A stretch of 64,000 nt of DNA. It comes from Gemmatimonadota bacterium. GTDB taxonomy: Bacteria > JAAXHH01. Below are positions 1 through 64,000 of the stretch, piece by piece. The stretch's first letter is position 1. The number at the start of each line of letters is the position of its first letter. Location: NCBI GenBank assembly GCA_026702745.1, contig JAPPBT010000058.1:72408-136407 (forward strand). The letters run 5' to 3'. The notes below the pieces were generated by a model that saw nothing but the letters and a program-made list of their open reading frames with translations, made no database searches and had not been told where the DNA came from. The translations under genes and the position numbers were made by a program.

Positions 1-68
1 TCCGGTCCATGATCGGCGGCGCACTGGCCGCCAACATGACCGCCACCGTGGCGGGCCTCCTGATGTAG
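1..68 (+). CDS. 3' end of an upstream CDS (partial; C-terminus ...RSMIGGALAANMTATVAGLLM*)
   Basis: Open frame runs off the window start; TAG stop at 66-68 overlaps the GTG start of hrpA by 1 nt. Confidence 0.3.
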   Translation, partial: RSMIGGALAANMTATVAGLLM

Positions 69-3000
69 TGGACGCCTCCAGGGACCATAGGCTGGCGGCC
101 GAGATCCGGGAACTGCTCCCCCGCTGCACGCTCAAGGACCGGCGGGACATTCAGCGTGGGCTGAAAAGGTCGCGCGGTGCACGCGGCGGGAGAGGGAGTG
201 GTGTGCGCAGCGAGAACGAGAGCGGCGACCGCAGTAGGAGCGGCGACCGCAGCGGGAGTGGCGGCGGTGCGCGCAGTGGGAGTGGGAACCACGGCCGGCT
301 TCGCAGGCTGAAGGAGCAGGCGGACGCCTCGGCAAGGCTTGTGGAGGCACGCCTTCGGTCGGCCCCCTCCGTCGACATCGACCCCCAGTTGCCCATTTCA
401 ACTCGAAAAGATGAAATCCTCGAAACCCTGCGTGGCCACCCGGTGGTTATTGTGACGGGAGAGACCGGATCGGGCAAGACGACGCAGCTGCCCCGGATCT
501 GTCTCGAAGCCGGCCGGGGTATATACGGCCGCATCGCGTGCACGCAGCCCCGGCGCGTCGCCGCCCTGTCGGTCTCGCGCCGCATCGCCGAGGAGCTCGG
601 CGCGACCTGGGGACGGGAAGTCGGGTGCAAGATCAGGTTCACGGACGAGACCGTGGCCGAGACCCGTATCAAGATGATGACCGACGGCATGCTGCTCGCC
701 GAGATACAGCACGATCCGGACCTGCTTGAATACGACACGATCATCATCGACGAGGCCCATGAACGCAGCCTGAACATCGACTTTCTGCTCGGTTACCTGC
801 GACTGCTGACCCGGCGCAGGAAGGACCTCAAGATCGTGGTCACCTCGGCGACAATCGATGCCGCCGCTTTCTCGAACGCCTTCGGCCAGGCGCCGGTCGT
901 CGAAGTATCTGGACGGCTGCATCCGGTGGAGATCCGATATCTGCCCCTCGAGGATACCCGGGGCGAAGCCGAAGTATATACCTATGTCGACGGCGCGGTG
1001 GACGCGGTAGACAGGATCATGGAAGAACCCGGCCGGGGCGACATCCTGGTGTTCCTCCCCACGGAGAAAGATATCCACGAGACCCGCAGGCGACTCGAAG
1101 GCCGGTCCTACCGCCATACCGACGTGCTTCCGCTCTTCGGTCGGCTGACCAACGCAGACCAGCAGCGGGTGTTTCGGCCGGGGAACAACCGGCGCATCGT
1201 CGTGGCCACGAACGTCGCCGAGACCTCGCTGACCATTCCGCGCATCAAGTACGTCGTAGATACCGGCCTCGCGCGGATCAGCCGGTACGCCGCGCGGACC
1301 CGCACCCAGCGACTGCCCATCGAACCCATTGCGAAAAGCAGCGCCCAGCAGCGGGCCGGACGGTGCGGTCGCGTAATGGGAGGGGTCTGTTTTCGGCTCT
1401 ACAGCGAGGCCGACCTGGCGGGCCGGCCGGAGTTCACCACGCCCGAGTTGCAACGCGCCAATCTCGCCGAAGTCATCCTGCGCATGCTGGCGCTGAAACT
1501 GGGCGACGTCCACGCCTTCCCCTTTCTCGACCCACCCACGCCCCAGGCGGTCAGGGACGGGTTCGGGCTGCTCGTCGAACTGGGGGCCATCGACCGGAAT
1601 CGGCGGTTGACCGGCCGGGGCAGGGAGATGGCTAGATTGCCGGTATCGCCCACGGTATCGCGCATGCTGCTGCAGGCCCGGCAGGAGGGTGCCTTGCAGG
1701 AGGTTCTCGTGATCGCGTCGGCCATCAGCATACAGGACCCCCGCGTGAGGCCGCTCGACCAGCAGGAACAGGCGGACGCCGAACACCGCAAATTCAGGAA
1801 CCGGACCTCGGACTTCCTGACCCTGCTCAATATCTGGGAGGCCTTTCACCGCACTTTCGAGCATCTGCAGACCCAGGGCGCCATGCGCAAATTCTGCCGG
1901 CAACACTACCTGTCCTACAACCGCATGCGCGAGTGGCGCGATATCTACGTGCAACTTCGCCGCGCGCTCCGGGAATCCGGCGGTTTCCGAGGAAGGGCGG
2001 GACGTACCGGAAAAGCACACTACGACGCGATCCACCGGTCGATCCTCAGCGGACTGCTCAGCCAGGTTGCGGAATTCCGGGAAGGCAACCTATATACCGG
2101 GGCCCGGAACCGCACCGCCATGATCTTCCCCGGTTCCGGTCTCTTTCGACGGAAATCGGTCGACCGACACTCGGAGAAACGACCTGCCGGTCGGGGGGAC
2201 GCGGAAACCGGGAGGGATGGTGCGGATGGACCACGGAACACGACCGGCGCCGCAACCTGGATCGTAGCCGCGGAGATGGTCGAGACCAACCGGCTTTATG
2301 CGCGCACGGTGGCCCGGATACAATCCGTTTGGGCCGCCGAACTGGGCCGCCACCTGTGCCGCGCTTCCTGCTCCAATCCGGGGTGGGACCGGTCCACCGG
2401 GCGGGTGACGGCCACGGAAACGCTGCACCTGTACGGCCTGATGGTCGCCCGCCGTACTGTCGACTACAAGAAGATCGATCCCGATGACGCGACGCGTATT
2501 TTTATCCGCGAGGCACTAGTCGGCCTGGACGGCCAGAGCGGCCTGGACGGCCAGAGCGGCCTGGTCGGCCCGGTCAGCCCGGTCAGCCCGGTCGGCCCGG
2601 ACGGCGAAGATCTGCGAGCCCGGCATGACTTCCTGGAGCATAACCGCAAGATACGGCGGGATGCCGAAACCTGGCTGCTGCAACACCGTAACGCCTACCG
2701 CGTCGATCTCGACGAGGCCGCCTTCCGTTTCTACGAAGAACGGATCTCCGGGGTATCTTCGGTGCACGATCTCAACCGGCTGATGAAGACTGCCGGCGAG
2801 GAGGACACTTCCTTCCTGCACATGGAAATCGGGGATCTCACGGGAACCGCGGAAGAAGAGGGTGGGGCGGGAGGCCAGGATGGACCGGGCGGACCAGGAG
2901 GGCCAGGCAGTCCGGACCGGCCAGGCCGACCAGAGGGCTTCCCGGAACATTTCAACCTGGAAGGCGATCTGCTTCCCCTGCAGTATGCCTGCCGCCCGGG

Positions 3001-4300
3001 CCGTGAAGAGGATGGGGTCACCCTTACGCTGCCGGCAGACCGCGTCCATCTGCTGGATACCGATACGCTGGAATGGCTCGTGCCCGGCCTACTATGCGAG
3101 AAGATCGAAGCCCTCCTCCGGGGGCTTCCCGGAAGGAAACGCAAGCAGCTCGTGCCCATTCCGGAAACGGCCCGGACGATTGTGGAGAGCCTGGATCCTT
3201 CCGCTTCCTCCCTGACCGATGCGCTTGCGGCATACATCACCAGGCGGCACGGGATCGAAATCGACTCGACGGACTGGTCGCCCGGTTCCGTTCCCGATCA
3301 TCTGAGCATGCGCGTCCTCGTGACTGCGGAGGACGGGAGCACCGTTCTTTCCACCCGCGATCCGGACCGCCTGCAAGCCGAAGTCACGGACCGCGTCGCC
3401 GCCGTCGAATCGGAAGGATGGCGGAAGGCGGCGGAAAGCTGGGAGCAGTTTGACCTGCGGGACTGGTCGATCGGAGACCTGCCGGAAAGGGTCGAAATCG
3501 GTTTATCGGGAACCGTGCCGCAATACGCCTATCCCGGACTACAGGCCGATGACGACCTGGTGGACCTGCGCCTGTTCCGGGACCGTCACGAAGCGCTGCG
3601 GGAAAGCCGAGGGGGACTGGTACGCCTTCTCGAACGCCGGATGGGCGATGAAATGGCCTGGCTGCGCCGGGACCTGGCGTTTCTGCAAGACCTACATGCC
3701 CTGGCGGACCATGCCGGCGGGTCCGAAGCGCTGCAGGATTCCGCTTACGACCACCTCCTGGCCGCCCTGTTCACCCGGGAACCGCTGTATCCGCTGACAG
3801 CCCAGCGCTTCGAAGAAGACGTGGAGACCGCGCGGGCGCTGTTAAAGCAGCTCCCCCGCTGGTTTCGGCAACAGATGGAGGCACTGGAAGGGTTTGTCGG
3901 GAAAGACCTCGGAACGGCCGGCGCTTACCCCGGCATGAAAGACGACCTCGACCGGTTGTTTCCACCCGATTTCCTGCGGAAAACACCCGCCGTCGAATTG
4001 CCCAACCTGGGCCGATACCTCAAGGCGGTGGAAATACGTTCCCGCCGGGCCCGGGAAGACCGATCGAAGGACCTGAAGAAGGCGGAGCGGGTCAAGCCCT
4101 TCGTCGAAGCACTCAATTCACTCGGAGCCCGGGACAACGTGGATACCACCAGGCTGGATGAATTCAGGTGGTTGCTTGAGGAATTCCGCGTGTCGGTGTT
4201 CGCCCAGGAACTCGGGACCGCACGGACCGTCTCGCCGAAGAGACTGGAGGAATTAATGGGTAGGATCGAAGCGGGCTTCCGCGACCCGGGCGCTTCATGA
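68..4300 (+). CDS. hrpA: ATP-dependent RNA helicase HrpA (DEAH-box), with N-terminal RS/RG-rich and internal low-complexity insertions
   Basis: Walker A TGETGSGKTTQLP, DEAH box IIIDEAHERS, HrpA-like N-terminus, ~1400 aa; GTG start at 68. Confidence 0.9.
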   Translation: MDASRDHRLAAEIRELLPRCTLKDRRDIQRGLKRSRGARGGRGSGVRSENESGDRSRSGDRSGSGGGARSGSGNHGRLRRLKEQADASARLVEARLRSAPSVDIDPQLPISTRKDEILETLRGHPVVIVTGETGSGKTTQLPRICLEAGRGIYGRIACTQPRRVAALSVSRRIAEELGATWGREVGCKIRFTDETVAETRIKMMTDGMLLAEIQHDPDLLEYDTIIIDEAHERSLNIDFLLGYLRLLTRRRKDLKIVVTSATIDAAAFSNAFGQAPVVEVSGRLHPVEIRYLPLEDTRGEAEVYTYVDGAVDAVDRIMEEPGRGDILVFLPTEKDIHETRRRLEGRSYRHTDVLPLFGRLTNADQQRVFRPGNNRRIVVATNVAETSLTIPRIKYVVDTGLARISRYAARTRTQRLPIEPIAKSSAQQRAGRCGRVMGGVCFRLYSEADLAGRPEFTTPELQRANLAEVILRMLALKLGDVHAFPFLDPPTPQAVRDGFGLLVELGAIDRNRRLTGRGREMARLPVSPTVSRMLLQARQEGALQEVLVIASAISIQDPRVRPLDQQEQADAEHRKFRNRTSDFLTLLNIWEAFHRTFEHLQTQGAMRKFCRQHYLSYNRMREWRDIYVQLRRALRESGGFRGRAGRTGKAHYDAIHRSILSGLLSQVAEFREGNLYTGARNRTAMIFPGSGLFRRKSVDRHSEKRPAGRGDAETGRDGADGPRNTTGAATWIVAAEMVETNRLYARTVARIQSVWAAELGRHLCRASCSNPGWDRSTGRVTATETLHLYGLMVARRTVDYKKIDPDDATRIFIREALVGLDGQSGLDGQSGLVGPVSPVSPVGPDGEDLRARHDFLEHNRKIRRDAETWLLQHRNAYRVDLDEAAFRFYEERISGVSSVHDLNRLMKTAGEEDTSFLHMEIGDLTGTAEEEGGAGGQDGPGGPGGPGSPDRPGRPEGFPEHFNLEGDLLPLQYACRPGREEDGVTLTLPADRVHLLDTDTLEWLVPGLLCEKIEALLRGLPGRKRKQLVPIPETARTIVESLDPSASSLTDALAAYITRRHGIEIDSTDWSPGSVPDHLSMRVLVTAEDGSTVLSTRDPDRLQAEVTDRVAAVESEGWRKAAESWEQFDLRDWSIGDLPERVEIGLSGTVPQYAYPGLQADDDLVDLRLFRDRHEALRESRGGLVRLLERRMGDEMAWLRRDLAFLQDLHALADHAGGSEALQDSAYDHLLAALFTREPLYPLTAQRFEEDVETARALLKQLPRWFRQQMEALEGFVGKDLGTAGAYPGMKDDLDRLFPPDFLRKTPAVELPNLGRYLKAVEIRSRRAREDRSKDLKKAERVKPFVEALNSLGARDNVDTTRLDEFRWLLEEFRVSVFAQELGTARTVSPKRLEELMGRIEAGFRDPGAS
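2522..2605 (+). repeat. In-frame tandem repeats inside hrpA (18-bp unit ggcctggacggccagagc x2, then 9-bp ccggtcagc-like units) encoding GLDGQSGLDGQSGLVGPVSPVSPVGPDG
   Basis: Direct repeats visible in the DNA; period is a multiple of 3. Confidence 0.8.
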
Positions 4301-4304
4301 GGCT

Positions 4305-4991
4305 TCAAGAGACGTATCGCGTCGGATCCTTGAAACCGGCTTCTTCGAATCCGTTCCGCCGGAGGATGCAGGCGTCGCATCGGCCGCATGCCGCCCCGTC
4401 TTTCGCCGGGTCGTAACAGCTGGTCGTGAGGGCGTAGTCCACCCCGAGCCGGACTCCGGTACGCAGGATATCGGCCTTGGACAATTCGATGAGCGGCGCA
4501 TGGATATTGAACCGGCCTTCGCCGCTCACCCCAGCGCGCGTGGCCAGGTTGGCCAGGTGCTCGTAGGCCGCGATATATTCGGGCCGGCAATCGGGATAGC
4601 CGCTGTAATCGATGGCGTTGGCGCCGATGTACAGGTCGAAGGCACCGAGCACCTCGGCCCAGCCCAGCGCGAAGGACAGAAAGATGGTGTTGCGGGCCGA
4701 GACGTAGGTGGACGGGATCTGCCCGGCCATGGTCTCCGGATCCTGATCCCTGGGCACAGGGATGTCATCCGTCAGCGCAGACCCGCCGATAGCCCGCAGG
4801 TCGAAGGGTATGGTCACGTGACGCCCCACCCCCATGGACTCGGCGACGCGCCTGGCCGCTTCGAGCTCGAAACGGTGGCGCTGGCCGTAATCGAAGGTGA
4901 TTGCGTGGCACGCGAATCCTTCGTGCCGGGCGATGGCGAGCGTGGTCGCCGAATCGACCCCGCCGCTGAGCAGGACGACGGCAGCCTTCAT
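4305..4991 (-). CDS. queC: 7-cyano-7-deazaguanine synthase QueC
   Basis: [16 protein letters not shown]-loop N-terminus, ~229 aa; start placed at the Met before the SGGxDS motif. Confidence 0.85.
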
Positions 4992-5167
4992 GGCGGTCCC
5001 ATCCATCAGGAAGTATAGAGCAGACTGGCGATGATGGATCCGGTGATCGGAATGCACCCTCGTCCCATGTATAGAACGCGGGAAGATTATACCACCGTTG
5101 CATAGATGCGATCGGGCGCAATATATTGAGTTAGTCGCAAAACCGCAATGCTTCTAGCCTGTAATCC

Positions 5168-5172
5168 GGAGG
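5168..5172 (+). promoter_or_regulatory. Shine-Dalgarno GGAGG, 6 nt upstream of the ATG at 5179
   Basis: ccGGAGGcaaaacATG. Confidence 0.5.
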
Positions 5173-5178
5173 CAAAAC

Positions 5179-6063
5179 ATGTTCAGAGACGTGCGTGTTG
5201 CGGCGATCTCGTTCAAACCGGTCAAGCTGGACCTGCAGGGAAACGCGGCCCGGCTGGAGGGGATGTTTCGCGAGGCCGCGGCCGGTGGGGCCGAACTCGC
5301 GGTCGCGCCGGAGGGCGTGCTGGAAGGCTACGTGGTCAACGAGATCATCGACGGCGATATCTCACCGGAGGAAATGAACCGCGTCTCGCTCACTATGCGC
5401 AGCCCGGTCATCGGGCGGTTCCGGGAACTCGCGAAATCGCTGGATATGTGCCTCGCCTTCGGTCTCGCCGAGCGGATCGGGGGCGAGGTATACAACTGCG
5501 CGGTATTCCTGGACCACCGGGGACGGCTGCGGGGCAAGTACCACAAGATGCAGCTGGCAGAGGGCCATCACCGGTCGTGGTGGTTCAACTGCCTCGGCAA
5601 GCGGAGCCGCGCCTTCGACACCCCCTTCGGCCGGGCCGGCATGGTCATCTGCAATGATCGGTGGAACCCGGATATTGCCCGCATTCCGGTGCTCGATGGT
5701 GCCCGGTACCTGCTCATTCCCTCCTTCGGATCGACGGCCCGCGCCCAGGACCTTGCGGTGCTCTCCCGGGCCCGGGAGAACGGCGTGCCCATCGTCGAAG
5801 CCAACGTCGGCGTCACACTGATCGTGAGCAAAGGTGAAATCGTCGTCCTGTCCCGCAAGCAGACCGTTATTACCCATGGGACCATCGCCGTTCCGGCGCC
5901 GCCGTCGCTTCGGAACCGGGACCGTCATGAACGGGGATTCCTCGCCTGGCGCAGCCGCGAAATGCCCCTGCGGTACCGGGACCGTATGCGCAGAAGCAGG
6001 CAGGGCCGGGACACCGTTGAGGTCGGCCATGACGCGAAGGGCCGGCTGATCGACAAGGACTGA
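5179..6063 (+). CDS. Carbon-nitrogen hydrolase family protein (nitrilase/amidase superfamily)
   Basis: CN-hydrolase-like sequence (LAVAPEGVLEGY ...; conserved C in VYNCAVFLD), 294 aa. Confidence 0.65.
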   Translation: MFRDVRVAAISFKPVKLDLQGNAARLEGMFREAAAGGAELAVAPEGVLEGYVVNEIIDGDISPEEMNRVSLTMRSPVIGRFRELAKSLDMCLAFGLAERIGGEVYNCAVFLDHRGRLRGKYHKMQLAEGHHRSWWFNCLGKRSRAFDTPFGRAGMVICNDRWNPDIARIPVLDGARYLLIPSFGSTARAQDLAVLSRARENGVPIVEANVGVTLIVSKGEIVVLSRKQTVITHGTIAVPAPPSLRNRDRHERGFLAWRSREMPLRYRDRMRRSRQGRDTVEVGHDAKGRLIDKD

Positions 6064-6147
6064 CGGCCTCAGAACCCATTGGTGCGCCTTAAAATGCGTC
6101 TTGCCTGTCCAATCGCTGTTCCCTTATCTTTTTCGTGATTGTCAGAC

Positions 6148-6218
6148 GGCCGGCGTGCGGTTCGGTTCGCCGGCGTTTGGTATGGGCCACCGGCGTGTGG
6201 TTCGGTCCGCCGGCCGGA
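6148..6218 (+). promoter_or_regulatory. Tandem pair of near-identical hairpins (ccggcgtgNggttcggtNcgccggc, 40 nt apart) in the nadE 5' leader; candidate cis-regulatory RNA
   Basis: Two direct copies, each a 6-7 bp GC stem with a 12-nt loop (UGCGGUUCGGUU / UGUGGUUCGGUC); located 40-110 nt upstream of the nadE start. Confidence 0.35.
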
Positions 6219-6258
6219 ATGCCGGATCGACCCGTTTCGCACGGATTCGTTGCGAGAT

Positions 6259-8310
6259 ATGGTGATTATGGACTCCAAGTTCACACCCGACCAGTTCCTC
6301 GACATCCGCAGTCACGGCTTCGTCCGCCTGGCCATTGCCGTACCCCGCATACGGGTGGGCGATCCCGCGGAGAACGTGGCCCATCACCTCGAACAGATCG
6401 AATCGGCCGGAAAACAAGGGGCTTCCTACGTCCTCTTCCCCGAACTGAGTCTCACCGGCTATACCTGCGCAGATCTCTTCCACTCCCAGGCACTGCTGGA
6501 AGGCGCCCTGGAGGGCCTGGAAGCGTTGCTCGACGGCACGGAGGATTTCGACCTGGCCTTCAGTTTCGGCATGCCGCTGCGGCTGGACCACGCGGTCTTC
6601 AACGTCGCGGTGACCTGCACACGCGGCAAGATCCTGACGGTAACGCCCAAGACCTATCTTCCCCAGTATCGCGAATTCTACGAGACGCGGTACTTCGCCC
6701 GGGCAGCCGAAGCGCAGACGGAGACCGTATCCCTCTGCGGCCGGGACGCGCCCTTCGGACCGGACGTGCTCCTGCGTACGGATGATCCCCGGGTGGTGAT
6801 CTACCCGACGATCTGTGAAGACGACTGGGTACCGGTCCCGCCGGCCAGCCGTGCGGCGCTGGCGGGGGCGACCATACTCGCAAATCTCTCCGCTTCGAAC
6901 ATCGTCATCGGCAAGGCGCAGTACCGCGCGGACCTCATCCTGGCCTCCTCGGGACGCAACGAAGCCGTACACCTGTACGCCGCGGCGGGCTTCGGGGAAT
7001 CGACCATGGACGTGGTATGGGACGGCCACGGGTTCATCGCCGAGCGTGGCTACATGCTGGCGAAAACGGAACGCTTTCAACTGGACGGGGCCTGCATCAC
7101 GGCGGACGTGGACGCAGAGGCGCTGGTGCTGGAGCGCGGCGTCCAGGGCTCGTTCCGGCAGAACGCCATGGACTACAAGTCATCCTGGCGGTCCGTCTCA
7201 TTGCCGGGCTTCCGACCCGGACAGGCCGGGGATGAGGATGCCGATGCCGCCGGAAGGGGTTGTGAAGCGACGCATCAAGCCTTCCATCGTGACATCCCGG
7301 CCCATCCCTTCGTACCGCAGAATCCGGCGGAACGCAGCCAGCGTTGCCGCGAGGTCTTCATGATCCAGGCCACGGGGCTGGCGACCAAGCTCAGATCGCT
7401 GCCCGAAGATAACCGGCGCGTTGTCATTGCGGTCTCCGGCGGCCAGGATTCGACCCACGCCCTGAACGTGGCGGTGCACACCATGGACCTGCTCGGTCTG
7501 CCCAGGTCCCGCATCGTGGCCCTGACCATGCCGGGACTGGGCACCACGGAGCGGACCTACACGAACGCCTGCGCCCTGATCCGGGCCGTCGGCGCTACGT
7601 TCCGGGAGATCGACATCAAACCCGCGGTGCGAAAGTTCTTCGCGGACATCGAGCATTCGGAAGACAAGAAAGACCTCGTCTACGAGAACACCCAGGCATG
7701 GACGCGGAAGCTGGAGGAGCTCGCCACGGCCGCCCAGGTCAGAGGCATCGTGCTCGGCACGGGAGACCTCTCGGAACTGGCGCTGGGATGGTGCACCATG
7801 TTCGGGGATCACGCCAGCCACTACGGGGTCAACGCCGGGATACCCAAGACCCTCATTTCCTACCTGATCAAGTGGACGGCCGACGTGGTCTTCGAGGAGG
7901 AACCGGAGGTCCGCGAGGTACTGCTGGACATCCTCGACACGCCCATTTCGCCGGAACTGCTGCCCCCGAGTGATCGCGAAATCGCACAGAAAACCGAAGA
8001 AGAGATCGGTCCGTACGAGCTGCACGACTTCTTCATCTACTACTTCCTGCGATTCGGCTTTTCGCCTTCGCGGATCGCCCGGATGGCGCTCCACGCCTTC
8101 GAGGGAAAGTACGGACTCCCCGAGATCAAGGCCTGGCTCCGCGTCTTCATCGTCCGGTTTTTCCAGAACCAGTTCAAACGGAACTGCCTGCCCGAAGGGC
8201 CCAAGGTCGGCATGACCTGCATCTCCCCGCGCGGCGACTGGCGGATGCCGTCAGATGCTTCGCCGGCAGCCTGGCTGGCGGACCTGGAACGCATCCCCGA
8301 TGCGCTATAG
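6259..8310 (+). CDS. nadE: Glutamine-dependent NAD+ synthetase (N-terminal CN-hydrolase domain plus C-terminal NAD synthetase)
   Basis: PP-loop [15 protein letters not shown]-terminal nitrilase-like domain, ~684 aa; start at ATG 6259 (or 6268). Confidence 0.85.
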
Positions 8311-9355
8311 ACCACCCGGCGAAGTGCCGCCCCACTACCGGCCCGAGTCCGTCGAGACCTGCTGGCGCGTTCCCTACGGAGAACGGGCGGCCGATGCCCG
8401 CGCGTGGGCGGCGGAACACGGCATCCGATCCTCGGCCTTAGATGAATGGCGCACCGCGCTGCTCCTGGTGGACTGCCAAAACACCTTCTGTCTTCCCGAG
8501 TTCGAACTCTTCGTAGCAGGCCGGAGCGGCCGGGGCGCAGTGGAAGACAACGCGCGGCTCTGCGCCTTTATCTACCGCAATCTACATTCCATCTCGGAAA
8601 TCATCCCGACGATGGACACCCACACGGCCCACCAGGTCTTCCATCCGGTGTTCTGGGTAGACCGGGACGGCGAACACCCCACCGGCGGCGAGACCGTCAT
8701 CACACCGGACGACGTGGAAGCGGGAACCTGGCGCGTCAACCCGGCCGTGGAGGCCGGATTCAGCAACCGGATCGATCTCTCCGCCTACGCATTGCATTAC
8801 GTCCGGCGCCTCACGCGGGACGGCAAGTATCCCCTCATGATCTGGCCTTACCACGCCATGCTCGGGGGTATCGGCCACGCCCTGGTGTCCGCTGTAGAGG
8901 AGGCGGTCTTCTTTCACAGCATCGCCCGGGTGCGGCAGACGCGTTTCGAGATCAAGGGGAACCATGCTCTCACGGAAAACTACTCGGCGTTGCGCCCTGA
9001 AGTGACGGAAGACGCCGAAGGCCGCCCGCTGGGCGTGAAGAACACGCCGCTGGGCGTGAAGAACACGCCGCTGGTCGACCACCTGATGACCTTTGACGCC
9101 GTCATCGTGGCCGGGCAGGCCAAGAGCCACTGCGTGGCGTGGACGGTGGAGGATCTAAAGTCGGAGTTCGCCGCGCACAAGCCGTCCATGACCGCGCGCG
9201 TCTGCCTGCTGGAGGACTGTACCTCGCCGGTCGTCGTGCCCGGTGTGATCGATTTCACCGAAGAGGCGGAGGAGGCCTTCGGCCGTTTCGCCGACGCGGG
9301 CATGCACCGGGTGCGTTCCACCGTGCCCATGGACCGTTGGGGGATTCCGGACTGA
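8300..9355 (+). CDS. Isochorismatase-family cysteine hydrolase (long form), possibly a nicotinamidase-like amidase
   Basis: [11 protein letters not shown] and [11 protein letters not shown] motifs of isochorismatase-like hydrolases; overlaps the nadE stop by 11 nt. Confidence 0.6.
9026..9074 (+). repeat. In-frame 21-bp tandem repeat (ccgctgggcgtgaagaacacg x2.3) encoding PLGVKNT repeats inside the isochorismatase-like CDS
   Basis: Perfect direct repeat in the DNA. Confidence 0.85.
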
Positions 9356-9380
9356 GGACGCCCGGCACGCGACCGCTTCT

Positions 9381-10538
9381 CTACCTGCCGGAAGGACAGC
9401 ATTCCGCCGGACATCGATCCGGCCAGGGACCCAGGACGCCTTCGGCCGGCCGGGGCGTCCCGGCCATCCTGGTCGTCCCGGCCGGTCCGGTCGCCGCCGG
9501 GGACAACCGTTCTTCGACGAGGTCCACGATCATGTCCACGAAGCGGGGATGGGTCCCCGCCGTCTCCGCCCGGACCATGCACACCCCGAGTTCATCGCAT
9601 AAAGCCCGCGTTTCCACGTCCAGGTCGTAGGCCACCTCCATGTGATCCGAGATGAAACCCACGGGGATCACCACGATATCGCAGCCCGCCTGGTCCGCCT
9701 GATCCGCCGAGTCCACCTTGTCCGCCGAGTCCACCTTGTCCGACGAGTCCACCTTGTTCGACGAGTCCACCTTGTCCACCTGGTCTGCCCGGGCCGTTCG
9801 GGCCGCGCCTGCTTCGTGGAACGACCGGATATAGTCGCAGACGTCGGGTTCCAGCCAGGGCTGGGCGGGCGGCCCGCTGCGGCTCTGAAAGGTCAGCGCC
9901 CAGGAGGACGCGCTGACGCGCTCGCTGATGAGCCGTGACGCTTCGCGGAGTTGCGCTTCATAGGCACAGCCGCCGGCCATGGCCAGGGGTATGCTGTGGG
10001 CGGTGTACACGAGGTGCGCCTGCGGACGGCGTTCCCCCGGCAGGCGATCCAAAGCAGCGCGAACGCGCGCCGTCATCGTTTCGATGAATCCCGGGTGATT
10101 GAAAAAGGGCCTGATCTTCTCGATCACCGGTGCGTCGGGCCCCGCGTCGCGCCGGGCCGCCTCGATGTTTTCCAGGTACTGCCTGCAGTTCGACCAGGAG
10201 CTGTACGGAGACGTGACAAAGGCCAGCGCCCGCTTAATCCCGTCCGCGGCCATGCGCCCGACCGTATCCGGAAGCAGGGGATGCCAGTTTCGGTTTCCCC
10301 AGTAGACCGGCAGGGAGAGGTCGCGGGTTTCCAACGCCGCTTCCAGGGCGGAGATCAAGGCGCGGTTCTGGCCGTTGATCGGGCTCACCCCGTCGAAATG
10401 ATGGTAGTGTTCCGCGACCTCCATCATCCGTTCCCGGGGGACGCGCCGGCCCTTGAGCACGCGCTCGAGGAAGGGGATGACTTCGTCTGCGCCTTCGGGG
10501 CCTCCGAAGGAAACCAGGAGCAGTGCGTCGTAGTTCAA
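9381..10538 (-). CDS. hemH: Ferrochelatase (likely coproporphyrin ferrochelatase CpfC/HemH) with an internal KVDSxD repeat insertion and a Cys-containing C-terminal tail
   Basis: MNYDALLLVSFGGPEG N-terminus, ferrochelatase-like ...PVGFISDHMEV...; C-terminus ...CPAECCPSGR. Confidence 0.85.
   Translation of the reverse strand: MNYDALLLVSFGGPEGADEVIPFLERVLKGRRVPRERMMEVAEHYHHFDGVSPINGQNRALISALEAALETRDLSLPVYWGNRNWHPLLPDTVGRMAADGIKRALAFVTSPYSSWSNCRQYLENIEAARRDAGPDAPVIEKIRPFFNHPGFIETMTARVRAALDRLPGERRPQAHLVYTAHSIPLAMAGGCAYEAQLREASRLISERVSASSWALTFQSRSGPPAQPWLEPDVCDYIRSFHEAGAARTARADQVDKVDSSNKVDSSDKVDSADKVDSADQADQAGCDIVVIPVGFISDHMEVAYDLDVETRALCDELGVCMVRAETAGTHPRFVDMIVDLVEERLSPAATGPAGTTRMAGTPRPAEGVLGPWPDRCPAECCPSGR
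9706..9777 (-). repeat. In-frame 18-bp tandem repeat (gVcgagtccaccttgtYc x4) inside hemH encoding (KVDSxD)n
   Basis: Four-plus direct copies; period 18 is 6 codons. Confidence 0.85.
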
Positions 10539-10668
10539 AAGCCTTCCTCTCCGCAGGGTGTGCCGACTCTGTATTTCCTTGCCATGCTACCGGTTCGACC
10601 CTAATTTACGCACGGCTGGACCATCGGAATTTGGCGTGGTATCTCAGAATAGGCAACAGGGAAGCGCA

Positions 10669-11442
10669 GTGAGCGAAGATACCGGAAAAATCCCCGACAT
10701 TCTAGAACACGGAGCGCCCGTCGACGGGCAACCCCAGACGGCTGAAACACGGCTGTACATGCAGCTCAATGTGTTCACCCTGTCCGGCACCGAATCCTGC
10801 GGTCAGCCTGATCAGCCTGGCCGGACTCGGCAGACCCGGACCATGGCAGACGATATCGCGTCCAGGCTCGGGAATTCCGGCCTGGACGCCGCGGTGTACC
10901 TCGACGTCAACGATCCCGTGGGCATCGGCGTGCTGTTTCTCGCCGAAGATCCCGACACCTTCGTATCCGATGTACGGAACCTGCTGACGGAACGGCCTTT
11001 CGATGTCCTGGACCGGCGCGGGTCCATGACGATGCTCGGCAGGACCTACTCCATGGGATTCGAGCCGGATCTGATGGAATCGCTCATTCACCGGCCGCGC
11101 AACACCGTGCTCAACCCCGACTGGCCCTGGGCCATCTGGTACCCGTTGCGGCGCAACGGCGCTTTCGCGCGACTGGAACACAAGGAACAGCGCCAGATCC
11201 TGATGGAGCACGCCCATATCGGACGGGCCTACGGCCGGGCCGACTTCGCCCACGATATCCGCCTGGCCTGTTACGGGCTGGACGAGGCCGACAACGACTT
11301 CGTCATCGGGCTGATCGGCAAGGAACTCTACCCCCTGTCCCGGGTCGTGCAGGACATGCGAAAGACCCAGCAGACCGCGTTGTACATCGATTCGCTAGGA
11401 CCGTTCTTCGTCGGCAAGAAGACCTGGTCGAGCGACCCGTAA
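10669..11442 (+). CDS. hemQ: Coproheme decarboxylase HemQ/ChdC (chlorite dismutase-like family)
   Basis: Chlorite-dismutase-like sequence, divergent from hemH; start tentatively at GTG 10669 with GGGA RBS (alternative ATG at 10759). Confidence 0.6.
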   Translation: MSEDTGKIPDILEHGAPVDGQPQTAETRLYMQLNVFTLSGTESCGQPDQPGRTRQTRTMADDIASRLGNSGLDAAVYLDVNDPVGIGVLFLAEDPDTFVSDVRNLLTERPFDVLDRRGSMTMLGRTYSMGFEPDLMESLIHRPRNTVLNPDWPWAIWYPLRRNGAFARLEHKEQRQILMEHAHIGRAYGRADFAHDIRLACYGLDEADNDFVIGLIGKELYPLSRVVQDMRKTQQTALYIDSLGPFFVGKKTWSSDP

Positions 11443-11452
11443 ATTCCCGGTG

Positions 11453-12004
11453 TCATCCTCCCGAATCGCCTCGCGTCCCTTCCATAATCTCCAGCGCCTT
11501 GAATCCCAGGACGGCGCAGGCGGACGCCACGTTCAGTGAATTCTTGTAGCCCCGCGTGGGGATCTCGACCAGGCCGTCGCAGCGCTCCAGCACGCCCCGG
11601 CTCACCCCGAGCGCTTCGTTACCGAGCACAATGGCCAGTTCGTCCGGGAACGCCGCGGCGTCGTACGATACCGAATCCGACGTGGTTTCGGCAGCCCACA
11701 CCTCGACATTGCGATCCTGCAGCCATTCGACCGCGTCGACGGCCGTTTCGAAGTAACGCCAGGGGACGTAATCGATGGTGCCCAGGGCGGTTTTCTCCAG
11801 TTTCGCGTGGGGCGGACAGGCCGTATATCCGCACAGGTAAAGGCCCTTCACCCGCAGGATATCGCAGGTCCGGAAGATGGAGCCCACGTTGAATGCGCTG
11901 CGCAGGTTGTCCAGGACGAAATAGAGGGGCAGCTTGGGCAGCCGGTCGTACGCTTCCTTCGTGATCTCCGCGTCGAAGCTTCGGACCTCGAAATTCGTCT
12001 CCAT
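11453..12004 (-). CDS. SpoU/TrmH-family RNA 2'-O-methyltransferase
   Basis: SPOUT-like sequence (VLDNLRSAFNVGSIFRTCD, LVLGNEALGVS, NSLNVASACAVLGF); ~183 aa from ATG 12004 with GGAGA RBS. Confidence 0.7.
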   Translation of the reverse strand: METNFEVRSFDAEITKEAYDRLPKLPLYFVLDNLRSAFNVGSIFRTCDILRVKGLYLCGYTACPPHAKLEKTALGTIDYVPWRYFETAVDAVEWLQDRNVEVWAAETTSDSVSYDAAAFPDELAIVLGNEALGVSRGVLERCDGLVEIPTRGYKNSLNVASACAVLGFKALEIMEGTRGDSGG

Positions 12005-12102
12005 GTCTCCGGTTTTCCTGGACTGCACGGGGCGTTCCTTCGCACGGAGCGTTCCTTCGCGCCCGGCGTTCACTGCGCGGGACGGTCCTTCGCGCGGGGC
12101 GT

Positions 12103-12915
12103 TCAGGGCAGCAGGTCGTTGATCTCTTCTCTGAGTCGAAGGGTGGCCGCCCGGGCGGACTCGGCGAAGTCACGGCCACCGGAGGAATAGAGGATGCTCC
12201 GGGAGGAATTGATGAGCAGGCCCCCGCCGCGCTCGTCGGCGCCTTCCTTAATGACCGTTTCAAGGTCGCCGCCCTGGGTGCCGATCCCGGGGATCAGCAG
12301 GGGCATGTCGGGGACGACGGCGCGGATGCCGGCCAGGGACTCCGCCTGCGTGGCCCCCACGACCAGGCCCGCGTTCCGGGCGGTGTTCCACGACCTGGCC
12401 GCGTTGGCCACCTCCAGGTACAGCGGGTGTCCGTTGACGGACAGGTACTGGAATTCGCGCGCGCTTTCGTTGGAAGTCAGGCAGAGGATGAAAACCCCCC
12501 GGTCGGTGTAGTCCAGGAAGGGCTGCACGGAATCCCGTCCCTGGTAGGGATTGACGGTCACCGCGTCGAAATCGAAATGCTCGAACAGCGCCTTCGCGTA
12601 CATGCGGGCACTGTTCCCCATGTCTCCCCGCTTGCAGTCACAGATGACCACGACCCCATCCGGTATGACCGTGAGCGTGCGCTCCAGCGCTTCGTAACCC
12701 CTCGAGCCCATGACCTCGAAAAACGCGATGTTCAGCTTGTAGGCCGAAACGAGGTCCGAAGTGTGCTCGATGATCGCCCGGTTGAACTCGAACAACGCGT
12801 CCGGTGCCGACCTTACGTGCTCCGGGAATCGATCCAGGTCCGGATCGAGTCCCACGCAGACCAGGCTGTCCGCCGCGGTCCGGGCGCGGTTCAATCTATC
12901 TACGAAGGGTGACAT
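12103..12915 (-). CDS. pyrF: Orotidine 5'-phosphate decarboxylase (type 2)
   Basis: LVCVGLDPDL, KLNIAFFE and DCKRGDMGNS motifs; ~270 aa. Confidence 0.8.
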   Translation of the reverse strand: MSPFVDRLNRARTAADSLVCVGLDPDLDRFPEHVRSAPDALFEFNRAIIEHTSDLVSAYKLNIAFFEVMGSRGYEALERTLTVIPDGVVVICDCKRGDMGNSARMYAKALFEHFDFDAVTVNPYQGRDSVQPFLDYTDRGVFILCLTSNESAREFQYLSVNGHPLYLEVANAARSWNTARNAGLVVGATQAESLAGIRAVVPDMPLLIPGIGTQGGDLETVIKEGADERGGGLLINSSRSILYSSGGRDFAESARAATLRLREEINDLLP

Positions 12916-13850
12916 GGTGCGTCCTCTGGTGAAGGGATTTGAATGCTTCCGATCAACGAGCGGACCGAATGCACGTCCGACGCGGCGCACCATTCGGCCA
13001 GCGTACGCGCGACAGACGGTCCGGCGCGGGGTTCGACGAAGGTGGCCGTGCCCACCTGGACGGCCGTGGCGCCCGCCACGAGGAACTCCACGGCGTCTTC
13101 TCCGCTCATGATGCCGCCGATGCCGATGACCGGGACGGCCACCTGGCGCGCGATCCGATAGACGGCCGCAACGGCCACGGGCTTGATGGCCGGACCGGAC
13201 AGCCCCCCCGTGACGGCACCGAGCATGGGACGGCGCGTATTGATGTCCACTGCCATGCCGCGCAGGGTGTTGATAGCCGATATGGCGTCGGCGCCGGCTT
13301 CCTCGACGCTGCGGGCGATCTCCCCGATGTCCGTAACGTTTGGCGTGAGTTTGGCGATGAGCGGCAGTTCGGTGATGCCCCGCAGCGTAGAAACCAGTTC
13401 CGCCGCGCGCCGGGGATCGGTGCTGAAGTCCATGCCGCCGGACACGTTCGGGCAGGACATGTTGATCTCCAGGGCATCGATGCCCTCGCAGTCCGACAGG
13501 CGTTCGGTCACGTAGACGAACTCCTCCACCGGGCCTCCGCCCACGTTGACGATCAAGGCGGTGTCCACGTTTCTCAAGTAAGGCATCTTGTCCCGGATGA
13601 AGGCCTCCACGCCCACGTTCTGCAGTCCGATGGAATTGAGCATGCCGGCGGCCGTCTCCGCGGCCCGGGGCGGGGGATTGCCCGGCCAGGGTTCGGGCGT
13701 GAGCGTTTTCGTGACGATGCCGCCGAAATCGGAGAGATCCACGAACCGTCCGTATTCCGATCCGTATCCGAAGGTGCCCGATGCGGCGAGCACGGGATTC
13801 CTCAGCTCAAGCGTGCCGATATTGACCGTCAGATCGGGTGATGCCGTCAC
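12900..13850 (-). CDS. pyrD: Dihydroorotate dehydrogenase, catalytic subunit (class 1B)
   Basis: LELRNPVLAASGTFGYG, SCPNV, GIGGI motifs; GTG start at 13850 overlaps the pyrK TGA (GTGA). Confidence 0.8.
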   Translation of the reverse strand: MTASPDLTVNIGTLELRNPVLAASGTFGYGSEYGRFVDLSDFGGIVTKTLTPEPWPGNPPPRAAETAAGMLNSIGLQNVGVEAFIRDKMPYLRNVDTALIVNVGGGPVEEFVYVTERLSDCEGIDALEINMSCPNVSGGMDFSTDPRRAAELVSTLRGITELPLIAKLTPNVTDIGEIARSVEEAGADAISAINTLRGMAVDINTRRPMLGAVTGGLSGPAIKPVAVAAVYRIARQVAVPVIGIGGIMSGEDAVEFLVAGATAVQVGTATFVEPRAGPSVARTLAEWCAASDVHSVRSLIGSIQIPSPEDAPCHPS

Positions 13851-14749
13851 AGCACGACCTCCTGCATGTCGAACACCGGGCCGGCGTCGCAGACCCGTTC
13901 GTAGCGTCGGGATGACGACCGAGCGACGGGGACCTTGCCGGGAGTGGCGCCGGGGTCGGGGTCGGTACCGGGGGCGTCGCAGGCCACGACACAGGCCATG
14001 CACACGCCCACGCCGCAGGGCATGATTCCCTCGAGGGAGACCTGTCCGTCGATACCGGCTTCACGGGCGATCTCCTGGCAACGGCGCATCATGGGTGTCG
14101 GTCCGCAGGCATAGAGATAGGCGCACCGCCGGGGTGAGGAGGCCAGTTCCCGTTCCAGCAGGTCCGTCACCAGGCCGTGGTGGCCCGTCGTACCATCGTC
14201 GGTCGCCAGCCTGACGTCGACCCCGTATTCGCCGAATTTCTCTTCCCCGCTCAAGAGGCCCGCCGTGGCCGCGCCGAAGAGCACCGTCATTTCGGCCGGC
14301 CGCGCCAGTCCATCCCTTGCCGTCTCCTGGGCCAGGGAGAGAAAGGGCGCTACGCCGACGCCACCGGCGACCATGATCACTGGCCGGCCGGTGCGCACCG
14401 GCTCGAACGTCCTTCCCAGGGGTCCGAGCACGTCGACCCGTTCTCCGCGGCGCCGCGTAGCCAGGATCTCGGTGCCGCCGCCGACAATCCGGTATATGAG
14501 CCCGAAGACACCGCGTTCCGGATCCCGTTCGGCAATGCTGAAGGGACGCCTGAGCAGCGGGGTGTGACGGAGCCAGGTCTGCCTGCTGCTGTCCTTCGAA
14601 ACATCGGAAGCGATGAGGTGTACGAAGTGACCGGGCAGGGCGTGTCGTGTGATTTCGGGTGCCAGCAGGTCGATCCAGTACAGGCCGGGACCGATTTCAC
14701 GGTTGGCGAGGATCTCGGCGTCATACTGGCAGATGGGGATGGTGGACAT
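13847..14749 (-). CDS. pyrK: Dihydroorotate dehydrogenase electron-transfer subunit (FAD/NAD-binding, 2Fe-2S)
   Basis: Ferredoxin-reductase-like fold; C-terminal Cys cluster CGVGVCMACVVAC. Confidence 0.8.
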   Translation of the reverse strand: MSTIPICQYDAEILANREIGPGLYWIDLLAPEITRHALPGHFVHLIASDVSKDSSRQTWLRHTPLLRRPFSIAERDPERGVFGLIYRIVGGGTEILATRRRGERVDVLGPLGRTFEPVRTGRPVIMVAGGVGVAPFLSLAQETARDGLARPAEMTVLFGAATAGLLSGEEKFGEYGVDVRLATDDGTTGHHGLVTDLLERELASSPRRCAYLYACGPTPMMRRCQEIAREAGIDGQVSLEGIMPCGVGVCMACVVACDAPGTDPDPGATPGKVPVARSSSRRYERVCDAGPVFDMQEVVL

Positions 14750-14790
14750 GCTCCACTACAATACAACCGACAGGACCGGATGTCAACGCA

Positions 14791-16611
14791 TCATTTGTCC
14801 GGGGCCGGGGACGCGGTTGGGGCCGGGGACGCGGTTGGGGCCGGGGACGCGGTTGGGGCCGGGGACGCAGCCGGGTCAGTAGCCGGTGCAGGGAGCAGTT
14901 CCTCCATTAAGCGAATCTTGTCGCGGACGGATCTTGCCTGCTCCGACCGGGGATGGCGGTCCATGATTTCGCGGTAGCGGTCGAGGGCGGTTTCGGGATC
15001 GTCGTAGTGCGTCTCGGCGAGCCAGCCCAGCGCGTAGAGCGCACGCGACGCGTATTCACCATCCGGATCCCGTTGGAGGACCAGCTCGTAGAGCCCGCGC
15101 GCGGAGTCCGGCCGGTCGGTTTCGAAAAGCAGCCTTTCCGCCTCGTGGAAAAGCCGGTCCGGGGGTAGTTCACCTACGATGGGCTTCGACTGCAGGATGG
15201 CTGCTTCCACGGCGTGCGCGGTCCCGGGATACTGGGTAGCGATGTAATCGAAGACCGAACGGGCGCTATCCGTGTCACTCAGCATCTCGTCGAGTACCCA
15301 GCCCCTTGCATAAGCGGCCTTGGCGGCAATGGAGGGATCATTCGAAGCTTCTTCGATAGCGCGGTACTGGCTCAGGGCTGCGTCGGCCATTTCCAATTGA
15401 AACAGGTACAGTTCCGCCAGTTGGAATCGCAGACCGACCGCGTCTTCCGTCAACTTCGCATAGTTCGACGTGGTATTCGATGTGGGATCGCCGGGGGATT
15501 TCAACGCTTCCATGGCGGCCAGCAGGTTTCCGAGGTTTCCGTCCAGACGCCGCAGTTCGCGTATGGCGCGATGCTTCCGGTCGGCCTCATCGCCGATCCA
15601 GAACGATCGCGGACTCTTGCGCCGCGCCTCGTCGTACCACTGTTCCGTCAGATCGAGATCTCCCTCGGTCCGGTACAGTTCCCCCAGTTCAAACATGGCC
15701 CGGGATACTTCTTCGGCGTAGCTCCGGTCGGACTCGAAACGGGTGATGAGCGTCTCGTACGTGGAGACGGCCGATTCCTTCAAGTCCAGTTCGGCCAGGC
15801 ATGCGGCTATTGCCAGCATGACCTCCGGGTGATATTCGCTGTAAGCGCGCTGATCGAGCAACGACTCGTATACGCCCAGCGCGGCCGACAGATCCCCTTC
15901 TCGCCGCAGGCTTTCGCCCAGCAAGAAAGCCGCATGAAACTTAAGCATCCGGGTCCGTGCCTGCTCGATGGCCTGGGCGAGTTGTTCACGGGCTTCGGCG
16001 AACCGATGCTCCTCCAGCCTGGCGCGTGCGATGTGGTACCTGGCCTCCGCCTCCCGTTCATCGCCGGGGCGCGAATCCAGCACTTCCTGGAACCGCACGA
16101 CGGCTTCCCCGTACCGGGCGCCGCCCAGGGCGATCTTTCCCCGAAGCATCAGGGCGTCCGGAATCCGGTCGCTGCCGGGAAACTCCCTGACGAAACGGTC
16201 CAGCTGTTCATCGGCCCGGGTGGAATCCCCCGCGTTGAGGAGGCTGTTGCCCAGGGAGAAAACGCAGTGGCCGGTAAATTCGCCGTTCGGGAACAGCCTC
16301 AGCACCTGCTCATACCGCTTGATGGCCTGTAGATGCTGTCCCTGGATCGCCCGGACGTCGCCGATCAGTACCAGCGCGTCGTCCACATAGGAACTTCCGG
16401 AGTGATCCCTCAGGACGAGACCCGCGTTTTCGACGGCGAGTTCGTAGGAGGTCAGGGCCAGGGGCGGTATGCCGCCATCGGGCGTCTGCTGGGTGAGACG
16501 TATCCGCTCCCCTTCCTTGAACGCTTTCCTGGCGTTGTAGAACGTATTGTAGTACGCGCAACCGAAAACCACGCACACCAGGGTGGACAGGATCAGGGAA
16601 GTTCTGCGCAT
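14791..16611 (-). CDS. TPR-repeat lipoprotein with C-terminal (PAPTAS)n tail
   Basis: Signal plus lipobox-like LVCVVFGC, multiple TPR-like helices, 606 aa. Confidence 0.65.
   Translation of the reverse strand: MRRTSLILSTLVCVVFGCAYYNTFYNARKAFKEGERIRLTQQTPDGGIPPLALTSYELAVENAGLVLRDHSGSSYVDDALVLIGDVRAIQGQHLQAIKRYEQVLRLFPNGEFTGHCVFSLGNSLLNAGDSTRADEQLDRFVREFPGSDRIPDALMLRGKIALGGARYGEAVVRFQEVLDSRPGDEREAEARYHIARARLEEHRFAEAREQLAQAIEQARTRMLKFHAAFLLGESLRREGDLSAALGVYESLLDQRAYSEYHPEVMLAIAACLAELDLKESAVSTYETLITRFESDRSYAEEVSRAMFELGELYRTEGDLDLTEQWYDEARRKSPRSFWIGDEADRKHRAIRELRRLDGNLGNLLAAMEALKSPGDPTSNTTSNYAKLTEDAVGLRFQLAELYLFQLEMADAALSQYRAIEEASNDPSIAAKAAYARGWVLDEMLSDTDSARSVFDYIATQYPGTAHAVEAAILQSKPIVGELPPDRLFHEAERLLFETDRPDSARGLYELVLQRDPDGEYASRALYALGWLAETHYDDPETALDRYREIMDRHPRSEQARSVRDKIRLMEELLPAPATDPAASPAPTASPAPTASPAPTASPAPDK
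14801..14872 (-). repeat. In-frame 18-bp tandem repeat (ggggccggggacgcggtt x4) encoding (PAPTAS)n at the 3' end of the TPR gene
   Basis: Perfect direct repeats in the DNA. Confidence 0.85.
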
Positions 16612-16612
16612 C

Positions 16613-17311
16613 TCAATCTCCGAACTTGTAGCCGACGCCCCGGACGGTCGTAATGATATGTACGCCGTGGCGTTCGATCTTCATGCGCAGCCGTCTAACG
16701 TGTACGTCCACCGTCCTCGTACCGCTGAAATAATCGTATCCCCAGACGGCGGTCAGCAGCTCGTCCCGCGTAAACACCCGTCCCCTGTGCCGGGCCAGGT
16801 GCTTGAGCAACTCGTACTCTTTGAGGGTCAGATCGATCGCCTTGCCCCGGATGGTGACTTCGTAGTTGCCCAGGTTGATCAGCAGGTCGCCCCAGGCGAT
16901 CATATCCTGGATCTGCACGCTGTGGCGCCGCCAGAGGACGTTCTTGATGCGAAGATCGAACTCGCGGACGTTGTATGGCGCGCAGATGAAATCGTCGATT
17001 CCCCGGGTGACGTCGAGGTCGCCGATAACGTCAGCGCCGGTCAGGACCATGACCGCGGGGGCGTGCCGGAACCCGCGCGACCGCAGTTCGTCCATCACGA
17101 AGGGAAGGACCGACCGGGGCCGGTCCGTCTGGATGAGCAAGAGGTCCGAATCGGGTATGCGAGCGTGGAGGTCTTCAACAACGGTGTAATGCAGTTCCGT
17201 TAAGGCGTAACCTGCGCCGCTCAACCACCTGATCAGCGGTTCGACGGGTTCCTGGCGGGCAAAAAGGATCGAAATTCGGGGAAGCCCGTTGCCGCTAAGT
17301 CTAACGGTCAT
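16613..17311 (-). CDS. OmpR-family winged-helix response regulator with an atypical, degenerate receiver domain
   Basis: C-terminal trans_reg_C wHTH (TRDELLTAVWGYDYFSGTRTVDVHVRRLRMKI); the receiver lacks the N-terminal DD pair and the conserved Lys. Confidence 0.65.
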   Translation of the reverse strand: MTVRLSGNGLPRISILFARQEPVEPLIRWLSGAGYALTELHYTVVEDLHARIPDSDLLLIQTDRPRSVLPFVMDELRSRGFRHAPAVMVLTGADVIGDLDVTRGIDDFICAPYNVREFDLRIKNVLWRRHSVQIQDMIAWGDLLINLGNYEVTIRGKAIDLTLKEYELLKHLARHRGRVFTRDELLTAVWGYDYFSGTRTVDVHVRRLRMKIERHGVHIITTVRGVGYKFGD

Positions 17312-17342
17312 GGGTTCTCATTGCAGGCCCACGTTGGAAGGA

Positions 17343-17354
17343 GCAACCGGTTGC
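17343..17354. promoter_or_regulatory. Perfect 12-bp palindrome GCAACCGGTTGC between ssb and the response-regulator gene
   Basis: Seen directly; ~40 nt upstream of the regulator start. Confidence 0.25.
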
Positions 17355-17381
17355 AGCGAACGGACTTTCCCTCGAACGGCG

Positions 17382-17819
17382 TCAGAACGGAAGATCGTCG
17401 TCGGAATCGGCCTCGGGCGAAGGAGGCGGCGCTTCCGTCGCCGTACTCCCGACTCCTCCGGACGCGTCCGATGCGAGCTCATTCTGCTGGCGGGCACTCA
17501 GCATCTGCATCTCGTTTGCCACGATCTCGGTCATGTACCGTTTCATCCCGTTCTGATCTTCCCAGGAACGGGTCTGCAGCCGTCCTTCGACATACACCGG
17601 TGCGCCTTTCTTGAGGTACTGGCCACAGATCTCCGCCAGTTTCGAAAAGGCCACGATCCGGTGCCATTCCGTTTCTTCCCGCCGTTCTCCGTCCTGCGTG
17701 TTCCACTGGCGCGTCGTGGCCATGCGGAAATTGACCACGGCCCGGCCGGCAGGCGTGTACCTCATCTCGGGATCCGCGCCGAGATTACCGATCAGAATGA
17801 CTTTATTCAAGCTGGCCAT
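17382..17819 (-). CDS. ssb: Single-stranded DNA-binding protein
   Basis: OB-fold N-terminus [14 protein letters not shown]..., acidic C-terminal tail DDDLPF. Confidence 0.9.
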
Positions 17820-17927
17820 TGGGGATGCTCCTTATATGAAAAAGAATGAAGTGAGTATAGCGCGATACACGGGGCAAGTCAAGCGAATTTCCCGCTGTCC
17901 CGGGACCGTCGCGCAGGAGAAAACGGC

Positions 17928-17957
17928 TTGCTTCTCCCCGGTATCGCGCCCTATATT
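17928..17957 (+). promoter_or_regulatory. Candidate sigma70-like promoter for lptF (TTGCTT-N18-TATATT) overlapping the 10-bp palindrome TATTCGAATA
   Basis: Hexamer match only. Confidence 0.2.
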
Positions 17958-18064
17958 CGAATAGTCGAGGGACCTTTTCAAAACATCGTAACTATTGTTG
18001 ACGGAACCCGACACCGGATGCGTCGGTATGCCCTCCCCTGGCCCGTTTTCCGCCTGATTGGCCC

Positions 18065-19291
18065 ATGATCCTCCCGGTTCACCTCTACCGATACGTGTTC
18101 AAGGCGCACGTCGGTCCCTTTCTGTTTTCCTTCGTGATCATCACGTTCATCCTCGTGATGGACATCATATTCCAGATCGCCGACCTCATCATCGGCAAGA
18201 ACCTCGACCTGTTCATCGTGCTCGAGGTGTTTTTCCTCAACCTGGCCTGGATTGTCGCCGTATCGATCCCCATGTCCGTGCTGGTCGCCAGCCTCATGGC
18301 ATTCGGCCGGCTTTCGGCCGACAACGAGGTTACCGCCCTCAAGGCTGGCGGCGTCAGTTTCTTCCAGATGGTCTCGCCGGTCCTGGTAGCGGGACTCCTC
18401 CTGGGGAGCGGCCACCTGTTCTTCATGGACGTCATTCTGCCCGAATCCAACTACCGGGCGCGCTCGCTCATGAACGACATCCACCGTGCGCGTCCCACGT
18501 TGCTTTTCACCGGGGGCATATTCATGAAGGACATACCGGGATACAGCATCCTGATCGACCGGGTCAATCCAAGAAACAACGAAATCTCCGGTATCACCAT
18601 CTACGAGACAGAGAACATGCGCTATCCGCGCCTCATGACGGCAAAGACCGGAGAATTCCACGTCAACGAGACGGGCAGCCGGCTCGATCTCATGCTGTAC
18701 GACGGAGAACTGCTTCAGCAGGACGAATCTTCGGGACGCTATCTAAAAGAGATCTTCGAGCGGCAGCGGTTCACGATCCGCACCGAGCCGGCCGGCGTCC
18801 AGCGGTCGGAGGCGGGAATCCGGAGCGACCGCGAGCTGAACATCGCGATGATGCGCGCCAGAATCGATGAATGGCAGACGGAGATCGACGCTGCACTGGC
18901 GATCATGGCACCCGGACCGGTTTCCCCGGAGGCGAAGGCGGATTCCCTCGAGGCAGCGAGGGACCGGGCGGAGCGGACGGTCTCGCTGAGGCAGCGGCAG
19001 AAGAACAGCTACATCGTGGAGATCCACAAGAAGTACGCCATTTCAGCGGCCTGTTTCGTCTTCGTGTTGATCGGCGCACCGCTGGGGGTTCGCATACGCC
19101 GCGGCAGCATCGGCGTCAGCGTGGGCGTCAGCCTGTGCTTCTTCCTGCTGTACTGGGCCTGCCTGCTCGGCGGTGAGGAATTGGCGGACCGCGACCTGAT
19201 CGACCCCGTCTGGGCGATGTGGGCGGCAAACATCGTCATCGGCGTTCCCGGCGCCGTCCTGGTCTGGGTCACCGGCAGGGACCGCATCTGA
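18065..19291 (+). CDS. lptF: LPS export ABC transporter permease LptF (YjgP/YjgQ family)
   Basis: Polytopic membrane protein with a periplasmic beta-jellyroll insert, paired with a paralog downstream. Confidence 0.75.
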   Translation: MILPVHLYRYVFKAHVGPFLFSFVIITFILVMDIIFQIADLIIGKNLDLFIVLEVFFLNLAWIVAVSIPMSVLVASLMAFGRLSADNEVTALKAGGVSFFQMVSPVLVAGLLLGSGHLFFMDVILPESNYRARSLMNDIHRARPTLLFTGGIFMKDIPGYSILIDRVNPRNNEISGITIYETENMRYPRLMTAKTGEFHVNETGSRLDLMLYDGELLQQDESSGRYLKEIFERQRFTIRTEPAGVQRSEAGIRSDRELNIAMMRARIDEWQTEIDAALAIMAPGPVSPEAKADSLEAARDRAERTVSLRQRQKNSYIVEIHKKYAISAACFVFVLIGAPLGVRIRRGSIGVSVGVSLCFFLLYWACLLGGEELADRDLIDPVWAMWAANIVIGVPGAVLVWVTGRDRI

Positions 19292-19355
19292 CGGTCAGCT
19301 TGGACTCGTTTTATCCGCTTCGATTCGTTCGATACCACCGGAGGAACGCCGTTTC

Positions 19356-20438
19356 ATGTCCCTGATCACCCGGTACGTGCTACGCTTGTTCATCACCGCT
19401 ATCGCCGTCAGCCTGATCGCCTTCGTCAGCATCTTCTTCGTGGTCGATCTCATTGAGCAGCTGGACCGGTTCCTGGACCGTGATGTGGCCCCGGTATACA
19501 TCGCGCTCTACTACGTCTACTACACGCCCTATATCTTCGTACTCACGATTCCCGTCAGCCTGCTGCTCGCCAGCCTGTATACCTTCGGCCAACTGACCAG
19601 GCTGGGCGAACTGACCGCCATGAAGGCATCGGGGCTCAGTGTGTACCGGTTGCTGAGGCCCCTGCTCCTGGTCAGCGCGGTGGCAAGCGGTGGCCTGTTC
19701 TGGGCCGGTGAATGGCTCGTTCCCCATACGAGCATGAAACGGGCGGAAATCCAGTCGGAGCACGTGGACCTGCGGGGCGGCGTGGGGCAGCACATACGAA
19801 ACGACGTGTATTTCAGGGGAGAGGGAGGGCGCCAGTTCTATATCCGCGTATTCGACGGTCTCGACGCGGAGGGCACGGGGGTTTTCGTCACCGAATTCCA
19901 GGACAGCCTCGTCTCCAGCGTGCTCGAGGCGGAAAGCGCCGTCTGGCAGGACGGGCGCTGGCTGCTTTCAAACGGGGTGGAACGACGGTTCCAGGCGGGA
20001 GGCGGACTGTCCGAATACAATACCTTCGTCGAACGGGAACCGGACGGATGGTCCGTAACGCCGGAGGATTTCATGCGGGGGCAGAAACGTCCCGAGGAGA
20101 TGAGCTACGGAGAACTCGACCAGTTTATTCAGAATGTCCGGCGCGGAGGCGGAGACGTGCAGGGCTACCTGGTAGACCTCAACCTGAAGATCGCCTTCCC
20201 CAGCGCGGGCCTGATTATCGTGCTTCTGGGCGGCGCGCTGGCCACTCACCTGAGACGGGGCGGTGTCGCGGTGGGATTTGCCCTGAGTATCGGTATCTGT
20301 TTCATCTACTGGGGGCTGCTCCGCTTTACCCAGGCCTTCGGACACGCCGGATTGCTTGACCCCATGTCGGCGGCCTGGGGCGCCAACGCGCTCTTCGGCC
20401 TCCTGGCCCTGGTACTGCTGGTCAGAGCGCCCAAATAA
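19356..20438 (+). CDS. lptG: LPS export ABC transporter permease LptG (YjgP/YjgQ family)
   Basis: Paralog of the upstream gene, same architecture. Confidence 0.75.
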   Translation: MSLITRYVLRLFITAIAVSLIAFVSIFFVVDLIEQLDRFLDRDVAPVYIALYYVYYTPYIFVLTIPVSLLLASLYTFGQLTRLGELTAMKASGLSVYRLLRPLLLVSAVASGGLFWAGEWLVPHTSMKRAEIQSEHVDLRGGVGQHIRNDVYFRGEGGRQFYIRVFDGLDAEGTGVFVTEFQDSLVSSVLEAESAVWQDGRWLLSNGVERRFQAGGGLSEYNTFVEREPDGWSVTPEDFMRGQKRPEEMSYGELDQFIQNVRRGGGDVQGYLVDLNLKIAFPSAGLIIVLLGGALATHLRRGGVAVGFALSIGICFIYWGLLRFTQAFGHAGLLDPMSAAWGANALFGLLALVLLVRAPK

Positions 20439-20575
20439 GACTCGCGTCGCGTAGCAACGCCCTGGTCGGAGCGCCCAAATAAGACTCGCGTCGCGTAGCA
20501 ACGCCCTGGTCGGAGCGCCCAAATAAGACTCGCGTCGCGTAGCAACGCCCTGGTCGGAGCGCCCAAATAAGACTC
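20425..20575. repeat. 44-bp tandem repeat x3.4 (gagcgcccaaataagactcgcgtcgcgtagcaacgccctggtcg) beginning inside the last codons of lptG
   Basis: Period of 44 bp measured from copy starts at 20425, 20469, 20513 and 20557; the first copy supplies the lptG stop codon. Confidence 0.9.
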
Positions 20576-20582
20576 TGGCGAC

Positions 20583-21725
20583 TCAGGCGTGGTTCCTGAG
20601 TTCCTCCGCCTTGTCGCAGTTCTCCCAGGTAAATCCCGCCTCGTTGCGGCCAAAGTGACCGTACGACGCCGTGGGGCGGTAGATCGGCCGGCGCAGGTCG
20701 AGGCTTTCGATGATGCCCTGGGGCGTCAGGTCGAAGTGCTTGCGGATCAGACGCGTGATCTCCAGGTCATCGGCCGCGCCGGTACCGAAGGAATTGACGT
20801 TGACGGAAACCGGTTCCGCTACGCCAATGACGTAGGCCAGCTGGATCTCGCATTTCTCGGCCAGTCCGGCCGCGACGACGTTCTTGGCCACGTAACGGGC
20901 CGCGTAGGAAGCTGAGCGGTCCACCTTGGTCGGGTCTTTGCCCGAATAGGCCCCGCCCCCGTGGCGGCAGTAACCGCCGTAGGTGTCCACGATGATCTTC
21001 CGGCCCGTCAGGCCGGCGTCTCCCTGGGGGCCGCCGGTGACGAACCGACCTGTCGCGTTGACATGGTACTTGATCCGGCCCGGGTCGATCAACGCTTCCG
21101 GCAACGCGGGGGCAATCACTTCGTTGACGATGTCCTCCCTGATCCGCTCGTTGGAGACGTCCGGGTCGTGCTGGGCGGCGATGACCACCGTGTCGATCCG
21201 GCGGGGCTGGCCATCGACGTATTCCACCGTGACCTGCGATTTGCCGTCGGGACGCAGGTACGGGGCCGCGCCATTCTTCCGGATCGCCGCGAGGTTCCGG
21301 GTCAGCCGGTGGGCGAGGGTGATGGGCAGGGGCATCATCTCGGGGGTCTCGTTGGTCGCGTAGCCGAACATCATGCCCTGGTCGCCCGCGCCCTGCCGGT
21401 CCACCCCCATGGCGATGTCGGCCGACTGCTGGTCGAGGGATACGACCACGCCGCAGGACTCCCAGTCCAGCCCGAACCCGGAATCCGTATACCCGATGGA
21501 TTTGACGGTCTCGCGGGCCACGCTTTGCGCGTCCACGTGGCCGTCCGTCGTGATCTCCCCGCCAACGACCACCAGGCCCGTGGTGACGAAGGTTTCACAG
21601 GCCACGCGGGCGTAGGGATCCTGTTCGATGACGGCGTCAAGCACCGCGTCGGAGATCTGGTCGGCGACCTTGTCGGGATGGCCTTCGGTAACGGATTCGG
21701 AAGTGAAGAGGTAACCAGGTGTCAT
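20583..21725 (-). CDS. metK: S-adenosylmethionine synthetase
   Basis: [21 protein letters not shown] and GGGAFSGKD motifs. Confidence 0.9.
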
Positions 21726-21790
21726 GCGTCATGCTCCTGATGATCGACCCGTGGATCGGGAACGATCGGTTTCGTGGTTTCGGTAATCAG

Positions 21791-22840
21791 TCAGACGAAA
21801 ACTTCGCAGTTTGTGCCTTCCGGACTGTGTGGGCCGTCGGGGCCGCCCAGACCTCCCAGGTCGACCGGGCCGCCCAGGTTGCCCAGGCCGATCGGAACAC
21901 GCCTTACCGTGTCGGCCAGGACGGCGTGGGGGGTAACGATGGCACCCCGGAGGTCGCAGTTCTCAATACGGGCGTGGGATCCGATGGTGGCGTCGCGGAC
22001 GACGGAACGCGCGACGGAAGCCCGGGACGAGATGGCGACGTGGGGGCCGATGACCGACCGGTGGACCCGGGCGTCGTCCGCGATGTCTACCGGTGGAATG
22101 ATCACGCTGCCGGGAATGTCGCAACGCCCTCCGTTCAGGTCGAGCAGCCGCCTGTTGGCCTCCAGCAGACGCTCCGGCGTGCCGCAATCGTACAAGTCGT
22201 CGACTTCAAAGGGGACCAGGTGTTCGCCCTGTTCCACCATCCATTGCAGCGCGTCCGTCAGCTGATACTCGTTCCGGGTCCTTCGGCCGGAACGTACCAG
22301 GGTTTCCAGTCCTTCCATGAGCGGCCGGGGATTGGAGAAACCGTAGATCCCGGCGATCGCGAGATTCGAAACGGGGTGGTCGGGTTTCTCCACCAGCCGG
22401 GTGATCCGCCTGTCCTCGACCTCGACCAGTCCGTACCGGCTAAGGTCACCGGCGACCCGCTTGACGCCGATGGCGTTACCGGGCGGTTCGTCGGCGAGGA
22501 AAGCAAAATCAGACAGATAGATGACGTCACCCAGCAGGACCAGGAGCGGCTCGTCATCCACGAGGTCCGCGCACAGGTGCACGGCGTGTCCGATCCCGAG
22601 CGGCTCTTGTTGCAAGACGTACCGGGCTTCGAGGTCATCCCGCCGGTCGACGTACCGGCGGATGGCGTCACCCGACGGCGAGATTACCAACACAACGTCG
22701 CGGATGCCCATGGCGGTTACCTGGTCGAGCAGGTATTCCAGCACCGGCTTGCCGGCGACGGGGACCAAGGCCTTGGGAGTCTCAAGCGTGACGGGGTGCA
22801 ATCGGCTGCCGCTGCCGGCGACGGGAATGATGGCTTTCAT
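21791..22840 (-). CDS. Sugar-1-phosphate nucleotidyltransferase with a C-terminal left-handed beta-helix domain
   Basis: MKAIIPVAGSGSRLHP... NTP-transferase N-terminus; hexapeptide-like C-terminus; degenerate GLGxLGGP repeats at the extreme C-terminus. Confidence 0.75.
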   Translation of the reverse strand: MKAIIPVAGSGSRLHPVTLETPKALVPVAGKPVLEYLLDQVTAMGIRDVVLVISPSGDAIRRYVDRRDDLEARYVLQQEPLGIGHAVHLCADLVDDEPLLVLLGDVIYLSDFAFLADEPPGNAIGVKRVAGDLSRYGLVEVEDRRITRLVEKPDHPVSNLAIAGIYGFSNPRPLMEGLETLVRSGRRTRNEYQLTDALQWMVEQGEHLVPFEVDDLYDCGTPERLLEANRRLLDLNGGRCDIPGSVIIPPVDIADDARVHRSVIGPHVAISSRASVARSVVRDATIGSHARIENCDLRGAIVTPHAVLADTVRRVPIGLGNLGGPVDLGGLGGPDGPHSPEGTNCEVFV

Positions 22841-23043
22841 GGAGATTCCTTGCGCGTGCGCACCCTCTCCCGGCGGAACGCGCCGGGACCGAAAAGAACG
22901 GTTCAGTAAGTAACAACGGACCAGGGCCGCGCGCAACAGAAATCATCGTCGCCGGAAGCTGCCAACCACGGTCTACTCGCCGGCGGATCCCCGTCTTCGC
23001 GGCTGCGGGATCCGGTCTCTTCGGCTGCATGCTGTCCCGGGAT

Positions 23044-23718
23044 TCAGAAGATCGAACCGAGCCAGGCACCGAGGGCTTCCATCCGGCCGGTCAGCAGGGA
23101 GATGCGCGCCATGACCGTGTAGCCGAAGGCCGCGCCGAAGGTCACCATCAGCACCCAGATACCCGCGCGGGACACGTGTCCCAGCACGCCCTTGTGCTCG
23201 ACAGAGAAGAAGAAGTATACCAGGCCGCAGATCACGCCCAGGACGAGTACGACGTGGGAGAAACTGGCGCCCCAGAGCAGGTTGCCCGAAGCATCGAGCA
23301 CCACGAGGGGAATCATGGTACTCTGGACCTGGATGATGAAGTCCGAATCGAGGAAACGGGGCAGGTTGAATCCCGCCGCACCGCCGACGATGAAGGCCAG
23401 GGCCCAGCGGCTGAGCCAGGCCCAGCGTTCGATCAGGCGGGTGAGCAGCAGCAGGCCGAAGACGGCGGGGATAAGGTAGTAGTAGTCCGGCGACCGGCCC
23501 ACGGCGCCGGGCACGACGCCTGACATGAGCGAAGGGAACAGCTTGCCGAGCAGGTTCGGCACCAGGTGGTCCCAGAACCCGACGGCCATCAGGTAAGCGG
23601 CCGAAACGCCGACGAACAGGTGTTCGGCGAACTTGTAGAAGGGATTGTCCCGGTAAAGGAAACTGAGGATCATCAGCGTGAGGGCCGCGTCGATCCAGAG
23701 CATCAGCGTTACATCCAT
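23044..23718 (-). CDS. Integral membrane protein (~6 TM), unknown family; last gene of the candidate novel operon
   Basis: Hydrophobic profile; follows the upstream gene after a 64-nt gap. Confidence 0.5.
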   Translation of the reverse strand: MDVTLMLWIDAALTLMILSFLYRDNPFYKFAEHLFVGVSAAYLMAVGFWDHLVPNLLGKLFPSLMSGVVPGAVGRSPDYYYLIPAVFGLLLLTRLIERWAWLSRWALAFIVGGAAGFNLPRFLDSDFIIQVQSTMIPLVVLDASGNLLWGASFSHVVLVLGVICGLVYFFFSVEHKGVLGHVSRAGIWVLMVTFGAAFGYTVMARISLLTGRMEALGAWLGSIF

Positions 23719-23782
23719 AAATAGTCCTCTATGGCCGGTGTCAGACCCGGTCCCTCTGGCATGTCCGGTCTGTCCGGCCGGC

Positions 23783-24670
23783 CTAGCCTGCCCGGTTACC
23801 CTGGCCCGTTCTGCCCGCCCGGTCCGCCCGGCCGAAGAAATAGGCCAGGTTGCCCAACAGGACCAGCAGTACGATCAGCACGTGGGTCACGACCTGGGGA
23901 CCCATGCGCATGGTGGCCTCCATGGTGGCGTTCCGGTAGGCCGGATACCGGTCCACCAGGGCGGACTCGTACTCGGAAGCCCCTTTGAGGCCGCCCATCA
24001 GGCCGACCAGTTGCTGGGGATAATAGGGATAGAGTTCCGGCGCCACCACGGCCGTGCCGCCTCCCATGACGGGAATCCCCGCGATGTCGCCCGCGAACTG
24101 GATCCACTCCTTCAGTCCCGGGTCCCCTGCGGTCAGGCTCAGGATGATGACGTAGTCCACCATCTCGTCCACGTCCGCGGTTATGGGAAGGTCGTCGAGG
24201 GGCGTGCCCTCCGCGTCGGCGTTGACCAGGGTCCTGAAGTTGACCACCATGGTGTTGATCGCGCCGCCCAGGCCGGCCTTGTACCCCAGGTTCACGAAGT
24301 CCCGGCCGTACGCCTTGTCCGGAAACTCCTCGGGCAGCAGGTTGTCCGTAATCTTCTTGATCTGTCCCACCCCCTCGGGGAACAGGGTGAAGAAGGACAC
24401 CTCGTGGCCGCGGATCATCGTATGCCGCACGAGGGCCTTCGCCATGGGATCCAGCTCGGGAGCGGTGTCCGGACCGTAGTCGAAGGAAAGGAACACCCGC
24501 GACCCGGCCGGAAGTCGTTCCACGGTGTCGAAGATCGACTGGACGATAGGCGTGGGGCTGTCCTGGAAACGGGGTTTCAGGAGCAGTGGAATGCAGACCG
24601 CCGCCCCGATGAGAAGGAAGATGATCCGGCGGTCGATCTGCAGGATGAAATCGGGAATCCGCATGCTCAC
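23783..24670 (-). CDS. Membrane-anchored protein (N- and C-terminal TM helices flanking a ~200-aa non-cytoplasmic domain), unknown family
   Basis: ATGA overlap with the upstream gene. Confidence 0.5.
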   Translation of the reverse strand: MSMRIPDFILQIDRRIIFLLIGAAVCIPLLLKPRFQDSPTPIVQSIFDTVERLPAGSRVFLSFDYGPDTAPELDPMAKALVRHTMIRGHEVSFFTLFPEGVGQIKKITDNLLPEEFPDKAYGRDFVNLGYKAGLGGAINTMVVNFRTLVNADAEGTPLDDLPITADVDEMVDYVIILSLTAGDPGLKEWIQFAGDIAGIPVMGGGTAVVAPELYPYYPQQLVGLMGGLKGASEYESALVDRYPAYRNATMEATMRMGPQVVTHVLIVLLVLLGNLAYFFGRADRAGRTGQGNRAG

Positions 24671-25347
24671 TCTCCCCGTCCCAGGTAGTTGCGTTCGATC
24701 CCCAGGATGATGCGCAGAGAAGTCGCGATGACCCCCAGGGCGATGCCGATCATGATGGCCCGCTGGCCGGCCGTATTGGGCCAGGCCATAATCCAGTTGG
24801 CCAGGTTCGGCAGTTCGAGGAAGGCCAGGCTTTCCGGCATCCAGGCTGTCAGCCAGGCCCCTACGGGCGTCCTACCCAGCAGGATGACCATCGCGGCCGA
24901 CAGGAGGATGGTCGCCTCTTTCGTGCGCGCCCGGAAGGCACGGTAGGACGCCGACGCGACGAAGAAGGCCAGCAGGGAGAACATGGTGGCCGACAGCGGG
25001 TTGTAGACCCCGTCGAACATGAACCGCAGCCAGGAACCCGAGGCCAGGATCTCCCCACCCATCCCGCCGGGGTTGCCCACCTTGAACAGGCCGATCACGA
25101 GGGTGACGAGAAACGCCACCAGGGTCACCACGCTGTAGGGCCAGTCCGCAGCGCGGCTGGAAACGCGTTTCAGGTGAATCTTGAGCAGGCTCCCGCCGCC
25201 GAGGATGAACGCAAAGACGGTGATGATGGCGAAGTAATCCGAGAAACTCTCGTAGAGCGTATTGAAGGGACCCCGCGTCACGAAGTAGCCCGTGATCAGG
25301 ACCACGCCGATGATAAAGGTGATGATGAGGGGTATTCTACGGCGCAT
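24667..25347 (-). CDS. Integral membrane protein (~6 TM), unknown family
   Basis: Hydrophobic profile; starts 5 nt after the upstream TAG stop. Confidence 0.5.
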   Translation of the reverse strand: MRRRIPLIITFIIGVVLITGYFVTRGPFNTLYESFSDYFAIITVFAFILGGGSLLKIHLKRVSSRAADWPYSVVTLVAFLVTLVIGLFKVGNPGGMGGEILASGSWLRFMFDGVYNPLSATMFSLLAFFVASASYRAFRARTKEATILLSAAMVILLGRTPVGAWLTAWMPESLAFLELPNLANWIMAWPNTAGQRAIMIGIALGVIATSLRIILGIERNYLGRGE

Positions 25348-25352
25348 GGGAC

Positions 25353-26330
25353 CTACCTGAAGAGCCAGAGCACGATTTCGGAGACTTCGCGGACGGTTTC
25401 ACTTCCGGTAATGGATTCCAGGGTGGCCAGCGCGCTGCCGGCCAGGATGAATACGATGGCGATGCCCTTGCCGGCGTCCTGTCCCTTCAGGCTGCCCAGC
25501 ATGCGTGGTTCCTTGGACAGGTACGCGCTGGCAGCGAACAGTTCCTCTCCGATCAGCGTATAGTCGCAGGCCGCCACGAAGAAGGGCAACTGGGGAGGCC
25601 TGGCCGTCCCCGCGATCTGTATGGCGCCGATGGAGTTGCCCGTTTCCGCCAGGATAAGCGATTCGGCGTAGAACCCGCCCAGGTAGAAGCAGGCGGCCGG
25701 CTTTTCCCGCACGATGATGCCGTCTACGGCCGCCGCGTAGGCGAACTGCGCATCGGAGACGTAGTGTATGTCGTCTTCCTGGTAGGCGTCGGGGCGGCCC
25801 GCGGTCAGGTAGGATTGCTGCACGGTTTCCCGGGCCACGCTCATGACGAGGGACTTGCGCACGGGCACGTGCAATCTGGAATCGTAGCCCGCGATGATGG
25901 TGGCGAGATGACCCAGCAGGTTCATGGACGCGATGGTCTGCACCTCGTCCATGTCGTTCAGGCCGGGGACGTAGAGGATGGGCTTGCCCATCTCCGTCGC
26001 CCGTCCCACGGCTTCCTCCACCGTCTCCAGGCCGGCGATCTTGCGTATGAAAAGCGGCCGGCCCGCGGAGGCCAGCACCACGTAAAGCAGGATAGCGCCC
26101 GTCAGGACGATCCCCAGGACCAGGGCCTGGGTCCGGTCCGCGTTGAACCAGCCGGATTCGGTGCCGGCCTGGGCCAGTACGGGATCCGGCTGCAGCACGG
26201 AGAAGATTGCCGTGAGGGCGAGGATCGCCCGCGACAAGGAGAAGTCCGCCGCGAAGGCAAGGACCGCCTGCGACAGGCCGGTCGCGGTGGTTAAGTTCTG
26301 CGGTATGCGGGTCGTTGGGCGGAAATGCAT
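25353..26330 (-). CDS. Membrane protein (N-terminal TM pair, soluble middle domain, C-terminal TM), unknown family
   Basis: Start ATG overlaps the upstream TGA (TGATG). Confidence 0.5.
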   Translation of the reverse strand: MHFRPTTRIPQNLTTATGLSQAVLAFAADFSLSRAILALTAIFSVLQPDPVLAQAGTESGWFNADRTQALVLGIVLTGAILLYVVLASAGRPLFIRKIAGLETVEEAVGRATEMGKPILYVPGLNDMDEVQTIASMNLLGHLATIIAGYDSRLHVPVRKSLVMSVARETVQQSYLTAGRPDAYQEDDIHYVSDAQFAYAAAVDGIIVREKPAACFYLGGFYAESLILAETGNSIGAIQIAGTARPPQLPFFVAACDYTLIGEELFAASAYLSKEPRMLGSLKGQDAGKGIAIVFILAGSALATLESITGSETVREVSEIVLWLFR

Positions 26331-27469
26331 CAGGTCTCCACGATCTCCACGTTCGCCCGGGGCACCGTCACGAGCGCTCCGTTCGTCCGGCGCGCTTCCA
26401 GCACCCGTGCGAAGGCGCCCGTGGGAAGCCGCACGGGCTGTTCGGGCAGCGACGCCACCGTAGCGAGTTCACCGAACCAGGGTTCGCGGATCAGGCGTAC
26501 GAGCGAACCGGCTTCAAGGCCGCGGCCGGCCGGGGCCGCCCGATCCGAGGAGGCCTGATCAGCAGACGCCTCGTCGCCGTCGGACCTGATGATGATCTCG
26601 GGACGGATCACACCGGCCCGGATCTGCGTGGCGCCGCTCAGGGAAGCTTCGCGGTCCTGCATGGAACGGAGCAGTTCGAAGGTGCGTTCTGCCATGGGCA
26701 GCCATCCGAAGCCTTCGGTGACGATCATGGTCAGTCCGATGTCTTCCCCGCCAGTCACCGCGACGCCGATCTGGTATCCCAGGAGGTCGCCGATATCGTG
26801 GTAACGCATGCCGCCCACGACAACGCCGGACGCGCCAACCTCTATCAACTTACGCAACGCGTCAAGGGTGATCATGGATCCGCAGCATACGATCCGGCCC
26901 CGCAGACGGTCATCGATCATTTTGCCGGTGACCTCTTCCTCGGGCGATTGGACGATCTGGCTTATGGGCGCGTGCGTTTCGCCCCCCACGCCGAAGATCC
27001 CCTGAATGCAGGCGCCGGCCGTTTCCACCACGACGCCCTCCCCCGGCAGTGTTTCGGTGACCGTGCCGTCGAGGTAGGCGTTGATCCGCACCGGGGTCGA
27101 CGGTTCCCGGATGAGCACCTGGCCGGTCACTTCCGAGACCATTTCGATGGTGCCGCTTTCGGGACCCCGGACGCTGGATTTGAACAATCCGAAGATCCCC
27201 TTCGATTCGGCGATCAGTTCGCCTTTCGCCACCGGTTCGTCCCGCTGCTTGAGCATGCAGCCCGGCACTTCTTCCGGTGCGATGGCCAGGGCATTGGCCA
27301 CATTGACGTTGTGCACCGGTCCGGGCAGGTAGGTCTCGGCGACTACCGTGTCAGGCCGTACCCGGTCGCCGACCTCCACCAGCACCTGGCCGCTCAGCGG
27401 AAGGCGACGCGTCCTGGCGACGACGGTCCGGGGCGATACGCGCAGGCCTGATGTATAGGCGTGGGCCAT
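26330..27469 (-). CDS. Soluble protein whose N-terminus resembles the NqrA/RnfC barrel-sandwich hybrid domain; unknown function
   Basis: LPLSGQVLVEVGDRVRPDTVV...KGELIAESKGIF...SGTIEMVSEVTGQVL pattern; start ATG overlaps the upstream TGA (TGATG). Confidence 0.55.
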   Translation of the reverse strand: MAHAYTSGLRVSPRTVVARTRRLPLSGQVLVEVGDRVRPDTVVAETYLPGPVHNVNVANALAIAPEEVPGCMLKQRDEPVAKGELIAESKGIFGLFKSSVRGPESGTIEMVSEVTGQVLIREPSTPVRINAYLDGTVTETLPGEGVVVETAGACIQGIFGVGGETHAPISQIVQSPEEEVTGKMIDDRLRGRIVCCGSMITLDALRKLIEVGASGVVVGGMRYHDIGDLLGYQIGVAVTGGEDIGLTMIVTEGFGWLPMAERTFELLRSMQDREASLSGATQIRAGVIRPEIIIRSDGDEASADQASSDRAAPAGRGLEAGSLVRLIREPWFGELATVASLPEQPVRLPTGAFARVLEARRTNGALVTVPRANVEIVET

Positions 27470-29271
27470 CAGTCTGGCTCCGGATAGAGGTCGAGTGCGC
27501 GGCAATCCCTTTGCAGCCTTTCCACCCGTTCGGCCGCGTCCGCCGGCCAATGAAGCGGTCTGCCGCGGGTGTCGACGATCACGCCCAGGGGACCGTTCCG
27601 CACGGTACGGGCGACCGTCACGCCCCGTCCGGCGCCGGCGTCGAAACTACGGACGGGCACGACCTCCAGGGCGACCTCCTCCGCCTCCCCGGCCGGAATC
27701 GCGGCCAGTTCGCCCACGGCCGCCTCGTGCGTCCATTCCCCGTCGTCCGTCCTCGCCCTGACGGTCGCGCACGGGGTGCCGCGCGCTCCGGTACCCACGG
27801 GCGCCACGCACGGACCGAGATGGACAAGGCAATCCCGGTCGAAAACCTCCAGTGCCGCGGTTTCATGCACGGTCGACAGCACGCCCAGGTGGGGCATCAT
27901 GAAGATGCTGTCCACCGCCAGGTTCGTGATGCCCTCGGGCTGGAAGGCGTCCACCATCATCAGCGCGGCCTGCGCCCGGCTCGGTGCGTGGGAGAGCACG
28001 CCCCCGCTGCCGATGACCAGGTCCAGGTTCATCAGATCGACCAGGGTCCGGCCGCCCGTCTGCTGGTCGAAGGTGTCCGATATGGTTCGAAGCTGTTGCA
28101 CGCCCTTCAACTCGACGGCGAAGTTCCGGTGCTGCTCGAAGGCCAGCCGCAGGGCCTCGCGGGCCACGGCCTGCTCGATGATCAGCTCCTCCAGGGTCTG
28201 GGGGATGCTGGTGGGCCGGATCATCTTGTTGCCCATGCGGTCTTTCAGGTCGGCGTCGGTCATTTCAAAGGGCAGCCACCGGGCGATGTTATCCAGCCCC
28301 GCCTCCGTCAGCACGTTGGAAATACTGTAGCTCATGCCGAGATTGGCGCTGACGGTCCGGTTGAACGCGCCGCCGAAGACCGAAAACACGTCGGTGGTCG
28401 CACCGCCGATATCCACACCCAGCACGTCGATGCCACTTCGTTCCGCGACGACCCGAACCATCCGTCCCACGGCGCCGGGTGTAGGCATGATCGGCACGTG
28501 GGTCCACGCCATCAGGTCGCTGTACCCGGGCGCCTGGGCCATCACGTGTTCCATGAACAGGGTGTGGATCTGTTCCCGGGCGGGGCCCAGGTTCTCCGCT
28601 TCGAGCACGGGCCGCAGGTTATCCACCCGGCTGAGTTCCGTCCGTTCGGCCAGAATTCGTCCGACGTCTTCGCGGGCGTCGGCGTTCCCGGCGTAGATGA
28701 CCGGCAGATCGTAGCCGCTGCCCAGCCGGGGTCTCGGGTCCGCCGCGGCGATCAGTTCGGCCATCTCGACCACGTGGGACTTCGTGCCGCCGTCCACGCC
28801 GCCGGACAGCAGGATCATGTCCGGCCGGAGCTGACGTATGCGTTCGATGCGCTCGTGGGGCAGGCGCCCGTCGTTTGACGCCAGGGTTTCCATGACGATG
28901 GCGCCCGCGCCCAGGGCCGCCCGTTCGGCACTCTCGGCGGTCATGCTCTTGACCACGCCGGCCACCATCATCTGGAGCCCTCCGCCGGCGCTGCTCGTCG
29001 AGACGTAGAGGTCCACCCCGCGGTCACCCTCGGCGGGCGACACGATCCGTTCTCCGTCGAGGATCTCGCGGCCGGACTGCTCCTCCACCTCGCGCACCGC
29101 GTTGAGGACGCCCCGCGTGACGTCCTCGAAGGGCGCTTCCACGGTCGTTGGCGCCTCACCGCGAACGACGAGACGGTAGGCGTCGGCGCGTCGCTTGATC
29201 AGGATGGCCTTGGTGGTGGTGCTGCCGCAGTCCGTGGCCAGGATGACGCTGGTTTCTGGTGGAAGGGACAT
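27469..29271 (-). CDS. GlmL/MutL-like ASKHA-superfamily ATPase (actin/Hsp70 fold) with a C-terminal ~130-aa extension
   Basis: Phosphate-1 ILATDCGSTTTKAIL, phosphate-2 VLGVDIGGATTDVFSV and adenosine VIGSGGVLSH motifs; 600 aa. Confidence 0.7.
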   Translation of the reverse strand: MSLPPETSVILATDCGSTTTKAILIKRRADAYRLVVRGEAPTTVEAPFEDVTRGVLNAVREVEEQSGREILDGERIVSPAEGDRGVDLYVSTSSAGGGLQMMVAGVVKSMTAESAERAALGAGAIVMETLASNDGRLPHERIERIRQLRPDMILLSGGVDGGTKSHVVEMAELIAAADPRPRLGSGYDLPVIYAGNADAREDVGRILAERTELSRVDNLRPVLEAENLGPAREQIHTLFMEHVMAQAPGYSDLMAWTHVPIMPTPGAVGRMVRVVAERSGIDVLGVDIGGATTDVFSVFGGAFNRTVSANLGMSYSISNVLTEAGLDNIARWLPFEMTDADLKDRMGNKMIRPTSIPQTLEELIIEQAVAREALRLAFEQHRNFAVELKGVQQLRTISDTFDQQTGGRTLVDLMNLDLVIGSGGVLSHAPSRAQAALMMVDAFQPEGITNLAVDSIFMMPHLGVLSTVHETAALEVFDRDCLVHLGPCVAPVGTGARGTPCATVRARTDDGEWTHEAAVGELAAIPAGEAEEVALEVVPVRSFDAGAGRGVTVARTVRNGPLGVIVDTRGRPLHWPADAAERVERLQRDCRALDLYPEPD

Positions 29272-29275
29272 GGAG

Positions 29276-29665
29276 TCAGTTTACCGTGTCATCCGCCCCG
29301 GAGGCGTGATGCTCAATGCGCTGGATCAGGAACTCCACGTTCTCCCGGCGCTCGATGGCCTCGGCGATCCGGTCGTAGTCCGACGCGTCCACCACCATGT
29401 GAATGAAGGGGCTCAGGAAAGCCATGAACTGGCCGCCCAGAAACGAGAGGGGTTTCATGGATTCCAGGAAGAGGACCGCGGGCGCGGTGAGCTCGCGCGC
29501 GGCTATGGCCTCGGCGATCCGGTCAAGCAGGGCCTGCTGTTCCGCCACGGTCTCTGATGAATCACTCATGCCGGTCCGCCTGGTGCACTTGATCGGCCTG
29601 GTCGTCCTGGTCGGCCTGGTCGGCCTGGTCGGTCCGACCGGTCCTCTAACAGGCTGTCGGAGCAT
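29276..29665 (-). CDS. Small soluble protein of unknown function; N-terminal (PTR)n region may be coding (alternative start at ATG 29569)
   Basis: ORF starts 9 nt after the PhyH stop; conserved-looking core MSDSSETVAEQQALLDRIAEAIA... Confidence 0.4.
   Translation of the reverse strand: MLRQPVRGPVGPTRPTRPTRTTRPIKCTRRTGMSDSSETVAEQQALLDRIAEAIAARELTAPAVLFLESMKPLSFLGGQFMAFLSPFIHMVVDASDYDRIAEAIERRENVEFLIQRIEHHASGADDTVN
29595..29639 (-). repeat. 9-bp tandem repeat (ggcctggtc x5) in the 5' region of the small ORF, encoding (PTR)n if translated
   Basis: Direct repeats in the DNA. Confidence 0.8.
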
Positions 29666-29674
29666 CTCACGGCC

Positions 29675-30526
29675 TCAGCTAATTACAGATTCCGGACCCG
29701 CGTGTCGGCCGATCCATTCCCGCAAGGGTATGTCTTCGGGCAGGGGCGAGGTATAGCCATGACCGCCCGAAGGTCCTGCGCCCAGGAGCTGCCTGCGGAT
29801 GGGGTCGCTGCGGTCCATGTAGTGATCCACGGTCATGTTGTCCCGGGGACGCAGCCAGCGGTAACTGTAGCCGTAGAACAACACCTTGCGGGTGATATCG
29901 GAGTAGTTGATCCCGGATGCGTGCCAGAGACGGCGATCGAAAAACACGGCGTCGCCGGCCGCCGCCCGTATGGGAATGGCACCTTCCGGATCCTGATCGG
30001 CCTCATCTGGAAACTCAATCGCTTCGAGACGGTGGCTGCCCGGAATGGCGTGGAAGTTGCCCCGGTCGGTCGCCGTGCAGTCGCTCAGGAAGAAGGCCAC
30101 TTTCAGCGACACCCGCGGTCGGGGCGTGGTCTCCAGATCGATATTGAGCCTGCCGCTGTCCTGATGCCAGCCCAGACGCCGCTTTTTGGGCTTCTGATCC
30201 GCCGGCGACGGCGGCGACACGATCAAATGTGAATGGTACAGCTGGATGTGCCAGCCGAGAATGCCCCAGACCTTGGGGAAGGTCTTCGGCCAGTCGAGCA
30301 GTTCCAGCAGCAGATCGTCCTGTCCGATGATGTCGAAATGATTCTTGATACTGTAGGGGCTGCCTCCCATGTTGGGACGGCGTTCAACATCGATGCGTTC
30401 CGCGATCCGGTCCAGCGCTTCCACCATATCGCCAGGCAGCACGTTCTCCACGATGAAAAAACCCTGTTCATCGAAGAGGCGCCGCTCTTCGTCCGTCAGG
30501 CAGTAGGCAAGACAGGAAGGGTCCAA
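29675..30526 (-). CDS. Phytanoyl-CoA dioxygenase (PhyH) family Fe(II)/2-oxoglutarate oxygenase; first gene of the operon
   Basis: PhyH-like HxD...H pattern (WHQDSG ... HAIPGSH), 283 aa. Confidence 0.7.
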   Translation of the reverse strand: MDPSCLAYCLTDEERRLFDEQGFFIVENVLPGDMVEALDRIAERIDVERRPNMGGSPYSIKNHFDIIGQDDLLLELLDWPKTFPKVWGILGWHIQLYHSHLIVSPPSPADQKPKKRRLGWHQDSGRLNIDLETTPRPRVSLKVAFFLSDCTATDRGNFHAIPGSHRLEAIEFPDEADQDPEGAIPIRAAAGDAVFFDRRLWHASGINYSDITRKVLFYGYSYRWLRPRDNMTVDHYMDRSDPIRRQLLGAGPSGGHGYTSPLPEDIPLREWIGRHAGPESVIS

Positions 30527-30592
30527 GGCGGAGCTCCGGGTTCGGAACGCCAGATCGTCACAAAACGTAAATGTCGCAATTCGTACCCGTAT

Positions 30593-30621
30593 TTTTTAAC
30601 GACTCGACACACCGTGGTCAA
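30593..30621 (-). promoter_or_regulatory. Candidate sigma70-like promoter (TTGACC-N17-TAAAAA) in a locally AT-rich tract ~60 nt upstream of the PhyH start
   Basis: Hexamer match; unusual AT-rich patch in GC-rich DNA. Confidence 0.3.
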
Positions 30622-30650
30622 CCACTTTGAAGACCGGGCCGACGCGCAGG

Positions 30651-32285
30651 TCACGATTCCCGAACCACGAATTTCGCCCTGATCTCCGGACTTTCCCCGT
30701 ATCCAATCCGGATCGCCCGCGCCTTTATCTGATACTCGCCGGCATCAAGGCGCAGCGGTCCGGTATACAACAACCAGTGGGGGTCATCTCCCGTCTGAAG
30801 CGTGTAAGCGATGGATGCGCCTTGCGTGGCGCAGTGAAGCTGCAGCAGTATCGGCCCTTCATACGAGCCGCCCTCCAGGGCCGGCTCGATCCCGGGACTG
30901 TCAGCGCATATGGGCACGCAGACCACGGGGGCGGTCTCGGGCTGACGGCCCTCCGGATACCAGTTCCGGACCATCTCGCTTTCAGGGACCCGGCCCATGT
31001 CCCCGGTCTCTTCGAGCCAGGCGTCGAGCGCCGTTCGCATCCGCTCCAGGTCGGTACGGATCCGGGGATCGTCGGCCAGGTTGCGTACTTCATGGGGATC
31101 GGCCGCCGTGTCGTAAAACTCCTCGACGGGCCTTGGGTACCGGAACAGGGCCGACTGCGCCTCGTCAAGGCCGCCCTCCAGGCGCAGCCGCCAGATTTCC
31201 TGCATGATCGGATGGCGGTTTCGATAGGGGATCCAGGAAAGGTAAGGCAGGTCCGGCCGGTAATTGCGAATGTACTTGTACCGACCGTCCCGAACGGCCC
31301 GTACCATGTCGTAGGATACGTCGTGGCGGTCCCGGCTGGCGAAGACGAACTCGCGCGGCGGTCGAGCCTGTCTCCCGAGAAAGGCGCGGCCCTGGATATG
31401 GTGCGGGATTTCGACGCTGGCCAGGGAAAGCATCGTGGGTCCCAGGTCGATCGTGCTGACCAGGTCTTCGCATACCCGCCCGCCTTCCAGGTCCGGCCCC
31501 CTCGCGATGAGCGGAACATGAATACCCGCGTCATAGGGCCAGCGCTTGCCCCGGGGCAAGGGACCATGGTCGCTCCAGTTGAAGACGTACGTATTCCCGG
31601 CAAGGCCATCTTCGTCCAGCTGGTCCAGGAGCGTGCCGAATTCCCGGTCGTTGTGGGCTATATGGGTGTACATGCGGGCAAGGGCCTCCCGCACCACCGG
31701 CGTGTCGGGCAGGTGGGGCGGCGGCTCGATGGCATTGGGATCGAACGCTGGCGAAGGACACTTTTCCGGCCACATCCCGCTCTCGTGGCTGCGCATGAGG
31801 TTGAAGACCGCGAAGAAAGGTTGTTCCGGATCGGGCCGGTTGCGCCAGTGGGCATCCTTTCCCAGGTCGTCCCACGCCGTCAGCGGCGGTTCGAACTGGT
31901 AGTCGGTTTTGAAGTTGTTCGTACAGTAGTATCCCGCCGCCCGCAGGTATTCGGTGAAGCACTTGACGAAGTGGGGCGGAACCGCGGAATAGGGCGTGGG
32001 TAACTCAGGTACAGCGGGATCGGCGTGGGTGGTCCGCATGTGGTGCGTGCCGATGGAGGTGGCGTACATCCCGGTAATGATCGCGGAGCGGGCCGGTGCG
32101 CACACGCCGGACGTGGAGAAACAGTTCGTCCACCGGCATCCCTGCGCAGCGAAGCGGTCCACGTTCGGTGTGCGGGCCACCGGGTCGCCGTAGCAACCGT
32201 AATAGGGGCCGGTGTCCTCGAAGGAGATCCACAGGATGTTTGGTCTGGACGGGGAATGCAAGCGCACTCTCTTCTTTTCGGTCAT
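30651..32285 (-). CDS. Sulfatase (formylglycine-dependent type) lacking an obvious signal peptide, with a C-terminal extra domain
   Basis: CAPARSAIITGMY sulfatase signature; 544 aa. Confidence 0.8.
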   Translation of the reverse strand: MTEKKRVRLHSPSRPNILWISFEDTGPYYGCYGDPVARTPNVDRFAAQGCRWTNCFSTSGVCAPARSAIITGMYATSIGTHHMRTTHADPAVPELPTPYSAVPPHFVKCFTEYLRAAGYYCTNNFKTDYQFEPPLTAWDDLGKDAHWRNRPDPEQPFFAVFNLMRSHESGMWPEKCPSPAFDPNAIEPPPHLPDTPVVREALARMYTHIAHNDREFGTLLDQLDEDGLAGNTYVFNWSDHGPLPRGKRWPYDAGIHVPLIARGPDLEGGRVCEDLVSTIDLGPTMLSLASVEIPHHIQGRAFLGRQARPPREFVFASRDRHDVSYDMVRAVRDGRYKYIRNYRPDLPYLSWIPYRNRHPIMQEIWRLRLEGGLDEAQSALFRYPRPVEEFYDTAADPHEVRNLADDPRIRTDLERMRTALDAWLEETGDMGRVPESEMVRNWYPEGRQPETAPVVCVPICADSPGIEPALEGGSYEGPILLQLHCATQGASIAYTLQTGDDPHWLLYTGPLRLDAGEYQIKARAIRIGYGESPEIRAKFVVRES

Positions 32286-32295
32286 TTCGATACTA

Positions 32296-33399
32296 TCACA
32301 AACCCGCGATCGTCTCCCCGGCGAGCTGGTCGACGACCGCTTTCAGATCACCGGTTTCATCATAGGTCTTGAGCTGCCGGTCCGCGCTGCTGCCCTGCTC
32401 GAGCATGACCCGGATGTACTCGATCTCCTCCCGGACGCCGAGAGGGTCCACCACGTCGTCCACGATTTCCAGCAATTCCTCGATGAGATATCGCAGGGGT
32501 ACTTCCTCTTCCTTGCCGAAGTCGACCAGTTTCCCGTCCAGCCCGTCCTTGATGGCGCGCCACTTGTTCTCGGCCACCAGGTCGCGCCGGTAGTACCGCC
32601 AGGACTGGTTCTCACGGCGCAGCCGGATCAACTTGGCCGCCACCGCCCTGACCAGGGCCACGATGGCCACCACTTCGTCGATTTTGGTGATGCAGTCGCA
32701 GATCCGGAGCTCCAGCGTGGGAAAACGGGGATGGGGACGCACATCCCACCAGATCTTCGTGGGCTCGTCCATGCAGCCGGTCTTGATCATCGTCTGGATG
32801 AAATGGTCGTACTCGACGGCCGAGTCGAACCGATCGGGTATACCGGTCCGGGGCAACTCGGAGAACACGATGCTCCTGTAGGATTTAAGCCCCGTGTTGT
32901 CTCCCATCCAGAAGGGGGATGAAGACGAAAGGGCCAGGACGTGGGGCAGGAAATAGCCGATCTGGTTCATGGTGTCGATGCGCAATTCCCGGTCGGGTAT
33001 GCCGACGTGAATGTGCATGCCGAAGATAAGCAGGCGGCGGGCGACGTACTGCAGGTCGGCAACCAGGCTGCGGTACCGGTCTTTCTCGGTGATTTCCTGC
33101 TCCTGCCAGCGGGAAAAGGGATGGGTGCCGGCCGCCACGATCCGGTGGCCGCTCTTTTCGGCGATTTCGGACACCATGCTCCGAAGCCGGGCGATCTCCT
33201 TGCGGACTTCCTTGATGTCCTTGCAGACCTCGGTACCCATTTCCACCTGGGACTGAAGGAATTCCGGCTTGACCTGGTCGCGAAAAACCCGCTTCCCCTT
33301 TTCGAGAAACTCGGAGATGTAGGAAGTCAGTTCCCGCGACTCGGGGTCGATGATCTGGTATTCCTCTTCGACGCCAAGCGTCATTTCTTCTAAGGTCAT
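32296..33399 (-). CDS. Carboxylate-amine ligase, glutamate-cysteine ligase family 2 (YbdK-like)
   Basis: N-terminal TLGVEEEYQIID and overall GCS2-like sequence; 367 aa. Confidence 0.75.
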   Translation of the reverse strand: MTLEEMTLGVEEEYQIIDPESRELTSYISEFLEKGKRVFRDQVKPEFLQSQVEMGTEVCKDIKEVRKEIARLRSMVSEIAEKSGHRIVAAGTHPFSRWQEQEITEKDRYRSLVADLQYVARRLLIFGMHIHVGIPDRELRIDTMNQIGYFLPHVLALSSSSPFWMGDNTGLKSYRSIVFSELPRTGIPDRFDSAVEYDHFIQTMIKTGCMDEPTKIWWDVRPHPRFPTLELRICDCITKIDEVVAIVALVRAVAAKLIRLRRENQSWRYYRRDLVAENKWRAIKDGLDGKLVDFGKEEEVPLRYLIEELLEIVDDVVDPLGVREEIEYIRVMLEQGSSADRQLKTYDETGDLKAVVDQLAGETIAGL

Positions 33400-33486
33400 G
33401 GTGTGAACTGCTCCAGGTATCCTGGACCGGTTTATGGACCGTTGGTTATCCTGCCGCCGGTGATCCTGTTGACTGCTGCAGATTGT

Positions 33487-33592
33487 ATGCTACGCGCGCG
33501 ACGACTACGCACGCGACGACTTGACGACCCGTCGTATGCTACGCGCACGACGACTTGACGACCCGTCGTATGCTACGCGCGCGATTTACGCG
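33487..33592. repeat. Tandem ~34-bp repeat x3 (atgctacgcgcGCgacgacttgacgacccgtcgt; first copy has a 15-bp insertion)
   Basis: Direct repeats between the GCS2 gene start and the 3' end of the upstream ORF. Confidence 0.8.
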
Positions 33593-34004
33593 ATCCGAAC
33601 CAGACGCCCACGGCCCCGACCAGCGGGTTGAGCCAGTTGAACCACGCGGGATGAACGGCCCCCGCGGTCGCCTCCATCATCGACACATCGTCGGGACGCG
33701 GTTCTGCCGGCATCTCCACCGGCATCAGCGCCCTCACCACACCGAACACGATCACGAGTCCTATCAGTAGGGTGGCGGCCCTGGCATCGTGCCCCACCCT
33801 GACGCAGACCAGACCGGCGATGTACGCCCCTACGAACCCCAGCACGAGCGAACCGAGCGCCCAGCCGACGGGTACTTCCCACGAACCCGGTTGGAAGGCA
33901 CCCGTGGGCCCTACCGCCACCCACAGCAGCGAGAAGAGTACGAAGAGTACGGCAGCCATGGCAACGTAACCGACTATGGCCGCGAGGATGTTCCTGAGCA
34001 TCAT
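33573..34004 (-). CDS. Small integral membrane protein (4 TM), unknown function
   Basis: Hydrophobic ORF; start uncertain. Confidence 0.4.
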   Translation of the reverse strand: MMLRNILAAIVGYVAMAAVLFVLFSLLWVAVGPTGAFQPGSWEVPVGWALGSLVLGFVGAYIAGLVCVRVGHDARAATLLIGLVIVFGVVRALMPVEMPAEPRPDDVSMMEATAGAVHPAWFNWLNPLVGAVGVWFGSRKSRA

Positions 34005-34067
34005 GTTCCTCCTAACAATATCATCATGCCCGTTGACCACAGGATGGTCGACAGGGCAATGCGATCG

Positions 34068-34463
34068 TCACGATTGCTCCTTCTCCGCCATAATCTGAAT
34101 CAAGTTGCCGCAGGTATCGTCGAAGGCGGCAACAACGACTGTCCCGGCATCCGTAGGCGGCTGTACGAATCGCACACCCTTTGCCACGAGACGCTCGTGT
34201 TCGGCTGCGACGTCGTCGACCGTGAAGGCGGTCCACGGGATACCGTCGTCCACAAGGGCCTTCTTGAACGGACGCATCGGGGGATAGGCGTCAGGTTCGA
34301 GCACCAGCTCCGTTCCATCCGGATCCTCCTTGGATACCAGGGTGATCCAGGCATGTTCTCCCAGGGGTATGTTGTGCTTCAACTGGAAGCCCAGTGTTTC
34401 GGTGTAAAAGCGAAGCGCTTTCTGCTGGTCATCTACCGTGACACTGGTGTGTGTGATTCTCAT
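34068..34463 (-). CDS. VOC/glyoxalase-bleomycin-resistance family protein
   Basis: MRITHTSVTVDDQQKALRFYTETLGF... VOC-like; ~131 aa. Confidence 0.65.
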   Translation of the reverse strand: MRITHTSVTVDDQQKALRFYTETLGFQLKHNIPLGEHAWITLVSKEDPDGTELVLEPDAYPPMRPFKKALVDDGIPWTAFTVDDVAAEHERLVAKGVRFVQPPTDAGTVVVAAFDDTCGNLIQIMAEKEQS

Positions 34464-34509
34464 TGCTCGATGCCCTCCTCGGTAGGGTGTGAAATACAAG
34501 CCCGGGAAA

Positions 34510-35523
34510 CTAACCGGGATTCATAACAACGGGTTGTCTCGCGTCAATGGACGCGTGCACGGCGTCGATGACCCGCATGTTGCCCAGGCTGTTCTCCGGC
34601 GGAATCCGGTGCGGCCGGCCGAATTCGAGACAGTCGCACAGGTGCCGCAACTGTTCGGTGAATTGAAAGACCGGGGCGAACCGGATGGTCCTTTCTTCCC
34701 CGTCGTTTTTTCTGATTTCCAGCGCGACCGGGCGATCTTCGTTGTTCCATGCCATGTCCATCCGCATGTAGCCGTCCGTACCGAACACCTCGAACTCCTG
34801 GGAACTATGGAACCGAAAGGAAAAGGCGCACTGCGCGCTGATCTCATCGGGGAACTCGATTTGCGCCAGGACGGACTCGGGCACCCCGGACCGCTGGCCG
34901 TAGTGGCCACGCGCAAGGACCCTTTCCGGTTCGGTGCCCGTGATGAACCGGGCGTGGTGTATGCAGTAGCAGCCCAGGTCGTAGGTGGCGCCGCCGCGCT
35001 TGTCCTTGTTGAACCGCCAGTTGTAATCCGGTCTGAGGTTACCGGGATCCACCGCGGCCGTAAAGTTGCTGCGGATCAATTTAACCCGACCGATCTCGCC
35101 GGCGTCGATGAGCTCCTTCGTCCTGATGTGGCACGGGTGGTGGCGGAACTTGAAAGCCTCGGCGAGCAGGACGCCGTGGTCCCGCGCGGATTCGATCATG
35201 GCTTCGCACTCGGCCGCCGTCGAACTGATGGGTTTTTCGCAGAGGATCGCCTTGACCCGGCCGGTCCGCGCGGCCCGGACGGCTATGTCGGCGTGGGAAT
35301 CGCCCCAGGTACAGATGGAGAGAATGTCGATTTCCTCTTCCAGCAGCATGCGCTCCAGATCCGTGTAGCGGCGGGAGACCCCGAAGGTCTCGCCGAAACG
35401 GTCCATCGCCTCCTCCGAGACGTCGCAGATCGCGGCGAGTTCCGCTTCGGGCGCTTCCCGGGCCGCCCTGCCGTGGCAGTGCGCGATGCCGCCCGCGCCG
35501 ACGATGCCTACCCTGAGGGCCAT
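34510..35523 (-). CDS. Gfo/Idh/MocA-family NAD(P)-dependent oxidoreductase
   Basis: MALRVGIVGAGGIAHCHG Rossmann N-terminus, EKP motif; AAGGGAGA RBS; upstream part of the long ORF is a frame artefact. Confidence 0.75.
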   Translation of the reverse strand: MALRVGIVGAGGIAHCHGRAAREAPEAELAAICDVSEEAMDRFGETFGVSRRYTDLERMLLEEEIDILSICTWGDSHADIAVRAARTGRVKAILCEKPISSTAAECEAMIESARDHGVLLAEAFKFRHHPCHIRTKELIDAGEIGRVKLIRSNFTAAVDPGNLRPDYNWRFNKDKRGGATYDLGCYCIHHARFITGTEPERVLARGHYGQRSGVPESVLAQIEFPDEISAQCAFSFRFHSSQEFEVFGTDGYMRMDMAWNNEDRPVALEIRKNDGEERTIRFAPVFQFTEQLRHLCDCLEFGRPHRIPPENSLGNMRVIDAVHASIDARQPVVMNPG

Positions 35524-35540
35524 GTTGATCTCCCTTTCGG

Positions 35541-36389
35541 TCAGGCCGAACGTTTCAAATCCAATGCCTTCGCCGCCGGTCCCACCAGGAACAGCGCGTA
35601 CAGCGGAGCGTTCACGATTTCGTAAAGTCGCAGTACCATTTCCGCCAGCGCCACGAGAAAAGCCACCCCGATGCGGCCGTTGCGCGAGGAGACGGACGTA
35701 GCGGGGTCCGTGACCATGAAGAAGGCCATGAGCTGGTACATGGGGCCGGTGATGGGCGCGACTTCGGACAGAAACGGGGTTCCGGTCATTAAGGACCGCA
35801 CGTAGGCGAGCGCGACGAAGGACACGGCGTAGGTGAAGGTAACGTGAAAACGCTTCGCCCGCCAGAGGATGACCGAACCCAGCACCCAGATCACGGCCAT
35901 GGCCCAGAGGTCGTTGCCCCACTGCTCGCTCAAGGCGGCCACGGTCCCGGGCGCCGCGAAGAGCACCACGCAGATGCCCAGGTTGGATGGATTCCACAGG
36001 TGCCGGCCCCTGAAGCGGAGGACGTATTTCGACAGGATGGAAAGCAGGCTGGCGATGGCGTAGGGCCACAGGGCAAGCGACCTCAGCAGGATCCCGCAGC
36101 TGATCCCGGTGATGTACGCGCTGGCGGGGTTGAGCCACCGGCCCGTCAGCAGGCGACCCAGGGCCAGCTCCGCCGCCAGTGCCACGGCGATCGCCGTGAA
36201 CAGTTGCGACAGGTCGTGGAGGAATCCCACGTAAAGCTGGCCGAAGACCAGGATCATGGTGATCAGGCCGGAGGACAGGTACCGCGGATCGATCTGCCAT
36301 CCCGCTCCATTCGGCGGTCCCGGCGGCGGACCGGGCGTCCCGGCGCTTCCTGTCGAACCGGCCGCTGCGGCCTTTGTTGCGCCCATCAT
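35541..36389 (-). CDS. Polytopic membrane protein (~7 TM), unknown family
   Basis: ATGA overlap with the upstream FG-GAP gene. Confidence 0.5.
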   Translation of the reverse strand: MMGATKAAAAGSTGSAGTPGPPPGPPNGAGWQIDPRYLSSGLITMILVFGQLYVGFLHDLSQLFTAIAVALAAELALGRLLTGRWLNPASAYITGISCGILLRSLALWPYAIASLLSILSKYVLRFRGRHLWNPSNLGICVVLFAAPGTVAALSEQWGNDLWAMAVIWVLGSVILWRAKRFHVTFTYAVSFVALAYVRSLMTGTPFLSEVAPITGPMYQLMAFFMVTDPATSVSSRNGRIGVAFLVALAEMVLRLYEIVNAPLYALFLVGPAAKALDLKRSA

Positions 36390-38200
36390 CCCTCCGGTTC
36401 AGTTACGGTGTGCAGCCGGTTGATATCGGGACGTTCCAGCGTCTGTACTGTCCCGCCCGGCCAGCGTACCTCGACCCGTTCGACCTCGGTGGCGACCCCC
36501 AGGCCGAAATGCCGTCTCCGCTGGCTCTGGGCTGCGAAACTCGCGCTTGCCGTCACGACCTGGAGCTGTTGCCGGCCGTCCCGGAAAACCCGGACCTCCG
36601 CGCCGATGGCGCTCGCGTTGCTGCTTCTGCCCTTCAGCTCGAAGGCAATCCAAGCGTTCTCACCGTCGACCTCGTTCCTGTACAGTACCAGGGGACCGTC
36701 CTGGTTGGCCACCACCACGTCGAGCACGCCCCGGTTGAAGAGGTCTGCGAGGGCGACTCCCCTGCCGTCGTACCGGTCGGTCACGCCGACGGATTCCGCC
36801 ACGTCGTAGAAACGCCCGGTGCCGTCGTTCAGGTACAGCCTGGACCGCTCGTATCCCGACAGGCTTTGATCGCCCATAGGCGCCCAGTTCCGCACGTCCT
36901 GGAAGATGTTGTTGTTACCCATGGCGACCCGCGACATCTCGTACCAGTAGTCCTCCTCCGGATCGGCCGAGACAAAGCCGTTGGTGACGAACAGGTCCAC
37001 GAAACCGTCGTTGTTCAGGTCCCCGAACTGCGCGCCCCAGGCCCAGCCCGCGTCGGCGATCTCGCCCTCGGCGATGTTGATCATCCGGCCGTTTTCCGCG
37101 ATCAGGTTGCGGCGGAGATTGTTCCCCTGGAACAGGTAGCCCCGCTTCGAGATATTCGTCACGTACACGTCCGCGCGTCCGTCGTTGTACAGGTCGCCGA
37201 AGGCCACGTTCATACCGCTCTTGGACGTCTCTTCCAGCGAGGTCCCGGTGGCCTGCTCGAAACGCTTCCCCTCGACATTAAGGAGGAGCACCTCGGGACC
37301 GTAATCGTTGGCCAGGTACAGATCGGGCCAGCCGTCGCCGTTCAGGTCCGCCGCGCCGACGGACATGGTCCACCGCGTGCAGTCCGCCCCGTACGATTCC
37401 GTCACGTCCTCGAAACGGCCGTTACCCCGGTTCATGAAGAGATAGTTGTGGCCGCCGTTGTTCGCGTATTCGAAACTCTCCTGCATGATGCGCGTCGTCG
37501 TAACCTGCCACAGGTCATGGATTTCCGAGAAATACCCGCCCACGTAGAGATCGATCAGGCCGTCCCGGTCGACGTCCGTCCACACGGCGCTGTTGGCGTT
37601 CATCCACCGGTCGAACCCCGCCTCGGAGGTCGCGTCCTCAAAGCTTCCGTCGCCCAGGTTCCGGTACAGGCGCTGGCGCCCCCACATGTAGATGAAGACA
37701 TCCTCGAATCCGTCGTTATCGTAATCCCCCCACGCCGAGCCCATGGACACGCCGCCGTCCCCGTTCACATCGGCCAGGCCGGCCTCCCCGGCAACCTCCG
37801 AAAAACTTCCGTCGCCCAGGTTCCGGTACAGGGCGTTCGGCGTGCCCTTCCGACTGCTGGTCACGTAAAGGTCCTGCCACCCGTCGTTGTCGAAATCCAC
37901 GACCGAGACGGATGCCCCGAGGGCCGAGATATGGGGCATGATCGGGTCGAGCTGCGGATCGAGCTGCGGTTTTGCGTGGACGAAGGCAATGCCGGCCGCC
38001 GCCGTCACATCGGTCAACAGGAATCCATACCGGCCCGCGATTGCCGTGTCTGTCTCGCGCCCGTCTGCCTGGCGTACGTCTGTCTCACGTACGTCTACGT
38101 CTCGGGACAGCCACCGGTCGAAGAAAAAGGGCGAAATGATCAGTATGATGAACAGCGCGGTCGCCGATGTCCGTATTGTACTGGAGGAGGCTGGTGACAT
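36386..38200 (-). CDS. Secreted FG-GAP/VCBS-repeat protein with a C-terminal ASPIC/UnbV-like domain (CRTAC1-like)
   Basis: Repeated DxDGDGxxD-like motifs (DFDNDGWQDLYV, DYDNDGFEDVF, DLNGDGWPDLY, DLNNDGFVDLF), signal peptide, 604 aa from ATG 38200. Confidence 0.7.
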   Translation of the reverse strand: MSPASSSTIRTSATALFIILIISPFFFDRWLSRDVDVRETDVRQADGRETDTAIAGRYGFLLTDVTAAAGIAFVHAKPQLDPQLDPIMPHISALGASVSVVDFDNDGWQDLYVTSSRKGTPNALYRNLGDGSFSEVAGEAGLADVNGDGGVSMGSAWGDYDNDGFEDVFIYMWGRQRLYRNLGDGSFEDATSEAGFDRWMNANSAVWTDVDRDGLIDLYVGGYFSEIHDLWQVTTTRIMQESFEYANNGGHNYLFMNRGNGRFEDVTESYGADCTRWTMSVGAADLNGDGWPDLYLANDYGPEVLLLNVEGKRFEQATGTSLEETSKSGMNVAFGDLYNDGRADVYVTNISKRGYLFQGNNLRRNLIAENGRMINIAEGEIADAGWAWGAQFGDLNNDGFVDLFVTNGFVSADPEEDYWYEMSRVAMGNNNIFQDVRNWAPMGDQSLSGYERSRLYLNDGTGRFYDVAESVGVTDRYDGRGVALADLFNRGVLDVVVANQDGPLVLYRNEVDGENAWIAFELKGRSSNASAIGAEVRVFRDGRQQLQVVTASASFAAQSQRRRHFGLGVATEVERVEVRWPGGTVQTLERPDINRLHTVTEPEG

Positions 38201-38411
38201 GGCCTGAAGGGGCAAGAAATCCAGCGGGTGGACAGACGGGAATGCCACGTGTATTACGAATGGTCCGGGTGCCGTTTCAAGGTAGAAACCCGGCACTGGC
38301 CTGTCAAGATGCATTGACACGCCGGACCGGAAGCACTATAAACTCACCGACAGCCCGATCCGCAGATCGATCGAAGTTCACGCAGCGAATCATACTCTAC
38401 CGGAGTGATCA

Positions 38412-39209
38412 ATGAGTACTTACCCTGTGCGCGCCATCCCATCGCTTCTTCTGCTTGCCTGCCTGTGTGCCGTTACTGTGCACACCCATGCCCAGACCTC
38501 CCTGCTGGACCGGATCCAGGAACGGGGCGAGATCCGAATCGGGACCACCGGCGACTACAAGCCTTTCACCTATCTGAATCCGGAGACCGCAACCTACGAG
38601 GGCATGGACATCGAAGCGGCGCATCTGCTGGGTGAAGCCCTCGGCGTCAGCGTACGATTCGTCCCCACGACCTGGAGCAACCTGTCCGAAGATACCCTGA
38701 ACGACCGGTTCGACCTGGCCATGGGCGGGATTACGCGGACGCTGACACGTCAGAAAGTCCTGGCACTTACCGACCCCTATGTCACCATCGGTAAATCGGC
38801 GCTCATCAGAAAGTCCGACCGCAACCGTTTCAGGGGCCTGCAGGACATGGACCGGCCCTGGGTACGGATCGGAGTAAACCACGGCGGTACCAACGAAGCC
38901 TTCGTGCGGGCCAACATCCGGCAGGCCACGATCGTCATGTTCGAAAACAACCTGGACGTCCAGCCGGCCGTGGCGGAGGGGGACGTGGACGTGATGTTCA
39001 CGGACAACGTGGAAGCGGTGATCTACGCGAGACAGAATCCCCTGCTTTACGCCCTCGACCCGGACAAGCCGTTGACCCGTGAGGACCTGGGCTACATGAC
39101 CGTCCGCGGCGACCAGCCCTTCATCAACTTCCTGAACCTGTGGCTGTACCAGATGAGTCAGAAGGGTACGCTGGACGAGCTGAGGAGCAAATGGATCGGG
39201 GAGTACTGA
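38412..39209 (+). CDS. Periplasmic solute-binding protein, family 3 (amino-acid ABC-type binding protein fold)
   Basis: Signal peptide, RIGTTGDYKPFTY...; 265 aa. Confidence 0.7.
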   Translation: MSTYPVRAIPSLLLLACLCAVTVHTHAQTSLLDRIQERGEIRIGTTGDYKPFTYLNPETATYEGMDIEAAHLLGEALGVSVRFVPTTWSNLSEDTLNDRFDLAMGGITRTLTRQKVLALTDPYVTIGKSALIRKSDRNRFRGLQDMDRPWVRIGVNHGGTNEAFVRANIRQATIVMFENNLDVQPAVAEGDVDVMFTDNVEAVIYARQNPLLYALDPDKPLTREDLGYMTVRGDQPFINFLNLWLYQMSQKGTLDELRSKWIGEY

Positions 39210-39297
39210 TAGAGGATTTCTGATATAATTATATTGCGATTTCGCCTTTCCCGCCCTATCTTAGGTGCGGCCTTATTCAAATCCCAAAATCCTGAAC

Positions 39298-39303
39298 AAG
39301 GAG
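39298..39303 (+). promoter_or_regulatory. Shine-Dalgarno AAGGAG, 7 nt upstream of the TTG start of pyrG
   Basis: AAGGAGcgagtctTTG. Confidence 0.5.
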
Positions 39304-39310
39304 CGAGTCT

Positions 39311-41095
39311 TTGGCCGGTGCCCCGGACTATAGCGACGATGTGTTTTTTGATGAAGTCGACCTGGACGCCCACAGCGCCAGGACCGTAGAGTCCGAGGCC
39401 ATCGAATTCTTCCCCACCGACTACCGCATCGGCCGGACCAAGTACATCTTCGTCACCGGCGGCGTCATGTCCGGCGTGGGCAAGGGCGTCTTCAGCGCCT
39501 CCCTCGGACACCTGCTCAAGCATTACGGATTCACGGTCTCCCAGATCAAGATCGACGGCTACCTGAACCAGGACGCCGGCACCATCAACCCCTATCGCCA
39601 CGGGGAAGTGTTCGTGCTCGAGGACGGCACTGAATGCGACATGGACCTGGGCACCTACGAACGCTTCCTCGACGATAACCTGAACCGGAACAACTACATC
39701 ACATCGGGCCGGGTGTACCGGATCATCCTCGACAAGGAACGGCGGGGCGAGTACCTCGGCCGTGACGTGCAGGTCGTGCCCCACGTGACGGGTGAGATCA
39801 AGAACCTGATCCGGACCAAGGCCCACGAGGGACCCTACGACATCCTGGTCGTCGAGATCGGCGGCACCGTCGGGGATATCGAGAACATCCATTTCATCGA
39901 GGCCGCCCGCGAGATGCTTTACGACGAGGGACGGGACAACGTCATGTCGGTCCACGTCACGCAGGTGCCCTACAACGCGTCCGCCGGGGAACTGAAGACC
40001 AAGCCCACGCAACACAGCGTCAAGGCGCTGCTGCAGCTGGGCATCCAGCCCGATATCGTGGTGTGCCGCTCGGCCATACCCCTGAACAAGAGCGTCCGCC
40101 AGAAGATCAGCCTCTTCTGCAACATCGCCGAGGACCGCGTGGTCAGCAGTCCGGACACGGATTCCATCTACCGGGTGCCGGCCCTGCTCGACCGCCAGGA
40201 GACGGTGCAGATCGTCGCCGACAAGCTCAACGTCAACCTCCCGCAGCGTACCGACCAGCGTCCCGAGATGTTTGACATTTACCTGAAGTACCTTTCGGGA
40301 AGCCATCCTGAAATACGGATCGCCATCACCGGAAAGTACACGGCCCTGCACGATTCCTACGTGAGCATCCTGAACGCCCTGGACCACAGCAAGGTCGCCG
40401 TGGGCGCTGAGATCGCCACCGAGTGGATAGACACGACCGATTTCTCGAGTGATCAGGCGCTGGACGAGGGCATGCTGGACGGGATTTCAGGGATCATCGT
40501 GCCCGGCGGCTTCGGAGAGCGGGGCGCCGAGGGCAAGATACGGTTCATTCAGTACGCCAGGGAGAACGGGTTGCCGTTCCTGGGCCTGTGCTACGGCTTC
40601 CAGCTGGCCGTGGTGGAGTTCGCGCGCAACGCGTGCGGCATGCTGGAAGCCGCCCACGCGGAATTCGACGCGGAGACGGAAACGCCGGTCATCTACCTGT
40701 TGCCCGACCAGCGGAAACTGACCGGCATGGGGGCAACGATGCGGCTCGGAGGACACGAAGTGAAAGTGAAGGCCGGCACGGAAGCCCACCGCTGCTACGG
40801 ATCGGAAGCGGCCGTCGAACGGTTCCGCCACCGGTACGAGTTCAACAACCAGTACCGGGAACTTATCGAGCACAAGGGCATGGTGTTCTCGGGCATGACG
40901 CCCGACGAGGAGATCATGCAGATCCTGGAAATCCCCACGCACCCCTTCTTCGTAGGAACCCAGTTCCACCCCGAGTTGACCAGCCGTCCCTACAGACCCC
41001 ACCCCTTGTTCAGAGGCCTGGTGCAGGCCGCATTGACATACGCGGAATCAGCGGAAGACCGGCAGGTGGCCATGGAGGCCGGGCAAGCGGAATAG
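39311..41095 (+). CDS. pyrG: CTP synthase, with a ~40-aa N-terminal extension and apparent TTG start
   Basis: KYIFVTGGVMSGVGKG, glutaminase GLCYGFQ; no in-frame ATG/GTG near the canonical N-terminus. Confidence 0.9.
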   Translation: MAGAPDYSDDVFFDEVDLDAHSARTVESEAIEFFPTDYRIGRTKYIFVTGGVMSGVGKGVFSASLGHLLKHYGFTVSQIKIDGYLNQDAGTINPYRHGEVFVLEDGTECDMDLGTYERFLDDNLNRNNYITSGRVYRIILDKERRGEYLGRDVQVVPHVTGEIKNLIRTKAHEGPYDILVVEIGGTVGDIENIHFIEAAREMLYDEGRDNVMSVHVTQVPYNASAGELKTKPTQHSVKALLQLGIQPDIVVCRSAIPLNKSVRQKISLFCNIAEDRVVSSPDTDSIYRVPALLDRQETVQIVADKLNVNLPQRTDQRPEMFDIYLKYLSGSHPEIRIAITGKYTALHDSYVSILNALDHSKVAVGAEIATEWIDTTDFSSDQALDEGMLDGISGIIVPGGFGERGAEGKIRFIQYARENGLPFLGLCYGFQLAVVEFARNACGMLEAAHAEFDAETETPVIYLLPDQRKLTGMGATMRLGGHEVKVKAGTEAHRCYGSEAAVERFRHRYEFNNQYRELIEHKGMVFSGMTPDEEIMQILEIPTHPFFVGTQFHPELTSRPYRPHPLFRGLVQAALTYAESAEDRQVAMEAGQAE

Positions 41096-41163
41096 CGGGA
41101 AGTTGGTCAGTTGGACGTGCGTTCGGTCAGGTCTGGCAGGTACCCGAAAAACAGACTACAGGT

Positions 41164-41409
41164 TCAGTTGGCCTGTTTCGTCAGCCTGGACTTGATGCGG
41201 GCGGCGGTCCGCCGGTGCATCACGCCGCGCTTGACGGCTTTGTCCAGCTTGGAATAGGCCTGTCCGAGCAGCCCGGGCGCCGCTTTGGCGTCCGTGTTAG
41301 CGCGCAGGCGCTTGATGGCGGTTCGGAGGGCGGACTTGACCGTGGCGTTGCGCCGCTGACGAACGCTTTCCTGGCGCAAACGCTTTTTGGATGAAACGAG
41401 GGTAGGCAA
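41164..41409 (-). CDS. rpsT: 30S ribosomal protein S20
   Basis: Basic 81-aa helical protein, S20-like. Confidence 0.9.
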   Translation of the reverse strand: MPTLVSSKKRLRQESVRQRRNATVKSALRTAIKRLRANTDAKAAPGLLGQAYSKLDKAVKRGVMHRRTAARIKSRLTKQAN

Positions 41410-41641
41410 CTTTTACTCCCTTAAATACGCTGAATCGTCAATGCACCGCCCGGCGTTCCGACCGAAGCGGCCTGTCGTGATACGGTCCGTTGTGTTGCGG
41501 CCGGTTGTTTTGCAGCCGGTCTTCGGCTCGCAAGGTCCTGTAGAAATCAGCATCAAATTAGCTGGCGAGCCGCCGGAAGTCAAGGTTAAATTGAATCCCG
41601 GCGCCAGACCTCTCGAATCCACGTAACGGACGACCCTTAAC

Positions 41642-43477
41642 ATGGCTGTCGAACCGACGGAAATCGAAAAGAAGCTCAAGTCGCTCCCCGGCAAACCGGG
41701 CGTGTACCTGATGAAAGACGCCCGGTCGCGCATCATCTACGTGGGCAAGACCCGTGCGCTGCGGCAGCGGATCCGCTCTTATTTCCAGAAGACCCGTCTC
41801 ACGGCGCCCAAGGCCGTCGCCCTGGCCAGCCGGATCCGTGACTTCGACTACGTGGCCACCGAGTCGGAGGTCGACGCGCTGCTCCTGGAAGACCATCTCA
41901 TCAAGGAGCACAAGCCGAAATACAACGTGATGCTGCGCGACGACAAGTCCTTTCCCTTCATCATGGTGACCAACGAGGCCTTTCCGCGGGTCGTGGTAAC
42001 GCGCAATGTCCGGCAGGACGGGGCCCGGTACTTCGGCCCCTACACCAACGTGAAGGCCATGCGAAGGACGATCGACCTGGTCCGGAAGGTCTTCCCGCTT
42101 CGCACCTGTCCCAGCGCGAAGGCGTGGCCGTCCATGGACCGGCCCTGCCTCGATTACTACATCGACCGCTGTCCCGGTCCGTGCAAGGGACACATCGGCG
42201 AGGAAGGATACGGCGAGATCATCGAGCAGGTTTGCCAGTTTCTCACGGGCAGGACGAAGGACCTGCTGAAACAGTTAAAGGTACGGATGGCGCAGGCATC
42301 AGAGCAGTTGCAGTTCGAACTGGCGGGACGCATTCGCGACCAGATCGTCGCCATCGAGAAGACGACGATCCGCCAACGGGCTTTTTCAAGCAGGGAATTG
42401 GACCGGGACATCATCGGACTCGCCAGGAACGGGACCGACGTGTGCGGAGCGGTCCTGCAGGTCAGGGAGGGCAAACTGCTGGGCAAGGAGCACTTCTTCC
42501 TGACCGCGCCGGAGGAGTCCACGGAACCGGAGACACTGGGCGCCTTCCTGACCCAGTACTACCTCGCCGCGCAGCTCTGGCCCGACGAGATCCTCCTGAG
42601 CGGCGAACCGGACGGCTTGGAGACCTTCCGGGAATGGATGGCCCGGCAGCGTGGATCCAAAGTCGAAATCGCCGTGCCCCGCCGGGGCGACAAGGCCGCC
42701 ATGGTCCGGCTTGCCGTGCAGAACGCCGAACTGCAGCTGAACACCCACGCCTTGAAACGGGCCGAAGCCCGGGTTCGCCGCAGCATGCCGGCCTCGGTGG
42801 GATCCCTGCAGGAAATCCTCGGACTCGAGACGCCCCCACGGCGCGTGGAGACCTTCGACATCTCCAATATCCAGGGTTCGGACCCGGTGGCCTCCATGGT
42901 CTGCTTCGTGGACGGCCGGCCCCGCAAGTCGGACTACCGGAAATTCAAGGTCAGGGACGTGATCGGCCCCAATGACTTCGCCATGATGCAGGAGGTGGTC
43001 GGCCGGCGGTACCGGCGGCTGATCGACGAGAACAAGCCCCTGCCGGACCTCATACTCATCGACGGCGGCAAGGGACAGCTTTCCAGCGTACGGCAGGTCC
43101 TGAACGAACTGGGCCTGGTCGACCTGCCGGTCATCGGCCTGGCGAAGCGCCTGGAGGAAGTCTTCCGTCCGGGCCAGTCCGAACCGATCCTCGTCCCCCG
43201 GTCCTCCCCGGCCCTGAAGATGCTCATGCAGGCCCGGGACGAAGCCCACCGTTTCGCCGTGACCTTTCACCGGCAGCAACGGGGAAGGCGCATGATCCGT
43301 TCGGAACTGGACAACATACCGGGGGTGGGGCCGAAACGGAAACAGCAGTTGATCCTGGCCCTCGGTTCCGTGGAGAACATCCGGAAATGCACCGAGGAGG
43401 AACTCAGGACGGTCCAGGGCGTGGGCAAGGACGCGGCGCGGAAGGTGTTCCGGTATTTCCATCCGGAGGTATCTTGA
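41642..43477 (+). CDS. uvrC: Excinuclease ABC subunit C
   Basis: GIY-YIG N-terminus (PGVYLMKDARSRIIYVGKTRALRQR), UvrBC motif, C-terminal HhH. Confidence 0.9.
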   Translation: MAVEPTEIEKKLKSLPGKPGVYLMKDARSRIIYVGKTRALRQRIRSYFQKTRLTAPKAVALASRIRDFDYVATESEVDALLLEDHLIKEHKPKYNVMLRDDKSFPFIMVTNEAFPRVVVTRNVRQDGARYFGPYTNVKAMRRTIDLVRKVFPLRTCPSAKAWPSMDRPCLDYYIDRCPGPCKGHIGEEGYGEIIEQVCQFLTGRTKDLLKQLKVRMAQASEQLQFELAGRIRDQIVAIEKTTIRQRAFSSRELDRDIIGLARNGTDVCGAVLQVREGKLLGKEHFFLTAPEESTEPETLGAFLTQYYLAAQLWPDEILLSGEPDGLETFREWMARQRGSKVEIAVPRRGDKAAMVRLAVQNAELQLNTHALKRAEARVRRSMPASVGSLQEILGLETPPRRVETFDISNIQGSDPVASMVCFVDGRPRKSDYRKFKVRDVIGPNDFAMMQEVVGRRYRRLIDENKPLPDLILIDGGKGQLSSVRQVLNELGLVDLPVIGLAKRLEEVFRPGQSEPILVPRSSPALKMLMQARDEAHRFAVTFHRQQRGRRMIRSELDNIPGVGPKRKQQLILALGSVENIRKCTEEELRTVQGVGKDAARKVFRYFHPEVS

Positions 43478-43767
43478 ATGGTACGTAACGGGCAGGCGGC
43501 TGCGGCTCGATACGGCGCGGAATCAGATTGCGTGGGAGGAAGGAACGGCTTAGTATGTCTGTAACGGCGTCCGGGTTTAAGTTTGAATACTTTCGGCGCG
43601 GTTTTTGAATACTCCAATGGATTCGGATGGACCGGATGGCCGCCGGATCGCAGCCGGATCGATTAAAACACAATGACAGCAATATGACGCCATCGCATCG
43701 GCGTCGGGTTCCGGAGGATACATACGTGGGCAAGGTTCTAAGGTCATACGAGTTGCTGGAAGAACGC

Positions 43768-44079
43768 ATGAAGGAAATCTACTTCGATTTCTACCGGGAG
43801 ACCTACCGGGAGGGCACGGCACTCGACAACAAGACCAAGGAACTGATCGCCATCGCCGCGTCGCTGAGCGCCGGATGCCAGAACTGCCTGGAAGGCCATC
43901 TCAAGAAGGCCATGAAGTACGGCGCCGACGGCGCTGAGATCCGGGAAGCCGTGGCCATCGCCGTGGGGGTGGCGGCCGCCACGATCGTGGACCGCAGCGA
44001 CCTGGCGAATTTCGAGATGAATTTCAATGAACTGCTCAAGAAAGCGACCGGGGCCGAGAAGGCAGGCAGCAAGACCTGA
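43768..44079 (+). CDS. Carboxymuconolactone decarboxylase / AhpD-like family protein
   Basis: CxxC-containing AhpD-like core (SLSAGCQNCLEGHLKKA); start uncertain (ORF extends back to 43627). Confidence 0.55.
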   Translation: MKEIYFDFYRETYREGTALDNKTKELIAIAASLSAGCQNCLEGHLKKAMKYGADGAEIREAVAIAVGVAAATIVDRSDLANFEMNFNELLKKATGAEKAGSKT

Positions 44080-44215
44080 GTTCCCAAGGCTGGGTCGGGC
44101 GCCGGGGTCGGATCGGGACGGGTTCGCGTCCCGGGTACCTGTCTTATGATATTCGAGGGTTCAAGATATCAGGTACGGTCGGTATAGAAAACGATCGACT
44201 GAATGGGAGGAAAGC

Positions 44216-44941
44216 GTGAAGAGAATGTTCTCAATGTTTTTATGCACAATGTTTGCCGCGGCCTTCGTATTTTCCAACGTACAGGCGCAGACCGCGGACC
44301 AGGGCCAGGAGCCCCTGACCGACGACGAGAAGAAGATCGTCGCCTACATCATGAAGCAGGTCTCCGAATCCAAGGCCGGCAAGCCGAACTTCGGTCCGGA
44401 AACGGCCATGGCCGTTTACAGTGAACTGGGAATCCAGGTCACCCCTAACATGGTTCCCCGCGTACGGGCGGCCGTCGTGGCCGAGTTGAAGGCCATCGAG
44501 GCCCGTCTCATGCTGAAGGAAGGCAGCGCCGCGCCCGATTTCAACCTGCCGGTCCTGGGCGGCGGTGAGGCCAGTCTATCCGCGTTGAAGGGGAAGGTGG
44601 TCGTGGTGAACTTCTGGGCCACCTGGTGCCCGCCCTGTCTCGTGGAGATGCCGATGCTGAGCGAACTCTACGAGACCTACCGGGACCAGGGGTTGGAGGT
44701 GCTCGGACTTTCCCTCGACGAAGAGGGGCTTCCCATTACGAAACCTTTCGTCGAAAAGCTGAACGTATCCTATCCCATCGTGGAAGCGGACCGGAAGACC
44801 TACCAGGCCTACGGCAACGTGCTGACCATACCCCACACCTTCGTGATCGATCGTGAAGGCACTGTCACGAAGCGGTTCGTCAACAACCAGACGAAAGACG
44901 CATTCGAAGCCGCGATCAAGGCCGCGCTCGCGAAGAAGTAG
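44216..44941 (+). CDS. TlpA/ResA-like thiol-disulfide oxidoreductase (thioredoxin fold), secreted
   Basis: Signal peptide, WATWCPPC active site. Confidence 0.75.
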   Translation: MKRMFSMFLCTMFAAAFVFSNVQAQTADQGQEPLTDDEKKIVAYIMKQVSESKAGKPNFGPETAMAVYSELGIQVTPNMVPRVRAAVVAELKAIEARLMLKEGSAAPDFNLPVLGGGEASLSALKGKVVVVNFWATWCPPCLVEMPMLSELYETYRDQGLEVLGLSLDEEGLPITKPFVEKLNVSYPIVEADRKTYQAYGNVLTIPHTFVIDREGTVTKRFVNNQTKDAFEAAIKAALAKK

Positions 44942-45022
44942 ACGGGCTGGAGTCCCGGGGCTGACAGGCCAGCGTCCCGGGGCATGCCACGGGACCGTCT
45001 ATCGGTCCGCCGTTCCGTTCGC

Positions 45023-46117
45023 CTATCGGTCCGCCCTGTGTTTTTCAATCGCATCCATGTTCAGCGCCACGCCTAGCCCTGCCCGGTCGGATATACGGAT
45101 CCGTCCGCCTTCGATCATTTCCGCCGGTTCGATGAGTTCGTGTCTCCACGGTACCTCTCCCCAGGCGTATTCCAGGATCTGAAACCCGGGATGGGCGGCC
45201 ATGGCCTGCACGCCCGCCGCGATGGTCAGCGGTCCGAAGGGTCCGTGCGGCGCGGTGGGAATCCCCCGGCCCTCCGCCATGGCGGCGACCTTCTTCAGTT
45301 CCGATAGCCCACCTACGATCGTTACGTCCGGCATGATCACGTCCATCATTTCCTGGTCCAGGATGGGCCAGAACCCTTCCCTGTACATCAGGCTCTCGCC
45401 TCCGGCCAGCGGAACGTCGATGTGGTCCCTAATGGTCCGGTAGCCTTCGTGGTCTTCATCGGGCACGGGTTCCTCGTACCAGTACAGGTCCAGGTCCTTC
45501 AGCGCGTCGAAGACCTCGCACCCGCCCCGGGCGGTGAAGTGGCTGTGGCAGTCGATGAGCAGGGACACGTCCGGACCGATGGCGGCGCGCACCGCTTCCA
45601 TGCAGGCGATGCCCTCCCGGGCGTCCGAAGCCCGATCGATACCGGCAGGCATCCCGTCGAAGGGTGCGAGCTTCACGGCGTCGAATCCGTCCGCGACCGC
45701 GGCGGCTGCGTTCCGGGCGAATCCCGCGGGTGTCCGGTCGGTGGTGGCCCGGTTGAAGTTGGCGTACAGGAGGATTTCATCGCGGCAGCGTCCTCCGATG
45801 AGGTCGGCCACAGGTACGCCCAGGACCTTGCCCTTGATGTCCCACAGGGCCTGGTCGAGGGCGCTCAACGCCATCACTTTCGGCCGGTCGACAGGCGAAG
45901 GGAGGAGTTCGGCCAGGATGCGTTCGATGGCGCCGGGATCGCGTCCGGCCAGCACAGGTTCGGCCTGTTGCAGGAACTCCACGCTACCGGACCTTGCCCC
46001 GCCGGGATTTACCTCGCCGTAACCGGTGATCCCTTCGTCGGTGTGCACCGCCAGGAACGTCCAGTCTCCCCGGTGGTTCACGTGGACAGCGTGGGTCTTC
46101 AGGGCGGTTATCTTCAT
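45023..46117 (-). CDS. Enolase-superfamily enzyme (mandelate racemase/muconate lactonizing enzyme-like, possible acid-sugar dehydratase)
   Basis: MR/MLE-like N-terminal capping domain and a TIM-barrel region with metal-ligand acidic residues. Confidence 0.7.
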   Translation of the reverse strand: MKITALKTHAVHVNHRGDWTFLAVHTDEGITGYGEVNPGGARSGSVEFLQQAEPVLAGRDPGAIERILAELLPSPVDRPKVMALSALDQALWDIKGKVLGVPVADLIGGRCRDEILLYANFNRATTDRTPAGFARNAAAAVADGFDAVKLAPFDGMPAGIDRASDAREGIACMEAVRAAIGPDVSLLIDCHSHFTARGGCEVFDALKDLDLYWYEEPVPDEDHEGYRTIRDHIDVPLAGGESLMYREGFWPILDQEMMDVIMPDVTIVGGLSELKKVAAMAEGRGIPTAPHGPFGPLTIAAGVQAMAAHPGFQILEYAWGEVPWRHELIEPAEMIEGGRIRISDRAGLGVALNMDAIEKHRADR

Positions 46118-46170
46118 GATCTAACGCTATATTCTGTCATTGATTACGGCAACGCATTTGTTTATATAAC

Positions 46171-46240
46171 GCCTTGGCCGGGGCGTTCGGCTATGCCTTG
46201 GCCGGGGCGTTCGGCTATGCCTTGGCCGGGGCGGTGGCAG
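46171..46240. repeat. 24-bp tandem repeat x2.9 (gccttggccggggcgttcggctat) in the divergent promoter region between the enolase-family gene and the SDR gene
   Basis: Period of 24 bp measured from copy starts at 46171, 46195 and 46219. Confidence 0.85.
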
Positions 46241-46341
46241 TTGGTAACTTGTGACTCCGGCAATGTATCCACGAAACAGGAGAACATTTACGGACAGGGA
46301 TCCGACAGCGGACAGGGAATCGATTCGACGAAGGGAGTGGC

Positions 46342-47046
46342 ATGAGTACGCAACGCGCAGCGGTCATTACGGGAGCGGGACGCGGCATGGGAGCGGCCAT
46401 CGCGAGGAACCTGGCCGGCCAGGGGTGGGCTGTCTCGCTGCTTTCCCCCTCCGGTGCGGCGGAATCGCTCGCCGGCGAACTGGGCGGCATCGGCGTGACG
46501 GGATCCGTCACGGACCAGGCCGACCTGAAGAAACTGGTGGACCAGACCATGGACGCCCACGGCCGCATCGACGGCGTCGTCAACAGCACCGGGCATCCGC
46601 CCAAGGGCAGTCTCCTGGACATACCGGACGAAGACTGGCACGAGGGACTGGACATCGTGTTTCTCAACGTGGTCCGCATGGCGCGCCTCGTCACGCCGAT
46701 CATGGTTGAACAGGGCGGTGGATCCATCGTGAACATCTCGACCTACGCCGCTTTCGAACCGGAGCATTACTTTCCCGTATCGACTGCTTTCCGGGCAGCC
46801 CTGGCGAGTTATACGAAGATCTACGCCGACAACCACGCCGGGGACAACATCCGGATGAACAACATCCTGCCGGGGTTCATCAACAGCCTCCCGGAATCGG
46901 AGGCCTTCAGGTCGCGCATACCCATGGGACGCTACGGCACCGTGGAAGAGATCGCGGAAACGGCCGCTTTCCTGCTGTCGCCCGGATCCGGCTATATCAC
47001 CGGCCAGAACCTGCGCGTCGACGGAGGCATCACGCGGTCGGTCTGA
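46342..47046 (+). CDS. Short-chain dehydrogenase/reductase (SDR)
   Basis: TGAGRGMG cofactor motif; YxxxK region degenerate. Confidence 0.75.
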   Translation: MSTQRAAVITGAGRGMGAAIARNLAGQGWAVSLLSPSGAAESLAGELGGIGVTGSVTDQADLKKLVDQTMDAHGRIDGVVNSTGHPPKGSLLDIPDEDWHEGLDIVFLNVVRMARLVTPIMVEQGGGSIVNISTYAAFEPEHYFPVSTAFRAALASYTKIYADNHAGDNIRMNNILPGFINSLPESEAFRSRIPMGRYGTVEEIAETAAFLLSPGSGYITGQNLRVDGGITRSV

Positions 47047-47067
47047 GCGATCCGAACAGGGGAGATC

Positions 47068-47808
47068 ATGGAACAGGCCGACCTGGCGTTTTTTCGTCAG
47101 AACGGATTCATAAACCTCGGGAAGGTCCTGGGCGACGAGGAGGTGGATCGTTTTCTGAATTTCTTCGACGAGGACCGCCGCAAATACCCCTATTTCTGGC
47201 ATCCCTACGGCCACCACCAGGAGGCCAACTACGACGCCCTCGTCACCACGCCGGCCTTCGACGGACTGATCCGCCATCCCGCTGTCTACGGCACCATCGA
47301 GGAACTGATGGGCGGTCCGCTCTGTTTCGGAGAAATCGGGCTGCGATCTATGGGACCGTACAAGGGCGAATTCCACCAGCGCTGGCACCGCGACAAGGCC
47401 CACTGGCTCGACCATCCCCTCCGCATGGACTACATCCAGCTCATGGTCTATTTCACCGACGTGGATGAAGATACCCACTGCTTCTCCATCTCGCCCGAAG
47501 GGATCGATCAGCCTGTTCTGAAGGAGAGCAGCGCGCAGCTGGAGCGGGGCGTCTACGACCTCCATGGACCCGCGGGCACCTGCGCGTTGTTCAACGTATC
47601 GGTGCTCCATACGGCCACCACGCGTCCCACGCGGGCCGTGCGGAAGACCGCCCAGATCTACTACGGCCACCGGGACCGGGATCCGCTGGCCAATGATTCG
47701 GGGATTCCCGCCGCCCTCTGGCGGGACAGCGACGACCCGGAGACCCGGGCCTTCTACGGCGTCCTGAACGAACGCACCAGGCTTTACATGGCGGCTTTTG
47801 GAAGGTAG
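47068..47808 (+). CDS. Phytanoyl-CoA dioxygenase (PhyH) family oxygenase
   Basis: PhyH-like sequence, 246 aa. Confidence 0.65.
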   Translation: MEQADLAFFRQNGFINLGKVLGDEEVDRFLNFFDEDRRKYPYFWHPYGHHQEANYDALVTTPAFDGLIRHPAVYGTIEELMGGPLCFGEIGLRSMGPYKGEFHQRWHRDKAHWLDHPLRMDYIQLMVYFTDVDEDTHCFSISPEGIDQPVLKESSAQLERGVYDLHGPAGTCALFNVSVLHTATTRPTRAVRKTAQIYYGHRDRDPLANDSGIPAALWRDSDDPETRAFYGVLNERTRLYMAAFGR

Positions 47809-47826
47809 GCGGGGAACGCTTCATAT

Positions 47827-48267
47827 TTACTTAGCGGTCCTGCCCTCGAGCCATACCTCGATGTGATGCGCGAAAGTTTCGAATTCGCTCAGACGCGTGC
47901 CCAGAATCTGCTCTATCACGTCGAGATCAACATCCAGATAACCATGCACGAGCACGTTGCGGAATCCCGCCACATTGCGAAAAACCGACGTAAAACCGGC
48001 AGGCAGGACGCCCAACTCCGCCAACCGGTCAATAGCCGTGGCATAGTCCGGCGCGTCAAGACCGGCTGACGACGATAGATGAGTCGCCACGTCGATCGCG
48101 TTCTGCGTACACAGTTGAAGGCCTCTTTCGACCATCCAGCGTAGGTCGGAATCCGCGCGCAACCGTGTGGCAGACACATCCGAATGTTGTTGCAGATTGG
48201 CCACTGCGCGTCTCAGCTCGGCCAGGTGCCGACGCACGACGACCAAATCAAGGCGCCCTCCGGTCAC
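47827..48267 (-). CDS. hepT: HepT-like (DUF86) RNase toxin of a HepT/MntA toxin-antitoxin pair
   Basis: Rx4HxY motif FRNVLVHGY; GTG start overlaps the mntA TGA (GTGA). Confidence 0.6.
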   Translation of the reverse strand: MTGGRLDLVVVRRHLAELRRAVANLQQHSDVSATRLRADSDLRWMVERGLQLCTQNAIDVATHLSSSAGLDAPDYATAIDRLAELGVLPAGFTSVFRNVAGFRNVLVHGYLDVDLDVIEQILGTRLSEFETFAHHIEVWLEGRTAK

Positions 48268-48716
48268 GATCCACTCCGGGCGGCAGAAGACCGCGCCGCT
48301 TCCATTTTCGCAAGCTGGGGAACGAAGTCGCAATACCGGGAGACCGCCTGTCCCTCGCGCGTCGTCGTCGCGGCCAGGTCTCGCGAAAGAACGCGTAATC
48401 CGTCGCGAAGCACGTGATAGTACAGCACCGGAGGCGCGTGGTTGAGGATCAGGAGATCGACGCCGTTGTCCCGAAGGCCTTCTATGAGCACGGTCGAGAG
48501 TTCTGCCCGCAGGCCGAAGCCGCTCCGGTCTTCGTGTGCCTCGTCAATGTAGACGGCTACGTCGATATCGCTGTGAAGTTGCGCCCCGCCCCGCGCGTGA
48601 GAACCGAACAGGTAGGCCTCGAGTACTTCCTGTCGGGATTCCAGCAAGCCCGCAATGCGCGGGCCCAGGGATCCATTATCGACATCCATGTTGTCAACAC
48701 CCTGATTATCATGCAT
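48264..48716 (-). CDS. mntA: MntA-like minimal nucleotidyltransferase antitoxin
   Basis: GSxxxG...SDIDV motif (LFGSHARGGAQLHSDIDVAVY). Confidence 0.6.
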   Translation of the reverse strand: MHDNQGVDNMDVDNGSLGPRIAGLLESRQEVLEAYLFGSHARGGAQLHSDIDVAVYIDEAHEDRSGFGLRAELSTVLIEGLRDNGVDLLILNHAPPVLYYHVLRDGLRVLSRDLAATTTREGQAVSRYCDFVPQLAKMEAARSSAARSGS

Positions 48717-48870
48717 CGCCTTTGCCTTCCCATTCGTTAGCAACTAGCCAGACTCGGATGAGCACCAAAGCTAGAATCGTCTGACGAACAGACCGGACAA
48801 TCGAACAAATCCTTGCGTTAATATACGACCGTTCCAACCACCGGGCAATGTATCAGATCCACCGATTCCG

Positions 48871-49293
48871 TCAGACGAACTCCAGGTCGCCGGCGTCATT
48901 GATCCGCCGATAGTAGCAACCGATCCGGTACTGGCCATCGCTGTCCTTCGTGTGACAGGCTCCGCCGCCCTGGGGGGTCACGAGATAGACCACGGAATTC
49001 TGCTCGCAGTTAATGCGGACTTCATCGATTCCCAGCGCGTTTCCAGACGTGGCGCCCTTGACCCACAGCTCGTTCCGCGAAGTACTCCAGAACGTGGCGA
49101 TCCCGGTCTTCAGGGATTCGTCCAGGGCCAGGCGATTGATGTAGGCCAGGATCAACACTTCCTTCGTGGTCGAATCCTGCACGACTACCGGCAGCACGTC
49201 CTCCTCGATGCCCGCGATCTGCCTGAGTTTCGAGAAATCGAGCGTCTCCTTCGAACCCTCTTCCAGGTGATCGGATCCTGATGATGTCGTCAT
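48871..49293 (-). CDS. hisI: Phosphoribosyl-AMP cyclohydrolase
   Basis: HisI-like sequence with Cys ligands; 140 aa. Confidence 0.8.
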   Translation of the reverse strand: MTTSSGSDHLEEGSKETLDFSKLRQIAGIEEDVLPVVVQDSTTKEVLILAYINRLALDESLKTGIATFWSTSRNELWVKGATSGNALGIDEVRINCEQNSVVYLVTPQGGGACHTKDSDGQYRIGCYYRRINDAGDLEFV

Positions 49294-49387
49294 TTTTTCT
49301 CCAAGTGTCTACAAAGTATCTACAAGAGTGCAATCGTGAGAGGACGGCGCAGGGATTGGAGGCCAGATCAGATGCGCCAGTGATCAT

Positions 49388-50137
49388 CTACAGAAGATGG
49401 TCGTCTGCCGCATGACGTGCGCCGACGCCCTTCTGCATGCGCATTAGCTGCTTCTGCCGGGGTGACAGCCCTTCGAACCACTCGTCCCGGAAACCGTCGT
49501 GGGGATCGAGTTGGAAGAGGAGCATGGACTTGCGGTAATGCCCGAACAGGGCGTGCCGGTTGCGGTCGGTGGTATTCGCTCCGCCGCCGTGCCAGCACTG
49601 TCCGTTGAAGATCAGCACGCTGCCCGCGGAAGCCTCGGGCTGGTAGACGTGCGGCACCTCCATGCCCTCCGGCGGACCGGCCCACCCGCTTTTGTGCGAA
49701 CCGGGAACGATCCGCGTACCGCCGATCTCCGCATCGAAATCGTCCAGCATCCAGATGGTGTTCATCATCACGGGAGAAACCGGGTTCAGCATGTGCTGAG
49801 GGATGTCGCTGTGGAAATCCTGGTAACCGTCCCCCGGCCGCACGATGCGGGAGCTCAGGCTGCCCAGCACGAGGGTCTTGTCCAGCACCCGTTCCAGGAC
49901 GGGCAGGATGACAGGATGATCGATGACCTGGAGGAACACCGGATTCAGGGTGGGCAGGTTCCGCACCAGCAGCGACGTGCCTCCGCGGTTCTCGTAACCG
50001 GCCTCGCCGTGTGCCGCGGCGACGCGGAGCAACGCCTCGCGAAACGTGTGTACCTGGGACGCCGTCAGCACGTCGGGCAACAGCGTGAAGCCGAAGGTGT
50101 CGATTTCGGCGAGGGCCTGTTCGAATGCATCCATCAA
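49388..50137 (-). CDS. Phytanoyl-CoA dioxygenase (PhyH) family oxygenase
   Basis: PhyH-like; HSD...H pattern (FHSDIPQH ... WHGGGAN). Confidence 0.65.
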   Translation of the reverse strand: MMDAFEQALAEIDTFGFTLLPDVLTASQVHTFREALLRVAAAHGEAGYENRGGTSLLVRNLPTLNPVFLQVIDHPVILPVLERVLDKTLVLGSLSSRIVRPGDGYQDFHSDIPQHMLNPVSPVMMNTIWMLDDFDAEIGGTRIVPGSHKSGWAGPPEGMEVPHVYQPEASAGSVLIFNGQCWHGGGANTTDRNRHALFGHYRKSMLLFQLDPHDGFRDEWFEGLSPRQKQLMRMQKGVGARHAADDHLL

Positions 50138-50955
50138 TCGCTACCAATGGTGCGCTTGAGATAGGCCTTCAGCCGCTCCCAGGCGTCCAGCGCGGGTTCT
50201 TCGTTCTTCGGATCGCGCTCCACGTACAGCCAGAACCCGTGGTTGACGTCGTCGTAGATGTGCACGTCGTTCTCCACGCCGGCCTGGCGAAGCGCGGCGA
50301 CGAAGCTCTCCACCTGTTCGGGCGAGGGACCGCGGTCGAGTCCGGCGAAGGTCCCGTATATCTCGTGGTGAATGGCGCTGAGTCTTTCGGGATCGTCGAG
50401 CAGGCGTCCGTAGAAGATGGCGGTGGCGTCATGGTTCTCGCCGCCCAGGGCGTAGCTCAGGGCGACTCCGCCGCCGTAGCACCAGCCCATGGCACCGATC
50501 TTGCCGTTCACGTCCGGCCGCGATCTCAGGTAGGCCGCCGCCGCGTCCAGGTTGCGGATGATCTTGTCCATGTCGTCCAGCGTTTCCCGCACGAGCGCCA
50601 TGTTCTCGTCGCGGTTGCTTCCCGTTCGGCCCGAATACAGGTCGGCCGCCAGGGCGACGTAGCCCTCCGCGGCCAGCGCGTCGGCCACCTGCCTGACGCG
50701 GTCCACGAGGCCGTTCCATTCGTGGATCAGTATGACGGCGCCCCGGGGACCCGGCCCTTCCGGTTCCGCGAGATAACCCCTGGTCGCCTGGTCTTCATCG
50801 AAATAAGCCAGGTCGCCGCCGCGGGGTGCGCCGGCCTTGCCGAGAATGGCTTCGGGGATCTCGCTTTCGGACGTCGGCGCGTACGGTATCTGCTGCCCGT
50901 GGATCGCCAGCGCCGCAACGGCAAGTATGATGCACGCAACGTACGCAACGGGCAT
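50134..50955 (-). CDS. Dienelactone hydrolase family protein, secreted
   Basis: Signal peptide from MPVAYVACIIL..., DLH-like GWCYGG nucleophile elbow; ATGA overlap with the downstream PhyH gene. Confidence 0.7.
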   Translation of the reverse strand: MPVAYVACIILAVAALAIHGQQIPYAPTSESEIPEAILGKAGAPRGGDLAYFDEDQATRGYLAEPEGPGPRGAVILIHEWNGLVDRVRQVADALAAEGYVALAADLYSGRTGSNRDENMALVRETLDDMDKIIRNLDAAAAYLRSRPDVNGKIGAMGWCYGGGVALSYALGGENHDATAIFYGRLLDDPERLSAIHHEIYGTFAGLDRGPSPEQVESFVAALRQAGVENDVHIYDDVNHGFWLYVERDPKNEEPALDAWERLKAYLKRTIGSD

Positions 50956-51183
50956 CGAATATCGCCTGCTGGATGTTATTCCTGCCATGATGTTTACCTC
51001 TCATTCAAACGGGGAGGCCCTGCTCCGAAAGCACGGATTGGAAGCCTCGCGGGTATTTACTGTTTTCCATGAACAACGGGTTTCAATATACTTATCGAGA
51101 CATTGCGAATCAATCGTGAAATGCTACGTGTAATCTTTGTGTCGGCCACCCTCTAAATCGCGAGATGCCCTGCGGGAGAACCC

Positions 51184-51939
51184 ATGAAAAACAAGCTGAA
51201 AGAGAAGCTGCGCAACGGTGAAGTGACCTACGGCATATCTGTCGGCACCCCCAGTAACGACATCGTGGAGCTGGCGTCGAACCTGGCCTTCGACTGGATC
51301 TGGTTCGACGGAGAACACGGTCCGTTGAATGCCGAGATCCTTCATCCCATGATCCAGGCGACCCGGGGCCGGGACGTCACTCCGCTCGTCCGCGTGCCGT
51401 GGAACGACATGGTGCATATCAAGAAGGCGCTGGACATCGGGGCGGAAGGCCTGATCATTCCCTGGGTCAACAACCGGGAGCAGGCGGAGTACGCCGTCCG
51501 CGCGGCCAAGTATCCGCCCATGGGCATCCGCGGAATGGGCGCCCGGTTCCTGAATACCGCGGGACTGGATCTGGCCGAATACCTCCGCACCGCCAACGAA
51601 GAAACCTTCATCATGGTCCAGATCGAAACCGTCGAAGCCGTGGACAACCTGGACGAAATTCTCACCACGCCCGGCGTCGATGCATTCCTGGTCGGGCCGA
51701 ACGACCTCGCGGCCTCCCATGGATACGTGGGCCAGCCGACGCACCCGGAGATGGAGAAAGTCGTCAAGGGGATCATGGACCGGGGAAAGGAACTCGGCGT
51801 GCCCGGCGGATACGCGTTCATCTCGATGGACGCCAACCGGAAGCGGATAGAAGAGGGCTTCCAGTGGATCACCCTCGGAAGCGATATGGGGTTCCTGGCC
51901 CAGGCGGCCCGGGCGGCACTCGCGGAGGTCGGCAGGTAG
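51184..51939 (+). CDS. HpcH/HpaI-family 2-keto-3-deoxy-acid aldolase
   Basis: HpcH-like sequence (VRVPWNDMVHIKKALDIGAEGLIIPWV..., ETVEAVDNLDEIL). Confidence 0.75.
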   Translation: MKNKLKEKLRNGEVTYGISVGTPSNDIVELASNLAFDWIWFDGEHGPLNAEILHPMIQATRGRDVTPLVRVPWNDMVHIKKALDIGAEGLIIPWVNNREQAEYAVRAAKYPPMGIRGMGARFLNTAGLDLAEYLRTANEETFIMVQIETVEAVDNLDEILTTPGVDAFLVGPNDLAASHGYVGQPTHPEMEKVVKGIMDRGKELGVPGGYAFISMDANRKRIEEGFQWITLGSDMGFLAQAARAALAEVGR

Positions 51940-51948
51940 CTTTTCGGA

Positions 51949-53292
51949 TCAGTCCTCGTTCCGGTCTTTCGAAAGCCGCCGTCGAATGGCCATGGCGTGG
52001 GCGGACAGGCCTTCGGCATCCGCGAGCCGGATCGCGGACGGTCCCAATCGTTTCTCGGCCCGTTCGTTGACCGCGAACAGGCTGGTGATCTTCAGGAAGT
52101 CCCGGACGCTCAAGGGCGAGTGGAACCGGGCGCTGCCCCCGGTGGGCATGATGTGGCTGGGGCCGGTAACGTAGTCGCCCAGGGCCTCGGAGGAATGTTC
52201 TCCCACGAAGATCCCCCCGGCGTTTTGAATCCCGTCCACCAGCGGCCAGGGATACGCCACCAGCAGGCACAGGTGCTCTGGCGCGTAGGCATTGGCCAGT
52301 TCGGCCGCCTCTTCCAGACTCGATACAAGCACGATCCCTCCGTGCTGCACCAGGGAAGAACGGATGGTGTCCGCTCGGTCCAGTTCGGTCAGTTGCTCCT
52401 CCACGGCCTGTTGCACCGCCAGGGCCAGCGTGGACGACGGCGTGATCAATAGGGCGCTCGCCATCGTATCGTGCTCGGCCTGCGCCAGCAGGTCGGCCGC
52501 CGCGAGGTCCGGGCTGGCCGTCTCGTCGGCGATGAGCAGGGTCTCGGTGGGGCCGGCGAGCTGGTCGATATCCACGATCCCGTACACCAGGCGCTTGGCC
52601 ACGGTCACGTACACGTTTCCCGGACCCACGATCTTGTCGACGCGTGGAACCGTCGCGGTGCCGTGGGCCATCGCCGCGATCGCCTGGGCGCCGCCGATGC
52701 GGTAGACCGCGTCCACACCCGCTACGGAGGCCGCGGCCAGCACGACGGGCGGAACCGCGCCGTCTCTTCCGGGAGGCGTGGCCACGACCACATTCCGTAC
52801 ACCCGCTACCCGGGCGGGGATCACGGCCATCAGCAGCGAGGAAGGATAGGCCGCGCCTCCGCCGGGCACGTAGACGCCCACCCGATCCAGCGGCCGGACG
52901 ATCTGGCCGGTGCCGCCCTCTTCATCCCAGTGCGTCCAGGACCCGGCCGGCTGGCGCGCTTGAAATGACCGAATGCGCTCAGCCGCGGTTTCCAGGGCAT
53001 CGCGCAAATCGGAAGGCAGCGATTCGGCCGCCTCGTCGATTTCGGACCGGGGGACCTCGAAGGCGTCAGGAGCGCTTCCGTCCAGCAGCCGGGCGTACCG
53101 CCTGATCGCATCATCCCCGCTGTTTCTGACGTCGTCGATGATGCGGGCTACCGCCTTTTCCGCCGTCAGTGGCTCGCCGAACAGTTTCCTGTTCCGTGCT
53201 TCGATTTCCGGTGCGTGCATGGCCTCGTTCAGCGGACGCCTCCGCAGGATACTCGACTTGGCCTCTTCGGCGGACATTATCCGGATGTTCAT
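51949..53292 (-). CDS. hisD: Histidinol dehydrogenase
   Basis: HisD-like throughout (e.g. IGGAQAIAAMAHGT); 447 aa. Confidence 0.85.
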   Translation of the reverse strand: MNIRIMSAEEAKSSILRRRPLNEAMHAPEIEARNRKLFGEPLTAEKAVARIIDDVRNSGDDAIRRYARLLDGSAPDAFEVPRSEIDEAAESLPSDLRDALETAAERIRSFQARQPAGSWTHWDEEGGTGQIVRPLDRVGVYVPGGGAAYPSSLLMAVIPARVAGVRNVVVATPPGRDGAVPPVVLAAASVAGVDAVYRIGGAQAIAAMAHGTATVPRVDKIVGPGNVYVTVAKRLVYGIVDIDQLAGPTETLLIADETASPDLAAADLLAQAEHDTMASALLITPSSTLALAVQQAVEEQLTELDRADTIRSSLVQHGGIVLVSSLEEAAELANAYAPEHLCLLVAYPWPLVDGIQNAGGIFVGEHSSEALGDYVTGPSHIMPTGGSARFHSPLSVRDFLKITSLFAVNERAEKRLGPSAIRLADAEGLSAHAMAIRRRLSKDRNED

Positions 53293-53311
53293 CTTCCCCT
53301 CGCTGGTCTGG

Positions 53312-54364
53312 TCATGGGGTATTCCCCTTCGCGGGCCTCAGCGGCGCCAGCGCCTCGAGAATGGGACCGCAACCGAATTTCACGCAGTCCGTCGCCGGGA
53401 GCCCGGTCTCCCTGCTGACCTGGTCCACCTCCCGCCTGGCATCGTCCTGGGACAAGCCGATGCAGTTAAGTGATACGGCCACCACCCGGCAGGGGAACAG
53501 GGGCCGGGCAATGGTCTCGTGGGCTGTGATCATCTCCGCGTAGGACGGCACGGCCACGGGGAGGTTGCGCATCACGTCCCTCCCTGGCTGGTGGCACAGT
53601 ACCAGGGCCTGTGGCGCGACCCCGTGGAGCAGACCGAGCGATACGCCCGAATAGGAAGGATGCAGAATCGTGCCCTGCCCTTCGATGACCAGCAGTTCAC
53701 GGTGCTTGCGTTCCAGCACGAGTCTCTCCGCCGCGCCCGATATGTAGTCCGCCGCCACCGTATCCACCGCGATGCCCGAACCCGCGATCATGATGCCGGT
53801 CTGCCCGGTGGCCACGAACTCGGCGTCCCAGCCCGCCTCGCGGGCCGCGCGGTCGATTTCGATCGCGGCGATCTTCTTGCCGATGCTGGAATCGGCGCCG
53901 ACGGTCAGTACGCGCAGGTTGGGGAGGCCGTGGACCTGGTGCCGCCCCACGTCCAGGTCTCCGGGCGGCTGCCGTACGTCCCACAGCCGCACGCCTTTCT
54001 GCCCGGCATGCCGGGCGAAGGCCTCGTCTTCGTTGAGAAAAGTATGCAGCCCGTTCACCACCTCTAGCCCGTGCTCGATAGCCTCGTGGATGACTTCCCT
54101 CCAGGCATTGGGCAGAACGCCCCCCGGCGTCGCGATGCCGATGACCAGCGAGGTCGGTTCGAAGGCCATCGCTTCCTGAAGCGTCGCCACGATCGGGATG
54201 CCCGTACCCACCTCGAGCACGTCTTCCAGCCGCTTGCCGGCGTACGCACTGTCGAGCACCGCCACGGTCTCGTCGGCCTTATAGCGGACCAGTGACGCGG
54301 CCGTCTTGGAGGAGAACGTGCCCAGTTGGCCCTCGGTGAGAATTACCATTCGCCTGGGTTGCAT
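53312..54364 (-). CDS. DUF1611-family protein (Rossmann-like, uncharacterized)
   Basis: MVILTEGQLGTFSSKTAASLVRY...AVLDSAYAGK N-terminus typical of DUF1611. Confidence 0.55.
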   Translation of the reverse strand: MQPRRMVILTEGQLGTFSSKTAASLVRYKADETVAVLDSAYAGKRLEDVLEVGTGIPIVATLQEAMAFEPTSLVIGIATPGGVLPNAWREVIHEAIEHGLEVVNGLHTFLNEDEAFARHAGQKGVRLWDVRQPPGDLDVGRHQVHGLPNLRVLTVGADSSIGKKIAAIEIDRAAREAGWDAEFVATGQTGIMIAGSGIAVDTVAADYISGAAERLVLERKHRELLVIEGQGTILHPSYSGVSLGLLHGVAPQALVLCHQPGRDVMRNLPVAVPSYAEMITAHETIARPLFPCRVVAVSLNCIGLSQDDARREVDQVSRETGLPATDCVKFGCGPILEALAPLRPAKGNTP

Positions 54365-54378
54365 ATACCCTTCGATCC

Positions 54379-55431
54379 TCAACTCATCGAAACAACGCGG
54401 CCGGTTTCCAGGGATTCCGTGGCAGCGTCCAGTACCTTCATGAGCTCCAGCATCTCGCGAGGCTGGACGGCCAGTTCGGCGCCTTCCGTCAGTACTGCCG
54501 CGATGTTCCGGTAGTAGTCCACCCAACTGCCTTTCACCGGATCCAGGATCATCTCCTCAACCGCTCCGTCCCGCTCCGTGGCCACCCGTACACGGTCTTC
54601 GGGTGCCTCCACCGCGTCCTCGATCCTGCCCTTCTTCATCCAGTCCTCCTGGGGATCGAGCCCCGTCTTTACCAGGGATCCCCGGGTACCCAGCACGTAC
54701 CAGTGGGGCTTGGAAATATGCGAAAGATTGCTGATTTCCATCCGGTACTCGGCACCCGTTTCGAAATACAGCGTGCAGGTGACATGATCTTCAATGTCCC
54801 CTTCCCACAGGCGTTTGTGGCCTTTGCAGTGGATCGCCTCGGGACGGCCGGCCAGCAGCTGCAGCCCCTGGTCGACCAGGTGCGCGCCCCAGTCGAAAAG
54901 CAGGCCGCCGCTTTCCGCCCGGCTCGTTCGCCAGCCCCGGGATGCCCGGAACCGGTGCACCGCCCTTTCGACCAGAAAAGGTTCACCAAGCAGGCCATCC
55001 TCCACCGCCTTGCGCACGGTCAGATAGCCCCAGTCCCAGCGGCGGTTGTGGAAGACGCTCAGCATGACCCCGCGCCGCCGGCTGACCGCGATCATTTCCC
55101 CGGCTTCGGCGGCCGACATGCACATGACCTTGTCGACGACCAGGTGTCTCCCGGCCTCCATGGCCTCGATGGCCAGGGACGCGTGGGTATGGTGAGGCGT
55201 GGCCAGGATGATCAACTGGATGCCGTCGTCCGCCAGGAGATCGGTCAGGGTCATGTAGGTATCCACGGACCCGTCCCGATGCGCCTGCGCCCGGCGTTCC
55301 GGGTCCCGGCTGGCCACAGCGGCGAGTTTCAACCCCTCGGTCCGCGAAACCAGGTAGGCATGGAAAAGCCGTCCCGCCAGTCCGTAGCCTACGATGCCCG
55401 TTCGTATCACGGTAATGCCCCGCGCCCGCAT
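54379..55431 (-). CDS. Gfo/Idh/MocA-family NAD(P)-dependent oxidoreductase
   Basis: MRARGITVIRTGIVGYG Rossmann N-terminus; 350 aa. Confidence 0.7.
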   Translation of the reverse strand: MRARGITVIRTGIVGYGLAGRLFHAYLVSRTEGLKLAAVASRDPERRAQAHRDGSVDTYMTLTDLLADDGIQLIILATPHHTHASLAIEAMEAGRHLVVDKVMCMSAAEAGEMIAVSRRRGVMLSVFHNRRWDWGYLTVRKAVEDGLLGEPFLVERAVHRFRASRGWRTSRAESGGLLFDWGAHLVDQGLQLLAGRPEAIHCKGHKRLWEGDIEDHVTCTLYFETGAEYRMEISNLSHISKPHWYVLGTRGSLVKTGLDPQEDWMKKGRIEDAVEAPEDRVRVATERDGAVEEMILDPVKGSWVDYYRNIAAVLTEGAELAVQPREMLELMKVLDAATESLETGRVVSMS

Positions 55432-55660
55432 CCATACCGCGCCCGCATCCATGCCATGCGGGCTCATTTCCCGTTGTCTTCCGGCAACCCGACGCAATCT
55501 ACCCGCGTCCTCCGCCCCGCCGGCTATGCGGGGGACAATATACGGGATGGGCCGGATGCATGGCAAACGCGAATTGGGTGGACTATAATGTCCGTGACAT
55601 TCCACCGGCGACGCGCTAATTTCCCGATTCAACCGTCTTTAATCCGCACTTTCCGATCTC

Positions 55661-57205
55661 ATGCCGGATAACCAGCCGATCACAGGGCCATCCATGGCAT
55701 CATCGCGACCGAACGTGCTCTGCATCCTCACCGACGACCAGGGCGTCTGGGCGGCGGGCTGTTACGGCAACGGGGAAATCCGTACGCCGCACATCGACCG
55801 GATCGCGGAGACCGGGGTGCGCTTCGACCGTTTCTTCGTGGCCACGCCTGTCTGCTCCCCCAGCCGCGCGACCCTGCTGACCGGCCGGATCCCCTCCCAG
55901 CATGGCGTGCACGACTGGATCAAGGGAGGCAATGTGGGCGAGGGCGCGGCCTCCTATCTCGATGGAGAAACGACGTATACCGATGTGCTCGCGGGCCACG
56001 GCTGGCGATGCGGCCTCAGCGGCAAGTGGCACCTGGGCAACAGCACCCTGCCCCAGCACGGGTTTTCCCACTGGTTCACCCACCAGTTCGGCGGCGGTCC
56101 CTACAATGATGCACCTATGGTCCGGAACGGCCTCCCGGTCACCGAACCGGGTTACGTTACGAACGTCATTACCGACGATGCGCTGGCCTTCATAGACCGG
56201 CACGCCAACCAGGATGATCCGTTCTACCTGAGTGTCCACTATACCGCGCCGCACAGTCCGTGGACGGGACATCCGCAGGATATTGTCGATTCCTACGATG
56301 ACTGCCCATTCGACTCCTGCCCCCAGGAGCCTGTCCACCCCTGGGCGGGCGGCCTGACCCGCGAATGCATGGGTGACCGGGAGAGCCTGAAGGGCTACTT
56401 CGCGGCCGTCACGGCCATGGACCTCGACGTCGGCCGGTTGCTGGACCGGCTCGATCATCACGGCATCCGGGAAGACACCCTGGTGGTCTTCCTGAGCGAC
56501 AACGGATTCAGCCTGGGACACCACGGGTTCTGGGGCAAGGGCAACGGGACCAGCCCGCTGAATATGTACGAGAACTCCATCCTGGTTCCTGCGCTCGTCA
56601 GCCAGCCCGGACGCCTGCCCGAAGGCGCCGTGCAGCCGGCGATGATCAGCGCCTACGATTTCATGCCCACACTCCTGTCCTACCTGGATCTGCCAGTGCC
56701 CTGGGACCGCAATCTGCCCGGGCGAAACGCAGTGGACGCCTGGATGTTCGGGGTGGCCCGGGGCGACCAGCCAGCGCGGTCCGCTCGGTCCGACCAGCCC
56801 GGAGGGGCAGCCCGGGACGTATCGTCCGACGCCGACCGGGACGAACAGGCGGCATCGACCGAGGCGTCCGACGCCGGCCGGGACCACGTCGTGGTATTCG
56901 ACGAATACGGTGGCACGCGCATGATCCGCACCGAATCCTGGAAGTACGTGCACCGGTATCCCGACGGACCCAACGAACTGTACAACCTGGCGAACGATCC
57001 GGACGAACGGGCGAATCTCGCGGACGACGCCGGTTACGCCGGCAGGCGCCGGTCGCTGCACGGAGAATTGGAGGACTGGTTCGAACGCTATGCCGACCCG
57101 GACCGGGACGGCTGGTCCTGGCCGGTCTCCGGCGCCGGCCAGCTAAGGCCCGTCGGCGGCGCACGGGATGACGACTCGCCGGCTTTCGAACAACTGACAT
57201 CGTGA
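55661..57205 (+). CDS. Sulfatase (formylglycine type) lacking an obvious signal peptide
   Basis: CSPSRATLLTGR signature; alternative start at ATG 55694. Confidence 0.8.
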   Translation: MPDNQPITGPSMASSRPNVLCILTDDQGVWAAGCYGNGEIRTPHIDRIAETGVRFDRFFVATPVCSPSRATLLTGRIPSQHGVHDWIKGGNVGEGAASYLDGETTYTDVLAGHGWRCGLSGKWHLGNSTLPQHGFSHWFTHQFGGGPYNDAPMVRNGLPVTEPGYVTNVITDDALAFIDRHANQDDPFYLSVHYTAPHSPWTGHPQDIVDSYDDCPFDSCPQEPVHPWAGGLTRECMGDRESLKGYFAAVTAMDLDVGRLLDRLDHHGIREDTLVVFLSDNGFSLGHHGFWGKGNGTSPLNMYENSILVPALVSQPGRLPEGAVQPAMISAYDFMPTLLSYLDLPVPWDRNLPGRNAVDAWMFGVARGDQPARSARSDQPGGAARDVSSDADRDEQAASTEASDAGRDHVVVFDEYGGTRMIRTESWKYVHRYPDGPNELYNLANDPDERANLADDAGYAGRRRSLHGELEDWFERYADPDRDGWSWPVSGAGQLRPVGGARDDDSPAFEQLTS

Positions 57206-57210
57206 AGGAG
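57205..57210 (+). promoter_or_regulatory. Shine-Dalgarno AAGGAG, 6 nt upstream of the ATG at 57217
   Basis: gtgAAGGAGaactcgATG; overlaps the sulfatase stop. Confidence 0.5.
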
Positions 57211-57216
57211 AACTCG

Positions 57217-57978
57217 ATGGCTGCAAGCAAAATCGCCGTTACGCTCTATACGTTGCGCGACTTCGTGCAGACGCCGGCCGACATTTCGGCCACCCTGAAG
57301 AAAGTCAAGTCCATCGGCTATGACCATATACAACTTTCGGCCCTCGGTCCCGTCGATCCCGCAGAACTCGGCAACATGATCCGGGACGCCGGCCTGCACG
57401 TCTGTGCCACGCACGTGCCCTTCGAACGGCTGCAGGATGAACCGAACAAAGTCATCGAAGAACACCGCCTCTGGGGGTGCGAGCATATCGCCGTCGGTTC
57501 CATGCCGCGGTCCTACTGGGACGATCCGGACGGGTTCTCCCGGTTCGCGGCGGACGCGTCGGTCGTGGCGCTCAGGCTGAAGAAAGCCGGCATGTCCTTC
57601 AGCTACCACAATCACCATACGGAACTCGTGCGCGTGGGTGGACGGACGGGACTGGCCATCCTGGTGGAGGACAGCGACCCCGCCCTGTGTTTCGAGATCG
57701 ACACCTACTGGATCCAGTACGGCGGGGGCGATCCGATCCACTGGATCGAACGGGTAAGCAACCGGTGCCCGGTCATCCACTTCAAGGACCTGGGCGTGTC
57801 GGGCAGGGATCAGGTGATGGCCGAGATCGGCGAGGGGAACATGAACTGGCCCGGTATCGTCGCCGCCTGCGAGACCGCCGGGGCCCAGTGGTACGTGGTC
57901 GAGCAGGATACCTGCGCAGGCGATCCCTTCGACAGTATCGCCGTCAGCTACCGCAACATGACCGCCATGGGACTATGA
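57217..57978 (+). CDS. Sugar phosphate isomerase/epimerase (xylose-isomerase-like TIM barrel)
   Basis: AP-endonuclease-2/TIM-barrel-like sequence; ~253 aa. Confidence 0.7.
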   Translation: MAASKIAVTLYTLRDFVQTPADISATLKKVKSIGYDHIQLSALGPVDPAELGNMIRDAGLHVCATHVPFERLQDEPNKVIEEHRLWGCEHIAVGSMPRSYWDDPDGFSRFAADASVVALRLKKAGMSFSYHNHHTELVRVGGRTGLAILVEDSDPALCFEIDTYWIQYGGGDPIHWIERVSNRCPVIHFKDLGVSGRDQVMAEIGEGNMNWPGIVAACETAGAQWYVVEQDTCAGDPFDSIAVSYRNMTAMGL

Positions 57979-58041
57979 CCCATCGGGCGTACAGGACGCG
58001 CGACCAGCAAAAACGCAGACCGTGCATGAAAAGAGGAACAA

Positions 58042-58821
58042 ATGATCGATCTTTCCGGCAAGACAGCGCTGATCAGCGGTTCCTCCCGCGGGATCGGCAA
58101 AGGCATCGCACTGGAGATGGCCCGCGCCGGGGCGGACGTTGCCGTCAACTACTTCCGCCACCGGCAGGACGGCGAGGCCGTAGCGGAGGAAATCCGGGCC
58201 ATGGGGCGGCGGGCGGTTGTCATCGGCGCGGACGCGTCGGACCGGTCCGCCGTTGACGAGATGGTGGACCGGACCGCCAAGGATCTCGGCGGGCCTGATA
58301 TCGTCGTGGCCAATGCCTACTATTCCACGCGGGAGCCCTTTCTCGAGATGGACGTGGATGAACTTCGGAAAACCTACGATGTCAGCCTCTTCGGCGCCTT
58401 CCACGTGGCCCAGGCCGGCGCCCGGACGATGGCGGCCGGCGGGAAGGGGGGCAGCATCCTCTTCATCAGTTCAGTCATGTCCTTCCTCCCCTTCCCCACA
58501 TCGCTCGCCTACTCTTCGGCCAAGGCCGGCATGAACCACATGGCGGCCATTATCGCCCTCGAGCTGCTGGAGCACCGAATCCGCGTGAACGTGATCGAAC
58601 CCGGGTGGACCGACACGCCCGGCGAGCGGCAGTATTCCACGGAACAGGAACTCGAGGAGGGCGGCAAGCGGCTTCCCTGGGGCCGGATGGGCACGATCGA
58701 GGACCTGGGCAAGGCCGCCACTTTTCTTTGTTCCGACGCCGCGGACTACATCACCGGAGAAGTCTTGCGCGTAGACGGTGGCTTCTGGCTCAAGCGCGGC
58801 ACGGCCTCCATCAAGGAGTGA
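58042..58821 (+). CDS. Short-chain dehydrogenase/reductase (SDR, FabG-like)
   Basis: GSSRGIGKG cofactor motif; YSSAK catalytic motif. Confidence 0.8.
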   Translation: MIDLSGKTALISGSSRGIGKGIALEMARAGADVAVNYFRHRQDGEAVAEEIRAMGRRAVVIGADASDRSAVDEMVDRTAKDLGGPDIVVANAYYSTREPFLEMDVDELRKTYDVSLFGAFHVAQAGARTMAAGGKGGSILFISSVMSFLPFPTSLAYSSAKAGMNHMAAIIALELLEHRIRVNVIEPGWTDTPGERQYSTEQELEEGGKRLPWGRMGTIEDLGKAATFLCSDAADYITGEVLRVDGGFWLKRGTASIKE

Positions 58822-58849
58822 CTTCCGGCACGGGCGGGCTTGACCAGGT

Positions 58850-60799
58850 ATGACCAAGCTGACCACGAAACCCACTTCCCTCAAAACCGCCGCCCTGGGT
58901 TTGGCCTTCGCCTGTTTCGTCGCCTTCTGGGGCCAACACGCTTCGGCGCAGCTGAACTACAACTATCTGACCTTCCCCCAGATGCCGCTGTGTCTGGTCA
59001 TTCCCTACCTCTTCCTGGTCCTGCTTCCGAACGTACTGATCCGCGCCATAAACCGGGACGCCGCGCTTACGAGGCCGGAGCTCCTGGTCATCTTCGCCAT
59101 GGGGCTGATCGCGGCCATGGTGCCCGACTGGGGCATGGTCCGCTATCTCATCAGCGTCATCACCGCGCCGCACTACTTCGCCAGCCCGGAGAACCAGTGG
59201 GAGGCGCACTTCTTCGCCTACCTGCCGGAATGGGCGGTCATCCCCAATGACAAGGGGCAGGTATCGGATTTCTTCGCGGGACGGCCTTCCGGTCTGCCGA
59301 TTCCCTGGCAGGACTGGGTCATCCCCCTCTTCTGGTGGATGTCGGCCCTGGGCGCGCTGCTCTTCATCGGCGCCTGCCTCGTCGTGATCTTCCGGAAGCA
59401 GTGGGTGGAACACGAACGGCTACAGTTTCCCATGGGCGAGGTGGTGCTCCGCCTTCTCGAGACCGATCAGGGTGCATCCGGGCCGTCCGGGAGGTGGCCG
59501 GCCCTCTTCGGCAACCGGCTGTTCCAGGTCGGTTTCGCGGCCAGCCTGGCCGTCATGTCCTGGAACATCATCGGCTTCTGGGGCGTGCTGCCCCACATCC
59601 CCCTTCCCGGTCCGGTATTCAACGTGGTCATCGACCCGGCCTACCCGCCCATCGCCATTCGGCTCGTGCCCTATGTCCTGTGTTTCGCCTTTTTCGTCAA
59701 CGTCGAGATCCTCTTCAGCGTCTGGTTCTTCCAGGTGCTGGGCATATTGGAAACCGGGATGCTCAACCGTTTCGGCGTGGTTTCGCCTGCAGAAACGATC
59801 GTGCCCCGCGGCCTGGTGTCCATCCAGTTCTGCGGCGGACTGATCATGTTCGCCCTGATCAGCGTCTGGATGGCCCGGAAACATATACGGAACGTCCTTC
59901 GAAAGTCCCTCGGCAGGGAAAGCGACCTGCGCGACGAGAACGAAATGTTCTCCTACCGCACGGCGGTCATCGGCCTGGTACTGGGCGTGCTCTTCATGAC
60001 CGCCTGGCTGCACGCCATCGGATTCTCTATCCCGATCGCCCTGCTCTTCCTGTTCCTCCTGCTGGTGTTCTATTTCGGGATCGCGCGCATCCTTGCCGAA
60101 GCGGGCCTGATCAACCTCGATCTGCCGATCAACGCCCACGCCTTCACGGTGGGGATGGTGGGCTCGGCCAACCTGTCGGGGTCGACGCTGACCGGTCTCG
60201 GACTTACCAACGTCTTCGCGCGGAACTGGCGGACCTTCACCATGGTGGGGCTATCGCACGTCGCCTTCTGGCGGAACTATCTCGGGGAGAACCGCGGACG
60301 GCTGTTCCTGCTCGTGATGCTCGCATTTATCTGCGGGACGGCGATCTCGACGGGATACGTCGTCTACTCGGGTTACACGGAGGGGGCGGACAACCTGCAT
60401 ATCAACCTGAGGAACACGGGGAACCTGTTCTTCGACCTGGTGGTGAAGTGGATGAAGAACGCCACGCAGATCACCACTCTCGAAATCCTGTTTCTCACAG
60501 TCGGCATGGCCGTAAGCAGCCTGCTTGCCCTGGGCAGGTATCTCTTTTACTGGTGGCCGCTCAATCCCATCGGGTTCGCCATCGGCGCCTCGGGGCCCAT
60601 ACGGGGGCTCACCTTCACCCTCTTCGTCGCATGGCTCGTGCAGGTCATCCTGCTCCGCATCGGCGGCGTCCGGCTCTACCGGAAAGTGCAACCGCTTTTT
60701 CTGGGAATCCTCGTCGGTTACGTGGTCGGGGTCCTGGCCGCCTACATCGTCGATACGGTTTATTTCCCGGACATGCCGCACATCACCGAGATCTTTTAG
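58850..60799 (+). CDS. Large polytopic membrane protein (~649 aa, at least 12 TM), unknown family; paralog of the convergent downstream gene
   Basis: Hydrophobic profile; shared motifs with the 60827-62785 gene (ENQWEAHFFAYLPEW / ENRWADTFFPHLPGW; RKQWVEHERLQFP / RRQWVEHERLSFP). Confidence 0.6.
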   Translation: MTKLTTKPTSLKTAALGLAFACFVAFWGQHASAQLNYNYLTFPQMPLCLVIPYLFLVLLPNVLIRAINRDAALTRPELLVIFAMGLIAAMVPDWGMVRYLISVITAPHYFASPENQWEAHFFAYLPEWAVIPNDKGQVSDFFAGRPSGLPIPWQDWVIPLFWWMSALGALLFIGACLVVIFRKQWVEHERLQFPMGEVVLRLLETDQGASGPSGRWPALFGNRLFQVGFAASLAVMSWNIIGFWGVLPHIPLPGPVFNVVIDPAYPPIAIRLVPYVLCFAFFVNVEILFSVWFFQVLGILETGMLNRFGVVSPAETIVPRGLVSIQFCGGLIMFALISVWMARKHIRNVLRKSLGRESDLRDENEMFSYRTAVIGLVLGVLFMTAWLHAIGFSIPIALLFLFLLLVFYFGIARILAEAGLINLDLPINAHAFTVGMVGSANLSGSTLTGLGLTNVFARNWRTFTMVGLSHVAFWRNYLGENRGRLFLLVMLAFICGTAISTGYVVYSGYTEGADNLHINLRNTGNLFFDLVVKWMKNATQITTLEILFLTVGMAVSSLLALGRYLFYWWPLNPIGFAIGASGPIRGLTFTLFVAWLVQVILLRIGGVRLYRKVQPLFLGILVGYVVGVLAAYIVDTVYFPDMPHITEIF

Positions 60800-60826
60800 T
60801 CCGCCGTGGACAGGCGCGCGGCAGAC

Positions 60827-62785
60827 CTACCAGTTGTGCACGTTGTGTCCCTGGCCCGGGAACCAGATGACATCGACGACCAGGGAGAGGGTCACGCCCG
60901 CCGCGTAGCCCAGCAGCACGCCGATCACGGCCGGCTGCATCCTACGGTACATTTCGAAGCCCCCCAGACGCAGCAGCAGCACCTTGATCAGCCAGATCGT
61001 GAAGATTGACGTGATCTCGAAGTTGATGATGTCCGCGAAGGCGACGACGTATCCGATGGGATGGAGAGGCCATCCCGGGAAGCGGTACTGCATAAACACG
61101 AGACCCGTGGTGATCCCGGCGCCCAGGAAAAGGAAATAGATCTCCTCGTAGGACAGGGTATAGGGATTGTTGAACCACGTGGCCAGCTGGTCGTAGAACC
61201 CTTCGGCCCGGAGCGGCGCGAAATCATGGGCGCCCGTCCCGGAAGCCCCGGCGTAGATCGTGTAACCGTTCGTGACGATAAAGGTCAAAACCAGCACCGC
61301 GCCCACCGCAGCGAAGAGGCCCTTCCTGGACCGGGTAAACCCTTCGGAGACCTTCAGGCCGTGTATCAGGGAAGAAAGACCGATTCCCCGGTGGTTGTGG
61401 GAGATGGCGTGGGTGAGTCCCAGGGCCGTGAGATTCGGGGGCGAGAGGTTGGTCGATCCGATGACGCCCACCGTCATTTCGTTCGAATTGACCAGAAGGT
61501 CGAGGAAGACCAGCCCGGTCTCGGCGACGATGCGTGTGACGCCTATGTACAGCGCCAGGGTGATCGCGAGGAAGAGTACCGCCACGTCAACCGACATGCC
61601 CATGCGGTTCAACCAGAACAGCAGGTAGCACAGCCCACCTGCCAGTCCCAGCAGTGCCGTGCGATAGGACAGCAGTTCCCTGGAATCGTCGAGTTCCGGC
61701 GCCCGGCCCAGGGCCTTGCGCCACACGGCCTTCAGGTGATGTCTCCCTATCCAAAGGCCCCAGAGTACGAATACCCAGAACCCGCCGAAGTGCTGGGTCT
61801 TTACGATAAACTGGGACCCGCCCGCCATACCGGACGCCGATACGCCCAGCTGGTTGAGCAGGCTGATCTCCAGCAACGCGAGGAGGTGGAAGAACCATAT
61901 GCTGAAGAGCACCTTGAGGTCGGCGAAGTAGGCGAAGCACATCATGAAGATATTGAACTGCACCTGGGTCTCTGGAACGGACTGCGCCAGCTGGATCTGC
62001 GTTCGGAAGGGCGCGCCGACGGGAATGGCCGGTACGTATCCGAAGTAGGCCAGGCTGTTCCAGGCCAGCAGGGCGAAGGTGAGCGCGAAACCCACCTGGA
62101 AGTACCGGTTTGTCATGAACGCCGGCACCAGGCCGCCCCGGGTCGTCCCCTCGATCAGCATTGAAGGTATCTGTACCACCGGGAAGGACAGCCGCTCGTG
62201 CTCGACCCACTGCCGGCGGAAAACCACCGCAATGCAGGCCATGACCAGGAACAGCGCCGCCAGCATGCACATCCACCAGAAAAGGGGAACGATCCAGTCG
62301 ACCCACAGCAAGACGCTCTGGCCAGCTCCTTCGTAGAACCCCGTCGCGGCCCCGAGGTCGTCCCGGACGACCAGCCAGCCCGGCAGATGGGGGAAGAAGG
62401 TGTCCGCCCAACGGTTCTCCGGCGTGGCGTAGTAGAACGGCGACGCCAGGATGCCGACGAAGTAGTCCACGAAGGCCTTGCCGGGTATCGTCGACGAGAC
62501 CAGGCAGAAGACGAAGAGCACGGCCAGTTCACCCGCCGTGAACGCCCGTTCGGGCCACCACCTGCGCAGGGGGATCTGCATGCAGAAGATCACGATGAGG
62601 AAAGAAACCAGCGCCGCGACCGGGAGATGGCTCAGGGTGAGCCTCGGGCCGTGCATGACGTAATTGGTATGGGGCGTCCAGATCGCGATAAATACGGCGA
62701 GCACGCTGCCCAGGACGAGCACCCTGGGGGTCAGGCCTTTCGCGGTTTGGGTGGAGGGTGAAACCTGGTTTGAATCGGTCGACAT
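60827..62785 (-). CDS. Large polytopic membrane protein (~652 aa), paralog of the 58850-60799 gene, convergent and 27 bp apart
   Basis: As for the upstream paralog; start at ATG 62785. Confidence 0.6.
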   Translation of the reverse strand: MSTDSNQVSPSTQTAKGLTPRVLVLGSVLAVFIAIWTPHTNYVMHGPRLTLSHLPVAALVSFLIVIFCMQIPLRRWWPERAFTAGELAVLFVFCLVSSTIPGKAFVDYFVGILASPFYYATPENRWADTFFPHLPGWLVVRDDLGAATGFYEGAGQSVLLWVDWIVPLFWWMCMLAALFLVMACIAVVFRRQWVEHERLSFPVVQIPSMLIEGTTRGGLVPAFMTNRYFQVGFALTFALLAWNSLAYFGYVPAIPVGAPFRTQIQLAQSVPETQVQFNIFMMCFAYFADLKVLFSIWFFHLLALLEISLLNQLGVSASGMAGGSQFIVKTQHFGGFWVFVLWGLWIGRHHLKAVWRKALGRAPELDDSRELLSYRTALLGLAGGLCYLLFWLNRMGMSVDVAVLFLAITLALYIGVTRIVAETGLVFLDLLVNSNEMTVGVIGSTNLSPPNLTALGLTHAISHNHRGIGLSSLIHGLKVSEGFTRSRKGLFAAVGAVLVLTFIVTNGYTIYAGASGTGAHDFAPLRAEGFYDQLATWFNNPYTLSYEEIYFLFLGAGITTGLVFMQYRFPGWPLHPIGYVVAFADIINFEITSIFTIWLIKVLLLRLGGFEMYRRMQPAVIGVLLGYAAGVTLSLVVDVIWFPGQGHNVHNW

Positions 62786-63052
62786 CTGGGGACGTTGATT
62801 CCAATCTGCGGAGTGAATCGGTACGCATGGCCTGCTGGCGCGGCGTCGCGAATACGGGCTTTCAATATATCCCCGCACCGCCGGTCTCGGCTATTGTTTT
62901 ATGCGGAAATATGCGGGCGAAAACCGCCTGGATGCGTCTCGCGGCCATGACATGCAGACCCGTTTTTTTCTATTGCATTGCGGCCGCTCAACATCTAATT
63001 TGCGCTAATGTGTTTTGTCTGTGAAAATCGGCCGAATCACTATCTGGTTTCA

Positions 63053-63058
63053 AGAGGA
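63053..63058 (+). promoter_or_regulatory. Shine-Dalgarno AGAGGA, 6 nt upstream of the sdhC ATG
   Basis: caAGAGGAtaacctATG. Confidence 0.45.
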
Positions 63059-63064
63059 TAACCT

Positions 63065-63868
63065 ATGTCGACAACCGGTGTTTCACTGAAGGCCAGCGGT
63101 TTCGGCCAGACGCGCCGCAGAGACGCCTGGTGGGTGCAGCAGTTGGTAACATTGGGCGTGTTCTCGGCCTTCGTCGTCTACTCCACGTGGGCGGCTTTTC
63201 AGGGCGAATTCTACGCCTGGGGCCCTTATCTCTCGCCCTTCTATTCGCCCGAAATCTTCGGCAGTTCATCCCATGCGCTTTTCGGACCCAGGCCGGAGTG
63301 GTGGCCGGCCATGCTCCCGTTCTCACCGGCCTTCCTGATCCTCTGGGCGCCGGCCGGATTCCGCATCACCTGCTATTACTACCGGGGCGCCTACTACAAG
63401 GCCTTCTGGGCCGACCCGCCATCCTGCAGCGTTTCCGAACCGAGGAAGAAGTACCGGGGAGAACAGTCCTTTCCGCTCATTCTCCAGAACGTTCACCGGT
63501 ACTTTCTCTACCTGGTGTTCATCATCTGGATCTTCCTGGCTCACGACGCCTGGAAGGCCCTGTGGTTCACGGACGCGGCCACCGGTGAGACGACCTTCGG
63601 CATCGGGATCGGCACCCTGGTGTTGACCCTGAACGTTGTCCTCCTGGGCGGCTACCAGTTCGGCTGCCACTCCCTGCGCCACCTGATCGGCGGCAACCTG
63701 GACCTCCTTTCGAAAGCGCCCGTGCGGCATGCGGGTTATAACTGCGTTTCGTGCCTGAACCGAGGACACATGAACTGGGCTTGGCTCAGCCTGATCTGGG
63801 TCGCTTTCGCGGATGTATATGTGCGCCTGGTGGCCATGGGCGTCTGGACGGACTGGAGAATCCTCTAA
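63065..63868 (+). CDS. sdhC: Succinate dehydrogenase/fumarate reductase cytochrome b subunit (b558 family)
   Basis: ~5-TM cytochrome b with conserved His residues, immediately followed by sdhA with TAATG overlap. Confidence 0.7.
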   Translation: MSTTGVSLKASGFGQTRRRDAWWVQQLVTLGVFSAFVVYSTWAAFQGEFYAWGPYLSPFYSPEIFGSSSHALFGPRPEWWPAMLPFSPAFLILWAPAGFRITCYYYRGAYYKAFWADPPSCSVSEPRKKYRGEQSFPLILQNVHRYFLYLVFIIWIFLAHDAWKALWFTDAATGETTFGIGIGTLVLTLNVVLLGGYQFGCHSLRHLIGGNLDLLSKAPVRHAGYNCVSCLNRGHMNWAWLSLIWVAFADVYVRLVAMGVWTDWRIL

Positions 63869-64000
63869 TGGCGGAATATCAGAGCCACGAACATGACGTG
63901 CTCGTGATCGGAGCCGGCGGCGCAGGACTCCGGGCTGCCATCGAAGCCTCGGCCGCAGGGGTATCGGTGGGGCTCGTCTGCAAATCCCTGCTGGGCAAGG
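63868..64000 (+). CDS. sdhA: Succinate dehydrogenase/fumarate reductase flavoprotein subunit (5' partial)
   Basis: HDVLVIGAGGAGLRAAIEAS FAD-binding N-terminus; runs off the window. Confidence 0.8.
   Translation, partial: MAEYQSHEHDVLVIGAGGAGLRAAIEASAAGVSVGLVCKSLLGK

What the first reader, a model, noticed from the sequence alone, without database searches (positions are those of the whole stretch)
27469..29271. GlmL/MutL-like ASKHA ATPase with no glutamate mutase partner
All three ASKHA nucleotide-binding motifs are readable: DCGSTTTK (phosphate 1), DIGGATTD (phosphate 2) and GSGG (adenosine). Characterised members of this clade (GlmL/MutL) sit between the B12-dependent glutamate mutase subunits, and the related diol-dehydratase reactivase large subunits are also ~600 aa with the same fold. 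Here there is no B12 enzyme anywhere in the window. The protein carries an extra ~130-aa beta-rich C-terminal domain and is embedded among membrane proteins. That points to a different role, for example an ATP-driven assembly or transport engine.
Basis: partly seen in the sequence, partly recalled or inferred. Interest (0 to 1): 0.7.

Follow-up and report, generated by a model that had tools for sequence, protein, structure and literature searches.

The report
Orphan GlmL-like ATPase with membrane partners
This actin-fold ATPase is related to the glutamate mutase helper GlmL but has no mutase partner; it is the core of a widespread, highly conserved and so far undescribed seven-gene set that pairs it with a swivel-domain protein and four membrane proteins, which probably form an ATP-driven membrane machine.

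Summary
ORF 27469-29271 (-) encodes a 600-aa protein. It matches Pfam MutL/GlmL end to end, all three ASKHA nucleotide motifs are invariant, and it carries an extra beta-rich C-terminal domain.

It is not a true GlmL. It fails all three NCBIfam GlmL cut-offs, which E. coli GlmL passes, and the two are 29% identical. Probes for glutamate mutase subunits and methylaspartase find nothing in the window or in 169 related loci.

The gene is the second in a tight seven-gene operon (23044-29569, minus strand):
- a small helical protein;
- the ATPase;
- a 379-aa partner with barrel-sandwich, swivelling and KOW domains;
- four membrane proteins (DUF6754 plus three with no family).

This set recurs in more than ten phyla, and the ATPase stays about 65% identical across them. 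ATPase and partner are fused in 42 of 150 representative clusters, through at least two independent events. The four membrane genes move, and duplicate, as one block.

No paper or curated family found here describes the system. The best reading, which is inferred, is that the ATPase and swivel partner form a cytoplasmic ATP-driven engine, similar in domain make-up to the diol dehydratase reactivase DdrA. This engine would work on the membrane module. The substrate is unknown.

The parts
29276..29569 (-). s129: small (about 97 aa) helical protein with the conserved hydrophobic motif PA(I/V)xFLESxKPLSFLGSQ. It is the first gene of the operon. The ORF could also start at 29665, but orthologs do not conserve that extension.
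   Evidence: Alignment A4. Found directly upstream of the ATPase in 49 of 53 loci with enough upstream sequence. Its stop lies 4 nt before the ATPase ATG. No Pfam or NCBIfam match.
27469..29271 (-). GlmL-like ASKHA ATPase, 600 aa (the finding itself).
27829..29244 (-). ASKHA (MutL/GlmL-type) nucleotide-binding domain, residues 10-481. Phosphate-1 motif DCGSTTTK at 29209-29232, phosphate-2 motif DIGGATTD at 28390-28413, adenosine motif GSGG at 28000-28011.
   Evidence: motif residues invariant in 36 orthologs. 29% identical to E. coli GlmL over residues 10-429.
27472..27828 (-). Clade-specific beta-rich C-terminal domain, residues 482-600. Absent from canonical GlmL.
   Evidence: Block pLDDT 80-95; strands at 482-567 and a helix at 579-592. 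Detected in 86 of 150 clade representatives. No relative in the PDB by sequence.
26330..27469 (-). Partner protein, 379 aa: barrel-sandwich hybrid domain (about residues 11-171; 26957-27439), swivelling beta/beta/alpha domain (about 185-296; 26582-26917) and KOW/SH3-like domain (about 317-379; 26333-26521). Its ATG overlaps the ATPase stop codon by 1 nt.
25353..26330 (-). DUF6754 membrane protein, 325 aa: signal-like segment, transmembrane helix, conserved alpha/beta-patterned DUF6754 domain of about 210 aa (predicted cytoplasmic), C-terminal transmembrane helix. Most orthologs also carry an N-terminal periplasmic Fn3 domain, which is missing here. Its ATG overlaps the partner's stop codon by 1 nt.
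   Evidence: Pfam DUF6754 E 1.4e-118. Fn3 in orthologs. Hydropathy.
24667..25347 (-). M226: polytopic membrane protein (about 5-6 transmembrane helices), conserved motif ATMFSxLAFFIASAAYRAFRAR. No known family.
   Evidence: No consistent Pfam or PDB relative. Follows DUF6754 in 30 of 31 loci.
23783..24670 (-). M295: invariant N-terminal DRR motif, transmembrane helix, alpha/beta-patterned domain of about 230 aa (predicted periplasmic by the positive-inside rule), C-terminal transmembrane helix. Overlaps M226 by 4 nt.
   Evidence: Alignment A6. Hydropathy. No Pfam or PDB relative.
23044..23718 (-). M224: polytopic membrane protein, conserved motifs YSFLYKDNPxYKFAEH and FGxxFGYTVMAR. No known family. 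Last gene of the conserved block.
   Evidence: No Pfam or PDB relative. Part of the four-gene block that duplicates as a unit.

Best explanation
The gene encodes the nucleotide-hydrolysing core of a conserved, undescribed multi-protein system. It is not a glutamate mutase accessory protein.

Shown:
- It is an ASKHA-fold protein of the MutL/GlmL superfamily with an intact nucleotide site and a clade-specific C-terminal beta domain.
- It is translationally coupled to a partner made of barrel-sandwich, swivelling and KOW domains, and in other lineages it is repeatedly fused to that partner.
- It is co-operonic in many phyla with a small helical protein and an invariant block of four membrane genes: DUF6754, two polytopic proteins, and a protein anchored at both ends with a predicted periplasmic domain.

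Inferred mechanism:
- ATPase and partner form one cytoplasmic engine. Its domain make-up (actin-fold ATPase plus swivelling domain) parallels the large subunit of diol dehydratase reactivase, DdrA.
- ATP binding and hydrolysis close and open the two ASKHA lobes. That motion is passed through the mobile swivelling and barrel-sandwich domains.
- The engine docks on the cytoplasmic DUF6754 domain and/or the conserved N-terminal DRR peptide of M295, much as PilM binds PilN and FtsA binds FtsN.
- This drives a conformational cycle in the membrane module, either moving a substrate across the inner membrane or transmitting force to the periplasmic Fn3 and alpha/beta domains.
- One engine can serve several diverged membrane modules, because the four-gene block occurs in up to three tandem copies beside a single ATPase-partner pair.

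The substrate is unknown. In several phyla the neighbours are glycine cleavage genes, a lipoate-protein ligase and an outer-membrane receptor gene, which hints at uptake linked to amino-acid or lipoate metabolism.
For: Identity and intact active site.

Not a GlmL:
- Fails the NCBIfam cut-offs (238.8 vs 475, 225.8 vs 600, 184.5 vs 204), while E. coli GlmL passes (510.7 and 898.5).
- Only 29% identical to E. coli GlmL.
- Glutamate mutase probes give 0 hits in 2.28 Mb of related loci, while the GlmL probe hits 114 sequences.

Operon structure: junctions overlap by 1 or 4 nt or are 4-5 nt apart, apart from 64 nt before the last gene.

Conserved neighbourhood across Gemmatimonadota, Latescibacterota, Zixibacteria, Eisenbacteria, WOR-3, TA06, Ignavibacteria, Nitrospirales, Brocadiales and Deltaproteobacteria. 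Reciprocal search from DUF6754.

Fusions: 42 of 150 representatives, e.g. P0241 where the partner part is 41% identical over its full length. At least two independent events.

The ATPase is closest in structure to the membrane-machine adaptors FtsA and PilM.

The membrane block duplicates as a unit; copies are 45-50% identical.

Topology predictions.

Strong sequence constraint, about 65% identity across phyla.
Against: - No biochemical data exist. ATP hydrolysis, complex formation and any membrane association of the ATPase are all untested.
- In about a third of loci with enough sequence, the membrane genes are not within 10 kb of the ATPase, e.g. in Brocadia and WOR-3. In WOR-3 the partner gene sits alone elsewhere.
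- A related fused family of about 950 aa has no membrane genes nearby. The ATPase-partner unit can therefore exist without an adjacent membrane module.
- The ATPase model is only moderately confident (pLDDT 73.7) and is poor in its most conserved loops.
- The swivelling domain lacks a conserved His at the phospho-histidine position. It is a widespread fold, so the DdrA parallel may be convergent.
- Topologies come from a crude hydropathy scan and the positive-inside rule only.
Confidence: 0.5

Rival explanations
1. Actin-like scaffold or adaptor. The protein acts like FtsA or PilM. Nucleotide-dependent oligomerisation or conformational switching recruits and organises the membrane proteins, for example in envelope biogenesis or division. 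It does no mechanical work on a substrate.
Against: No significant Pfam FtsA, PilM or MreB hit. Sequence homology points to the GlmL/hydantoinase branch, whose characterised relatives are enzymes or accessory proteins rather than filaments. Tandem multiplication of membrane modules beside a single ATPase looks more like a shared energiser than a scaffold. Scaffolds do not need a mobile swivelling domain partner.
Confidence: 0.2
2. Soluble chaperone or reactivase for a non-B12 enzyme. Like GlmL, DdrA and EutA are thought to do for B12 enzymes, the ATPase-partner pair uses ATP to open a client enzyme and exchange a damaged cofactor or restore activity. The glycine cleavage P or H protein would be one candidate client. 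The membrane genes would then be a separate function that happens to be syntenic.
For: It is homologous to GlmL. The ASKHA plus swivelling domain composition parallels DdrA. gcvT-gcvH-gcvPA-gcvPB lie directly upstream in about 20 of 80 loci, and a lipoate-protein ligase gene flanks the cluster in 14. The fused paralog family stands alone without membrane genes.
Against: The window has no glycine cleavage genes near the cluster. The membrane block is linked to the ATPase in about two thirds of loci from either search direction, in many phyla, with overlapping start and stop codons. No soluble enzyme is a universal neighbour.
Confidence: 0.13
3. ATP-dependent metabolic enzyme of the hydantoinase, oxoprolinase or acetone carboxylase type, or a kinase. 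The swivelling and barrel-sandwich domains would shuttle an activated group between active sites. The membrane proteins would import the substrate.
Against: Both hydantoinase hits are below the Pfam cut-offs. There is no conserved His at the phospho-carrier position and no conserved lipoyl or biotinyl lysine in the barrel-sandwich domain. No catalytic partner domain such as Hydantoinase_B was found in the cluster.
Confidence: 0.1
4. Canonical GlmL role. The protein serves a glutamate mutase or another B12 mutase that is encoded elsewhere in the genome.
For: Databases name it 'glutamate mutase L' or 'methylaspartate mutase'. It is a member of Pfam MutL.
Against: It fails every curated GlmL model, which a true GlmL passes. 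Glutamate mutase and methylaspartase probes give no hit in the window or in 169 loci. It has an extra domain and a different set of conserved partners.
Confidence: 0.03

Closest known systems
GlmL / MutL, the accessory protein of coenzyme-B12-dependent glutamate mutase (NCBIfam NF040745, TIGR01319; e.g. E. coli O157:H7 ECs_0763), and the related ornithine-pathway protein Or-4 (NF040744)
   Same: Same Pfam family (PF13941), aligned end to end over the ASKHA domain. Same three nucleotide-binding motifs. 29% identical to E. coli GlmL over 439 residues.
   Different: Scores about half of the curated cut-offs. 600 aa versus 462 aa, with an extra C-terminal beta domain. Not located between glmS and glmE, and no mutase in 2.28 Mb of related loci. 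Has its own conserved partners.
Diol/glycerol dehydratase reactivase large subunit (DdrA, GdrA, PduG; PDB 2d0o)
   Different: No sequence-level match to the reactivase Pfam families at E<=0.01. The swivelling domain is on a separate polypeptide together with barrel-sandwich and KOW domains. No DdrB-like small subunit or B12 enzyme is present. Membrane partners take their place.
FtsA and PilM, actin-fold adaptors of the divisome and the type IV pilus machine
   Different: No significant sequence-profile match. Different partners: no PilNOPQ or Fts genes in the cluster. The ASKHA domain is larger (about 480 aa) and carries an extra C-terminal domain.
Hsp70-type motors (DnaK; by analogy the mitochondrial mtHsp70-TIM23 and ER BiP-Sec61 import motors, cited from general knowledge)
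   Same: ASKHA nucleotide-binding domain followed by a beta-rich C-terminal domain. Very high cross-phylum conservation. Full-length Hsp70s appear among the Foldseek hits. They set a precedent for an ASKHA ATPase acting as the motor of a membrane channel.
   Different: Low TM-scores (about 0.2). No Hsp70 profile match. No J-domain or GrpE-like partner. This is an analogy only.
RnfC / NqrA N-terminal domain of the Rnf and Na+-NQR membrane redox pumps
   Different: No NADH, FMN or Fe-S domains. No conserved cysteines in the partner. None of the four membrane proteins matches RnfD/E/A/G or NqrB-E.

Membership tests
Pfam PF13941 (MutL/GlmL superfamily, ASKHA clan) | Full-length match above the gathering score | tested here: met
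   435.6 bits against a cut-off of 27, profile positions 1-450 of 450.
ASKHA ATPases | Phosphate-1, phosphate-2 and adenosine motifs present and conserved | tested here: met
ASKHA ATPases | ATP binding and hydrolysis | not testable with these tools
   Needs purified protein.
GlmL, methylaspartate mutase accessory protein (NF040745 equivalog) | Score at or above the curated cut-off of 475 bits | tested here: not met
   238.8 bits. The E. coli GlmL control scores 510.7.
GlmL family (TIGR01319 subfamily) | Score at or above the curated cut-off of 204.05 bits | tested here: not met
   184.5 bits. The control scores 898.5, and seven other clade members score 71-173.
GlmL, methylaspartate mutase accessory protein | Encoded with glmS and glmE (glutamate mutase subunits) | tested here: not met
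   tblastn with E. coli GlmS, GlmE and methylaspartase gave 0 hits in the window plus 169 loci. No B12 family appears in Pfam scans of the window or among recurrent neighbours.
Or-4, GlmL-related ornithine degradation protein (NF040744) | Score at or above the curated cut-off of 600 bits | tested here: not met
   225.8 bits.
Diol/glycerol dehydratase reactivase large subunit (DdrA/PduG) | Sequence membership of the reactivase family, and a swivelling domain within the same chain | tested here: not met
Diol/glycerol dehydratase reactivase large subunit (DdrA/PduG) | Partnered with a B12-dependent dehydratase and a small reactivase subunit | tested here: not met
   None in the window or in related loci.
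FtsA / PilM | Profile match to the family, and the family's cognate partners (FtsZ/FtsN or PilNOPQ) in the cluster | tested here: not met
   No significant Pfam FtsA or PilM hit. The partners are different proteins. The resemblance is structural only.
FtsA / PilM | Binding of a membrane partner's N-terminal peptide, or polymerisation | not testable with these tools
   Would need co-folding or biochemistry. The invariant DRR peptide of M295 is only a lead.
Hydantoinase/oxoprolinase (Hydantoinase_A, Hydant_A_N) | Score at or above the Pfam gathering scores | tested here: not met
   20.1 bits against 22.9, and 17.5 against 25.2.
Rnf / Na+-NQR complexes (tested on the partner and membrane genes) | RnfC/NqrA-type subunit together with RnfD/E/A/G or NqrB-E membrane subunits and redox cofactor sites | tested here: not met
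   Only the N-terminal barrel-sandwich domain matches. The membrane proteins have no Rnf or Nqr hits. The partner has no conserved Cys.
Known anti-phage defence systems (PADLOC) | Any of the seven proteins matches a defence model | tested here: not met
   0 families for all seven proteins.

The most novel reading that the evidence does not exclude
The seven or eight genes encode a previously unrecognised class of bacterial inner-membrane machine. Its motor is an actin-fold (ASKHA) ATPase working through a swivelling-domain partner, rather than an ABC, AAA+, P-type or rotary ATPase. One cytoplasmic engine would serve interchangeable four-subunit membrane modules that import a nutrient or transmit force across the envelope.
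Probability: 0.35. Interest if true: 0.9.

Novelty: new variant of a known kind. Interest (0 to 1): 0.7.

Why it matters
Thousands of database entries in this clade are labelled 'glutamate mutase L' or 'methylaspartate mutase'. That label implies a B12 fermentation pathway these organisms show no sign of having at these loci, so the annotation is misleading.

The protein instead marks a large, strongly conserved gene set. It is spread over at least ten phyla, most of them uncultivated FCB-group lineages, plus anammox Planctomycetes and Nitrospirales. None of its components has a known function.

Sequence constraint at the level of core housekeeping proteins, repeated gene fusion, and block duplication of the membrane module all point to an important multi-subunit machine. 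If the motor really is an actin-fold ATPase, this would add a new way of energising a bacterial membrane complex. It would also connect the poorly understood GlmL, DdrA and EutA 'reactivase' ATPases to a broader mechanical role.

The recurring link to glycine cleavage and lipoate ligase genes gives a concrete starting point for identifying a substrate.

Tried and rejected
- Canonical GlmL role: rejected, using the curated cut-offs with an E. coli control and glutamate mutase probes.
- B12 enzyme elsewhere in the window: none found.
- Lipoylated or biotinylated carrier role for the barrel-sandwich domain: rejected, because the lysine position is not conserved.
- Phospho-histidine relay through the swivelling domain: unlikely, because there is no conserved His.
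- Rnf/Nqr-like redox pump: rejected, because only the N-terminal domain matches and there are no cofactor motifs.
- Defence system: no PADLOC hit.
- Riboswitch control, for example a glycine riboswitch upstream of the gcv-linked versions or in the window: no Rfam hit.
- Homology among the four membrane proteins: none by hhalign.
- PDB sequence relatives: none for the ATPase, DUF6754 domain, M295, M226, M224 or the C-terminal domain. The only hits are Fn3 in DUF6754 orthologs and KOW in the partner.
- Literature searches for DUF6754, PF13941, TIGR01319, GlmL plus ASKHA, and related terms returned nothing relevant.
- Other recurrent neighbours were sought in 160 loci. Only glycine cleavage genes, a lipoate ligase, a TonB-dependent receptor-like gene, a family-5 solute-binding protein, and an ORF read by eye as pyruvate phosphate dikinase (six metagenome loci) turned up. 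None is universal.
- The afdb50 fold library was unavailable, so no cultured host could be identified.
Full report
**What is there.** The minus-strand ORF 27469-29271 encodes a 600-aa protein.
- It matches Pfam PF13941 (MutL/GlmL) over the whole profile: residues 10-481, E 2.7e-130.
All are invariant in an alignment of 36 orthologs.
- Residues 482-600 fall outside the family model. AlphaFold2 predicts a confident, mostly beta domain with one terminal helix.
- This domain has no relative in the PDB by sequence.

**It is not a GlmL in the curated sense.** The protein scores well below all three NCBIfam cut-offs:
- 238.8 bits against 475 for the GlmL equivalog;
- 225.8 against 600 for the ornithine-pathway relative Or-4;
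- 184.5 against 204.05 for TIGR01319.

As a control I fetched the E. coli O157:H7 Sakai glmS-glmL-glmE cluster. Its 462-aa GlmL passes the two GlmL models, with 510.7 and 898.5 bits. Seven other members of the window protein's clade all fail. The window protein is 29% identical to E. coli GlmL over residues 10-429, and E. coli GlmL has no C-terminal domain.

**No mutase partner.**
- Pfam scans of about 37 of the roughly 59 candidate ORFs in the window, including every one of 350 aa or more, show housekeeping and hydrolytic enzymes but no B12-binding or mutase family. A regular-expression scan for the B12-binding motif is also negative.
- tblastn with E. coli GlmS, GlmE and methylaspartase finds nothing in the window or in 169 related loci (2.28 Mb). 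The E. coli GlmL probe hits 114 of them.
- Clustering of all ORFs in 80 genome loci and 80 metagenome loci finds no recurrent B12 enzyme.

**The real context is a seven-gene operon.** All genes are on the minus strand. Junctions overlap by 1 or 4 nt, or are 4-5 nt apart, apart from 64 nt before the last gene. In order:
- s129 (29276-29569), a small helical protein;
- the ATPase (27469-29271);
- a 379-aa partner (26330-27469);
- a DUF6754 protein (25353-26330);
- M226 (24667-25347);
- M295 (23783-24670);
- M224 (23044-23718).

Hydropathy predicts no transmembrane segment in the first three and two to five in the last four.

**Conservation.**
- Homologs of the ATPase are about 65% identical across Gemmatimonadota, Latescibacterota, Zixibacteria, Eisenbacteria, WOR-3, TA06, Ignavibacteria, Nitrospirales, Brocadia/Scalindua and Deltaproteobacteria MAGs. 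The window's closest relatives are Gemmatimonadota MAGs at 94%.
- In loci with enough flanking sequence, s129 is present in 49 of 53, the partner in 45 of 53, and each of the four membrane genes in 35-36 of 53. All four plus the partner occur together in 34 of 53.
- The reciprocal search started from DUF6754 in metagenome contigs. M226, M295 and M224 follow it in 30 of 31 loci with room, and the ATPase is present in 18 of 31 with at least 4.5 kb upstream.
- The four-gene membrane block occurs in two or three tandem copies beside a single ATPase-partner pair. In the one locus compared, the copies are 45-50% identical.

- for the C-terminal domain, Spt5/NusG KOW domains.

The lysine that would carry lipoate or biotin is not conserved, nor is a histidine at the phospho-carrier position. 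Several polar motifs are invariant: QGIFGxGGE, GVAITGxE, TEGFG and GATQIRAGVxRPE.

**Fusions link the ATPase and the partner.**
- Among the best 150 representatives (clusters at 50% identity) of the ATPase clade, 42 carry the partner fused at the C-terminus.
- P0241 (995 aa) is a complete ATPase followed by a complete partner that is 41% identical to the window's.
- A neighbour-joining tree rooted on E. coli GlmL places such full fusions inside the unfused clade, next to the window protein. A large family of about 950 aa (ATPase plus two barrel-sandwich domains plus swivel, no KOW) clusters elsewhere. Fusion therefore happened at least twice.
- In three examples, the 950-aa family sits alone without membrane genes.

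**Structure of the ATPase.** The model has mean pLDDT 73.7. Confidence is low in three of the most conserved segments: 95-135, 218-249 and 387-407.
- Next come BcrAD-type activators, EutJ and acetone carboxylase beta.
- Foldseek gives the same broad ASKHA picture.
- No PDB entry matches by sequence.

**Membrane proteins.**
- DUF6754 proteins usually have a signal peptide and a periplasmic Fn3 domain, then a transmembrane helix, the conserved domain of about 210 aa with a beta-alpha alternation, and a C-terminal transmembrane helix. The Fn3 domain is missing in the window's version.
- M295 has an invariant N-terminal DRR motif, a transmembrane helix, an alpha/beta-patterned domain of about 230 aa that the positive-inside rule places in the periplasm, and a C-terminal transmembrane helix.
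- M226 and M224 are polytopic.
- None of the last three has a consistent Pfam or PDB relative.
- The four proteins are unrelated to each other.

**Other context in related loci.**
- A protein of about 150 aa with two transmembrane helices (f8) precedes s129 in 33 of 80 loci. It is absent from the window.
- gcvT-gcvH-gcvPA-gcvPB lie directly upstream in several phyla (gcvP in about 20 of 80 loci). A lipoate-protein ligase gene flanks the cluster in 14 loci, and a TonB-dependent-receptor-like gene follows it in at least eight.
- No riboswitch was found.
- These associations are not universal. The window has none of them.

**Interpretation.**
- Shown: a GlmL-superfamily ASKHA protein with an intact nucleotide site; a clade-specific domain; an obligate-looking partner with mobile domains; and a conserved, modular membrane gene block.
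- Inferred: ATPase and partner form a cytoplasmic ATP-driven engine that works on the membrane module, either in transport or in force transmission to periplasmic domains. Its composition of ASKHA plus swivelling domain parallels DdrA.
- Alternatives considered: an FtsA/PilM-like scaffold; a soluble reactivase for a non-B12 enzyme such as the glycine cleavage system; a hydantoinase-like enzyme; and a canonical GlmL role. The last is close to excluded.

**What is known.** Nothing in the searchable literature or in the curated family libraries describes this system. Database names are limited to 'glutamate mutase L', 'methylaspartate mutase', 'TIGR01319 family' and 'KOW domain-containing protein'.

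**Verdict.**
- The protein is a new variant within a known superfamily.
- The system around it is uncharacterised and widespread.
- Function and substrate remain to be shown.

Noticed in passing
L083 4825-21803; L085 4903-21803; also L007, L010, L011, L014, L048, L054, L066, L070, L071, L075: In several phyla the cluster sits in one same-strand array: gcvT-gcvH-gcvPA-gcvPB-f8-s129-ATPase-partner-(membrane block x1-2)-lipoate-protein ligase-TonB-dependent-receptor-like gene. In Latescibacterota the ligase gene lies directly upstream of f8 instead. This may be a lipoate or glycine link, or just inherited gene order.
   Followed up: partly
L090, L096, L098, L104, L110, L114, L122, L141, L165 (three copies); L083, L085, L010, L011, L014, L041, L045, L061 (two or three copies): The four-gene block DUF6754-M226-M295-M224 is duplicated or triplicated in tandem beside a single ATPase-partner pair. 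In L083, the one locus compared, the copies are 45-50% identical. This suggests interchangeable membrane modules.
   Followed up: partly
P0309, P0427, P0510, P0525 and about 40 of the 150 representatives; loci L086-L088: A separate paralog family of about 950 aa fuses the ASKHA domain to two barrel-sandwich domains and a swivel domain, without the KOW or C-terminal domain. Some members add an N-terminal HTH_3 domain. It occurs in the same candidate phyla and sits alone without membrane genes.
   Followed up: partly
window 29592-29636 (minus strand): A 9-nt tandem repeat (GACCAGGCC, about 4-5 copies) lies just upstream of the likely s129 start codon at 29569. It reads as PTRPTRPTR if the longer ORF starting at 29665 is used. 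Orthologs do not conserve this extension.
   Followed up: no
window 27469-29271, protein residues 95-135, 218-249, 387-407: Three of the most conserved stretches of the ATPase, including SSAGGGLQMMVAGVVKSMTAESAERAALGAGAIVM, are the least confident parts of the AlphaFold2 model. They may fold only in complex. Two cysteines are invariant: C15, inside the phosphate-1 loop, and C481.
   Followed up: no
window 58850-60799 (+) and 60827-62878 (-): Two convergent paralogous genes each encode a large DUF6785 plus DUF6784 protein (649 and 683 aa). Another uncharacterised family pair.
   Followed up: no
window 35541-36389 (-) and 36386-38320 (-): A 282-aa protein with an NQR2_RnfD_RnfE-family match (E 1.1e-11) overlaps the end of a 644-aa FG-GAP/ASPIC-UnbV protein. 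This is an isolated Rnf/Nqr-like membrane subunit with no other Rnf or Nqr family among the ORFs scanned in the window.
   Followed up: no
window 26315-27451 (+) and 27451-28878 (+): Long plus-strand ORFs (378 and 475 aa) lie antisense to the partner and ATPase genes. They are shadow ORFs of a high-GC genome. For the first, third-position GC is 0.69, against 0.86 for the ATPase gene on the opposite strand. Antisense ORFs of this kind form a single spurious 'family' across loci.
   Followed up: yes
L081, L082, L084 at about 7250-9140: In Zixibacteria the gene upstream of f8-s129-ATPase encodes a TPR + LppC + Peripla_BP_6 protein, which resembles LpoA. In Latescibacterota a family-5 solute-binding protein gene, with about 2.4 kb of further unexamined sequence, is inserted between the ATPase and partner genes (L013, L016, L018, L028, L038).
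   Followed up: no
window 29675-33399 and 55661-57205: The window carries two sulfatases, a PhyH dioxygenase and a GCS2 carboxylate-amine ligase immediately upstream of the operon. The closest relatives are Gemmatimonadota MAGs (94% identity to VXTP01000030.1). None of these neighbours is conserved outside that lineage.
   Followed up: partly
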